A DNA stretch of 61,993 nucleotides, filler included, from Dugesia japonica (lineage: Eukaryota): NCBI GenBank assembly GCA_001938525.1. It is 6 parts of 6 records of this genome, joined end to end, with 100 filler letters (N's around TTAATTAATTAA, not from the genome) between each part and the next. Parts side by side here need not be neighbours in the genome. Positions count along the whole stretch, not along the records: positions 30,414 to 43,999 come from MQRL01634635.1; 5 more parts are not named here. One strand, given 5' to 3'. The position numbers and the translations under genes are program-made. Numbering within the stretch: position 1 is the first letter of the stretch; the number at the start of each line of letters is the position of its first letter. The notes beneath the pieces were generated by a model. That model did no database searches, was not told where the DNA came from, and worked only from the letters and a program-made list of their open reading frames with translations. Below, one piece after another: positions 1 to 61,993 of this stretch.

Positions 1-390
1 TTTTATTGATTTGCCACAAAAAAATTCCCCGAATCAATCTGTCTATTTAATTTACCTCACAATAATTATTATAAGTTATATTGATTTTAGGTTTATATTT
101 TTTAATTAAAATTTCTTCATATTTTTTTCTATGAAGTAAAGAAATGTAGTTTGTACATAGTGTTTTCCATATTATGTAATATTTTTCTTGTGAAATTATA
201 CGCATGTGTAGAAGACTTCATTCTTTTTTGTTTTAGATGTTCTTTAATTCTTTAAATTGCTCTACAAGTTTCACGCATATATGGATTTTTATATAGAGTG
301 AATGTTAATCCGTAAGTCACATTTTTAAAATTTTTTATTAATTATATTCAATTCTATTAATTAAATAAATTTATCCAAAGAAAATTACTA

Positions 391-536
391 TTTAATATAA
401 AAGCTTAGATCAAAATTTAGATTTTAATTATTGATATTGGATAACAAATAACAAATTTAATTGAATAACAAATTGATATTTGTTATCCAATATCAATAAT
501 TAAAACCTAAATTTTGATCTAAGCTTTTATATTAAA
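391..536. repeat. Near-perfect inverted repeat (~60-nt arms, ~26-nt spacer); member of a dispersed fold-back/MITE-like repeat family
   Basis: 391-450 TTTAATATAAAAGCTTAGATCAAAATTTAGATTTTAATTATTGATATTGGATAACAAATA is the reverse complement of 477-536 with one mismatch. The arm sequence recurs at ~32568-32598. Confidence 0.85.
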
Positions 537-2746
537 TGAATTCTATAAANNNNNNNNNNNNNNNNNNNNNNNNNNNNNNNNNNNNNNNNNNNNNNNNNNN
601 NNNNNNNNNNNNNNNNNNNNNNNNNNNNNNNNNNNNNNNNNNNNNNNNNNNNNNNNNNNNNNNNNNNNNNNNNNNNNNNNNNNNNNNNNNNNNNNNNNNN
701 NNNNNNNNNNNNNNNNNNTTTATTTTAAATGAATTCCATTAAAAGTTTATAAATTCTACTTTTCCAAAGATTAGCTCTAAAAACGAGTCATCATAATTAG
801 ATTTATCGATTAAATGACAAATTTCTTATTCAAATATTAAAAATATAATTAATATCTTAATCAAGAAATATACTAAATATTTTTCATAAACTTAGTTGTT
901 TAAATTTAATAAATTTAAATAAAAAGATTAAATTATGGAATCAAAATCAATAAGTTACTATTGGAATAATTTGATTGGCTATGTTATCATTAATCTGTTT
1001 TCATTATAAAGTATTTATTATACAAACAGTAGAAAATCAATTCAAATAATTAAATTGCACTGGACATGTCCAAATAAGATTAATGTTTGTAAAATTGATG
1101 ATGTCAGTCATCTAACATTTTTCAACAAAAAAAAATTGTTGAACTTAAAAATAGTGGTTCAACATAGTTGCCGTGAATTTCTGATGAAATTAATCGTCAA
1201 TATAAAAATATAACAAAATCAATATAATTGTTTCAAAATATCAAAATTTGATTATTTATTGTTAAAAATTATCATTAAAATAAAATTAACAAAATTAAAA
1301 TAGTTGATATTATTATAATTTAAAATTTTGAAATAATTAAATATTAATTTATTTTGAAATATTTTAAAATTTTAATTGAACAATAAGATTGATATTGTAT
1401 AATGATCTATAATATGGTTCATATTATAATAAACACAAAAATCATGAGATCTGCTTAGCAACAAAATGACATCCATTGAGTTTTTGAATTAAATGGAAGG
1501 GCGTGTGCTATGTTTGATATAAATTTAAAGTTTATAAGCTTATTTTAGTATAATTTTAATGCCAATACAATTTCTTGTAAAGAAGTGACTTGTGTGTAGA
1601 TTGTAGACCAGAGGTGGGGAACTTGAGGTTTTTGTTAGTATAAATTTTCTACCATTGAACTAGGCTCCAGCTATTATTGAATTCAATACTCCTACAACAC
1701 ATTTGACTTTACTAATTACAATATTACACTGTTTTACTATTACTCAAATTATTTGCGAAAAATATATTATTAAATTTCCAACTTTCATTTATCAGCATTC
1801 AATAATTAATTTCTTATAATTAAAATCTCAAATTTATGAAATTTCCAATTATCTGTCACATTTTTGACAAACCAATTAGATTTTTTTATAAATTCATATT
1901 GAAAAGTGTTAATAAACTATCGATGCATTTTAATTCGTACCTTAATTAATTGTTGGAAATATGATTCTAAGTACTATTTGTTATAGTGATAGCTAATATA
2001 TTGTTAGTTTTTAGTGATTTTTATCGAATTATTTAAATTTTTCTCTCCACACAAAAAAGAAATTTGACGCTGACAATATTCAAACAATAAATTAAATAAC
2101 ATTTATAATTTCCAATGTTGAAATTTTAATTTACACATGATTTACATATACTTTCTTTCGTAATGAATTACAAATTATTCCGTATTTTTACATGTAGACA
2201 ATAAAATAATTGATGAGCTTTACAGTTAAAATAAATATAACTAGTAATATTGANTAATTAAGAAACTCATTGTAATAATTCTACAATCGGTATTACTAAT
2301 TAATTTGCATTTATTTGTATGTATAACTAGTTGAGAAACCCGTATTTATTATGTAATAAAGATGATATATTTGTATTTTGTAGGGTACATCCAGTGTGCG
2401 TAATTTTACTATATTGATTTTCTGTGTTCAATGGCATTCTAAGATTATATAATCAGGTATTCCCAAATAAATTTCACTGCAAAAATATGAGAAAAAATTT
2501 CCATTGTATAATTAATTATGTAATATGTTCTAAATTTGACCACTTCATTTTATTTAAAAATATACATTAATGAAGATATAATAATACATACACTCATAAA
2601 TTAAATGTTTTTTATTTCACACTAAAAATCAGATATTAAAATTATATTTATTATTTTATAAGAAACATATTAATTACTTCATTATTATACTTATCACCTA
2701 GCTACGATCTATGGAGAATTGAATGTTAATTATAAATTAAAAAATA

Positions 2747-3727
2747 TATTGAACCTCAGCCAAAATCATACAAGGGTTTTTAGTATTATACTCCATTTTT
2801 ATCAATTTGATAGTTTTATTTGACATTTAATGTCATGTGTTGTCAACATTGTTTAAGTTTGTAAATTAAAGGTAAATTGTCTAAATATTATTATTTAAAA
2901 TGAAACAAACCACAATAGAAGAAAAATAATAATACATAATTTCTAAAATTGTAAAAAATTGAGAGATTGCATAAATATTTAATATTAACATTAACACAGT
3001 ACAATAAATTATAAAACTTATAAAGCTGAACATCAAATTGTAAACAAACCTAATACGGCTCATAATAAAAAATTACTACATTATAAGAAAAATTCAAAGA
3101 GCCCATGATAAGTTTACCAAAAATATTTCAAGAAATGAGTATTAGAATAAATTGGGCATATCCAACAGTTTTCTGTTTAATGCAGACAGCGATCCTAAAG
3201 ATTTTTCATTACTTGTTAAATAGTATCTATTATATAAAGTTCCAAAAGTTATGACAACCCCTTTCAATCACTAGATTTAAATGTAATAGAAAATTTGTGG
3301 GAGCACTTGNACAGAAATATTCGTTTACATCGAATTTCAAATAAAAATAATTTTAAGAGTCATTTCTGAATAATAGAGGAAAATCGACAAAACTGCAGCA
3401 TCAAATTTAGTTCAATCAATGCCAAAACGATTATATGCTATCAGACAAAGTTGGGGATACCCAATAAAATATTAAAAAATTATTCATTTTTACTTAGTAG
3501 TTATTTAGTGTTACTGTTCGATTTTGGGTTTGAGGTATAAATTATTTTTCAAATTTATTTTTGATATTTAATTTCTCAGCAATTATAATTAAATCATAAA
3601 ATTTATGTTTTTCAAAACTACATGTTAAAGTGTTTATTATCATTAAATAATTTTAGTATTTAACCGTTTTTAATGCATAATAAATATGAATTTATAATAG
3701 GTCTACGACTTTGGCTGAAACTCACTG
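2747..3727 (+). mobile_element. Degenerate Tc1-like DNA transposon
   Basis: Imperfect TIRs (TATTGAACCTCAGCCAAAATCATAC / GTCTACGACTTTGGCTGAAACTCACTG) flanked by TA. Transposase remnants at ~3170-3470 include PFQSLDLNVIENLWEHL (Tc1 SPDLNPIENLW motif) and SMPKRLYAI. Multiple stops and frameshifts. Confidence 0.75.
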
Positions 3728-4015
3728 TATAAAAATTAGTCTCTTCACGTTAGTGCTCTGATGAAATTAAATGGAAAATAACAAATTTATTTTTCCAAAA
3801 AATTAGTCACAATTTTTGCTACTAATTTCAAAATATTGTTAAGAAAATCCAAAAACATAATTTTTACTGATATATTGTATTATCAAGCAATCAAGTATTA
3901 GTAGCGATATTTTTTAAGAATTTATATCAACCTTATAATTTTGCACATAAGGTTGCACATCTTTTGCATTTTTCAAATATTAATAAAATAAGAAATTTAT
4001 AATAAAAAGTATTAA

Positions 4016-4742
4016 CACTAGAATTACCGAGTACGCCATTCTAAGGGTTTTCGGACATTTTCTGTAGTACGTTTGTTATATAAAGGAGATATTGAATAAA
4101 CTACAATCTTCATATGGCTATCCCAAAATTACATGCTATAACTATTTTTATTTTATTTAATTTTTTTTCGAATTATTTTTTTAAAAAATCAAGGCGACAC
4201 AATAATTGTCAATTGTATTTCAAATGTGATAGTTATTGAAACGTGCATTCTGTGAAAAAAGTATAAAATTATTTTCACAACGAATTAATTATTATTTTTG
4301 AGATATCCATGAAAATTATAAAACGATTTACAAAGAGGAATAAATTATTGGAAGAATTGAATAAGCATAATATTATAAATCAAGACAATTTGGACACTAG
4401 TTCAAGTAATAATGATTTAAACATGTCATGTAAAAAATATAACTGCATTTTCAGACTGACTAAATATCGAAAACAGGAAGATGAAGATTTAGACTGAGGA
4501 GAAAATTTCACAAACCCACAAATATAGAAAGAAAATGAAAGTTTCTTCACATGGTTGGTGGATAGTTGTATTGGTCTGATTCAAGGACTTTGGTCCTTGA
4601 ATTGCTTATCCGAAGCGAACATTGTGCAAAGTAAAGTTAATAGTGGATTACAACGTTTAATTAACAGTATGAGTACCATAAAAGCTTGCACTAAAGATTA
4701 TATAAATATAAATATAAATATAAAAGACATGTAGTTCTAGTG
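4016..4742 (+). mobile_element. Non-autonomous piggyBac-like element
   Basis: TTAA then CACTAGAATTAC at the left end; GTAGTTCTAGTG at the right end (11/12 TIR match), followed by a degenerate TTTA. Contains a short acidic ORF (4309-4497) resembling a transposase N-terminus. Confidence 0.5.
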
Positions 4743-4911
4743 TTTATAAATACATCAATAGCGAATGCATTAAAAAAACAATATTAATATTAATATTAAT
4801 ATAAAATTAATACTAAATCAACTTTGAAATAAAATGAAACTAACAATCAGAAAATNNNNNNNNNNNNNNNNNNNNNNNNNNNNNNNNNNNNNNNNNNNNN
4901 NNNNNNNNNNN

Positions 4912-4956
<45 letters not shown>
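4912..4956. repeat. (AAT)n microsatellite abutting a gap
   Basis: Direct reading. A second (AAT)n lies at ~8103-8118. Confidence 0.95.
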
Positions 4957-4957
<1 letters not shown>

Positions 4958-7213
4958 TGAAGAAGCATTAATTTTATACAAAAATTATTTATATGTATGT
5001 TTTCACCATATTTTAAAATCATATACAATGTTTAATATTTTCTTTAATATTATTTAGTATTTATCCAAAGTAACTATATATTGTTAATTAATAAAAATTT
5101 TTAATTCCACTTTAAAGTGATTGTTTAAATATCGTATATTATATTAGAACCCTTCACCAAGCTATCAAAAATATTCAATCATGAAATTTTAAAAATTTGA
5201 AGCCAAGCAGTTCTCTGAAATTCTTTGAGAAAAGTTTTAATTTTAAAACACTGCATTTTCAAAATAATTTTGAAAATATATGCCCAGAAAATTTTTTTTT
5301 CTAGAAAGAGTTCATATCGATTTTACAAAATGTAAATTTTCTTACTATTGCATATTTTCCTATCCCAGAAATGAACTTTATTTTTATAATTTGATAACAA
5401 GTTAAGAAAATTAAAAATACTCAGATAATAACAATTTTAACAACAAATTATTTTCTTTGAAATCAATTAACCATTTACGTAAAGAAATCAATTTAACCAT
5501 TTTTACTTTTTGGACATTGTAAAATTTTAAAATTATAAATTTTGGAATTTATTTGGAATGAATTTCACATAAAATTTTTACAAAGCGAGANNNNNNNNNN
5601 NNNNNNNNNNNNNNNNNNNNNNNNNNNNNNNNNNNNNNNNNNAAATTAATTTTAATATTCTCAAATTTTATCCAAAACTTATAATAAAAAGAATACAAAC
5701 AATTACAATATTGTACTTAGAAATTATCTTTTCGATTATTTTGAGGAAATGAATTATGAAATAATTAATTGTAAAATGAAAATTTATATTTTGAATACAT
5801 AGCTCATAATATGACGTCCTCAATTAAATAAATATTGTATAAATTATGAAATTATCTTCTATCTGAAATTCAGTGTACGTAAGAAATTATTTGAGCAACT
5901 GTTTTTTAGCACAATGAATTCGGCTATATTGCGTCACAGATACATTGCTGCAGCCAGGCATTTTTTTTGTAAATTTCGCGCAAATTTAGTCATTAAAATT
6001 GTAAAAAAATTAAAAACTACGTTTTTAAAGAAACTTTGATTCTTTTAAATTCAAATATATAAGAAATAAATATATGAAACACGTTTCACTTTGTATTTTG
6101 TGGGATAAACACACATTAAAGATAACTGAATAATAAAATAAACAAATAATAAAAAATTATTATAGAAAGAAACCAGCATAGTATATATACTAGCATATTG
6201 AAGTGATACAAACAACATACGAACTTATGATGACTAATATGTGTATATCGCATTTTCTCAACCACAAGTCTAAAAAAACCTAATTTTTCGTGATCCGTGC
6301 TCTAGTAATAATTTGCGAAATAGGTGTTTCAACGACAATGTGTTAATGTAAATATTTGGCAGATGATGATCATGTAGCTTTATAATCGATTAAATTTATA
6401 TTTTCAAAATTGGTAGTTTGTTACCTTATGAAATTTGAATATCTTAATTAAGGTAGATAGATGGAATTCATTAAAACAAAAATAACAACTAATAAAATGA
6501 TTATCACTTATCAATTTTTCAATATAAAGTAAAATTAAATATTAAAAAATCTGTATCAGTAAATGAATATTTGTTTTCTGTACGGTTAATAATATCTTTT
6601 AATGATTATAATTATTTCTCGAATAATTGTTGAACTTAAATACTTAATTCAATTTTCAATAACAAGTAAAAAATAACATGCTTAATTTTTATTTTTTTAA
6701 AGTTTCAATAAATTTAAAAGCGGAAATCAACAAATTTTCCCTTAATTTTTTTGTAAGAAATCCGAATTTTTGAAAATAGTCTACTTCATGGATAATAATT
6801 AAAAGTGCAATAATTTAAAAGTATATTGCAGATTAAATGTATTTGATCTACGTTTTTTAATTTATTGAAATTTTAGAAATGAAATCAATGATTAAGCACA
6901 CCAATTATTTTTTATAATCATTATAATTGTAAAACTTTTTTTTACTTTTCTAAATTTTCGATGTTTTCTCTCTAAACAAGAATACTGTCAAAAAATCAGT
7001 AATATAAAAAGTAATCAAGAAAATTAGACAATTTGATTTATCATTAATATTATAATTTTGTATAAAATATAACAAACAAGGATATTTTGGATACAAAACT
7101 AACAAACTCCAACATAAAATAAAGTTTTTAGCAATTAAATTATTAATTAATCTATATTTTTAAATAGAGAATATTATATAAAATATAAAAAAAAAATATG
7201 GTCCAATACTTAC

Positions 7214-7522
7214 TTGGATGATGAGGAAACCGACCACAGTTTCAATGGACGAAGGAGAAAAACGACCTAATAAATGTTGAGCTTGAATTAAATCTTTTAA
7301 AGGCGACCGACAAAGTTCATTGCTGTGTGTGGTATAAAATGGCAATAATTTCAAACTTAATGAAAGACAACGTGGTTCATATCGTCTTGGAGGTTGGCCT
7401 TCTTTAGATGACCGAGCTATCTCTCTGAAACTTGTAGCTGAACTTGTCGCAAGGTCTAAAAATCCACCAACAGGTTTTGTAACAACTCCAACAATACCTT
7501 TTAAAGCACCAATAACTAGTCC
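7214..7522 (-). CDS. VPS13D: VPS13D-like, next exon (after a 52-nt phase-0 intron, 7523-7574)
   Basis: aag| acceptor, |gtaagt donor. Translates GLVIGALKGIVGVVTKPVGGFLDLATSSATSFREIA...PPRRYEPRC...LLPFY, i.e. the VPS13 GxVTKPVxGxLD and RxRxPR motifs, in frame with the previous exon. Confidence 0.88.
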
Positions 7523-7574
7523 CTTGATTTTTGAAAAATAAACAACTGATAATTGAATGACATATTACACTTAC

Positions 7575-8029
7575 AGAAGGACCTTCATCTTTATAACCTT
7601 TATCCATTTGAGTGGGTACAGACTTCAGACTACCCAATATACCATAAGCTAAACTTTTAAATCCAGCTTTAACATGAGCAGTATTACTGCCAGAAATTCT
7701 AGCATTTTCGAAAAGCCGCTGTCTCCTCTCTTCATATTCAGGATCCATTGTAATTTCTGATAGAACTTTAGAAGCTGAACTACATATTTTGGCAGTACTA
7801 TCCCCTATTCCATGAGAAAAATGCTTCACCATATCATATACATCTTGATCAGAATATAACCTTTTCATTCCAGTTGTGATATCAGAAATAAATCCAATAG
7901 GGTTACCAAGAAAGTCAACTGAACCAAAAATCTTCATGGCTTGACTTCTTAATTGAGTTTCATAATGATGTACTATACTCCGTAAAATAAGATTGCTTGT
8001 TTCAAATACGTGATTCCGGTCGTAGGCAC
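7575..8029 (-). CDS. VPS13D: VPS13D-like lipid transfer protein, internal exon (C-terminal VPS13_C/ATG2_C region)
   Basis: Acceptor ctgtatag|, donor |gtaagt. Translates AYDRNHVFETSNLILRSIVHHYETQLRSQAMKIFGSVDFLGNPIGFISDITTG...HVKAGFKSLAYGILGSLKSVPTQMDKGYKDEGPS, matching the VPS13D signature ILGSVDFLGNP. Confidence 0.9.
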
Positions 8030-10252
8030 CTATACAGAATATTCATAACCAATAATCGAAGTTGAATTTATAATNNNNNNNNNNNNNNNNNNNNNNNNNN
8101 NNATAATAATAATAATAACTAAGGTAATATGTAAACTGATAATTTGAACCCTATTACCCTTTACCTACTAACACATCATTGCACATTGCTCAAATACATA
8201 TAACAAATTACTGAAATAACAAAATAAGACATTCAGAAACTATGGTATAGAACAATGCTGTACAACCAACGGCCCACGGAGTCTTTTAATCCGGTCCGTT
8301 CACTTTGGTTTGAAATTTAAAATGTTTCGCTAGTTAAAATATTTTTGTAATATGGATATCGAAAACAAGAACACTACTAACAGATGAACATCAGAGCTGC
8401 ATTTTAATAATTGCTAAATAAAAAATATCGGCAGATATTGAAAAATTATGTATTTTGATTCATTAAATCTTTCAACTTGATTATGTTAAGTAGCTTTTAA
8501 ATTCTATTTTTATTTTATTTTGTTTAAATAAATAAAGTGTTATCAAATTATGTNNNNNNNNNNNNNNNAAAAAAACAAACATATAGTAAGTATATACCAT
8601 ATAAAAACCAATTTTGCGATTTGGAACGAAATTCTCATTTTAAAGTCTTCTACAACACCATTTCTTACAACTCGGGATTTTTAACGAACCTATAAATTTA
8701 ATCGATATCTTATTTATTCTTATTAATAATTTCTTTAAGTAACTAAAATCGATCAAGTAATAATGACATTTAATTAATTCTTTTAACTTTTAACTATCAT
8801 TTATAGCGCATATTAAGATATTTTTTTGTAAAATTTTTATATATAAGAAATAAATCGATGTATATATTTTTATAATCAAATTTAAAAAATATAAAAATTG
8901 TTTAGGTTATTAAATTTATGATTTTTTTTGTATTAAAGCCTCAATTCGGGATCACATAAAAAAATCAAATATTTTTACTGGTTATTTACAGGTAAACCGG
9001 TAAATAAAATATATATTTTTATCATTAACTGCTAAAAGTAAATTGGCAGTAAATTGCAATCCATAGTTTAAATGAAATATATTTAAATTTAATTATTAAT
9101 TTTATCTGTCGAGGATAGTAGATAGATTGTTGCGCATGAGCCCAACCCACTCTCACCGATGAAGTGTTTTAGAAATTTGGTTTATATCCGGTTTTTACAA
9201 TGCACAAGAATTAAGAATTAAATTAAGCACTAATAATATAAATGTAACTAAATAAAATAGATGTAACTAAATAATATAGATGTAACATTACATATAACCA
9301 AACTGAGCCTTCAGAGTAATGACAGATTACTTGTATTGTAATGTAAGTAGCAAAACATCTCGTAAAAAGTATATATAACAACTGCTTTTTTTGCAATTAA
9401 AAATTCATCCACAAGAAAACAATGCTAACGGGAGGAAGTCAAAATTTAGATTATTATTTATTTATTTTAATTACTCTTTCTATAATAAATATATAATGTA
9501 TATAAATTTTAAAGAATTGAAATCTATATCTTTATAATTTATCTATATTTAGATTATATTCATTAAAAAAAATAATATTTGCAAATATTTATATTATAAC
9601 AAATTCCTTTCACCTTGAAATGGATACACATACTACTACTATTCCATAAATTTACAAATGACAAAAATACTGAGCAGAAAATAAATATTAATTAGTCAAC
9701 ACGATTGGAATTATCCATTAAGCCCCTTCTTATTGCTCAAGATCTGTAAACAACATCAAATTTGATAAAAAATATATTTCTGCTTTGAAAATGGAAAAAC
9801 TATTTACGAAGCTAGAAGAATAGGTACAATAAATGAAAAAACAGAATAATTTATATTAATTCAATAAAAAAATGTAATGGGAAAAGATCAACTAAAATAA
9901 ACGATTCAATATTGAATAAAATTGTATAAATACTTGAAATAAAGTATATTCGTGAACAAATATTTGATAAAGAAAGATATAAGGGATTAAAAATTGAAAA
10001 TCAGATTAAAATCAGACCAAGCAGCATATATTAAGGTANNNNNNNNNNNNNNNNNNNNNNNNNNNNNNNNNNNNNNNNNNNNNNNNNNNNNNNNNNNNNN
10101 NNNNNNNNNNNNNNNNNNNNNNNNNNNNNNNNNNNNNNNNNNNNNNNNNNNNNNNNNNNNNNNNNNNNNNNNNNNNNNNNNNNNNNNNNNNNNNNNNNNN
10201 NNNNNNNNNNNNNNNNNNNNNNNNNNNNNNNNNNNNNNNNNNNNNNNNNNNN

Positions 10253-10530
10253 ACACCAAATATAAATTTTTTTCCCGCGGCACACCAATTTTTTTTCATT
10301 CAATCTGTTTTAAATACTTGTTCATTACTTGTTCATTACTACTAATTGTAGTACACTGTATATTATCAAAAAAATCTAGAATTTTTCTAGATTCCAGAAA
10401 AAAATTTATATTTTGGTGTGCCGCAGACTAAAAACGTTTGCGAGACACTGTTCTANATTCTAGAACTTTATTAACATTTAAAATCTCTTGCGACAGACTG
10501 TGCCGCGGCAAACAATTTGCGAGACAGTCT
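10253..10530. mobile_element. hAT-type MITE remnant
   Basis: Repeated (TGTG)CCGCGGCAC motifs and inverted ACCAAATATAAATTTTTT / AAAAAATTTATATTTTGGT. Truncated by a gap. Confidence 0.4.
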
Positions 10531-10599
10531 CATATCCTTCTTCCTAAGAAACTAAATTTTCCACATTTCTCTCCAATCGTTTTCCATTTTCTTTTTTTT

Positions 10600-11291
10600 A
10601 AAACTGTCTTTCATGAATTTTCTCAATTATTCGATAAGGACCTTCAAATCTGTCTTGGCTTCAATTTCTTGTTTATACCTTGATGAGGAGATAATCTACT
10701 ACTTTGAATTCTCTATTAGTAGTCATTTCTAAAATTTCACTTTCGTTCTCTCTGAAATATCTGACTTGTTTTCCCTGTTAATTTCTTTTCCAAATACGAT
10801 TTCAGCCAAGCTCTTTTCAGTCGTCTTCTGCTTTGTTGCATTTATCGTAAATTCTATTACCGGAGATAGGTTTGCCCAATCTGTTGTCCTTCTACCCGGA
10901 AGTGCTGCACTAATTAAATCTCGAATTGTCCTAAACCATCTTTAAATTGTTACTTTTCCGAATCCAGTAGTCTTCGGTTTATCTATTCCTCCAATTAAAT
11001 CTGGTGTCTCTTTTTCTGCAATTAAGAAAGTAATCTGTCTACAAACTTCATTAATTGTCACTCCAGTTCTAACTTTCCCAACAATTTCAAATGTACTATC
11101 GTTTGAACAACACAATCGTTCATCGCTCAATTCTAAATGTAGTTCTCATTATTTATATAAACAACTCGAACTCAACGTTAATTTGAGCTCCTGTATTTAA
11201 AAAAACATTCAACTTAATCTCCTTTGGCATTTATGGTACGAAATATTTGTTTTATTTTCTTCTTCAATTGTTCTAATTCATTCTATTTTTC
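10600..11291 (-). pseudogene. Degenerate LTR-retrotransposon protease/pol fragment
   Basis: ORF 10942-11130 (CSNDSTFEIVGKVRTGVTINEVCRQITFLIAEKETPDLIGGID) resembles the C-terminal half of a retropepsin. Confidence 0.45.
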
Positions 11292-11391
11292 NNNNNNNNN
11301 NNNNNNNNNNNNNNNNNNNNNNNNNNNNNNNNNNNTTAATTAATTAANNNNNNNNNNNNNNNNNNNNNNNNNNNNNNNNNNNNNNNNNNNN
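11292..11391. other. Artificial contig-joining spacer N44-TTAATTAATTAA-N44
   Basis: Exactly 100 nt; the central 12-mer puts stop codons in all six frames; occurs 5 times identically. Confidence 0.95.
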
Positions 11392-11403
11392 TTAAACTTT
11401 GAC

Positions 11404-12700
11404 ATGTTTCTAACTATAGAACAAGGAATCCGAGGAGGATTTTCAGGAGTATGTGGTAATCGACATGTAGTAGCTGATGAATTTTACACCTTAAAATGTC
11501 TTGATGAGAATAGTTTATATGCTGCATCGATGACAAAACGATTACCTTGGGGTGAAAAGAGTTGGGATAATGACAAAACTTATGTCAGAACTAATGATAA
11601 TTACACAATAGTAGATGGCGAAAAGATTTATATGGATTATATTTATACAGTTGATTTAATATATCCAAAAAGTATTAAAGAAAAAAGTAAATATTATCCA
11701 TTTGCTGTAGATAAACAATCAGTTAGTTATGATGAATTAAGTGATTATCAAAAGGATTTATTGAAAAAAGCTAATCAGAAACAATCTAAATATGAAAAAT
11801 TAATCATGAATCAAAAAAAAAAATTTAATTATGTAGTTTTGGGTCAAGTTCTGGATTTTTACATTGATCAAGGAATGATTCTTTCCAATGTTCATAGTAA
11901 AATAAACATTCCAACTAAATATTGGCTTAAAGATTACATAATTTCAAATATTAATTCAAGAGATGAGGCAAAAGCTAATAATAATGACTTTGGAAATTCA
12001 TTTTTCAAACTATTAAACAATGCATTCTTTTGCAAGACTTTGGAAAATGTAAGAAAAAGGATTAATTTATTCTTAGCAAAGAGTAAAAAAGAAATATTAA
12101 ATCAAGTTGCAAAGCCAGAATATAGATCATCTACTATAATTAATGAAGAAGTAGCATTAATAAAAACATTTAAACATTTAATTATGTACAACAAATTTCA
12201 ATATATAGGATTCTTTGTATTAGATTATGCAAAATTAATNNNNNNNNNNNNNNNNNNNNNNNNNNNNNNNNNNNNNNNNNNNNNNNNNNTATGCAAAATT
12301 AATCATGTATGATTTTGTATATAATCAATTAAATGTATTAATTCCTAATGCTTTAAACAATGATCTAGATAATGAACAATGGAGAATTCATTATAGTGAT
12401 ACAGATTGAATTAATGTATAATGATTGAATTTATACATTTTAATCAATCTTGGAAAGAATTTTCGGAAAAAACTAAAATTAAAGATTTATTTATGTTACT
12501 AATTTATTACAAATGAAGGATGAATATCCTAATGAAATAATTAAAGAAGCATTTTTCATAAAGGCTAAATCATATTATCTAGTTAAAGAAAGTAAGGACT
12601 TAAAGAAACATAAAGGAGTAAGTAACACAAATAACTTTACATCAGAACAATATAGAAATGTTTTGTATAATAATTCAACAATAACAGGAACTAATTGTAT
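11404..12700 (+). pseudogene. Protein-primed family B DNA polymerase (Polinton/Maverick/adintovirus-type), C-terminal polymerase domain, disrupted
   Basis: Motifs IRGG, DENSLY (motif A), FFKLLNNAFFCKTLEN (motif B), WRIHYSDTD* at ~12380-12409 (motif C followed by a stop), then KAKSY and KHKGV in ORF 12513. The 5' part is cut by the contig end. Confidence 0.88.
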
Positions 12701-12701
12701 T

Positions 12702-12785
12702 GCGCAAAACTACAACCTACAAGCGCAAAACTATAACCTACAAGCGCAAAACTATAACCTACAAGCGCAAAACTATTACCTACAA
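12702..12785 (+). repeat. 21-nt tandem repeat x4 (GCGCAAAACTATAACCTACAA)
   Basis: Direct reading; gives AQNYNLQ repeats in ORF 12513. Confidence 0.95.
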
Positions 12786-15549
12786 CCACCAACCACAAGC
12801 AAAATCTCAATTAATTTTTCTCCCATGTATTTTTGTCTAAAAAAATTTGGTCTTAGGTCTATAACCCATTTTCCTTAATTTTATAGACTATAAGCTGTCA
12901 TCTATCACCCAGAAAAATTTGGCCCTGACCCATAGACAACATTTTTTGATTTTTGAGAATTTTCACTTTTTTCAAAAAGGAGATATTTTGTCGATTTTTT
13001 TCAATTTTTTTATTTTTTAGCCTTTTTTCGCGCATTTGCCGCTCCCTCCCTCCTCCCCTTTTTTATACCCAGGATTATGGTGGGTGGGGGGTGGGTATGC
13101 AAATGCGCCTTTTAGCCTCTACTTATACATATAGATATTCTTTTTTGTTTTAATATTCCAACCAAATTGTGAAAATTTTGAGGCCTGTTATTCTTCTGCA
13201 TGATTTACAATTTCACTTTACTTTAAAAATCATGGCATGAGGTACAAGAAAGTAAGAAGAAGTTCACCACTAAAACCATTTGACAAAGTTTTACGCTGTG
13301 ATTTTGCAAAAAAGGGGTTAGCAGAAAATCATCTATGTGAGCGAACAATTTGTTCAGACGAAAAGTGGTTTATAGTATTATAGTATGGGCCATGGTGGTG
13401 CTAAATGGTCTCTTATCGTAAAAAATATAAAATAGAGACTTCAAAAATTCTGAATATGTAGACCTACTTTGCAAAAGTATTGTATCCATTTGTAAATTGA
13501 ATTATAAAAATAATTTCAGCTTCCAATGTTACAGCTTCTTCAGACAAGAGAAAATCAAAGACTCTAGTTAAACATATATCATTGATTGCTAGCCATTCTT
13601 TTATACCCATTAACCAATGTTGGGCTTCATCGGAGTTTCTGCCATCAAAACATCGAATTTGATAATTTATTCATTCTTGAGCTTAATTCGGCAAGGCTTC
13701 GACTAAAATTTTTCTCATTGCGAGTTATGACATTAATATTTTCTGTGAGTTCGCCAGTAAGAGCATTCTTGATATTTAACAGAGACATTAAATAATCACC
13801 CTAAAACCAAAATCTATTTAATAAAACAAAACAGAATTATTTGATACATAACGAATGGAAAACAATTATGATATTGAATTTTAAATATTTTTTAGATTAG
13901 TTTAGGCACGAGTGATACACTTTTTGCTTGCATTCGTCAATGTCCTGAAATCATACCTGATATTCCGACATTTGTATTTCCACACCCGTTGTACTCCAAT
14001 GTTATTGTTACACTCCTATGGTATCATGATGTAATCATGATTATAATTTTATTTTATTTTTCATTAGTTATAAAAATGGATCCCAAACTAGACAATCTGT
14101 GAGAGACCAGTTTGCAAATGGCGATTGGGATATATTTACTAATTTATTAAATGAAAACCAGCCTGGAAATAATGGTATTTTTGGTGAGTAATTACTTTTG
14201 TTAAATTTTATATATATGTTAAATTATTTTTAATCCTTTCTTATTTTTCAAGTTTCAACTTTAATTTATAAGTATATCTTTTTATGTAACTTCTGGCTTT
14301 GATGTGTTTTATGAAATTAATTATGAAAATTATAAGATTGTTTTCTAGTCTTAATAATGAATTAAAAGTAATAAAATACGAGTCTTTAATTATTATATCG
14401 TGTAATTGTAATGATGATTACCTATGTTAGTTCTATGATGATTTTGTCAATCCTATAAAATTATTAATTATTATATACCCAAAAATTATGGTTAGTAATC
14501 CCTTTTAATATCGACGTGTAGCTTATTAGGAAATTTATTTTTTTTGGTACGGATATAGTAAAAATTTATTTCAGTTCATACTCTCGCTTTGATGCTCTCA
14601 TCTATTATTATCAAAAGTTGTAAAAATTAAAATTAGCAAGATGAAGAGAACTGGTAAAATCAACTTTTTTTCGGCGTGTGCCCTAATATTGTTTTCTCCC
14701 TCTGCTCCTAGAGTAAGAACGAGAGAAGATATTACTATCTTTTTCTGTTCGAACTCGTATGGAGTTTTACAAAAAATTCTCTAACATTTTATTCTTCTAA
14801 ACTATATTTGATTGAACGTTTGAATATCACTTTACTACATGCAGTTACTAACACAACATTGAGGAAGAAGGTATGCCACGTCTACGGTCAACTACAAGGA
14901 AATTCTTAAACCTGATTTAACCATGAAACTTCGCATTAGTTTGTAGCATCAATTTTTTTGCATAATAAAAAATATTAAATATACGTAATATAAAATAAAA
15001 CTGATTAAATTCTAAATTACTTCTTCTAAAATTGTGGAATGTTATGAAATTAAATCGTATCTAACTATAATCTATGTTAAATTCAAATCAATATTTATTA
15101 AATTGACGAACTCGTTACCATATTTCATTTAAAATAAAATTAGAAAATACTTTTTGAAAAATATCACGGTATGGTAGTTTTAGTCACTTTCATAGTCACA
15201 TCAAAATTGTTTTAGAATATTATGTTTTTATTATTAAAACTTAAATGAAGCATCGATGACTTGATAAAAAAATTTAAAAATTAAGATGACTAATCAAAAC
15301 ACAGCACACAAGTCGTCTCCACAGATCAATAATCATTAACACGGCACTAGTTCGTACTCGGTCGATAGCAGGAATCGCTGCTAACTCTAAATTCTCACTC
15401 TTTTTTTCATAAATTTGATTCTTTCTCGTCCTCAGCAATTTGAGTTGGTCGCCAATGATTCTTTCTTGTAGCCTGTCAATTTGTCCCTCAGTTTGGCTTT
15501 AACTAATTTAACAATTTCAGTTTTTTAAAAAGTCGCTTTCCGCTTTGAC

Positions 15550-16524
15550 AGTTATATATCATTTATAATATGATATAAAATTTATTAATATTAAATGATT
15601 TTATTTGTTTAAATAATTCATTATTAATAAATATTTTTTGTTTTAATAAATAATTATGGAAAGTTCAAATTAAGATTACTAACGAAGGCAGGAAAAGATG
15701 GTCGATAGAAAGATTATTGCAAAACTACCATCTTTAACACAAGAATTGCTTATCCCAAAACCAAGTTTCTTTAAGGGTTCATCTGAAGCAGCTGGTGAAT
15801 GGATTCATAGAACAAAAGAATTTGATGCATAATGGAGCTATCATATGCGTTGGATATATTAATGATACGAGATGCGAAAGAATTATGGCTGCAAAATGCA
15901 TAGATGTAATCTTGACGAAGATTAAGATTAATGTAATCTGCGAAAAAGGGTTTCGTGAGTCATTTGTGATTTCAGAGACACTGATGGATAAAATATCACT
16001 TTTGTTGATGATCAAACAAAACCCAACTGAAAAATATCGTAATTTCGAGTTAAGAGTAAGAAAAATAGTAAATGAAGTTTTCGTGAGTAAAAAAACTCTA
16101 GATGAAATTGCAACAATATTTGTAATTAATGAATGCAACACAACAAAGATCAACTGGTCTATTTCCTTTTGAATTTATCTTTGGAAAAAGAATAGTTTTA
16201 CACGGATAACCACGAGACGGAAATCCGAAACACGAAGAAATGAGAAAACTGGCAGCTGAAAATTTACAGAAAGCCTATAAAAAATTAAGCAAATACGAAT
16301 GTAAAAGCGAACGTCCAGACATTTTGAAGCAGGGGACAAAGTATTATTGAAAGTAGAACCATACAAGTTAAAGAAAGACAGTTTCAGGTATGAGGGTCCT
16401 TACAAAATTAGTAAATTTATAAGCCCCCATCAGGTACTTATAGATTATGCAGGACAGCTTAAACCCTGAAGACTTGAATGGCTGAAGAAAATTGAAAATG
16501 AAAATTAGAAAGAGAGAGAGAGAT

Positions 16525-16555
<31 letters not shown>

Positions 16556-16684
16556 GAAGTTATATATCATTTATAAAATTATTCAGTTTTAAATTTGTTA
16601 ATATAAAATGATATTATTTGTTTAAATAATAATAAATAGTTTTTATATAAATAAATAATGATGGAAAGTTCAAGTCTTTTAACT
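15550..16684 (+). mobile_element. Internally deleted miniature Ty3/gypsy LTR element
   Basis: Diverged ~130-nt direct repeats at 15550-15680 and 16558-16684, both starting AGTTATATATCATTTATAA and ending ...ACT. Purine tract 16507-16557 precedes the 3' LTR. Inside are a gag-like ORF (15795-16172) and an integrase C-terminus (FEAGDKVLLKVEPYKLKKDSFRYEGPYKI) related to 44952-45440. Confidence 0.8.
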
Positions 16685-17149
16685 CACACTAATTTAAGTA
16701 GTTCAATAATTTAATCTTCATTTAACCGTTTTAACCCATCACTTGTTGCCTCTCGATTCGATTTAGTATTTTATAACATCACTCGTTACCTCTTAATCAT
16801 AATGATCATCTTTCAGCTTGATTTAGCATTAAATTAAATTAAGTCATCATGATACGAAAAGCTATTATCAAAATTCAAAATAGACAGTATTCATTAAATT
16901 GATTTATCTTGTAATCAACAAATTCAATATAAAAACTAAACCAAATTAAAATTAGATCTAAAAGTTACTGCTTAAAATAAATATAAATCAACCAAAATAT
17001 TTAACTAGATTAGTAAATTAGAATTAGAACTAATATTGAAACTTCATCATAGCTAATTATTCAATGAAACACCTCACCACAATCTTTAATTTAAAAAATT
17101 AAATAGAAAAAATTTTAAATAGTAAAAAGTGAAGAAAATATCATTTGAA

Positions 17150-19000
17150 TTAAGAACGTTTAATTTTATTCTTATTGAAATATATCCAAAAATATAGATG
17201 CATCAGAACAAATCTCACTCGAACATACTTTCGATTGTTTAAATCAATTATAATGTTAATCACCAAACTGAAACTGCGTTCACACCCAGTTGTCGAATAT
17301 GGTAAAGGGGAATACTGCAGTTAAAAGTGGTTTTATTTCTCTGTCACAATCTTATATTTTCCTTGAAGTTTCTTTATCCTGCAATGGCTTCTAGCTCATC
17401 GAAATTAAATCGTTTATAAATTCTCCTTACTTCTGATTCTCCATATCGTATGTCATCAGTTTTTATATTGATTGGATCTAAAGCAAAAATTTGGTTAAGA
17501 AATTGAAAATTTTTTGCTATGGAATGAGAACAAAGTCTGAATTTCATTAGTATCGACTATACTTTGAATTAATTGATTTCTATTAATCGGAATAATTTTC
17601 GTAATGTAAACTAAGAGTTTATTTTTAAATATAAATTCGTTTGGTATCAATGCTGGTTGTGCTTTGTCACCAATTTTTCTATTAAACTCTCAATATTTCA
17701 TTGCTTTTATTAAATGTTCAGCTCTTTGTAGTCTTGTTCGCGATTGTAGTTCTGTAGATAATACTGGCAATTCTTGAAGCATTACATACATAAGCCCTAA
17801 ATTTAATAGAAATTTGGAACTTTTAAGTTTTCACTTTAAACCAAGAAATGCAATTTTTAAATTTGAATCCTCACATGAGTTTTTGAAGTGACAGTTTAAC
17901 GCTTTAAATAAATCCCATATAACTCGCACTGTGTTAAAACTACTTCCAATCTATAGTATTCCTATTTTTTAAAATTTATTTCTAGTTCATGGCATATACA
18001 TTCTAAAGCACGAGAATTTCTAGAAGACTGACTGTACAACGTATATAGTTTGTCCAGAAAAAATTTGAAATGGTTTACATTTATTATCGTATCGGATACA
18101 AATAATTTGAGTCTATTATGTAAAATATGCCAATGGAAAAGATTCTGGTATTTTTTTTGAAGTTGGGTTACCACGCCTACCATTAAACTTGCTCCATCGT
18201 GATGATTGTAATCCAATAGGATTTTAAGTACTTCTCGTGAAAATCATGCATTTCTAAAATATCTATTAGTTTCTTCTCAATATGTTCAGCACTCTAAGAA
18301 TCTAACTCACAAATCAAGAAATATAAATTCAGGAGTTTCTTAGTCGAAAAAAGTATTTAAATATATAATTTACATTTTGTTCTTACTAAAACTTATTGAT
18401 TCGTCAATACCTCGACTGTAAAATAGCAATTTATTAAATTACTGTCGTCTTATTTCATTTTCTATATGATTAATTATAATTTTGTGGTATTTCTTGAGTG
18501 TAGCATTGAACCTACATTTTGTCATTTATCTGCCTTAATTGAACAATTTTTTCATGATCGGTAAAAGGTCCATAATTTTTAGCTATATAATACGCAGTTC
18601 TGAATACTTTGATAGTTGATTATTCTTTTTCAATGAAAACTGTATTCAACCATTCCTCTAATATATTTTGAGCGATTTTATGACTATCTGAATCAACCTG
18701 TTTTTTTTATTTAAATCAGATAGTTAGACAATTCACTAGCATGATCTTTTTCCGTTCCTTTAATTGAAGACTTACTCCACTCATCAGAAATATGTAATCT
18801 TTGTTTTTTTTGAAACAGATAAATTTTTTACAGTGGAAAAAAAATTCCATCTAAATTTACCATTTGAACTATATATATTTGGCTTTAAAATCTTACCACT
18901 GAAACTAATTTCATATTTCAAGCTATTTTACTTCCGATTTTGATATTCGAGATACGTTGATAATGATAATCATTAATAATGTATTATCCGATGTATATAT
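17150..19000 (-). pseudogene. Degenerate hAT-superfamily (ZNF862-like) transposase
   Basis: DGASLMVG...HILHNRLKL (hAT DGA...HCxxHxLxL) and KLYTLYSQSSRNSRALE; many stops. Confidence 0.7.
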
Positions 19001-19474
19001 TTTCTATTTGTATCATCTTGTAATTCATTGTATTCACATTTTCTTTTAGAACATAATTGTTCAGTTTTTAACCATTGATATATGATAAAAATTATTACAA
19101 TTGATTTTTTATTATTTCTCAGAAAAATAATAACTAACAGTTTGAATGTATTATAACTTTTTATCTCCGATTGTATCAGCAATAAAGGCTCTTACATAAT
19201 AAATAACTACAACACAGGTAAAGTGTTAGTTCTCCGCCACTATTTGCTGATAGCTACAGAGCAAGCAGCTATCAACGACGTAGCCAAGAATTTTTCATGG
19301 GGGCCGATAGAAAAATAATTACGTCATTATGTAATCGACCGTGAATAAAATTTTTAGTTTAAATAAAGTGAAATTAATGATATCTGTTTACATTTACTAA
19401 AATCAATTTTTAATTAATTTTCACGGAAATCCAGTAGAAAATCCATTATCTTTAAATATTTAATTTTTTAAAAT

Positions 19475-19780
19475 AATAAAATGAAATATTTTCGAAATGA
19501 AGAAACTTAACTAAGGCTTCGGCCAAAAATTTTTTTAAAATTTTTATTAAGGTTAAAAATTTCATTTTCTTCGACCCAATTTTTCGATTTTATCTTCTTC
19601 AGAAGTTGTGTTTAAATAAATTGAATAAATCAATTACAACTCTCGAAAGAGATAAACTCGAAAATTTAGTGAAATAAGTTAAATTTTTGAAAATTTGAAC
19701 CTTACTAAAAGTTTTTAAAAACATTTTTTGATCTAAGTCTTAGTTTTTTTCCTTAATTTTGACAATATTTAATTTTATTC
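19475..19780. repeat. Imperfect long inverted repeat (fold-back/MITE-like)
   Basis: ~19505-19610 (AACTAAGGCTTCGGCCAAAAA...TTTTCGATTTTATCT...AGTTGT) aligns to the reverse complement of ~19635-19745. Confidence 0.6.
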
Positions 19781-20159
19781 AGAGATCAATGGTTAAAAAT
19801 TTTTAACAAGTGAATAATTACCAAAAAATAAACTAAACAAAATATTTTTACAAATAATTCAAATTTTCGTGGGAATCGAAGTGGATAGTCCAAGTTTTTC
19901 AAAAATAGTTTTTCAGATTTCAAATACATTTAAACTAATCTGTTAAGAATTTGACGGGGTTTGGTTTTTTCAATATTTTACATAGATTTTTCGAAAAGTA
20001 AAAAGTATTTCAAATTTTATCACCAACCCATCTATTCAATAGAAAATTTTATGCTGAGTAAGAATAACACGGGCAAAAATCGCCAAAACGTATTTCCGAG
20101 GAAATAAATGAAAATAACAATAAAAAACTAACAAGTACAATTACAATCGAATAGTTGAA

Positions 20160-20742
20160 TTGATCTCTTCTTTAACTGTAAAGCCTATATTTGGATGCAA
20201 GTTATTCATATACTCCAAAAACGGATGTACTTAATAGCGATTTTTAAAAACAAGAAAAATATCATCGACATAACGTTTATAAACTAAGGGTTTAACAGAA
20301 TAATAATCATTAATCTCACACTCTAATTTAGACATGAAAATACAAGCTAATGTTGGACCTATCCATCACCACACCACCAATATGTCTATACCATTCATCA
20401 TTAAAAAGTAATGAACATTCGATGTTGCAAAAGTTAAAAGATCATGAAATGCTATATCATCTTTAGTAGATTTATTAGGATTAGAATCACTCCATATTTC
20501 ACAACACAATCTGTTGTCTCTTAATGGAACATTAGTAAATAAATTTGTGACAAATGAGACCATAAAGCAATCATTACTAGTCAATGGATACTGAGAAATA
20601 GAAGATGAAAATTCAAAACTATCTTTGTACTCAAATTCAGAGAAATGTAAAGGCTTAATAAGCTTATCCAAACAGTTTGGCAACCTTATATTGAGCTGTT
20701 TTTATCATGGATAAAACAGGACGCATAGGAACATCTTTCTTA
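20160..20742 (-). pseudogene. Penelope-like reverse transcriptase fragment
   Basis: VPMRPVLS, VSF-VTNLFTNVPL and YKRYVDDIFLVF motifs across frameshifted frames. Confidence 0.8.
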
Positions 20743-20842
20743 NNNNNNNNNNNNNNNNNNNNNNNNNNNNNNNNNNNNNNNNNNNNTTAATTAATTAANN
20801 NNNNNNNNNNNNNNNNNNNNNNNNNNNNNNNNNNNNNNNNNN
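20743..20842. other. Artificial contig-joining spacer
   Basis: N44-TTAATTAATTAA-N44. Confidence 0.95.
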
Positions 20843-23828
20843 AATTATCATTTTTAATAAATCCTCCTGTAAAAAATCAATGAAAAATCGAATGAATATT
20901 TAAATTTAATTTTACTTATTTCTGATTTTAATATGATTTACAACTATGGTTTATTACCGAATTTCTAAACTAAATAATTTTAAGCACCCATTCTAAATAC
21001 TCTCTTGTGACTGAGATAATAAATTAATAAACGAATATAAATTAAGTCAACACAGTAAAATTCATGTGTAACCTTAATTCTAATTTTTAGTTAGACAGAT
21101 ATGATAGAAATATATGCTGTTCAAAAGAGAACGAAATGACAAAGTAATTTTTCACTAGTCTAAATGAAATATGAATTTCTAATTTTTAAAGAAAAATTAA
21201 AGAAGCCCATAAATAATAAAGATTTTTTTTTGTTTGAAGAAATGTTACAAGACTGTAAAATTTTAATCGATACAATCTTAGTCACATTTTGAATCGTTAC
21301 AAAAAACTAAAGTTTTCCCATAAACAAACGCCAAAAATATAAAGTATCAATTTAATGGAACAGATATAACGAAAATGTACTTTCAAGTCAAAATAAAATT
21401 ATCTTATTGATCTATGAAAATAAATACTACAAATTCATAAAATGTCAAATAAATTAATTACAATTTATGAAAAATTTAATTGAAGATTAAAAAAATTAAA
21501 AAATTTAATTTGTATAAAGAATAATAACATTTTTTAGATAGTTCTGAAAAATATTCATCATTGTACTAAAAAAAAAATAAATAAATAATTGTAAAATGAA
21601 TCGCTTTAATTTTTCAAGTTCTAATATTTACAAATTATTTATATACTTCATATCTACTACCATAACCGTCGACTAATATACGTTAAAAAGATTTAAAAAG
21701 ATATAAATATAAAAAGATATATATATATATATATANNNNNNNNNNNNNNNNNNNNNNNNNNNNNNNNNNNNNNNNNNNNNNNNNNTTCTAAATACTCTCT
21801 TGTGACTGAGATAATAAATTAATAAACGATTAAAAATTAAGTCAACACAGTAAAATTCATGTGTAACCTTAATATTTATATTATATTTATATATTTATAT
21901 ATTATATTTATATCGTATTGGAAAATAAAACTTATCAAAACAGTGTGAAATTAAATTTAACTAATAAACTCTTATTAATAAGATTACAAACTTATAATCT
22001 TAGTATGTGTTACTAGATGAGTCTTAGACGATCACCGTAGAATTTAAAAGATCTTTATTATCTTTAAATTTATTAATAAAATATAAGAGAAAGAATTAAA
22101 TTTAATTTTTCAATTAAATTAAATAAAGCTAGATATTCTGAAACTCAACTTCAATTTTTAAGATAAATTTTTATGATTACCAAATTTAAAAATTTCTGAT
22201 TTTATTTCAAAAAAATATTGCAATAAAATTTTTTTTAAAAGAACAGTTCATTTTAAAATATTTGTTTTAAATGTTTATTTTAAAATATATATTTCAAATT
22301 ATTTAACTTTATTTATTTGGAAAATTTTAAAAATCGAAACTTTACAATTAATACATTTTTATAATGTATTTACAATAAAATTAAAATTAGTTAAAGTTCA
22401 AAATAAAACATCATTATTTATTATTCTATTATTCTATTGGGTCACTTAAAATAAATTAATATATAATTAAACTTTTTATAGAACCCCCCCCCCCAAGTGC
22501 TATAAAACAATTTAAAGTTTGTAGCTTTCAAAATAAATTTAATTCATTTTAAATTTAAAATAGAATCCTAAGATCCAATTTTTAGATTAATGTAATTTAA
22601 AATTTTTCATTTTGGATTTAATTTGCTAAATTTATCTGTATTAGTTCATGAAAAAGACCGCAGCATTCATTTCCTGCGAAAACGTGATATATTAGCGTAA
22701 ACTAAAGTATGTTCTAATGGCCATCAAATGCATATTTAGAGTTTAATAAATTGTATTTCATGTAAATAAATTATAATTTAAATTTGGCATTTTGGGAGAA
22801 ATTCTAGAAAAGAGCAAATAATTATTGTATAATTTAATTTCGTTAAAAAATTTAAATTATNNNNNNNNNNNNNNNNNNNNNNNNNNNNNNNNNNNNNNNN
22901 NNNNNNNNNNNNNNNNNNNNNNNNNNNNNNNNNNNNNNNNNNNNNNNNNNNNNNNNNNAATTTCATTTAAATTAATTTGGATTTGCAATTTTAAACTTGC
23001 TTTTAATTAATTAATTTTGAAATTTTCATATTTTGATTTGTATATACCAGAAGAGCTCAAATGGTCTTTTTCAATCAATAGTTCTCTGGTATTTGTAGTT
23101 ATTATTTTTGATGCCGAATTTATTACCCATAATTATGAGTCTATATTCAAAATTGTGTATTTACTGATATTTATTTTTTTCTTTAATGAGCTTAACATCA
23201 TATTTCATTGACGTTTGAAAAAATCAATTATCAAGAGATTACTTTGATGTTTAATCAATAAATGGTTGGTTTTTTTTGTCAGACAAGGATATTATATCAT
23301 TGTAATATATCATTTAGAAGCACTCAAGTAATTAAGTTCTTCATATTTATTTTCCATTAGTTAAAAGCGCAGTTAAGGAGTTCTGCAAACTATTAGTTAA
23401 TTTATTAATAAGTTTATAATAATTGTTTTTTAATTAATTTAATTTTTTTAATTAAATTAAAATTGACTGATTATTTGAATTTCTAAATAAAAGTGAAATA
23501 GTAACTTATTTAATTTTTAAAAAAAACAATTCACTAATTAACTATAAATGGAAAATCATATTAGAATTAAAGGATATCTTCAGAAATTATTTTGCTATTC
23601 AATATCAATTTGCTTTTAACCTTCATGTTATCGTAATAAAAAAAATTACTCGCATTATCGTGCTGTGTAGTCACTACGCATTCAGAAACAAAACAAATAT
23701 TTAAAATCGGTTAAAAATTAGATTATTTATAGACATTGTTTTAATTAATTAAATAATTGATTTAAATAATTATCTATTCAATAAATTGATTATTTTAATT
23801 TTTTTTAAGTCAATTTTATATTTTTCAG

Positions 23829-23901
23829 CAATTGCATGCAACAGATTCTCGAAAGTGTAAATTACTGTCACCAGAATAATATTATTCATCGAGATTTAAA
23901 G
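23829..23901 (+). CDS. CAMK2: CaMKII kinase-domain exon (73 nt)
   Basis: tttttcag| ... |gtaaaa; translates [24 protein letters not shown]. Confidence 0.92.
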
Positions 23902-24289
23902 GTAAAATTTTATTTTTTTCTTTAAAATTTTTTGAATAATTGTTCAAAAATGAATTTAAATTTATTTTTGAAAAAAAATTTTTTTAGCAATTTTGTTTTT
24001 AAAATATTTAATTGTGAATAACGAAAATCTATTTCCGGTTAATATTTCAAATAAAGTGAAGCAGAATTAATAAAATTTCATTTTACTGTAGTCGAAATTT
24101 TAAAAAAACTTGCGATTATTTATTCTAAACAAAGTTTTCGTAAACTTAATTAAAATTTAAAAAAACCCCAAATCCGTTTCAATAATTTTAGGTTATTAAC
24201 TATGAAATGTCGGATTTTTAATCAAAATTTTGGATTATTATATTACAAGCAAAAAGCTATACATTTATTTGAAATTTGCACGAAAACTA

Positions 24290-24910
24290 TCGACACAGTT
24301 CTAAAAAGTCTGATGATAAAGTGAAGATAAAATCACGAAAGGCGTTTTTCGCAGCCTCTTTAGATTTGTATGTTTTTTCCACCAAGAAGAAATGTTTCGA
24401 AGAAATGACAGTCCGTTGGAACAAGGTCTGGTGAATACGGTGGGTGATAAAGAGTATTCAATTTCAACCCTTGCAGTTTGTAATCGTTGTTTGGGCAACA
24501 TTTGGTCAAGCGTTGTCTTGCAAGAGATCTAGCCTGTCTCTATTGACCAATATCAGCTGTTTAATCGCAAGCAATCTCATCAATGTGATCCAATGAGTTG
24601 TGGTAAACATCCGCTGTTATGGAGTGACCAGATTTCAATAATTTGCAATGGATAATACAAACGCTGGATCACAAAACTGATACCATTAGTTTCTTTTCGT
24701 GAATATTCGGCTTTGGATTCTGTTTTGGTGCTTCATTGTTATCCAACTATTGAGATGAACGCTTGCGATTATCAAAACGAATCCAATTTTCATCACATGT
24801 CACGATACGTTGAAGAAATTTTTCGCCTTTATGTCATGACAGTAAAAAAAGAAAAGCGTCGAAACGATTTATTTTCTGCTGGTAGCTTAATTCATACGCA
24901 AAGCGTCGGT
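24290..24910 (-). mobile_element. Mariner-like transposase remnant inside a CaMKII intron
   Basis: Minus-strand remnants of the IVTCDENWI, LQDNA and YSPDLVPTDCHFFR motifs in mixed frames. Confidence 0.75.
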
Positions 24911-27900
24911 ATAACTTGTGATATTACTCTAAGAAATAGTTCATGTCTTAGAAAATTTTTCAATTTAATTTAAATAATTTGTTAAAATTTAAAGAAATTT
25001 TAATTTAAAAAATTATCTTTTAATAAATTGTATTTTATAGATTTTTTATAATTAAAAAAATAAAATATTTTTAAAATATATTTTTATATTAAATTTTAAG
25101 TATTTTAAGGCATGAAATTACTTGTTCAAATATTATAAATAAATCCTTTTCTACATCTTGTGTTAAGTTTAAGGATAAATAAATAAATTTTTTGAATGGA
25201 AAGTTTTGAAAATATCGTGAATATCAACTTCTTTGAATTCATAATTTGTTTAAGTTACGTATTTCGTATAAATTCTTTAATGATTACCTGGTGTAATAAG
25301 GAATTTGAAAGTTTATTTGATTCTGTTAAAACCGTAACCGAAAATTTTGGTTTTTTACGTTACCTACGGAATACTCACTGTTAGCATAGGCTGGTTACCG
25401 TTCTACTGAAATTCTAGAATTTGAAACCGCAAAAATAAATATTAATGTGCTTTTTTTAAATGACATTTCATATCTGTAAAGTTGCGCATAATTTAAATAA
25501 TTTTCAAAAATGATTTATTTTTAAATACTACATTAAAATATTTACTGCAGTGATTTTTGCCAATAATAAAATTTCTTTAGCTTTCAAAACAATATAATAT
25601 AATTAAAAATATTAGAAATTATTAGAAAAGTTGTTTAAATCGGGATTTTCCCAAACTATGTTCACAGGAGTAGGTGTTTCTACGAAAACATGGAATGTTT
25701 TTTGTATACATTCAAATATGTTCTACCGAAAGATGAATGATAATCAATTTCCATTGATGATATAATCTCAAAATCAGAGTATAGGCGGAAGTTCTGGAAT
25801 AGAAATTGAATACGGTATTAAAAACTAACAAATTTCTATTGTTAATGGTGAAAGACTATCTTTTCTCAGTGCCTGCATGTGAAAAAGAAGAGATTTATTA
25901 TTTTTACTTGATGGTTCACAGGTCTTGTTATGTTTTAAAATAATTACGAAATAAACAATTAGCGTTTTTTCTCGTTTTCGAAAGTTTATTATTACGTATA
26001 ATTTGCACTTTAAAAAAAAATATACTGTTAAAATTTCAGGATTAGAGCGACGTTTTATATTGCAAAAAGTTTTGGAAATTCTGTTTTAATTAATGAATTA
26101 CGCGTATTCAATGAGTCCAAATATACAGAGCCATCTTTCAAGCTAGAAAATTATTAAATGTGTCTTGGTTTGGTCAACATAATACTTCTGAAAAAAACAA
26201 AAAGATAAGATGACGCTAAGAAATTACCGTTGAAATTTGGGACCCTAATTTAGTTCTTCCATCTTAGGCTAGTTGTTCTTGGAGTCATTGCAATTTAGCT
26301 CTGAAGTCTCCATTTTTTTGGCTTGCCCGTTATGAATTTCCATTTTTTTTCGACTAGTCTATACATTTTCTGATTGAAAGAAGTGCAAATTTTCTTATGA
26401 AATTAGCCCAGAGACCAACCTGTTTGAGGATTGTCTCATTTTTCTATACACCAGAATTCCAGGCACTATACTGAGAGAGTCTCAATCAGGTTTTTTTAAG
26501 TTGGTAGACCTTTCTGCAAATCATGAGAAGAACACCATTATACAATTGAACACTATAATCAAATTTATTTAGAGGAATGTTGAGATTCACAAAGGCTGCT
26601 ACGAAACCACTATCAAATTATGTAATCTCAATTACACAAAAACTAAGACAATGAAATTTCCCATAATTTACGCAACTCGCATACTTTTGTAATACTGGAC
26701 TTATTGTAGCCCTGTACATAAATAACATAACATTACCAAATCTATTTGTATTAAAAATGTCCAAGAATAAATCATTAAGAAATATTGTTTTATTTATTAT
26801 AGAGTTACGACAAAAATTAACTTGTTTCTATCAATTCATCTCAGCGTACTTTTAATTACAGAAAACTTTAAGTCTAAATATAAATTTTCTATTAAAATTG
26901 TCTATTGCAAATATAAAGAAAAATTTAAGATTTAGTAAAACATTTTTTAAAAACGTTCTTTGAAAACAAATAAAACTGCCGATATTAATAGTTGTTTCAC
27001 TATGTATTAGAAAATATTGTTCTTGTTTCGGATTATTTCTTTTCATTGAAACAATTATGAAAGTGAATTATAAAAAAAACGTAAACACATGCATGTTTCT
27101 TTGAATAGCAAATTTCTTAGAATGCAACACTACTGATTAATTGTAATGTGAATTGGAGTAATTATATTATTTTTTTAGAAATCCAATTTAAAACGACGCC
27201 GTTGTATGTAAGCAATTCTTAGAACTAATTTTGTTATTTACGATTTTTTTGTAAGATATTAATAACATTGAAGTCGGTAATGTATTATTTTTCTGAAATT
27301 ATCTGCAATTTTTCATCNNNNNNNNNNNNNNNNNNNNNNNNNNNNNNNNNNNNNNNNNNNNNNNNNNAATCATAATGATTTTAAATATTATGTGTAGAAG
27401 CAGAATTTTATCTGTTATAAATTTGCTATAATTTTATTTGTTCAGGTGTATTTGGTTGTATGGAGAAAAATTTTCTTTCGATCTTTCTTTTCTAATAACC
27501 TTACTTCTATGATATTTATAGATTAGAAAAATATCATGTTTTAGAATAAATAATATTCTTCAGTTCTTTTTATTATCGCCTAAAATACTAAATATGGAAA
27601 ATAGATGTGATTTGTTTGATTTTTTTATAATTTGCGTATAAAATTGTGGTTTGATTTTCTAGAATCTCAAGCATCATTCTTAAATGATGAAGAATTCATT
27701 GATTTAATTATAGATTTCTATTTTTTTTAATTTTCAAATTAACTCGAAATTTTTAAAGCATTGAATTTCATGAAAAAAAATTTAAATTTACTTAAATTAT
27801 TAAAACATTTATTTATTTCATTTCATTTTTCATTGTGTTTATTATCGTTAATCAAAAATATCAATATAAATCTAATCTTTCAGTGTTTTCTATTGATTTT

Positions 27901-28930
27901 CACGTTTTTACCGAATAACTATTTGTATATTTTAATAAATATCGCGTGTTCAATAAACGCACTAGATTTTGGATTCGATCGTTCAAATTATTTCGCGTCT
28001 TTTTGTTAAAACTGTCAATTCTTCGATTTCGAACAAAATTTATTATTCGTAGAAAATGCATATTTTTAACAATTTTTTTTTGACAGTGAAATATTTCAAA
28101 ATAATCGATTTATATTTTCAGAATTTATAATTGAAATTAAAATAAAAATCTTGAAAAATATATGCATAGAGAAAATAAAATTAATTCGATAAAAGTTATT
28201 TGTATCGGATAAATTATTGTGATGTATTATTTGAAATGATTTTTAAATTAGCTATTTTAAAGCAAATAAAAGTAGAGTGTGACTTATAGAAATTTTTGCA
28301 ATTGTCTTTTTTTTTAAAATAACTANTTTTGATTAATTCAACTGTTTTTGTGACTATATTTTTGACTGAAATATTTTCCTAATCATTAGTAATATTATTT
28401 ATGAAAATGGGTAAAAAAAGAAATTTCATTATATTTAATATACATAAGAGTTTTGAAAGCGTAATACGATAAGAAAAATGTTATCCAGCTATATTTTATT
28501 GGATTAGTTTTCTAGATCCAAAATGGATATTTGAGTTTTTATTTATGATGGCTAATAATGTTGACGATAACGAAACAATCATAAACTGAAGTGGTTGATT
28601 TTTTGATCATTTTTTCTATATTTATATTTTATAATATAATTTGTATATTCATTATTATATTTATTTATTAATTTTATTATTAATATATTGATTTTAATTG
28701 GTTAATATTTCAAAGTTTTTTTTAATTTTTTGAAATATTTGTTAAATGGATTTCTTTTATTACTTTATGATTGTTATCTTTAAAAATTTCTTTTTTTTCT
28801 TATTAAAATTACTGCTTTGTAATAATCAATTTGCAGAAATGTAACTTATAATTTATCTATGGAATTTAAAATAGATTGTATGATTTTTTTTTGAAAGGGT
28901 CACATTATCTTTTTTATTTTTCGATTCTAG

Positions 28931-29036
28931 CCCGAAAATCTTTTACTATCCAGCAAATCTAAGAACGCTAGAGTTAAGTTAGCTGATTTTGGATTAGCTG
29001 TTGAAATGAAAGAGAATGAGGAAGCGTCCTGGCTTG
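28931..29036 (+). CDS. CAMK2: CaMKII kinase-domain exon (106 nt)
   Basis: ttctag| ... |gttagt; translates [35 protein letters not shown](G). Phase is compatible with both flanking exons. Confidence 0.93.
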
Positions 29037-29328
29037 GTTAGTTTTAGAGAAAAAAACTGTTGTATCTTTGTTTTTTTCTGTTGTTATGGTAATTTGGTAA
29101 ATTAATATTTATGCCGAATGTTGTTGTGGGATTGATTTTTATTATTTATTTGTGTTGATATGAAATTTATAACATTGCTTTAATTTGCTCTTTCTACTTT
29201 TTAAAAAAAANNNNNNNNNNNNNNNNNNATGAAATTTATTTGACATGCTTATTGGCATTAACTGCATTTATTTATTAACAAAATACCTTTCTTAGTTCTT
29301 TATATTATCAATGAAATTTTAAATTTAA

Positions 29329-29421
<93 letters not shown>

Positions 29422-30313
29422 TAGTTGAAGAGATTATTTTATTGATTCTGAAAATAAATAAATTATTAGTATTTTTAATAATGATTTCACAGTTTTGTCA
29501 AAATTATAAATCTAGCTATAAAAATTATAAAGTAATTGCATGAAAACAAAAATCGAAAAATCATTTTGTGAAAAACATAGATGTTTTATTGTAAAATTAC
29601 TGTAAAAGTATAATTAAAAACAGAATTAAAAAAGGATTTTTTTTAAACTCTTATTTTCATTTTATCTAAAACTTTGATCAATGATAAGAAATTTTCACCG
29701 TTAAGAAATTTAATTTTTATAAGATAATTTGATTTATTTGAAAATTTTTGCCTGCGTAAATAAGATATAACTTATTTTTATTGTATTAAAAACCACTTTA
29801 TTTATTATTATTATTGAATATTATTAATTTACGAATATTTTTAATTCTAATAAATATTATAATACACTGGGATTTCAATTTTAGTCATAGATGGTTTTAT
29901 ATCTTAAAATTAAAAATGAAAATCGTAAAATGTTTGAATATCTTAAGAAATACATTTTTGATTTTCATTGATATAAATTAAATTAAAATTGATTTAAATT
30001 AAAATTCTTCAGAACAATTTTACCAAAAAAATTGTATATAAACAAATAATCGTGTAAACTAAACAGTTTAAATTTACCGAAAATTGAAACGTTTTCTTTC
30101 ATGCTTTAAATCTTGGATGCGTGGAATTTTAGATAATAAAAACTAGGGTTTCTTCCCGGGATTTCCCGTTCTCGATTTCTCGGGAAATTTACCAAAAATT
30201 TCATTTTCGATTTCCCGGAAAACGAAAGGTCATTCCCAGAAAATTTAATTAACACTTAATCTTAAAGATAAATAAGAAAAATATAAAAATGTGTTAGAAA
30301 AAATTTAATTTAA

Positions 30314-30413
30314 NNNNNNNNNNNNNNNNNNNNNNNNNNNNNNNNNNNNNNNNNNNNTTAATTAATTAANNNNNNNNNNNNNNNNNNNNNNNNNNNNNNN
30401 NNNNNNNNNNNNN
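30314..30413. other. Artificial contig-joining spacer
   Basis: N44-TTAATTAATTAA-N44. Confidence 0.95.
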
Positions 30414-31485
30414 ATTGTGTATAATGAAATTTCAGGAAGACCCTGTTTAAAGTTAAAATTAAATAACGAATTAAATGTTGATTGTTTACTTGATAATGGC
30501 GCTTAGAATAATATGATTGATCACGCAATATTTTTAAAATGAAATATTGCTAAAATTAAAAGTGAATTAATTAAAGAGAATTAATGTTACTTGTGCTAAT
30601 GAAAATCAACAAAAATAATAGGAAGTATTATATTATAAATTAAACTTAATAATCAAACAGAATATATAAAGTTTTATGTTGCAGAAAATATTTCTCCCAG
30701 TGTTATTGCAGGAATCGATTTTTTATTTAAATTTAATATAAAATTAAAAATGCTAAATTATATTAATAAAGAAATATTGGAAATAAAAACTATGAACTTT
30801 AAAAATAAATAATTCATTTTTTAAAAAAACAATTTTAACTATTGATCTGTCAAATAAATGAATACATAATTTTATTTAAAATAAAAATTTTTTAAAAGCA
30901 AAATATCAAAATTGTTGTTATTTTTTTAATAATAACCAATGAAAATTAGATTTAATCAAATTTATTTCATTTCAGTTGTTATTTCAAAGTTTATTATCAG
31001 AATTTACTGAACTTTTGTTTCTGAAGATGGGATAGCCGAAATATTGAAAAAAAGAACAACAATTTTGATCTTTTGCTTTTAAAACATTATATTTTTAAAG
31101 AAATTTTTTATTCACTTATTTAAAAATGAAGTGAAAAAAAATATTAGTGATGTAATCGAACCAATTTCAGAAATTTTATGAAAGATAAATGGGATGTAGG
31201 TTAGACAACACTATTAAAACATGAAATTGTTACCCATGGTGGTCCAGTTGTAGTAAGTTCTATTCGGCAACCTATTCATTTAGAAAATAAAATTAATAAG
31301 GCTATTTTAGAAATGAATGAAAAAAGTATAATTAAACAATGTGATTCTGAGTGGAATAGTTCATTAGTTTGTGTTTGGAAGAAAGAGAAAAAAGACATTA
31401 AAATATGCTTGGATTTTAGATTATTGAATAATATAACGGAGAGACCATTGTTCCCAATANCAAATATAGGATAAATGCTTGNNNT
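30414..31485 (+). pseudogene. Degenerate Ty3/gypsy protease-RT fragment
   Basis: CLLDNGA protease motif at ~30483; HEIVTHGGPV...CDSEWNSSLVCVWKKEKKDIKICLDFRLLN (RT N-terminus) at ~31220-31460. Confidence 0.8.
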
Positions 31486-33044
31486 GATTAATCTAATGTT
31501 TGATTTCCGGCTACATCAAAGTTTAATATTGGTAGTATTTAAAAGTTGTGAAAATATTGTTAAATTAATTATTATTATTATTATTTTAACATTTTATGCA
31601 CACTTTAGATCAGGCATTTGAAACTTAGTAGTGACAAATAGCCGGAAAATAGATATTACATCAAATCGCGGGCCTAATTTTTAACTTGAATTTAAAAACA
31701 GTATAAAGAAAAAAGTTTTGAAATTAATATAGGAGCCGAACACAATCAAGTAGAGGTCCGTACGTTGCATATTTCTGCTTTAGATCGATAGATGGATAGA
31801 TAGATTCACTTGTACTAAATTAACTTGCTAATGATGTATTTATATGAAAATAATTTCAATATTTTATTTAATTGTGATTCTGAAAAATTTATTTAAAAGA
31901 TTTTCCTAAAACACTTACTTTCAATAATTTTCAAAGATTTCGTTGACCGTTATAGGGCGACATGTCATCAATGTGATTATTGCATTATTTAAGTAAGATA
32001 TAAACTAGTCTTTGAAACTACAGTTGCAGTTGTAAACAATAAATAATGTAATAATAATAAAGTCAACTTCTATTATTATACATACTGAAAATATTTTAAT
32101 ATGATAAGTTGATAACAAGTAACAAAACATTGAAAAATAATCGGACACGTAGTCGGAGTATGCAGGCAGGCAAAGAAGATCCTCGCACCGGTACTGATAA
32201 ATAATATTAATAAATAAATAATGGACCATTTATTAATTATTTCAACAAAATTGGGGAGTGGGTTTGAAGTAGTTTGACAATTGTTGACAAAAACAAAGAG
32301 TGTCTAAGATAAATTGACGCCAATAATTTTTTTGCAGTAAATTTTAAAAATATTTTAAAAAAAGTAAACATTTGTTGACATAATTTTATTAAAAGAATCA
32401 TTGAAATTTCAATAGTTGTTGACAAGGAAAAGGGAGGTTGAAATATGNCTTTAAAATTTTTAACATAATATTTGCCTTTAATATAAATAATATTAATAAT
32501 TGTTTTACAATTGCAATTATTGCGAGAATAATTGTTGGACTTAACCATTAATCGTTTTAAAGAATTCATTTAATATAAAAGCTTTGATCAAAATTTAGNN
32601 NNNNNNNNNNNNNNNNNNNNNNNNNNNNNNNNNNNNNNNNNNNNNNNNNNNNNNNNNNNNNNNNNNNNNNNNNNNNNNNNNNNNNNNNNNNNNNNNNNNN
32701 NNNNNNNNNNNNNNNNNNNNNNNNNNNNNNNNNNNNNNNNNNNNAAAATTAATTATTGCTTATTACTAATAATAAGTTGTTAGCTGTAAAACAGTAAATA
32801 ACAAAAATTGAAAATTATTTAAATCATAACCAATTTATTAATTTATCGAAATACAAAATAATATGAACTCAAATATAAGTAAAAAAAACAAATGAAAAAC
32901 ATTCATTCATGCTATAAAAGAATACGTCAAATATATTGACAAAAACATTTTAAGTTTGAACAAATGAAATTTCTTGTTTACAATTCTTTTTTAAAACTAT
33001 TTGGAATGTTTTCTTAACGTTAATTAATTTTGATGATTCATTTA

Positions 33045-33611
33045 TTAACTCCCACGCCTGGGTAATTTAGAAACAGTTGGGGATATTTCTTTATCATCCG
33101 GTAGGATAACTTGTTCATTTTTATTTTGTTTACTATACTGTTTGGATTTTATATTTAAATTTAACTGATTTGTAGGAATTCTTGATTCGGTTCTTAATGA
33201 TTCTAATTGTCGAGAGATTATGCTACTATCTATTTCTTGAAATTGTGGTGTTGAAACTAAATTCTCTAAAATCTGTTTGGTATTTTCTATGTTTTGTATA
33301 CCTTGTAAAATCAATCTTATTTGATCAACAATTATTGAAATATAAAACATTATCATGGGTTCCATTGATTCAAGACCAATTAATGTTGATGCCAAAATAT
33401 TGGCTTCATCATTATTAGAAATTGAAGAATTTGAAGACAATTTCCAAAAATTCAACAACTTAATACTGGATTGTAATAGCAATTCAATAGAGTTTGTGGT
33501 TTCTGAAGTTCCATTATTTATTTCCAGAATTGTTTGTTTGATAAATTGTAAAAATCTGCTTGTTGTTTGATTTTCAACTTGCAACACGAGAGCCATAAAA
33601 TCAATTAACAA
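33045..33611 (-). CDS. Hypothetical protein (~183-188 aa, helical), family not recognised
   Basis: 567-nt stop-free frame in very AT-rich DNA; AATAAA overlaps the stop on the - strand; no TE motif seen. Confidence 0.5.
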   Translation of the reverse strand: MLIDFMALVLQVENQTTSRFLQFIKQTILEINNGTSETTNSIELLLQSSIKLLNFWKLSSNSSISNNDEANILASTLIGLESMEPMIMFYISIIVDQIRLILQGIQNIENTKQILENLVSTPQFQEIDSSIISRQLESLRTESRIPTNQLNLNIKSKQYSKQNKNEQVILPDDKEISPTVSKLPRRGS

Positions 33612-34149
33612 TATTTATTTATTTATTAGTAATAATATTTTAATGAATTTGAAATATTAAGTGTATTTTTTATATAATTATATTATACATAAAATTCAAT
33701 ATACTGTTAACAGTTTTATAAGCTTTTAATCTTATCTATAATAAAAAAGTGTGTATTTATGTGTGTGCTTCGTATGTATTATTTTTTCTAACCTTATTTG
33801 ACAATATAATCACTTATTAAACTTTTAGTAAGTTTTTATGCATATAAATCTATTTTACTATAAATTATAGGTGGCAGCCAATCAGAATACAATAAATTAT
33901 TATAAGGTTAGCATTATAATGCACTTTCCACTTATTAAACTTTTAACGGTAAATCAGTTTTCATATACTTAAAAATAAAAAACTTTCATTAATATTTTTT
34001 TATTCATGATGTTTTTATTATTGTTATGATATAGATTTTGAAGAAACTGACACTTTTTTGGATTAATTCCCATACCAGCCTTCACTATTTTCATCTATAC
34101 TCGGTTAATTACTTCATAATATTGATCTTTATTGTTTCTAAATATAGGA

Positions 34150-34720
34150 ATGTCATCTATATATACCATGGCTTAATTAATTCCGCCTACAACTTTCGCC
34201 AATCTCTCTTGAAATGTGCCTGGTGTCGCTACAATGCCAAATGTCATTCTATAAGTATAATATAGTCCATGTTTCTTTGAAAACACCGTTTTATCTGGAG
34301 ATTCTTCTTTAAACTCTACTCGATAGAAAACATGTCCAAAATTATTTGAACTGAAGTATTTTGATTCATCTAATTTCTCTAGCAATTTATAAACGTTAGG
34401 AAGTAAAAAACTTGCCTTTTTGTTACTTCAGTCTGTAATCTAAGCATATTTTTATGTATTTCCCTTTCTTTTTAAACACAAATCAGTTGAGTATTCAACG
34501 GAGAGTTACATTTCCGTATAATATTATTTTCATACAAGTTTTGGATAGTTTCTTTAATTTTAGCATCTAAGTTCATTGGTTGTCTGTATTTGTGCATCTT
34601 ACATAACATCTTTTTTTATTTTCTGTTTATTTGATTAACTTTTGATCGACTTTAATCATTAGAGTATTTATCTATGGGCGAAACAAATTAACAAATTAAT
34701 CCTATTATGATCGATAATCA
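34150..34720 (-). pseudogene. Ty3/gypsy RT fragment
   Basis: KTVFSKKHGLYYTYRMTFGIVATPGTFQE, plus upstream SPLNTQLICV and downstream YIDDI remnants. Confidence 0.8.
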
Positions 34721-35236
34721 AATTTTAGAAGACATTTGAAAAGAGGAAAATACTTTATACAAATATCTAGGAATCCAAAAAAGACATATGATTGTCTATA
34801 ACCTACTATAAAGAAGTGTAACTTTGTAATGGAAATAATTAATAAAAGCATTTTCCTCCCTTGACAAAAATTGATGGCTACACAAGAAATTATTACTTTT
34901 TTTCAGAATATATAAAACAGTAATTTCAAATTTTAAATTCTCACTAAAATAAATTCTTGGAGGAGACCCACATTGGAAATTAAAAATTATCGTAAAATAT
35001 CAACTTGGAAATCAGATCTAAAACCATTGTTGGGGTTCCACCTGAGTTGGGTGATAAGAAAAGACGGCTGGGGGAAAAACAGCCCTCAGGGGAACCCATT
35101 CAATGAATACCAAGGGCAGCGAGCTATAACACCTATTTACCAAGCTCCAAAGGATGGTAATCTAAAAGACAGAAAAGACACCCTCAAAGAAACGATAAGA
35201 TCAGGCCCAAGATCATACAATCAACAATGGCACACA

Positions 35237-36618
35237 ACTTCTACAGTGCTAATGTCCTCGGAACAGGATGAGACCATCCTTTTAATTAAAGGAAATTTGA
35301 TGTCAAAGTGTTGGCAAATCGTGTATAAAACAAACTTTAAAGGAATATTCGTGTCAGAACATCGAATAAAAACAGCGCAAGTCGCAGTAATGTCACAGAA
35401 TATTAAATTGCATCTATACGCCAATAATAAAATGGACAATTTGTTCCATCAGATGCAAGATACCATCGGACGAATGTACCACGATCTTATAAAAAATGAT
35501 TGCACATTAAATAAAGAAATAGTAAAGACAAAACTAGCAATGGCGGTTACGAATCCAGATAGTGTCACCCCACTGCTCCCCCTAGAAAAAGGACAATTCG
35601 GTCGTGTAGTAGGAGAAGTAATGTACCTATATAAATGCAAGGCCATAGATGCCGAGTTCTCGTCTAATCCAAAGAACTGCTACAACGAGATAGAAATCAT
35701 TCATAACAACGAGAAACGATACGTACAACCGATTACTCGAATCATATCACCACTGGGCTATAAGCCAAATATCATAAATTGTTCTAATGTATTTGGACCA
35801 CAATACATAATGACCGGCGGTTCATGGATAAGATTCCCTCAACGAATGGCAGTAGGGATCGAACCAAGAAAATTCTCCATGTTACGGTTAAATGGGGGCA
35901 TGCAATTTACTCCAATTGATGTAAACAAGGGGAAATTTACAGCAGGGAAGACCTAGAGAAAGCCAGGGAATATATGTTGTTTCCAGTCCGAAGGATGCAA
36001 ATCCTATCAAATATAGTACAATTAACCAGTGGAACTAACATAGATGGACGAGTTAATTACGATGCATTATTATCAGCAGAACACTTTTAAAAGGCCACAG
36101 AAAACGTCATGCGGAAAATGTGGGGACGATTCATCATATTTGGACAAGCAATGGCCGGGTTGTTGGGAGTTATGTTGATAATTTCGGTAACACGATTAGT
36201 GATTACTCAATTATTCGCATGTTTTGACATATGCAAAAAAGAGAAGAAGGTGAATTGGTAAATGGTTACGGGAATATTTCCATTTTTAGCCAAAACTATG
36301 GTACTTAACAGTCACTCTAAAGACATCGATAGAGTAAAACGATTTATTCGAAAACTCGGACAAATAAGAGGATCGGACAAAGAGGTCATAATGCAATTGA
36401 GGTTATTGTGCGAAGAAATGAGCAACGCAAAAAAGAAAATATCATATTTCAATCAATTCAAAGAAAGATTTAAAAGCAAGGATGGAAGTAGTAGCAGCAG
36501 CGACGATGATAGAGGAGAAAGCAGTGGAACACCACATGTACCCAGTTATAAAATCGCTATGGAATACGAGGCAGAGTTCAAAAGGCAACAATACGAAAAA
36601 ATCAGCAAAATGCAGTGA
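35237..36618 (+). pseudogene. Chuvirus-like (gB/class III-type) envelope glycoprotein, C-terminal half with TM and tail
   Basis: LYANNKM..MYHDLIKNDCTLNKEI..GRVVGEVMYLYKC..CYNEIEI..YVQPITRII..C. After a 1-nt frameshift at ~35930 it continues IYSREDLEKAREYMLFP..MWGRFIIFGQAMAGLLGVMLII (TM, ~36118-36225). Premature TAA at 36088 and 36259. Motif spacing recognised from chuviral G proteins; no search run. Confidence 0.82.
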
Positions 36619-36654
36619 CTGAAAAACGGAGGTAACGGAAACACACCAGCACAA

Positions 36655-37305
36655 ATGTATTACAACGCCTATCCACAATATGGTTGGCAACCCATGAACC
36701 AACCACCCCAACAGGTATGTGCACCAGGTCCCATGTACAACAGTCCGTATATAAGCCCACCACAAGCTCCCAATATGGCGCTATTAACAGAGAGTAATGT
36801 ATCAACCATGGACCGAAGAGTGACCGAACAAAACTTGCGCACTCCGAATAACCAAATTACTCAGGATAATAAGTTAGAAACACAGACTGTATGTATGATG
36901 ATTTCTCAGAAAGCAAAATTATTACAAAAACGGATAAAAATCGACGGAAGATGGGTAATAGCCATTATTGATACAGGAGCAAGTACGACGTTAGTCCACA
37001 AAAGAATATTAGAAGATTATCGACTACTTAGAATAACCATAACTAAAGGAGTTATCATCACGGCCGCTGGAGAAAAAGTCTCATCCGTTGGAGAAGCAAT
37101 ATGTGCGATAGAAAGTGACGGAATCTGTTTCTGGCATAAACTGCAAATAATGAACGAATTAACATTCGACTGTCTACTAGGATTAAACCTCTTGCCACGC
37201 CTTTGTCCTGAAGGGATATTGGATTTGAGAAAACTAACGATACAGGAAAATTACGACCAGGAATATGTCCCGGTAGGATACCAGAAAACTCGAATAATAA
37301 CCTAG
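36655..37305 (+). CDS. Pro/Gln-rich linker + retropepsin-like aspartic protease 1
   Basis: IKIDGRWVIAIIDTGASTT (DTG at 36970), ITAAGE flap and CLLGLNLL. Confidence 0.9.
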   Translation: MYYNAYPQYGWQPMNQPPQQVCAPGPMYNSPYISPPQAPNMALLTESNVSTMDRRVTEQNLRTPNNQITQDNKLETQTVCMMISQKAKLLQKRIKIDGRWVIAIIDTGASTTLVHKRILEDYRLLRITITKGVIITAAGEKVSSVGEAICAIESDGICFWHKLQIMNELTFDCLLGLNLLPRLCPEGILDLRKLTIQENYDQEYVPVGYQKTRIIT

Positions 37306-37362
37306 CAGAAACGACCCCGGCAATGGAATCAACCAACATCCAACTAGCTGCGGCAACGCCCA

Positions 37363-38220
37363 ATGGGCCAGAATGAACAAAACCACTTAAATCAGGACCG
37401 TCGGAAAATCACCAATACAGCCACCATGATAAGGGACGATTGGATAAGGTTCCAAGAACGAGAACCAAAATGGAAAAACAAAACACAATTAAACATCAGT
37501 CATAACCCTTCAGATGTGGTTTGCACAAGTTTTAACGGCGGACCAGTATTGACCATTATGGTTAAAATCAACGGCCGACCCATAACAGCCCTATTGGACA
37601 CAGGAGCAACCATATCGTTGCTATCAATAGATGAAATTGCGATAACCGAATACAAAAACATACTACCCACGAACACTACAGCAGATGTGGCAAATGGTAG
37701 TAGCCTCAAAATGTTTAGAGAATTAGCCTGTGAAGTCGAATATCAGGATAACAGCATTAAACACAATATGATCATAGTGGAAATGATGGGACAGTGTATA
37801 CTGGGAACAGACATTCTTCCCGTCCTGATGAAAAACGGTATATTAAACTTCTCAACATTACGGTTACAATCATTGGAGGGGTATACCCATGTGAAAGATC
37901 ATGAAGTATTCACCACAGAAGAAATCCTGGTGCCTAGTAGATGTCAAAGATATTGTGTAGTTAGTACCAAAAGTGCCTATGAAGGAGATTGTTATTTCGA
38001 ACCATATGACGGATTTGCACAACAGTACGAGTTACCTACAGCAGGACGAATAACCACGGTCAACAAAAGTGGTGAAGTACCAGTTAGTTTAGTTAACTTC
38101 ACGGAAAAAGATATCACGATCAAACCAAACTCCAGAATGGGTACACTAACTCCCATCGAACCAGAGCCCGAAGTGATAGAGGAAGTAGCCGCTGAACCGG
38201 AAATCGACAGAACGTTTTAA
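37363..38220 (+). CDS. Retropepsin-like aspartic protease 2 + beta-rich spacer
   Basis: VKINGRPITALLDTGATISL (DTG at 37597), DVANGS flap and CILGTDIL. Confidence 0.92.
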   Translation: MGQNEQNHLNQDRRKITNTATMIRDDWIRFQEREPKWKNKTQLNISHNPSDVVCTSFNGGPVLTIMVKINGRPITALLDTGATISLLSIDEIAITEYKNILPTNTTADVANGSSLKMFRELACEVEYQDNSIKHNMIIVEMMGQCILGTDILPVLMKNGILNFSTLRLQSLEGYTHVKDHEVFTTEEILVPSRCQRYCVVSTKSAYEGDCYFEPYDGFAQQYELPTAGRITTVNKSGEVPVSLVNFTEKDITIKPNSRMGTLTPIEPEPEVIEEVAAEPEIDRTF

Positions 38221-38235
38221 GTAGAAACGGAAACT

Positions 38236-38880
38236 TTGTCGGAGGACCAGAAACAAGCAATACTGCAACTGCTGGAAGAATTCAGAGATATCTTTGCATG
38301 GACAGATGAGGAGTTGGGTATGTGCACAGCGACAATGCACACGATTCCGTTAACAGACGAAACCCCATGTAAACCGAAGCCATACGCCATGACAGTGGAG
38401 AAAAAGAGTTTGCAAATAAAGAAACAGCTAAATTAGTGAAAATCGGTGTAATAGAACCTAGCTGCTCACCATGCCAGTCACCAGTGGTGATAGTAGATAA
38501 AAAGGATGGGACACAGCGATTCTGCATTGATTACAGACGATTGAATGCTCAAACTAAGAAAGACGCATACCCATTGTCAGATATCAACGAATTATTGCAA
38601 TTACTGTGTAATGCTAAAATATTTACCACAATGGATTTGCGAAGCGGTTACTGGGAAATAAAAATCAAACCAGAAGATAGGGAGAAAACGGCCTTTTCCA
38701 CAGGCAAAGACTTATACCAATTTATCCGTATGCCATTCGGGTTTACTAATGCACCAGCCTCTTTCCAATGTATGATGAATTATGTGACTCACGGTATATC
38801 TCAATGTATGGCCCATATTGATGATCTACTAATCTATTCACAAACCTTTGAAGGGCGCCTAAATGAATCACGTTCATGGG
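38236..38880 (+). pseudogene. Ty3/gypsy reverse transcriptase (frameshifted, thumb truncated)
   Basis: RFCIDYRRLN, MDLRSGYWEI, KTAFST, RMPFGFTNAPASFQ and HIDD (YxDD variant). A 1-nt indel lies in the A-run at ~38401-38405. Confidence 0.95.
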
Positions 38881-40939
38881 GCAGAAATCATTACGATGGA
38901 ATAGAATGACCAAGTGGCAACTGGCAATGCAGGATTATTGCTCTCTGTTAAAGTTTAAAACGGGTAAAGCAAACTGGAATGCTGATTGCCTGTCCAGAAT
39001 CGGTGGACCAGAAAATACGGAGAACACACCAGAAAATACAGAAACGTTCACATTGCGAGAACTGTTGGAGAAAAAAGTGGAAATGGTATATTTCATACTA
39101 GCTGAAGATAAAAATTTTGATGGACTAAAGCAAGCCCAGGCTGATGATGATGAGATCAAGATCATTACGAAATACATGGAAACTTACAATTTAGAAAAAT
39201 TAGAATGTAACCCCAAAATGAAAGAGCATCTAAAGAAGAATGGCGGTAGGTATGCACTCACCAAGGGATGGTTGACAGCTCAGGACGGAGATAATACCGT
39301 ACTAGTCATCCCTAAAGCAAGACGGGATAAGCTACTTGAACAATATCACAATTGTGTATTAGGAGGACATATGTCCCACAAGAAAACCGAATCAAAATTA
39401 AGACAGAAATATTACTGGCCGCATNTGACAGAATCCGTGACGGAATGGATAGCTAAATGCCAAATACGTGCCGCCAGAAGAGGAACAGGCAAAAGAGTAA
39501 AAGCATTATTGAAACCAATCGCGGTACCAGCCACACCAATGGAAATCATCGCTATGGATGTAGTTGAACCATTACCACCAACGCTAAGCGGAAATATTTA
39601 CATACTTACCATAATGGATTATTTATCTAAATTCCCAGAAGCATTTCCAATGAAAAATCAAAAGGCCACAACTATAGCCGATATACTGGTACGAAAAGTT
39701 TTCAGCAGATACGGCACACCAAAGAAAATATTGACCGACCAAGGAAATAATTTTATGAGCAACATCTTAGAAGAGATATCGAGCTTCCTCAAAATTCACC
39801 AATTACGAGCCTCACCTTATCATCCTCAAACAGATGGGTTAACAGAACGATTTAATAAAACCCTGATCAATATGTTGTCCAGTAACGCTCAGAAGGAGCA
39901 AAACAACTGGGATAAACATATTCAGCTATGTCTATTCGCATATAGAATGAGTGTGCATCCTCCCACAAAATACACTTCGTTTGGTCTTATGTACGGTAGA
40001 GAATGTAACATGCCTATTGACTTGGAATTCCAACCACCGATAACACAGTATCAAGACGAAACGGATTTTGCTGCAAATTTCAAGGAGACCATGAAGAAGA
40101 TATGGAAACAAGCCAAGGAGAATGTAGGATTCTACCAGGAGCAACATTCCTTTAAAAAAGGCGACATGGTATTAATCAATTTACCAGACATTTGTGTCGG
40201 TACGACATCGAAATTAAAAAGACCATGGCAAAGATCTTATGAAGTAATCGAAGTAACAGAAACTAATCTCAAGGTTCGAAAGAAAGGGAACCTACTAGTG
40301 AAGCCAAAGATATACCACGCCAACTTGTGCAAAAAGGCAGCGATGACAGAAGAAGCTGCGCCGGCCACAAGCACCGAACCCACTGCGACGGAACATAGAG
40401 GGCCAGGTCGACCACGGAAGTCGGAAAGAATAGAATTAAATATATCACACAGCTATCCATTACAATCACAACAAGCCATTATGGTACTGAGAAAATCGTT
40501 AACAAATCCTTCACCACGGAGGAGTATGGAAACAATGTTACAGGAAAACTGTCTCAGCGAGGACGCTGAGTTTGAAGAAAACGGGGAACGGTTAATAACG
40601 GAAAAAACGAAAAAAGCAAAACAAGAAACGGGTCTACCTGCTGCAAATGCAGAAAGAACAGAAACAGAATTACAAAAGATAACTAGGGTAATAAAGATTC
40701 ATGTTTGTAGGCACGCAGTCAACCAAGAAAAAGCTAAGGAGGGTAGTACAATCATAAATACCTCACCAAGTATTTTGGGGATAAAACAAACAAGTAAAAT
40801 ACGTAGAATCAAACATGCATCGAGTAATATTCAATCCCAGCAAACACGTCAAAGTGCGTCGTTGATTTATAATAAAGAAATTGTTATGAAACAAAAGGCT
40901 AAAACATTATCTTTCAATTCAGGTAACCAAATGCGCTGA
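38876..40939 (+). CDS. RNase H C-terminal remnant + integrase + long basic C-terminal extension
   Basis: NADCLSR; zinc finger H-x6-H..C-x2-(C>R); DDE core AMDVV / LTDQG / GLTERFN; RPWQRSY (GPY-like); AT-hook RGPGRPRK at 40397-40420. Confidence 0.95.
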   Translation: MGQKSLRWNRMTKWQLAMQDYCSLLKFKTGKANWNADCLSRIGGPENTENTPENTETFTLRELLEKKVEMVYFILAEDKNFDGLKQAQADDDEIKIITKYMETYNLEKLECNPKMKEHLKKNGGRYALTKGWLTAQDGDNTVLVIPKARRDKLLEQYHNCVLGGHMSHKKTESKLRQKYYWPHXTESVTEWIAKCQIRAARRGTGKRVKALLKPIAVPATPMEIIAMDVVEPLPPTLSGNIYILTIMDYLSKFPEAFPMKNQKATTIADILVRKVFSRYGTPKKILTDQGNNFMSNILEEISSFLKIHQLRASPYHPQTDGLTERFNKTLINMLSSNAQKEQNNWDKHIQLCLFAYRMSVHPPTKYTSFGLMYGRECNMPIDLEFQPPITQYQDETDFAANFKETMKKIWKQAKENVGFYQEQHSFKKGDMVLINLPDICVGTTSKLKRPWQRSYEVIEVTETNLKVRKKGNLLVKPKIYHANLCKKAAMTEEAAPATSTEPTATEHRGPGRPRKSERIELNISHSYPLQSQQAIMVLRKSLTNPSPRRSMETMLQENCLSEDAEFEENGERLITEKTKKAKQETGLPAANAERTETELQKITRVIKIHVCRHAVNQEKAKEGSTIINTSPSILGIKQTSKIRRIKHASSNIQSQQTRQSASLIYNKEIVMKQKAKTLSFNSGNQMR

Positions 40940-40945
40940 CAACTT

Positions 40946-43351
40946 ATGATAGAGGCTATGAGTGCCACCACAATCTATCCAATCACATACCAAGGAATCC
41001 AAACACCTAGAACAAAGGAGAATTGTGTCCATATCAGAAAGATAACATGCCCACTTTCAGTAATTCAATTGAAAGGAAATTGTTCGCAATGTATAAAGAA
41101 GACGCAAATTATACTAAAAATCACTTTAAAGGCTATTTACGACCAGAAAACATGGTTAACAAGACGGGAAAATTGGTACAAAAAAGATTGTGAAGGGTCA
41201 CGAATCGAATTACCAATTGAAGCATCTATCCGGCAATCCACCCTTAAAAAGTTGTGTCTATCTTGTACCGAAGTATACAGCAAAGAATTGTTAGCATCCA
41301 TCCATCTATTTCATTATACATTAGTGCAATGGAACTGGATTAGATTATATGAACCTTTAGAAATTCAATTGCCATGGGGCATGATCCTAAGCAAATTAAC
41401 TTGGAAGAAATCGAAAGCAATCAATATCGCAAATCCTCATGAAGAATCAAAAAAACAAGGGAAATCGACGAGAGAAATATTCCAGGACCAAGGGGGTGGA
41501 ATGGAAGAAAGAGAAAAGCAATTAGTCAGAGCAACGCCCAGAAGGGGGAAGAAAAGGAAAATGACATGGATACAAGATGAGGGAGAACAAATAGAACCAA
41601 TAAAACCAAAAAAGGATATATTACAAAGAAGCGAGAATGGGATTACAATGGAAATAATAGTTAAAATATCTCTGTTGTTATGGGCAGTAATCAACACAAG
41701 TTGGGACTATGGCATATTAATTTGGCTGACAATGAGAGTTATCGGAAATATGGGAAGAGGACTCCCCATGTCAGTTATGCTTTATGGGATCACGGGAATA
41801 ATCCTCGTAGGGCTGTCGCTACCAACATTAGCAATGCAACAAGTACCAGTAACCTCTCAGAAAGAAGTTTCCAGTGGGCAAATTATACTAACAACTATAA
41901 TAATGATCATAAAGGGGATCAGAGGGCAGGAATGCCAGGTAAACGAACCAGTCCTAACAGAACACAGAGTATTCATCAAGGAAAAAAAGATACACGTCAA
42001 AACAATAAGTCGTACAGGATTACGGAGGGAACAGAAAACGCAAGCATTGTATAGTTACGGACAACTAATCCTAAAACCCGTAATAAAAAGTCAAAAAAGT
42101 ACCATGATCAAACTACACCAAGTAGCAGGGAAAATCATCATAGAATTCCTAAGCCAAGAACCAATAGACGGGAAACTATTAATGTTCGATACCGACAAGT
42201 GGCAGATAGAAAAAGTATGGGAAATAACATTGAAAAATTTAAATAATCCACTAATCTATGAAGCAAACAACGAATTCAAATTCTCACGAGAAATTAATTT
42301 TGTAATATATTATTCAGAAAATAACTTCAAGTACAAGGAATGGGTAACCAACGATACAGGAGATCCAATAACGAAAATATGTCCAAAAAACGAATATCTG
42401 TACCATACGATTATCTGGAAACACATGCAATATGAAACAGTATTATGGAACAAAAAGGGAAAAGAAATAGTACAAAAAAGCATAATAGTCATTCAAGGCA
42501 GAGAATTGTATTCCACAGTGAATCAGGAAATTGAGGGGTGGAAACCATACTGGCAACCAGGACCATATCCACTACAAGTAAAAAGAGTTAAAGGTGTGTA
42601 TTACATACGGTGTGTAGAAAAAGTGGAACAAGCCGTAATACATACGATTAAAGATCTCTACGAATGGGGATGGAAATTCACTAGTAAAGAGTATTGAAGG
42701 AGGGAAAAGTACCAGGAGATGAATATTGGAGAATTTGACAAGGATCTATGAGGATTTGAATTTATCACAATAATCAATCAGGATATAATAATCAAAACAA
42801 AAACAAAAGGAAAACAAAAGAGGACTACCAAAATGTCTACACACACGCCCAAATTATCAACTGCCACTAAAATACGGATAACCACCACAACAGAGAACCG
42901 TGAAAAGGAAGAAAAAAGAGCAAATTTTCTGAACAATTGGATGGCAAGCATACGCAAATTTCAACCAAGAAGAAATCAGATGGAAATAATAGAAAAATCC
43001 ACTGCAGAGCCCATGAGAACTACCACATTGCAACCAACAAGAGGCCATGAATTAGGATATGTGATAGGTATCGGAGGAGTTATTATTATGATGCTCATAA
43101 TAAGCATTATTTATTTACGTGTTTCAAAACCAAAGAAAAAGAAACACCACCGCAGCAAACGGGAGCGACAGTTACCATTCGACCCACCAAGTTATGAGAG
43201 AATTCCGCTAGGAAATACACCTCACGAATTACCAATGTACGTGCCCGGACACTACCAGGCACCGGGTATATTGGTGTGGTTAAATAAAAGGAAATTACTC
43301 GTAAATAGTGTAAATTATAAATTGAATATGTATATAGATAAAAAACAATAG
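40946..43351 (+). pseudogene. Unknown Cys-containing domain followed by a predicted type-I membrane protein (internal signal segments, ectodomain, Thr-rich stalk, TM, basic tail with PPSY)
   Basis: ORFs 40946-42697 and 42833-43351 are the same frame, separated by TGA at 42695 and 42749. Hydrophobic segments at ~41648-41925; TM LGYVIGIGGVIIMMLIISIIYL at ~43052-43117; PPSY at 43184-43195. Confidence 0.7.
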
Positions 43352-43999
43352 CGAGCTTAATCAATGTTTCACATTCAGGAATGAACCTCAAAGAAGCAAC
43401 AAACGAAAATGAAGTTATGGACTCCCAAACTGATTTAGCAACGAGCCCACCATTCACCAGAAATTCTCCACTAATAAATAATCTTATAAACAATATACCC
43501 CCACAAGCAACTATAAACGAAATCTGACAAAACCATAACGAGGAAATGAAAGAATTGTGGAATAGTGCTAAGACCCAAACACTATGGACCCAACAACGAT
43601 TAGAAGAAATGGAGCACCATCAAAATCAGTTAGTACAAACCTTAATAACAACGAAACCCTTAGATTGGTGCGAATCGGTATTCAAAAATAAAATCTTACA
43701 ACTATAAAATGAAAATCTCTATGCAGAAACCCTTATGTGTCGCCAACAACTAATAGAAAATCGTCGAATGTTGGAAATCGTTACAGAAAAAAAAATTATT
43801 CAATGGAGTTGGTAGCTAAACAACGCGACCAGATCTCTGATCAGTCGGAAAAACAAAAAAAAAGAAATTAGTGAACTCGCAAAGGTGGGAAATCGAGACA
43901 CTCAAGACCCGGAGTGCCCACACCCAAGTCAGCTTTGTCTAAAATCCAAGAGAGAGTGGAAGTTAAAAAAAAAAGAAATAAAATAGATAAAAATAAATA

Positions 44000-44099
44000 N
44001 NNNNNNNNNNNNNNNNNNNNNNNNNNNNNNNNNNNNNNNNNNNTTAATTAATTAANNNNNNNNNNNNNNNNNNNNNNNNNNNNNNNNNNNNNNNNNNNN
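44000..44099. other. Artificial contig-joining spacer
   Basis: N44-TTAATTAATTAA-N44. Confidence 0.95.
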
Positions 44100-45540
44100 A
44101 GAATTTGATTTTGATCTTCAATTTCGTAAAGGCATTGATCATGGTAATGCTGATGGATTATCAAGAATAGGAGGAAGTTTATGTGCCCAATGTTTGACGA
44201 CTCATCACGATGCAAAAGGTTAAAAATCTAGAGTTAGAAGAATTGATATTGTAGAAAGCTCAAGTTATGATAAAGAAAGTATCATAAAAATTCAAAATAG
44301 TGACCAAATTACCAAAGAGATAATTGAATATTTTAAAGATCAAAGCTTCCAAGTTAGTAAAAATTTAATTAAAAGTAAATACTTCAGAGATATTGATATA
44401 TTCGTTAGGGAAGAAGATATATTGCTGTTTCTTGATAAAAATTCGAAGGTAAACCAGTGGTTGATTTAATAAATTAAATTCATGAANNNNNNNNNNNNNN
44501 NNNNNNNNNNNNNNNNNNNNNNNNNNNNNNNNNNNNNNNNNNNNNNNNNNNNNNNNNNNNNNNNNNNNNNNNNNAAATGCCTAATTTGCAATCAAAGGAA
44601 AACATATACAGGCAAAACAAAAGAAATTTTATTATTTCGAACCGAATTTGGAGCATTAGAACAGATTGTCATTGATATAGCTTATTTTGATGAATTAAAG
44701 TTAAAGAAGTATGTTTTAGTCATTATAGATCGATCCAGCAAACTTGTTAGCCTGTCAGCCATGGGAAAACAAGACGAAAAATCTGTAGTTGAATCAATAA
44801 AAGAGAATTGGATATTTAGATTCAGCAAGCCCAAATTCATACTGACAGATANACTGGCAAGATATTNGAAGGAAAATTGGTNAAAGGAATGAATCAGAAA
44901 TTNGGAATTACCCAAGAATTTTCGTCTCCATACTAACATCAATCAAACGGATTGGCAGAAAGAACGATCAGGACTCTAGGTGATATGATTCTCACTACAA
45001 TAAAAATTGGATGTGAAGTTAGTTGGGATAAGCTATTACCTCGAATTCAATTTTCAATTAATGCAACCCAACAAAAGGCAACTGGAGTATCACCGTTTGA
45101 AATAATTTATGGAAGAAAAATTATGATTCATGGACCTTTACTAAATGATAATGCAGGCAGTGGAGAAGTTAGAGATTTAGTCGATAAAAATTTGAAAAAT
45201 GCGGCACTGAAATTAAATGAATATGAATCAGATAAAAGAGTACACCAGAATTTTATTGAAGGGGAAGAAGTTCTAGTAAAGGTAGAGCCTCACAACTTGA
45301 ATAAAAATGGATACAGATATGAAGGTCCTTTTGTAATATTAAAATTTTTAAGCCCACATCAAGTGCTTTTAAATTATTCTGGATTCCCCAGACCACGAAG
45401 GATCGAGCGGCTAAAAAAGCAGATGTTCAAAAAGATTTAAAAGGATGGATGTTAGATATAATATTCAAACATATTTGTTTAAATATTATTGATTTATTAT
45501 AATTTTAATAAAGTTTGAAAATGTCTACTTTTGAATTACA
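44100..45540 (+). mobile_element. 3' part of a Ty3/gypsy element: RNase H end, integrase, PPT and short LTR
   Basis: EFDFDLQFRKGIDHGNADGLSR; IDIAY / LTD / NGLAERT; YEGPF. Purine tract 45439-45449, then a TG...CA LTR-like segment at 45450-45540. Confidence 0.85.
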
Positions 45541-46389
45541 AAANNNNNNNNNNNNNNNNNNNNNNNNNNNNNNNNNNNNNNNNNNNNNNNNNNNNNCAAA
45601 TATCATAAAATTATTTTGTAATTATTAATAAATATGTAATATAAGTAATATTTATATATTTGAACTATGAATATTATATTTACTAGACAATTCATTTGTT
45701 TCACTAAATAACGATTATTTATTCAATATGCAAATATATTATGATAAAATTTTAAAACATTTACTACTGAAAAATCAGTCTATTTTTTGGGAAAATATAT
45801 CTTGATATAACGATAACCAGATGATTTAATTATCTATAAATTTCAGGAGAAAAATGTTTGAAAAGAAACAAAAATAGTTTTATTTCTTATGTATGAGATT
45901 CGAATTAAATATTTTATAATTAAAATTTCAAATCAACAAATTATATAAATAATCATTTGTTAAGACAGGAAATCTTTTAAAGAAATTTTCTTATTTTAAT
46001 GAATAAATAAATTTCTTGATTTTTGAAACAGAATATTTTTAATTCCGTATTTAAATATAACGAAATATAGATGAAAATTTTATTTCAGGATAAATATGAA
46101 GAATTACCAATAACACTTTAATTATTATTTTTATTTATTTATTTTTACTGATTAAATTTTTGCTGATTTTCATACTAAAAATGATTGGAATTTTTATAAA
46201 TTGTAAAAATTAATATGATTTATATTTAATTTTTTCTAATAAAAATTGTCTATGGCAGTAAATAATAAAATACATGTATATATTTTTACAATTACAATCA
46301 TTATGAGAATAATTGTTGAACTTAACCATTGATCATATTTGAGATTTTATTAAATTGAAAGCTTCGATAAAAATGATGTTTCTTTTTTA

Positions 46390-46732
46390 TATTTAAGGTT
46401 TAATGAATAAAGAACAATATCACCAAATATTAATTAGCAAATGGTACCTTCGGCAAAAAAAATTGTTACCCGATGGTAATTACATGTTTCAGGATGATAA
46501 TGATCCGAAACACAAAGCGAAAATTATTCAAGAATATTTAGGGAGGAAGAATATTACAACTTTATACTGGCCATCTCCAACTCAAGATTTAAATCCTATT
46601 GTAAACTATTCTATTGAAATATTTAAAATTATAGAAGTAAGAGGAAAAATTTACAAACAGATTTCCTCACTAATCTTGTTGGAAGTATGCCAAGCTGTGA
46701 TTGACAATGATGGATTACCACCGAAATATTGA
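46390..46732 (+). pseudogene. Tc1-like transposase C-terminal fragment
   Basis: FQDDNDPKHKAK and WPSPTQDLNPI motifs. Confidence 0.85.
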
Positions 46733-46899
46733 TTTTTAATAAATGATTTAATGATAAATGGATTTTAATAAATTGTTTCAAGTATTTTGTCTTTTTTGGA
46801 TAGTGTTCAGATTTTTAAATCTTCAAAGAATGTGTCATCTTTTAAAAGATAAGCAGTTCAAATACTTCAATTACCTATTCTTTATTTAAGAATATTTTA

Positions 46900-47300
46900 T
46901 TGCGTATTAAAAGTTCGAAATGTTTAAATAAGTGATTATCGATAGGAGACATATCAGGAGAATATGAAGGATGTTGCAAATTTTCATAATTTTAAATTAT
47001 GTGCTACTTGTGGATTGTAGCTTGAGAAGTGTGAGAACGTACATTATCGTGAAGAAAAATTGTGCCATTTCTATTCACTAGTCTGGGTTGCTACTTTTTC
47101 AAATTTTCATGCATATGATCAATATCCCTGACAACAGGATGTTACTCTTACAGTTTTTTCTTGTTGCAAAAAGAATAATAAATAACCCCCATTTGTAGAC
47201 CACCATACAGTGAACATCCACTATTTTAGTGTGCAAGAATGATTTTGGGTAGTGTTTCGGTGACCATTATATCAAACCATTGTCCTGCCCTCTTGATGTT
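46900..47300 (-). pseudogene. Mariner transposase remnant
   Basis: Minus strand gives LHDNVRSH and HPSYSPDMSPIDNHLFKHF. Confidence 0.7.
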
Positions 47301-50300
47301 GCTGATAATTTTACCAAGAAATTAATATACAGTTCATATAAATTAAAAGTAGCCGTNAAAAAATATGAAATCAAAATTCAATGAAATTTTTGACAAAAAT
47401 ATATAAAATTATACTCCATAATTCTAATGAAATTATTTTCAAATATTTTTTAAAAATCTTTAAAAACTAGTTTTAAAATATTAAAAATATATAAAGTTTG
47501 ATTGTTTATGGGAAATTAAAAAAAGCAATTCATTTCATAGAAATTTTATTATTGCTTTATTAAAATATTTATAACATTCTAATAAAATCAAAATCATATA
47601 ACAATCAAATGCAAAATATGAAAATCGATTTTAAATAAATAATTTCGTTAACTTGGAAATAAATATCAACCAAGTACTCAAAATTCATGTTACTTTATTA
47701 AATTCAAATATATTTAATTAAATTTAGATTAAGCACATGAAATCACACTATCAAAAAGTTCAAAAATACTTATTAAAACCGTAATTTATTTTAACATCTA
47801 TATTTATTGGCTAAATTAAAACTCACTATTCGATGATTCATATGTTCAGTTCGATATCATAATCTTTAATTTTATAGTTNNNNNNNNNNNNNNNNNNNNN
47901 NNNNNNNNNNNNNNNNNNNNNNNNNNNNNNNNNNNNNNNNNNNNNNNNNNNNNNNNNNNNNNNNNNNNNNNNNNNNNNNNNNNNNNNNNNNNNNNNNNNN
48001 NNNNNNNNNNNTTTCAATTTTCAACAGCTTTTGAATATTTCATGACATAAATTACCTTACAAAACAAATTATCGATTAGTGTGCTTTCAGTCTACTGTAA
48101 TATTGCTAAAAGATCATTATTATATATTTAAATGAAACAATTTTAATAATTTAATTTTATTTATCTAATCTTCTGTTGCCAAAAAAGAGAAATTATCATA
48201 ATTTCCAATTTTGCTAGTATAAATTTTAATATTAATTGATAATTTTTTTCGCAATTTCAACACCAAAAAATACAAAGTACCTAATCTAACAATCAAATTC
48301 ACTTTAAAAAATTAGTAATAAATTGTTAGGAGTGAAGATTAATTAGATAAAATATTGGAATAATGATTTTCAACACTTCATTTTAAAATGATATAACGAA
48401 GATTCGTTGTTTTGTTGTGCAATGGTATGTCAAGTAAACCAAGTTTAGAAAAAATGATAGATAAATTTCTTATTTTCACCAAATTACACTAATTTCTAAA
48501 AATATTTAGAAAAAAATCATAATAAGAAAAGATTTATTTTCATATAAAAATTATTTTTNTAAAATTAAGTATAATAGTGGATATCTTTATATAATCAAGT
48601 ATGTAAAACATGATTCTAACATTTTATATTACTTCATAAAGCGCGTAAATAAGCATAATAACTGTTGTTCAAATGTCTATTTTGTTGGAAAGTAAACGTA
48701 ATAATCAAGTTACTCTAATTTAGCAAATATAGTTAACCTAATTATCGAAAATGCTAAATTCAATTTCTGATTTATTTTTCAGTTCTACATATTTTTTTAA
48801 AGCTTCATTCTGATATTTTATTTTTGTGATAAATAATCAATAATTTATGGAATATAACTTAAAACCCAATGGAGATTGTATTTGAATATAATCGGTAACA
48901 AATCATTAAAATAGAACAGTGGCAATTAATAAATTTGGTTTGATTCTCGATAAAAAAAAAGGATATTGTATCAAGTAAAGTAAAAAGTTATCGAAAAGTA
49001 ATTTACAATTTTCCGATAGGTCGTATGAAATAAGTTTTTTATTTAGTCTAGAAATACTCATCACTAAAAATAAGAAAGCTATTTTGTAATTATTGTAAAA
49101 AAAAATTAAAGCATCAAAATATTCTAGAAAAAAAATTAAAATTAAAAACTAACAATAAAATTAGAAATTTATTAACCTTACTAATTGAATGCAAACAGCC
49201 AAAAGATTTTGTAAAATTATTTTTAATTCTGAAAATTTGGAAAAATAAGTTTAAAATAAATCTTTATGGTCTTTTTAATTAAAATAAATACTTTCTTAAT
49301 AAAAGTTTAACTATGGTAATAGCAATTAATCATAAGCAGAAATATCAACAAAGTAGTCAAATAAAATTTTAAATAGTAAAATTAAATACTGATTGATGTA
49401 TGTAAAATAATACGAAAAATTATAAAATAATTAACANNNNNNNNNNNNNNNNNNNNNNNNNNNNNNNNNNNNNNNNNNNNNNNNNNNNNAAACAACATAA
49501 ACAGTTATAAACTAATCTTAAAAGAAATATTGCATCTATTTATAAAATTTACCCGTAGAGAAAGCAAACAAATACCTCTAGGCAAAAAAAAACAAGTCGC
49601 TTGAATTTTTAATTAAGATTTTCATAAAAATTAATATTGAAAGAAGTAATCTGTTATGTTGAATTTTTAACGAGCAATTAGCTGAAATATTAAAATGTGC
49701 ACTTAGATGTGTCATTTGTTGTTAATGTACTTAAATGTAAAAGAACATGATATTATAAAATAACATTTACCTAACCACATAAATATACTATAATCATAAA
49801 ATATTTTTGTAAATACAAAATTTCATCAAATATAATCAACTTTTTAAAATTATAATTTGAAATTTTTATCAAAAAATATATTGTCGATAAGTAAATCAGG
49901 TTTTAATTTAAATGATTAACTATATTCTAAAAATTTTCATGTTTTCTAGAATTCTTAACTAATTAAGAGTCGAATTATCCCCCTAAACCGATCCAAAAAT
50001 GACACTTTTTTTCATACAACAATGAAAACCTTTTACTATTTACATCTAGACGATTACATTATAATGACAAGTATAAGTTTTGTGAGCAAAGCCTGGGATA
50101 TACAAAATCAAAACTTCAAGTTAAAACTTCATACAAACGAAACTGATAATTGGTAATTTTTATAAATTTTATTTTAAATTTATATTTTTTATAATATAAA
50201 AACAATAAAAGATAGATAAAACTTTAAAAATTCAAGATAAATCTAGTCAAGTTATTGATTTTTCAACATATTAAAAATACATTAATTTTAAATTTATTTT

Positions 50301-51138
50301 TAGAAATATCTTGGAAATTATCCCGAAAAGATTTAATCTCGGAAACTATTCAAATTTTCTATTTCTTTTCCGAAGATAACAAGGAATATCTATAAATCTT
50401 TTATTTATTTATTTTAATAAACAAAATTAATATTACAAGATGTACTAAATATATTTAACAATTAAAATGGTATCCAATAACCTTCCTATTATGTACGCAA
50501 TATGTATGCAATCGGATACAAGATTTAAATACTATTAATTTTATTTTTTTCTAGATATATTAGACATACTGTAACAAACTAATAATATGAAAGAGACTGT
50601 TGAACATATTGAATCAATAATTTTAATACAGCGAACTCTAATTCAAGAAAACATCAGCGGGNCCGGCTGTATAAGTNGAGTTTCTTTTTAAGCAGAATAT
50701 TTTGTATGGGAAATTTTGAAATNAAAAAATTGAACAGAAAAAAATTCTCTTTAAGCGTGCTTTCGTTTCTCTTTAAGAGTATTAATTTTAAACGGAAGTT
50801 ACTGTATATATTCTTTGAATAGCATATCTTAACTTTTATATTTAAAAATAACTTATGTTTAAGATATTACTACAGTAATATCCCACCATTATGATCGAAA
50901 TGATCTAAAAATAAATAAAACTTTTGACCTTCTTTATCTTCATTGGTATTTCAGGGAATTAACAAAGTTACAAGCAAATAAATAAATAATTTTAAGAAAT
51001 GTGTTAAAAGGATTACTTTCAAATGATTTTACAGCATTCATTTAGAAAAGACGTTCTTAACCGGTGGAGTGTACCGATTTTGGAGGGAAATATGAATTTA
51101 AACTGTGTTTTTACTAAAAAAAATTAATTTAATATATA

Positions 51139-52677
51139 CATAGTGTGACAATAAAGTTTTAAAACTGGGTCTGTAAAATCAAACGAAAACAAAATATAAC
51201 ATTTTATTGTTTTATTTATTCAAAATAATCCCCTCCGGCTTCAATGTATCTGTTACACCGATTTAATAAAGATTAAAATGTCTGTTCCAGTTGATGTTGA
51301 GGTATATTCTCTAAAATGCGTGTAGAAAATGTTTTTATGGTTGTAACGTCATAAAAAATAAAACCATTTAAATTTTATTTTAAGTTTCGGGAATAAGGAG
51401 AAATCAAAAGGGGCTAAGACAGGCGAATATGATGGATGATTCAACACAAATTGAATGTTTGAATGATTGGTGTTTGATTGGGTGCCGTATTGTGCATCAA
51501 ATACCTACTGTTTCCATCGCGATATTCAGGACGAATACAATGAATTCTGGATATAAAACGTTTGGCAACTTCTACATAATATAAGGATGTAATTGTAACA
51601 GATATTACAATAACAGAGATTACAACTTCGAAATAATATTAGGCTGTAATCATTTATCCAAGTAGTGCAAATTATTTGTAAAAAATACCGTCACTATCGA
51701 AGAAAACGATGAGTATTGTTTTGCTTTTTGATAGCACTTTTCTTATTTTATTGAATTGAGGTGAGTCCCGTGTCTTTCTTTGTCTTTTAGTTTTTGGATC
51801 ATATTGAAAGCACCATGTATCATCACTTGTTACAGTAGATACCGGGAAATTAACATCATTTCTAGCAGCTGAAATGATGTCTTTGCAATTTTCAATTCTA
51901 TTGGATTTTTGTTCGTTGATTAGGTAGAGCGGAACAAATTTATTTGTTTTCAAAAACTGGTGTAAAATTGTTCGGATTACTTTTGTTGACCGTCAGAGCC
52001 TTTTCTATCATTATCAATGACGCACAACGAATTTTTCCTGTGATCAACATGAAATTGACCATCCCGTACTTTTATCGTCTTCCAAGAAACGTCTGTCACA
52101 AAAAAATATTTGACCTGCTTAAACAAAGATCACCCTAAACTTGATGAATCAATTGGAATGCTTTAGATGCACTTTTTCCAAGTTTGGCATTAAATTTAAT
52201 AACAGGTCTTTGTTCCATCTTAAATTTTCAACATGAAAAAAATTGTTCGCATGTAAAACATGTTATATCTCTGGACATTGGTTATTTATTGATTTGAATT
52301 TTCGATTGCTAATAGATTCGCGCTTTAATATTTATATTTGATTTCATATATACAGGGAGTTAGTTAAACATGAGACAAAAATTTAAGGGATTATTCCTTG
52401 GATGTTTATACATATAAATATATCATTATATCTTTTCAAAATGATTTGTTTATTGTAAATAAATCTTATGCGTATTGAAATTGTTTGTGTTTTTAAAATC
52501 TTTAAATGTGTATCTTTGAAACGAGACGACCTAGAAAAAAGTGTTACTATATAATTATTCATAAAATAAGGCAAGGAATAATTCCTTAAATTTTTGCCCC
52601 ATGTTTAACTAACACCTTGAATGTACACTGACAGCTTAGATATAGTGTCAATCTTAAAACTTAATTGTCACACTATG
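51139..52677 (-). mobile_element. Full-length degenerate mariner element with nested MITE
   Basis: TIRs CATAGTGTGACAATAAAGTTTTAA / TTAAAACTTAATTGTCACACTATG, both flanked by TA. Transposase remnant 52218-51216 (MEQRPVIKFNAKLGKS...VTSDDTWCFQYDP...GDYFE*). Confidence 0.9.
52353..52619. mobile_element. Tc1/mariner-type MITE (~270 nt)
   Basis: ~47-nt TIRs CAGGGAGTTAGTTAAACATGAGACAAAAATTTAAGGGAATTATTCCTTG / CAAGGAATAATTCCTTAAATTTTTGCCCCATGTTTAACTAACACCTTG; TA on the left. Confidence 0.85.
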
Positions 52678-53152
52678 TATGTACATTTTAAAAATATTGA
52701 AATTGAATATTTCCAAATTACTGTATTATTATTACTGAAAGAAAGCAAAAACAATCATCTCATAAATGCAGACCTAGATATTTTTTTAAAAAATTGTGTT
52801 CTAATTGTGATGTAATAGCGTCAAAAGTAAATTTATATTTAATATATATTAAATATATTTCGATTTGTTTTTATTGTTAGTAAATATGTTAGATGGACAA
52901 ACTAAATTAAATTTTAGAAGAAGCATGAGTGTAAAAGGTTAAGAATCCCTGCTTATATTCACTATAAAGATTTGTATTTTTGTGATAATTTTTTTAACTG
53001 TTCCACAATTATTACAATAAATTTTTTTATAAGTAAACGACAGAATAATATCTGATCATGTGAAAATGACATCAAAATATTGTGTGATAATTAACTCAAA
53101 TCATATACATTGGTATTTAAAGTAATTCGTTTTTACAAGAAATTTAATAAAT

Positions 53153-53252
53153 NNNNNNNNNNNNNNNNNNNNNNNNNNNNNNNNNNNNNNNNNNNNTTAA
53201 TTAATTAANNNNNNNNNNNNNNNNNNNNNNNNNNNNNNNNNNNNNNNNNNNN
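53153..53252. other. Artificial contig-joining spacer
   Basis: N44-TTAATTAATTAA-N44. Confidence 0.95.
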
Positions 53253-55285
53253 TTAATGAATCAATGCTTAATAAAAATTTTCTATTATAAATTAAACATT
53301 AATTAAAAAATACATGTGAAATCTAATTTGATTTTAAAAATATTTAAAAATTTCATCAATAATTAATAAACATTTTCTATTATAATTTTAATTTAACCAT
53401 AAAAATATATAAACGAAATCTAATTTATTTATAACATTACCTTTAAAAATTTATTCAAAACATAGTTCAATTTACTAACAAAAGCATAGTTTTAATTAAA
53501 TTACACATTGAAAATTAATTAATTCACCATACTTAATTTAATCATTCAAATATATGGATTATTTTCAATAAATGATTATAAATTATATCAATGAATCAAT
53601 TTTAATAAATAATTCATATTATAAATTAGCCTTTAATTAAATTTTAACGATAAAATAGAACACTAATTAAAATACACATGAAATCTAATTGAATTTCAAA
53701 ATTATAAGTAAAAATATGGAACATGTTAAATAATTAAATCCCAATTAAACAGTACTTTTATCACTAGTGATGAGTAAAGACCTGCAAAGAGGGAGAAAAC
53801 CATTGATAACTAAAACATCAGTGCACAGTGAGCAGAGTATTATTAACTGAACACTATTGAACAGCTAGCATAGTTTGGATCTCTGAGAACTAGTCTACAG
53901 AGTGCACAGTATTGTTGTCTGAGGATTGGTGTGGAGTAAAATTTGAATGAATAGGCGAAAAATTTTCGATCGAACAGACACTTTCTTAACCTATTTAAGA
54001 AGGAAAAAATTTTCGAAAAATTTTGTTTGTGAAAAATGATCGCCGTAAAATTCTCAGCAGTGTAATAGCTTAGAAAATAAAAATATAAAAACTGAAATTC
54101 AAAAGCTCAAAATAAATTAAAACATATCAATTGTAAATTTAAATGTATATAATACTGTAAATGAAATTGTAAAAATAAATTATGTAAAAAATACAGAATC
54201 AGTATGAATAATGAAACGAACAATTGATTTATGATAAAGGGTGTATCTAAAAGAAAAACATAGTATGATAATAAATATCAATATATAATTTTAAAATGAA
54301 GTCTAAGCACCACAAATCATCGTAAATAATGTGAAATTATTTTTGTAGATGAGNNNNNNNNNNNNNNNNNNNNNNNNNNNNNNNNNNNNNNNNNNNNNNN
54401 NNNNNNNNNNNNNNNNNNNNNNNNNNNNNNNNNNNNNNNNNNNNNNNNNNNNNNNNNNNNNNNNNNNNNNNNNNNNNNNNNNNNNNNNNNNNNNNNNNNN
54501 NNNNNNNNNNNNNNNNNNNNNNNNNNNNNNNNNNNNNNNGTGACCAAATCATTTGATTGGAAATTTACTTTATGAATTTTATTTGACGAAGTATTTTATT
54601 GGAGGACCTTTGTAAAAGTCAACATTGAGTATGCTATGATTTTATTTGTTGTTGTAATATTTTTTGTGTGTGTTAGGTATAACAACTCAACAAAAGACTT
54701 TATGGTTCGTATAAAATATAATTAAGATTTTATGGGTGTTAAAATTTTATCTTTTATATGTGTGTTGATACGGTATTATATAAGTGATATATGACAATAA
54801 ATAAACTGTAAATAAACTGATATAGTGTGTTATCCTATATAAATAAATCAAATAAGTTTTTCAATATACCTTTTAATATTTTTGGTATATAACAAATAAC
54901 TTTACAATAAGTCAATAAAACTTATAGCGCTAAATTTAATTATCTGAAGTACTGCCTCACTTAGAGTTCGGAGCCTTCAGTAATTGAATTGTCTGAATTA
55001 CAATAAAAATTGATTAGTATTTATACTAATCTTACACAAGTAGGTTTGATACACCTACATTAAAATTTTCAAAAACTAGCTTTACATTTACAATAAAATT
55101 TTTATTCATTCAAACACTTTTCACAAAATTAATTGTTTTAACATAAATTTTTATATAAAAATTACTTTACAATAAAATAAAATAAAATTAATTCAATGAA
55201 TTAAAAACAAAATAAATACAATATTTATAAAATCAAATAAATAAAATGTTCAATTCAAAGAGATTAAATGAATTGTTCAAATAGA

Positions 55286-55550
55286 TTAATAAGTCAGATA
55301 AACAATGTTCAAATAAATTAATAAGTCAGATAAACAATAGATCAATTTTGAATTGGCTCTGCTTTGGGAAATTGTTTCGAATAGGATAAATAATAGATCA
55401 ATTTTGAATTGGCTCTGCTTTGGGAAATTGTTTTGAATAGGATCAAATTTGGATTGGCTCTGCTTGATACATGCTGAGTTGTGTGTAATGTTTTGCATGT
55501 TGTGTGCAATGTTTTGCATGTTGTGTGCAATGTTTTGCATGTTGTGTGTA
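55286..55550. repeat. Compound tandem repeats (~32-nt x2, ~56-nt x2.5, 21-nt x3)
   Basis: Units TTAATAAGTCAGATAAACAAT; GATCAATTTTGAATTGGCTCTGCTTTGGGAAATTGTTT; GTTGTGTGCAATGTTTTGCAT. Confidence 0.9.
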
Positions 55551-56059
55551 ACTCAAACTCAACATGTGAATTTTGAAAAGTCAATATGTACGTGTGCGTA
55601 AAATATGCTATAAATATAGTTTCAGTTTTGCATGAAANNNNNNNNNNNNNNNNNNNNNNNNNNNNNNNNNNNNNNNNNNNNNNNNNNNNNNNNNNNNNNN
55701 NNNNNNNNNNNNNNNNNNNNNNNNNNNNNNNNNNNNNNNNNNNNNNNNNNNNNNNNNNNNNNNNNNNNNNNNNNNNNNNNNNNNNNNNNNNNNNNNNNNN
55801 NNNNGCTCAAGTGTCGTGTTTACCCCGACAGCAGTTTGATATAAAAATCTTTGAAATCTGAGATATAGAACATATTTTTTCACAAATTTAGACTGTTCAT
55901 CCAGACTCCCATAAAAATTTCATTTAAAAATTTTAAATTTTCATATTATTTAAACAAGATGAAGGGTTTGCCAGGAATCCTATAAAACATTCCCAGGAAC
56001 AATTTTTAAAAAAAAATTTGAAAATTTAGACAAATTCATCATTTCACACGAATGTCCTT

Positions 56060-56800
56060 AAAATTCAACCGAAACTGACCAGCCCGAGAAAATGATCATT
56101 CAAATTCTCCTAAAACTTACCCTTGTAACGAAATAATTTTCCAAATCGTCCAAAACTAACCCAAATTATCCATTCCCGAGTAAATAATTGACCGAATTCA
56201 CATAAAAATTACCCCTGTGAGCAAATAACTAACCAAGTTTTTCCATACTAAGTAAATAATTGACCAACAGTAACCAAACCGAGTAAATAATTCACCAAAT
56301 TGTCCAAAACTGACCCAAACTAACCATTCCTTTAGAAAATTTCAGCCTAATCGACTACAAATTAACCAAATTAACCATTACCGAGGAAATAATTTACCAA
56401 AATTGTTCAAAACTGACCCAAATTTGACTAATCCCGATGAAAAATTCAACCAAATCACTTAAAAATTTTACCATATTTAATTTCACCGAAAAAATTTTCA
56501 ACCAATTTTACCTATATCACCCAAAAAAGTACCCAAACCGTGCCACCGCGAGGAAACATTGGACCAAATCACCCAAAAATTAACCAAACCTGAAGACAAA
56601 TTCATTAGAAACGTCCCAAAATTACCAAAACCGAGGAAATATTCGACCAAATCAACCAAAAATGACCTAAAACCGACCAAGTTTACCCAAGCTGATCAAA
56701 CCCGAAGAAATATTCGACCAAATTCACCTGAACCAATCAAAAATTGACCTCATTCGACCTCGCCGAATAAATTCCCAACTAAAAAGCCTAAAAAAATTTT
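56060..56800. repeat. Degenerate A/C-rich minisatellite
   Basis: Recurrent AAAACTGACCCAAA..CCATTCCCGAGTAAATAATTGACCAAAT units. Confidence 0.75.
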
Positions 56801-57569
56801 CCAACTAATACATTTGAAAAAATTCAAAAACAGTTAATCCTGTTACGTAAAATTTCACCGATTAAATTAATCTAATGAAATAATTTGTGTGCAAAATTTT
56901 TTCCCAACTAAATATACAGGGAAAATTTGAAGAACAGAAACGTAATATTACCTATTATGATGCAATTTTTTAAATTCCCAACTAAATGCATTAGGACTAT
57001 GTTTCGTTACATCACTAATCCTGGGGGGTACTGCATGTGTGCTGTTCTTTACCGCCACTATCTATCTTCTTCTTCATTTGGATACAATTCAGTTATTTTA
57101 TTTATGAGCATTATTTTATTATTACGTTTCCTTAATTCGTTTTATTTTATTTCGAAGCAATACTTTCACTATCATTAATTATTTCTTTTGAGTAATTAAT
57201 TAATCCTTTCGTTTAATTTTGATATTTATTTATTGAGCATTTATTTGTATGTTTCTTTATTTATATTTTATTTCTTTAAGTAATTATTTTTCCTTCAAAT
57301 ATCATCATTTCTGCATCCGATTTATTTGACCATTTGATTCTCATAATCAGTTCATGTTATTGCTTCTTTTATTGGTTAATTTTTATTTTTCTAAACTCGG
57401 GTCTGTTCCAGCCCAACAGCTATAAGAAAGGAAATTTTTTAATCTTAATATTAAACATCTTATCAAAGTCAGCATTATTTATCTTTTATCATATCTTTTA
57501 TCAGCATCTTTTATCATAAACTAAGTTGATAAAAGAATTTATTGATAAAAGTTATAAACAAATTATTAT

Positions 57570-58030
57570 GGTCAAACCTTTTGCCGACAAGAGCTGAATA
57601 AAAGAAACACATAATCTCGAGAGCAGCAATTAGAGAAATAGGAGCAATTAAGAACTTTCGTAAACCAAAATGTGTTAAGAAAATTAGAAGCTTTTTGGGA
57701 ATTTGCAATTACTATCGAAAGTTTATTAAAGATTATTCAAAGAAAGCTAGATTGCTGGAAAAGCTGTGTAGTGGGCCAAGTAACAAGAAAATTGAATGGG
57801 CAAATGAATTAGAAGAAGTTTTTAATGGAATGAAAGAAGCACTAATGATGTCTCCAATATTATGTTTACCAGATATAAATAGAGGATTTATTTTAGACAC
57901 GGATGCGAGTTTCGATACGATTGGGCAGTACTATCTCAAAAGGACAACAATGGTCAAGAAAGAGTAATTGCATATGGGTCACACACAATGACGAGTCATG
58001 AGAAAGGATATTGCAAAGGAAAGAATTGTT
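57570..58030 (+). pseudogene. Ty3/gypsy RT thumb/RNase H fragment
   Basis: IRSFLGICNYYRKFIKDYS, PILCLPD and FILDTDAS motifs. Confidence 0.9.
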
Positions 58031-58999
58031 TGATATTTAAAATTCACTTTTATAATTTATTTTAAAAAATACATACTTATTTACTTTTTATCAAATTTTA
58101 TATACATTAAAAATAATCAGAAAATATTTATCATTTACTGGTAGATCTAACTATTGTATTAAATTTTTTAAACTAAATTTTTGCCAGACTGATATTTTTT
58201 CGGCATTTAATAGAGCCGCATTTAACACACAGAAGGGCAACAATTTGCCAACTATAGTTATAACTGAATTATTTAGGTTTTGTATGGTTAAATTATTGTT
58301 TTTAGAGTAATAGGAAAAACAATAAACACTTGATGAATATCATGTGGCAAATAGAAATCTTCATTCGTGAACATTAAAAATTTCATGAAATTATCATCTA
58401 AAACTAATAATATGTATCTTTTTAATAATATAGTAAAATAGCAGAAATATTTATAATCAAATTATTGATTATTTTAATTAATGTTTATAAATTATTAATA
58501 AATCTAAATTTGAAACGAAAACCGGATTATAATTATACATCGCCATATGAAACTATTCTTTGCTATCTAATTAGTATATTTAAATTAATATAGCTGTTAT
58601 TTAATAGAAAATACTAACGAAATTTAATGTTAAACAAGCATCATTAATTTGACATCATTAATTAAACGACAAACTTTTTGTACACACACTTTAATGCAAA
58701 TTATTATCAATGGCTTAATTCTATTTAATAAACTACTATACTGGATTAAATCAATAAAGCGATAAATATATCCGAAAAGTTGGGTAAGATATTTTTTAGA
58801 TAATATAATTTTAATATCGAATGAAAAATAACATTTATATATTTTTTCAATTATTTTATGTAATATTTTAATTTAATTGATAACAATTTTGCATTTAAAT
58901 GTGTATCAAATTATTTTTCTTGTTAATAATCGAATTTAAATAATGAAATTTAATTTCCTGTTTTGTATGAATAGTTATCTATATTTTATCTTTATTAAT

Positions 59000-59460
59000 T
59001 TCTCATGACGCATCATTCGGGAAAAACTGATGTAGAGTTACCAAAAAATATTGCTGTTTTAAAGTAGATAAATATGTAATTAATGTATTTTAAAATTATT
59101 TAAAGAAATTTTAATCTTTAAATTCAAAATTGTGGAATCATTCGAATATTAATTGTATACTGTTATGGAAATAAAAATGTAATAAATATTTTTCTTTTTT
59201 GCGACTATGGTATGCAATGAATTCTAAATGACAGATATTCACACAGCAAATGCATGGGACATGAAGATTTGTGTTTAGAAATATGGAAGTGGCAAGAAAA
59301 GACATCACTTTTACTAACTCAGAATACGTGCTTGTTTCTTGATGATTTTTGCTTGATATGATGAAAAAGTCTTTGAAAAATCTGTTGTCAACTTTGAGAA
59401 ACCATTTTCAAAGAATCGTTGATAATGGTGGAAATTATTTGAGAATGATGAAATTTGTGA
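59000..59460 (+). pseudogene. Mariner-like transposase remnant
   Basis: Ends FQRIVDNGGNYFE (mariner C-terminal GxYFE motif); otherwise highly decayed. Confidence 0.5.
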
Positions 59461-59559
59461 ATAAAGAACTTTATTAAAAATTTGTTATAATAATTTTAAA
59501 ATACATTAATTCCATTTGTACTTAAATTTATATACATTCACTTTAAGACGGCAATATTT

Positions 59560-60760
59560 TCTGGGTACCCCTATAATTTTATATTTGTAAACTCATTAGT
59601 TTTAATTCTTTTTAAATTCATATATCTGAACGCAGTATGAGCTCGCATATAGAGTCTGTAAATTTCCTTGATATATATAGCTTTGTCTGATAATTTTTTA
59701 ACNNNNNAATTTAATTTGTTCAATTCCCATTTGAAGGACCTGAAAATGTCATCGATATTGTAAGTGATTACTATGAAAGATACAAAGAATATATAGATAT
59801 TATAGAAATCACTCAAAATGATTTCAAATGTCTTATCAATTTGCGTCTCTTCTCTGATAGTATTTTTATCAGTGAACAACTTTTTAAACAAAATAGTGGT
59901 TTTGCAATGGGTAATAATTTGTCTCCTATTCTGGCGATAATTTTTATGAACTTCATTTAAAGTAAAATAATTCTCAAAGCTAAGAAAATTCATCTATGGT
60001 TTCGATACATAAATGATATTTTCTTTGTTACTAATTCTCCTTTAGAGAATATTTTGGAATTAGCCAATAGTATTAATGATAACATTAAATTCACTTTACA
60101 GAAGTCAATTGACTTTCAGATTTATTTTCTGGACACTTTATCCAAAGTAAACCTGGTGAAATATTAACTACCCAATTATATATGAAACCATTGAAACAGT
60201 GGACATATATTACCTTGGAGTAGTAATACTAACATCAGACAGAAAATTGGAATAATCAAGAGTGAAAGAATAAGAGCTGAAAGGCTATCTTGAAATGAAG
60301 AAATGAGATTGATTTCTCTCAGGTTGATAAAAAATAAATCCTTAAATAATAGCTATCTAAATAAAATTGTATCTAAGTATTTATTCTCGAATACAAAATT
60401 TAATAAAATCCAACAAAAGACAAACACAATAAATAAATTACATTTTATTAATGAGAAATGTAGACAAATCATGTAAAATATAATTTTAAAAAATCCAAAT
60501 TCAAACGTAATCCAAGAGTTATATTCAAAACGCAAGCATCTCTGGGTATCCAATTACAGAAACCAAGACAAACTCTTTCTGGTCCCAAATGCATTTGTGA
60601 TGGTAGAAATATATGCAATAAGAAAAATATCACTTATAAAATAACATGCACCATTTGTCAAGAAACATATATAGGTGAAACATGCAGAACTATCCGAACA
60701 TGAATTAAGGAACATCTCAAACTGAAAGAAAGTGAAGTCTTCAAACACTTCCAACACAAA
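59560..60760 (+). pseudogene. Penelope-like element: RT + GIY-YIG endonuclease, degenerate
   Basis: FKQNSGFAMGNNLSPILAIIFM, WFRYINDIF, IKFT..FLD; CTICQETYIGETCRTIRT*IKEH. Confidence 0.88.
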
Positions 60761-61993
60761 AATAATATTTCACCAGAAAAAAAATCATATGACANNNNNN
60801 NNNNNNNNNNNNNNNNNNNNNNNNNNNNNNNNNNNNNNNNNNNNNNNNNNNNNNNNNNNNNNNNNNNNNNNNNNNNNNNNNNNNNNNNNNNNNNNNNNNN
60901 NNNNNNNNNNNNNNNNNNNNNNNNNNNNNNNNNNNNNNNNNNNNNNNNNNNNNNNNNNNNNNNNNNNNNNNNNNNNNNNNNNNNNNNNNNNNNNNNNNNN
61001 AAATTTTAAAAAATTAATGTAATTTAAATTTGTATTTATATCAATCAAAACATAAATGAAACATTAAACATTTATAAAAAATAATTAAAACCAAATAAAA
61101 ACATAAATAAAATATAATACTTAAATAAATAAATTTAAAAAATTTTTAAAATAGTTTAAAAAAATATAATATTTATTAATAAAAATTTTTTTATAGTTTC
61201 TTTTTATTTATGTAGTTTTATTAATGTAGTTTATGATGATAATAATTAAAATAAACTTTTATAAATTGAAAAAATTTTATAAATTCAAAACAATACAATT
61301 TAATAATAAAACATTTAAATTTGATTATAATAACCAATAAAATTTTAATAAAATACAAACAATTGTGTATTCAATTTATATTATTGATTATATCTATCAA
61401 AAAGTTATTCTTGAAGAAGATAATATCTATAAAACAACAATTTAATTTGATCGAAGCTAGTATTTCAATGAAATCTCAAATGCGATCAATGGTTAAGTCC
61501 AATAATTATTCTCACAATAATTGTAATTGCAAAATTAATTTGTTAAGTTTCTTTACAGGTCTGATAGTGAAGAATCTAAGGGTTGAGTCGACTCTGATTA
61601 TGGATTCTAGTAACTTGTAAGAAGACTGTTTCTGAAGTAGCTGTAGAATCATAAACTTTTTATTACCACTGTAATTGATACGAAGGGTTTAATAATATTC
61701 ATAGCGATATTTTCAAAACAACACGTTTTCAACGTCCCAATTTTGCACTTCGGAAGTATTTTCCCACTTTTTAAAACTCAAGTTAACAATGTTTGTCAGA
61801 CATAATTTTTTGACACTTCATCTATCATAATTAATAAATTTGTCATTAGTATTTATTAATATCGAGAACTAAATTCAATTCAACTAAATTATATTATAAT
61901 AAAAATTGTCATTTACACATGTTATATTAATTGAGTTTGTTTTAATATCGGAATTAACGAGGCAGATTTGCTTTTGAAATTGAATAAATAAAT

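Follow-up and report, generated by a model that had tools for sequence, protein, structure and literature searches.

We propose that the segment from 35.0 to 44.0 kb of the window (the whole 61,993-nucleotide stretch of Dugesia japonica DNA that was analysed) is what remains of one env-bearing LTR retrotransposon of Ty3/gypsy type with the order GAG-ENV-POL, a single copy that has decayed, lost its 5′ end and undergone an internal deletion; to this reading we give a probability of about 0.88. Profile searches, predicted fold and tree agreed in placing the chuvirus-like glycoprotein (G) of gypsy elements in a retroelement clade that is deep and in which env is fused to pol, in frame and ahead of it. 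The preliminary description of this DNA had correctly seen that G was attached to a gypsy pol; it had missed that env precedes pol and shares the reading frame of the proteases.

Organisation of the Element

All the features of the element were on the plus strand, and Pfam searches gave the order G, first protease (PR1), second protease (PR2), weak dUTPase-like segment, reverse transcriptase (RT), integrase (IN), and an extension of approximately 1000 codons. Frame 1 was common to the 3′ half of G, PR1, PR2 and the start of the RT. The transmembrane (TM) helix of G ended at 36189 and PR1 started at 36934 in the same frame, env being upstream of pol and within 2 kb of it. Both retropepsin-type proteases, PR1 (36934–37197; PF13975, E 6.6e-07) and, in the same frame, PR2 (37558–37818; PF13975, E 8.1e-09; PF00077, E 1.4e-08), carried a DTG motif. 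The dUTPase-like segment between PR and RT (37990–38142) matched PF00692 weakly (E 0.024, 14.8 bits, under the cut-off of 22). The RT (38221–38867; RVT_1, E 7.8e-22) showed a frame change near 38400 and was truncated, with only the N-terminal part to the palm being present. It ended at a deletion junction (38867–38900), accompanied by a frame change and devoid of any N-gap, where about 200 codons corresponding to the C-terminal part of the RT and most of the RNase H (RH) were missing. The deletion was visible in the comparison with four relatives as a jump in residue numbering, from 1573 to 1787 in P0003, 1518 to 1713 in P0007, 1566 to 1786 in P0016 and 1660 to 1871 in P0022. The integrase (39308–40330; PF17921, E 8.2e-14; rve, E 4.8e-13) comprised the H2C2 finger, the core domain and the C-terminal part, and was 39% identical to that of P0003 over 520 columns. 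Beyond it, the pol frame continued into a long linker (40331–41635, with a stop at 40937 and no Pfam family) and a putative second, type I membrane protein (41636–43351, with stops at 42695 and 42749). The last feature, known from the frame map, was a further ORF remnant in frame 1 (43378–43983) with three stops, an element-like base composition and no Pfam family; this 3′-terminal remnant had a helical, coiled-coil-like sequence.

The base composition from 35.0 to 44.0 kb was uniform and A-rich, with 34–42% GC versus approximately 21–24% in the neighbouring flanks, the GC content of the whole AT-rich and repeat-rich window being 26.7%. The coding path contained 9 stops in about 2,780 codons, versus 14–135 per alternative frame and segment. 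In addition to these 9 stops, the breaks consisted of at least three frame changes and the deletion of about 200 codons, in what was a single copy within the window. At its 5′ end the element adjoined the AT-rich RT remnant of another gypsy family, located on the minus strand (34035–34482), and the 3′ end met the N-gap at 44000–44099 of a fragmented assembly. The 20 largest repeat families of the window included no LTR pair, and none was detected when both ends were compared with the window by blastn. Gag, a CCHC knuckle and the N-terminal part of G were not found in the six frames of the window, nor was a primer-binding site, and a search for tRNA genes gave none. Because the window yielded no gag, LTR pair or primer-binding site, the “GAG” part of the name and the LTR status rest on the relatives described below.

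Other Features of the Window

Other AT-rich gypsy remnants were observed at 31175–31492 (plus strand, RT), at the already mentioned 34035–34482 (minus strand, RT), at 44100–45440 (plus strand, RH end and IN) and at 57590–58060 (plus strand, RH), together with similar fragments of IN ends at 10732–10941 (minus strand) and 16210–16466 (plus strand). An ORF of 189 codons at 33045–33614 (minus strand), with no Pfam match, was located downstream of the minus-strand gypsy RT remnant. The segments 24300–24540 (minus), 46397–46732 (plus), 51350–51992 (minus), 59715–60700 (plus) and 20369–20701 (minus) are fragments with motifs resembling those of Tc1/mariner transposases and of an RT of Penelope/LINE type that has a GIY-YIG-like end. 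Spliced exons of a divergent kinase were found on the plus strand at 23850–23901 (the start being approximate), 28931–29034 and 29337–29420; from its motifs the kinase is presumably CaMKII-like. A motif search did not bring up the exon that should follow, so the element may lie in a large intron of this gene or beyond a scaffold break. Exons at 7163–8042 (minus strand) presumably resemble the C-terminal part of a VPS13-type protein; Pfam returned no family for 7407–8042. Five identical 100-base spacers (N44, a 12-base TTAA palindrome, N44) were located at 11292–11391, 20743–20842, 30314–30413, 44000–44099 and 53153–53252. As these spacers are joins, contiguity across them is not assured.

The Fusogen Remnant

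The six motifs that had drawn attention to the glycoprotein were all located, at 35477–36168. Four were in frame 2 (YHDL-x4-C-x-L at 35477–35509, GEVMYLYKC at 35612–35638, CYNEI at 35678–35692 and PITRII at 35729–35746) and two in frame 1 (IYSREDL-x6-MLFP at 35935–35985 and W-x2-F-x2-FG-x3-AGLLG at 36121–36168), the switch from frame 2 to frame 1 occurring near 35920–35935. The 5′ piece in frame 2 (35099–35929, with a start placed by eye) contained the central helix, the crown domain and the arm, as delineated by PF24664, by a profile of relatives from 35171 onwards and by the modelled fold. The 3′ piece in frame 1 (35923–36399), recognised by PF24664, hydropathy and the same profile of relatives, contained the membrane-proximal region, the TM helix and the start of the tail. 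A tail or linker without Pfam family (36400–36933) followed in the frame of the 3′ piece and of PR1, according to the map of frames and stops. Frame 1 was interrupted at 36088 and 36259, and once in the tail or linker, at 36616. The span 35237–36618 first assigned to the glycoprotein did contain G, but the homology extended from approximately 35171 (by eye perhaps 35099) to near 36400, the segment 36400–36618 being tail or linker beyond it.

The two pieces of G were searched separately against Pfam. Both were well above the curated cut-off of 27 bits for PF24664 (Monjiviricetes_fusion): the 5′ piece matched over 35231–35893 (E 1.1e-32, 113.3 bits, profile positions 245–463 of 653) and the 3′ piece over 35935–36231 (E 5.6e-18, 64.7 bits, positions 478–577 of 653). 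A profile made from 14 close relatives aligned with 35171–35920 (iE 1.5e-84) and 35923–36399 (iE 3.3e-35) and had no other match in the six frames of the whole window. With 616 homologous proteins at E ≤ 1e-3, the similarity of G is far beyond chance. A word-indexed homologue search with the G fragment found one protein among 468 candidates, and an alignment-based search confined to proteins of 2898–5000 amino acids (0 of 1120 candidates) was uninformative. Only the C-terminal 60% or so of G was present: the N-terminal part (signal peptide, domain I and fusion loops), equivalent to positions 1–244 of 653 in PF24664 and 1–264 of 678 in the profile of relatives, had no match in the window. The TM helix was located at 36133–36189 (KD 2.24), in the position of the C-terminal anchor of a class III fusogen.

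The AlphaFold model of the remnant (pLDDT 87.5) predicted a long central helix and a beta crown domain like those of gB and chuvirus G. A fold search with this model returned the G of chuviruses and xinmoviruses first, followed by herpes gB; the top Foldseek matches were of chuvirus type (E 1e-11). In the comparison of the G profile with the PDB, all 34 matches were herpes gB. These results support the assignment of G to the class III (gB-type) fusogens, in a family that includes chuvirus G, and the resemblance to chuviral G and gB initially proposed was borne out both by profile (PF24664, and gB in the PDB) and by fold. The family name proposed with it, “Chuviridae glycoprotein”, is too narrow, because the viral fold matches were a mixture of chu-, xinmo- and qin-related viruses at 14–27% identity, while the G of retroelement polyproteins were closer (31–45%) and fell in the same clade.

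Relatives of the Element

The best matches of G were long polyproteins with G in their interior, and the closest relatives were single-ORF polyproteins of the order (gag)-G-PR-RT-RH-IN. Among the best 150 of the 616 matches, 15 were at least 790 amino acids long; a retropepsin motif followed G in 11 of these 15, and at least two such motifs were present in 6 of the 11. G, PR, RT and RH were in one ORF in 5 of the 16 relatives scanned. Signs of gag or CCHC were visible before G in P0005, P0007, P0012, P0013 and P0022, and in the relatives a hydrophobic run directly preceded G. The same proteins were 42–51% identical to the window in the RT and 38–52% in the IN core. Because the G, RT and IN of these relatives all match, and do so in one ORF, we consider G and pol to be parts of one element that descends from a single gag-env-pol ORF.

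Tandem retropepsins, two to four in number, were observed in P0002, P0003, P0006, P0009, P0012 and P0013; the window has two (36934–37818, plus strand), both DTG. In P0013, self-comparison with phmmer revealed four protease-like stretches. In P0003, one protease was located after the integrase and C2H2-finger-like segments lay between two proteases. Residues 9–70 of P0004, directly before the signal and G, gave a weak match to the Bcl-2 family (E 0.00096), which recalls the layout of the Burro elements.

A quick maximum-likelihood tree of G was calculated with 133 rows after 18 of the 150 matches, shorter than 170 amino acids, had been dropped (SH-aLRT values, no bootstrap, midpoint rooting). 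The window G was found in a 19-row clade (SH-aLRT 98) with all 11 protease-bearing polyproteins, apart from most of the stand-alone G of about 650 amino acids. Identity in G among six members of the clade was 28–43%. For six elements, the identities in G and RT were weakly correlated (rho 0.43, p 0.11) and those in G and IN more clearly (rho 0.67, p 0.03), in pairs that were not independent.

Type of pol and Alternative Explanations

The best PDB match of the window RT was the Ty3 RT 4ol8 (E 3.2e-38), the other PDB comparators, with no BEL/Pao RT among them, including foamy virus (2e-15) and HIV (1e-7); a comparator at 6e-24 is what we take to be a caulimovirus-type “enzymatic polyprotein”. 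The best PDB matches of the integrase were those of foamy virus and Ty3. The order PR-PR-RT-IN, with the RH deleted between RT and IN, fits the PR-RT-RH-IN of Ty3/gypsy (Metaviridae), and the RH was present in 5 relatives. Pao-type Pfam families were not matched by the window pieces at E ≤ 1 or by 16 relatives at E ≤ 0.01. The Ty3/gypsy type of the RT and IN, already part of the preliminary description, was supported by the Pfam domains and by the Ty3 and foamy matches in the PDB. It is very improbable that the element belongs instead to BEL/Pao, as an Anakin- or Tas-like element: that superfamily also has the order PR-RT-RH-IN and, according to the text of PMC7642597, carries this glycoprotein family, but the same text places its env downstream of pol, whereas env is upstream in the window element. 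The RT was closest to Ty3 (E 3e-38), Pao-type families were missing from the window pieces and the 16 relatives, and the motif at 35333 was of TNFKG type versus TDHP in one mosquito BEL row of the supplement of PMC13524379 (Chary and Hayashi, eLife 2026). With neither a Pao-type pol nor an env downstream of pol, membership in BEL/Pao (Anakin) was rejected.

We also weighed the possibility that G and pol are neighbours by chance, G being a non-retroviral endogenous chuvirus fragment beside an unrelated gypsy pol, or the two forming a tandem of elements. The sections of PMC10084718 consulted report chuvirus G fragments often flanked by fragmentary gypsy copies, with capture evidence absent, and the window does contain several other gypsy remnants. 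Such a coincidence is hardly credible here. From G through PR1 and PR2 to the start of the RT the frame is kept, with only stops intervening; there is no LTR between G and PR; and the base composition, uniform over 35000–43990, is unlike that of the flanks. The closest G, fused to PR, RT and IN in the same order in single-ORF relatives, largely refute this explanation. Equally improbable is the domestication of the env fragment by the host, as a restriction factor or fusogen. The 339 open codons of the 5′ piece of G would suit it, as would the antiviral role proposed for solo glycoproteins of mosquitoes in the text of PMC7642597, yet G is as broken as the rest (a change of frame, two stops before or near the TM helix, no signal peptide) and stretches of 585–690 codons are open elsewhere in the element.

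Less improbable than the explanations above, yet still unlikely, is that this gypsy lineage acquired a chuvirus glycoprotein in a recent, lineage-specific capture, independently of the other env-bearing elements. The chuvirus-type G at the top of the Foldseek matches (E 1e-11) and the separate clade of polyprotein G, which fits one capture at its base, would agree with it; so would the statement in PMC13524379, as far as the text consulted goes, that GAG-ENV-POL elements are not monophyletic in pol, and the title of Sacco et al. 2022, which speaks of glycoprotein capture. Against it, the viral matches are merely 14–27% identical and spread across several virus groups, the polyprotein clade is already deep at 28–43% G identity among six members, and the unrooted tree indicates neither donor nor direction. 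The independent capture initially envisaged is thus not supported, the G tree being unrooted and ancient inheritance being argued in the consulted text of PMC13524379.

Proposed Mode of Action of the Ancestor

Under our preferred reading, a decayed copy of an env-bearing Ty3/gypsy element, the ancestor would have produced a single polyprotein that passed through the ER membrane. Its G ectodomain would have been directed into the lumen by an internal signal located after Gag, and the TM helix of G would have brought the chain back to the cytosol, where PR-RT-RH-IN followed. The parts were presumably freed by signal peptidase together with the proteases of the element itself. Trimeric G on budding particles may then have fused membranes, the element passing between cells, most plausibly from soma to germline or stem cells, by analogy with the errantiviruses of Drosophila. 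The potential infectivity that had been suggested does not apply to the present copy, which lacks the N-terminal part of G as well as the RNase H and has numerous breaks in its frame; it could concern only intact relatives. Because fusion loops, RNase H and open frames are absent, the copy is inactive, a fossil.

A Putative Second Membrane Protein beyond the Integrase

Hydropathy analysis of the segment 41636–43351 indicated two hydrophobic runs, one at 41636 and one at 41774, before a stretch resembling an ectodomain; a stalk rich in Thr, a TM segment at 43061–43117 and a basic tail completed the module. This layout was shared with P0003, P0007 and P0016: all three relatives that extend past the IN possessed two hydrophobic segments at least 150 residues apart, and in the shuffle control of the four tails the pattern arose in 34, 18, 7 and 0 of 1000. 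A weak FN3 lead was obtained for the ectodomain of P0007 (score 0.92, low recognition). The window protein had no homologue among 765 candidates of 195–622 amino acids; its best atlas score was 0.75, its best PDB match had an E of 0.2, Pfam gave nothing credible, and a single-sequence fold model (pLDDT 32) was unusable. An in-frame post-integrase membrane protein beside a gB-type env had no description in the openly readable text of the literature searched. PMC5408684, in the part consulted, deals with rotifer elements having separate TM-bearing ORF3s, not a further membrane protein that is encoded in frame and accompanies a gB-type env. The post-integrase type I membrane-like module therefore seems undescribed. 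Neither duplicated proteases nor a post-integrase membrane protein is mentioned in the text examined of PMC13524379, where the word “protease” occurs once; both may nevertheless be annotated already in its figures or in the authors' repository.

We tentatively suggest, by analogy with gD and gH for herpes gB, that this gypsy lineage might encode a two-glycoprotein entry machine in one polyprotein with at least four membrane crossings. The gB-type fusogen would be assisted by a fast-evolving post-integrase type I attachment or trigger protein, and the long precursor would be processed by the multiplied proteases, which number two in the window and as many as three or four in relatives. This proposal is possible rather than probable: the four post-integrase tails have no detectable homology to one another, that of the window is without relative or usable fold, and the virion role is putative. 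According to the consulted text of PMC13524379, it is unknown how gB-type errantiviruses achieve entry, since herpes gB needs partner glycoproteins. The recurring post-integrase membrane protein, if true, would be a concrete candidate partner of gB and would make the question of entry testable.

Comparison with Known Elements

The G of Jingchuvirales and Mononegavirales (PF24664) and herpesvirus gB have a profile and a fold in common with the window G; they differ from it by an identity of only 11–27% and by the embedding of the window G in a retroelement polyprotein. The Anakin elements, which belong to BEL/Pao and occur in mosquitoes (Dezordi et al. 2020, PMC7642597, in the text consulted), carry the same glycoprotein family in an LTR element, but with a BEL/Pao pol, an env downstream of the polyprotein in that superfamily and another motif at the tested position. 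Non-canonical ERVs of nematodes (Sacco et al. 2022, J Gen Virol, doi 10.1099/jgv.0.001739, as cited in PMC13524379) are metaviruses with env before pol, like the window element; the 18 nematode env rows in the supplement of PMC13524379 had no likeness by eye to the overlap region of the window G.

The giant planarian gypsy elements Burro/GYPSM1 (Arkhipova and Yushenova 2019, PMC6431247, in the parts consulted) have an in-frame env between gag and pol in one polyprotein. Like the window family, Burro shows matches to mononegavirus fusion glycoproteins and a dUTPase-like domain between PR and RT. It possesses a Bcl-2 part, to which the weak Bcl-2 match before G in P0004 may be compared, whereas the window has retained neither a Bcl-2 part nor one of MATH, BIR or ankyrin type. 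The Burro env is not classed as gB-type in the consulted parts of PMC6431247, where homology to gypsy Env is cited, and is likened here by description only.

As far as the portions consulted go, PMC13524379 describes 1,512 intact env-bearing Ty3/gypsy elements with an env of F-type or gB-type. The gB-type is reported in Ty3/gypsy across many phyla, 114 gypsy elements having been found with Anakin glycoprotein baits, and those of Nematoda, Bryozoa and Platyhelminthes have a gB-type env and the order GAG-ENV-POL. The gB-type “ancient errantiviruses” of the group Platyhelminthes C1a (Smed_errantivirus_1-6) share with the window a Ty3/gypsy pol, a gB-type env before pol and a TN[YF]KG-type motif. 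They differ in being intact and present in 1–215 copies according to the consulted portions, whereas the window copy is broken and devoid of gag, LTRs, RNase H and G domains I–II, in which the C1a cysteine-bridge pattern resides. With its stops, frame changes and deletion, and as a single copy in the window, it could not be classed as an intact multicopy GAG-ENV-POL errantivirus. Of five motif variants drawn from the window and its relatives, two, TNYKG and TNYPG, occurred in 4 rows of the sequence file of PMC13524379, all from Schmidtea, and 35237–35356 was identical by eye at 18 of 40 ungapped positions to the last 40 residues of Smed_errantivirus_6. The closest published sequences among the supplement rows examined were thus Schmidtea elements, and this 40-residue overlap and the five motif variants suggest that the “Platyhelminthes C1a” elements of Schmidtea fall in the same group as the window G. 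The pairing of a gB-type env with Ty3/gypsy is real and, from the consulted parts of PMC13524379 and PMC6431247, already published; the window element, which matters little alone, adds one decayed copy to a class described from 2019 to 2026.
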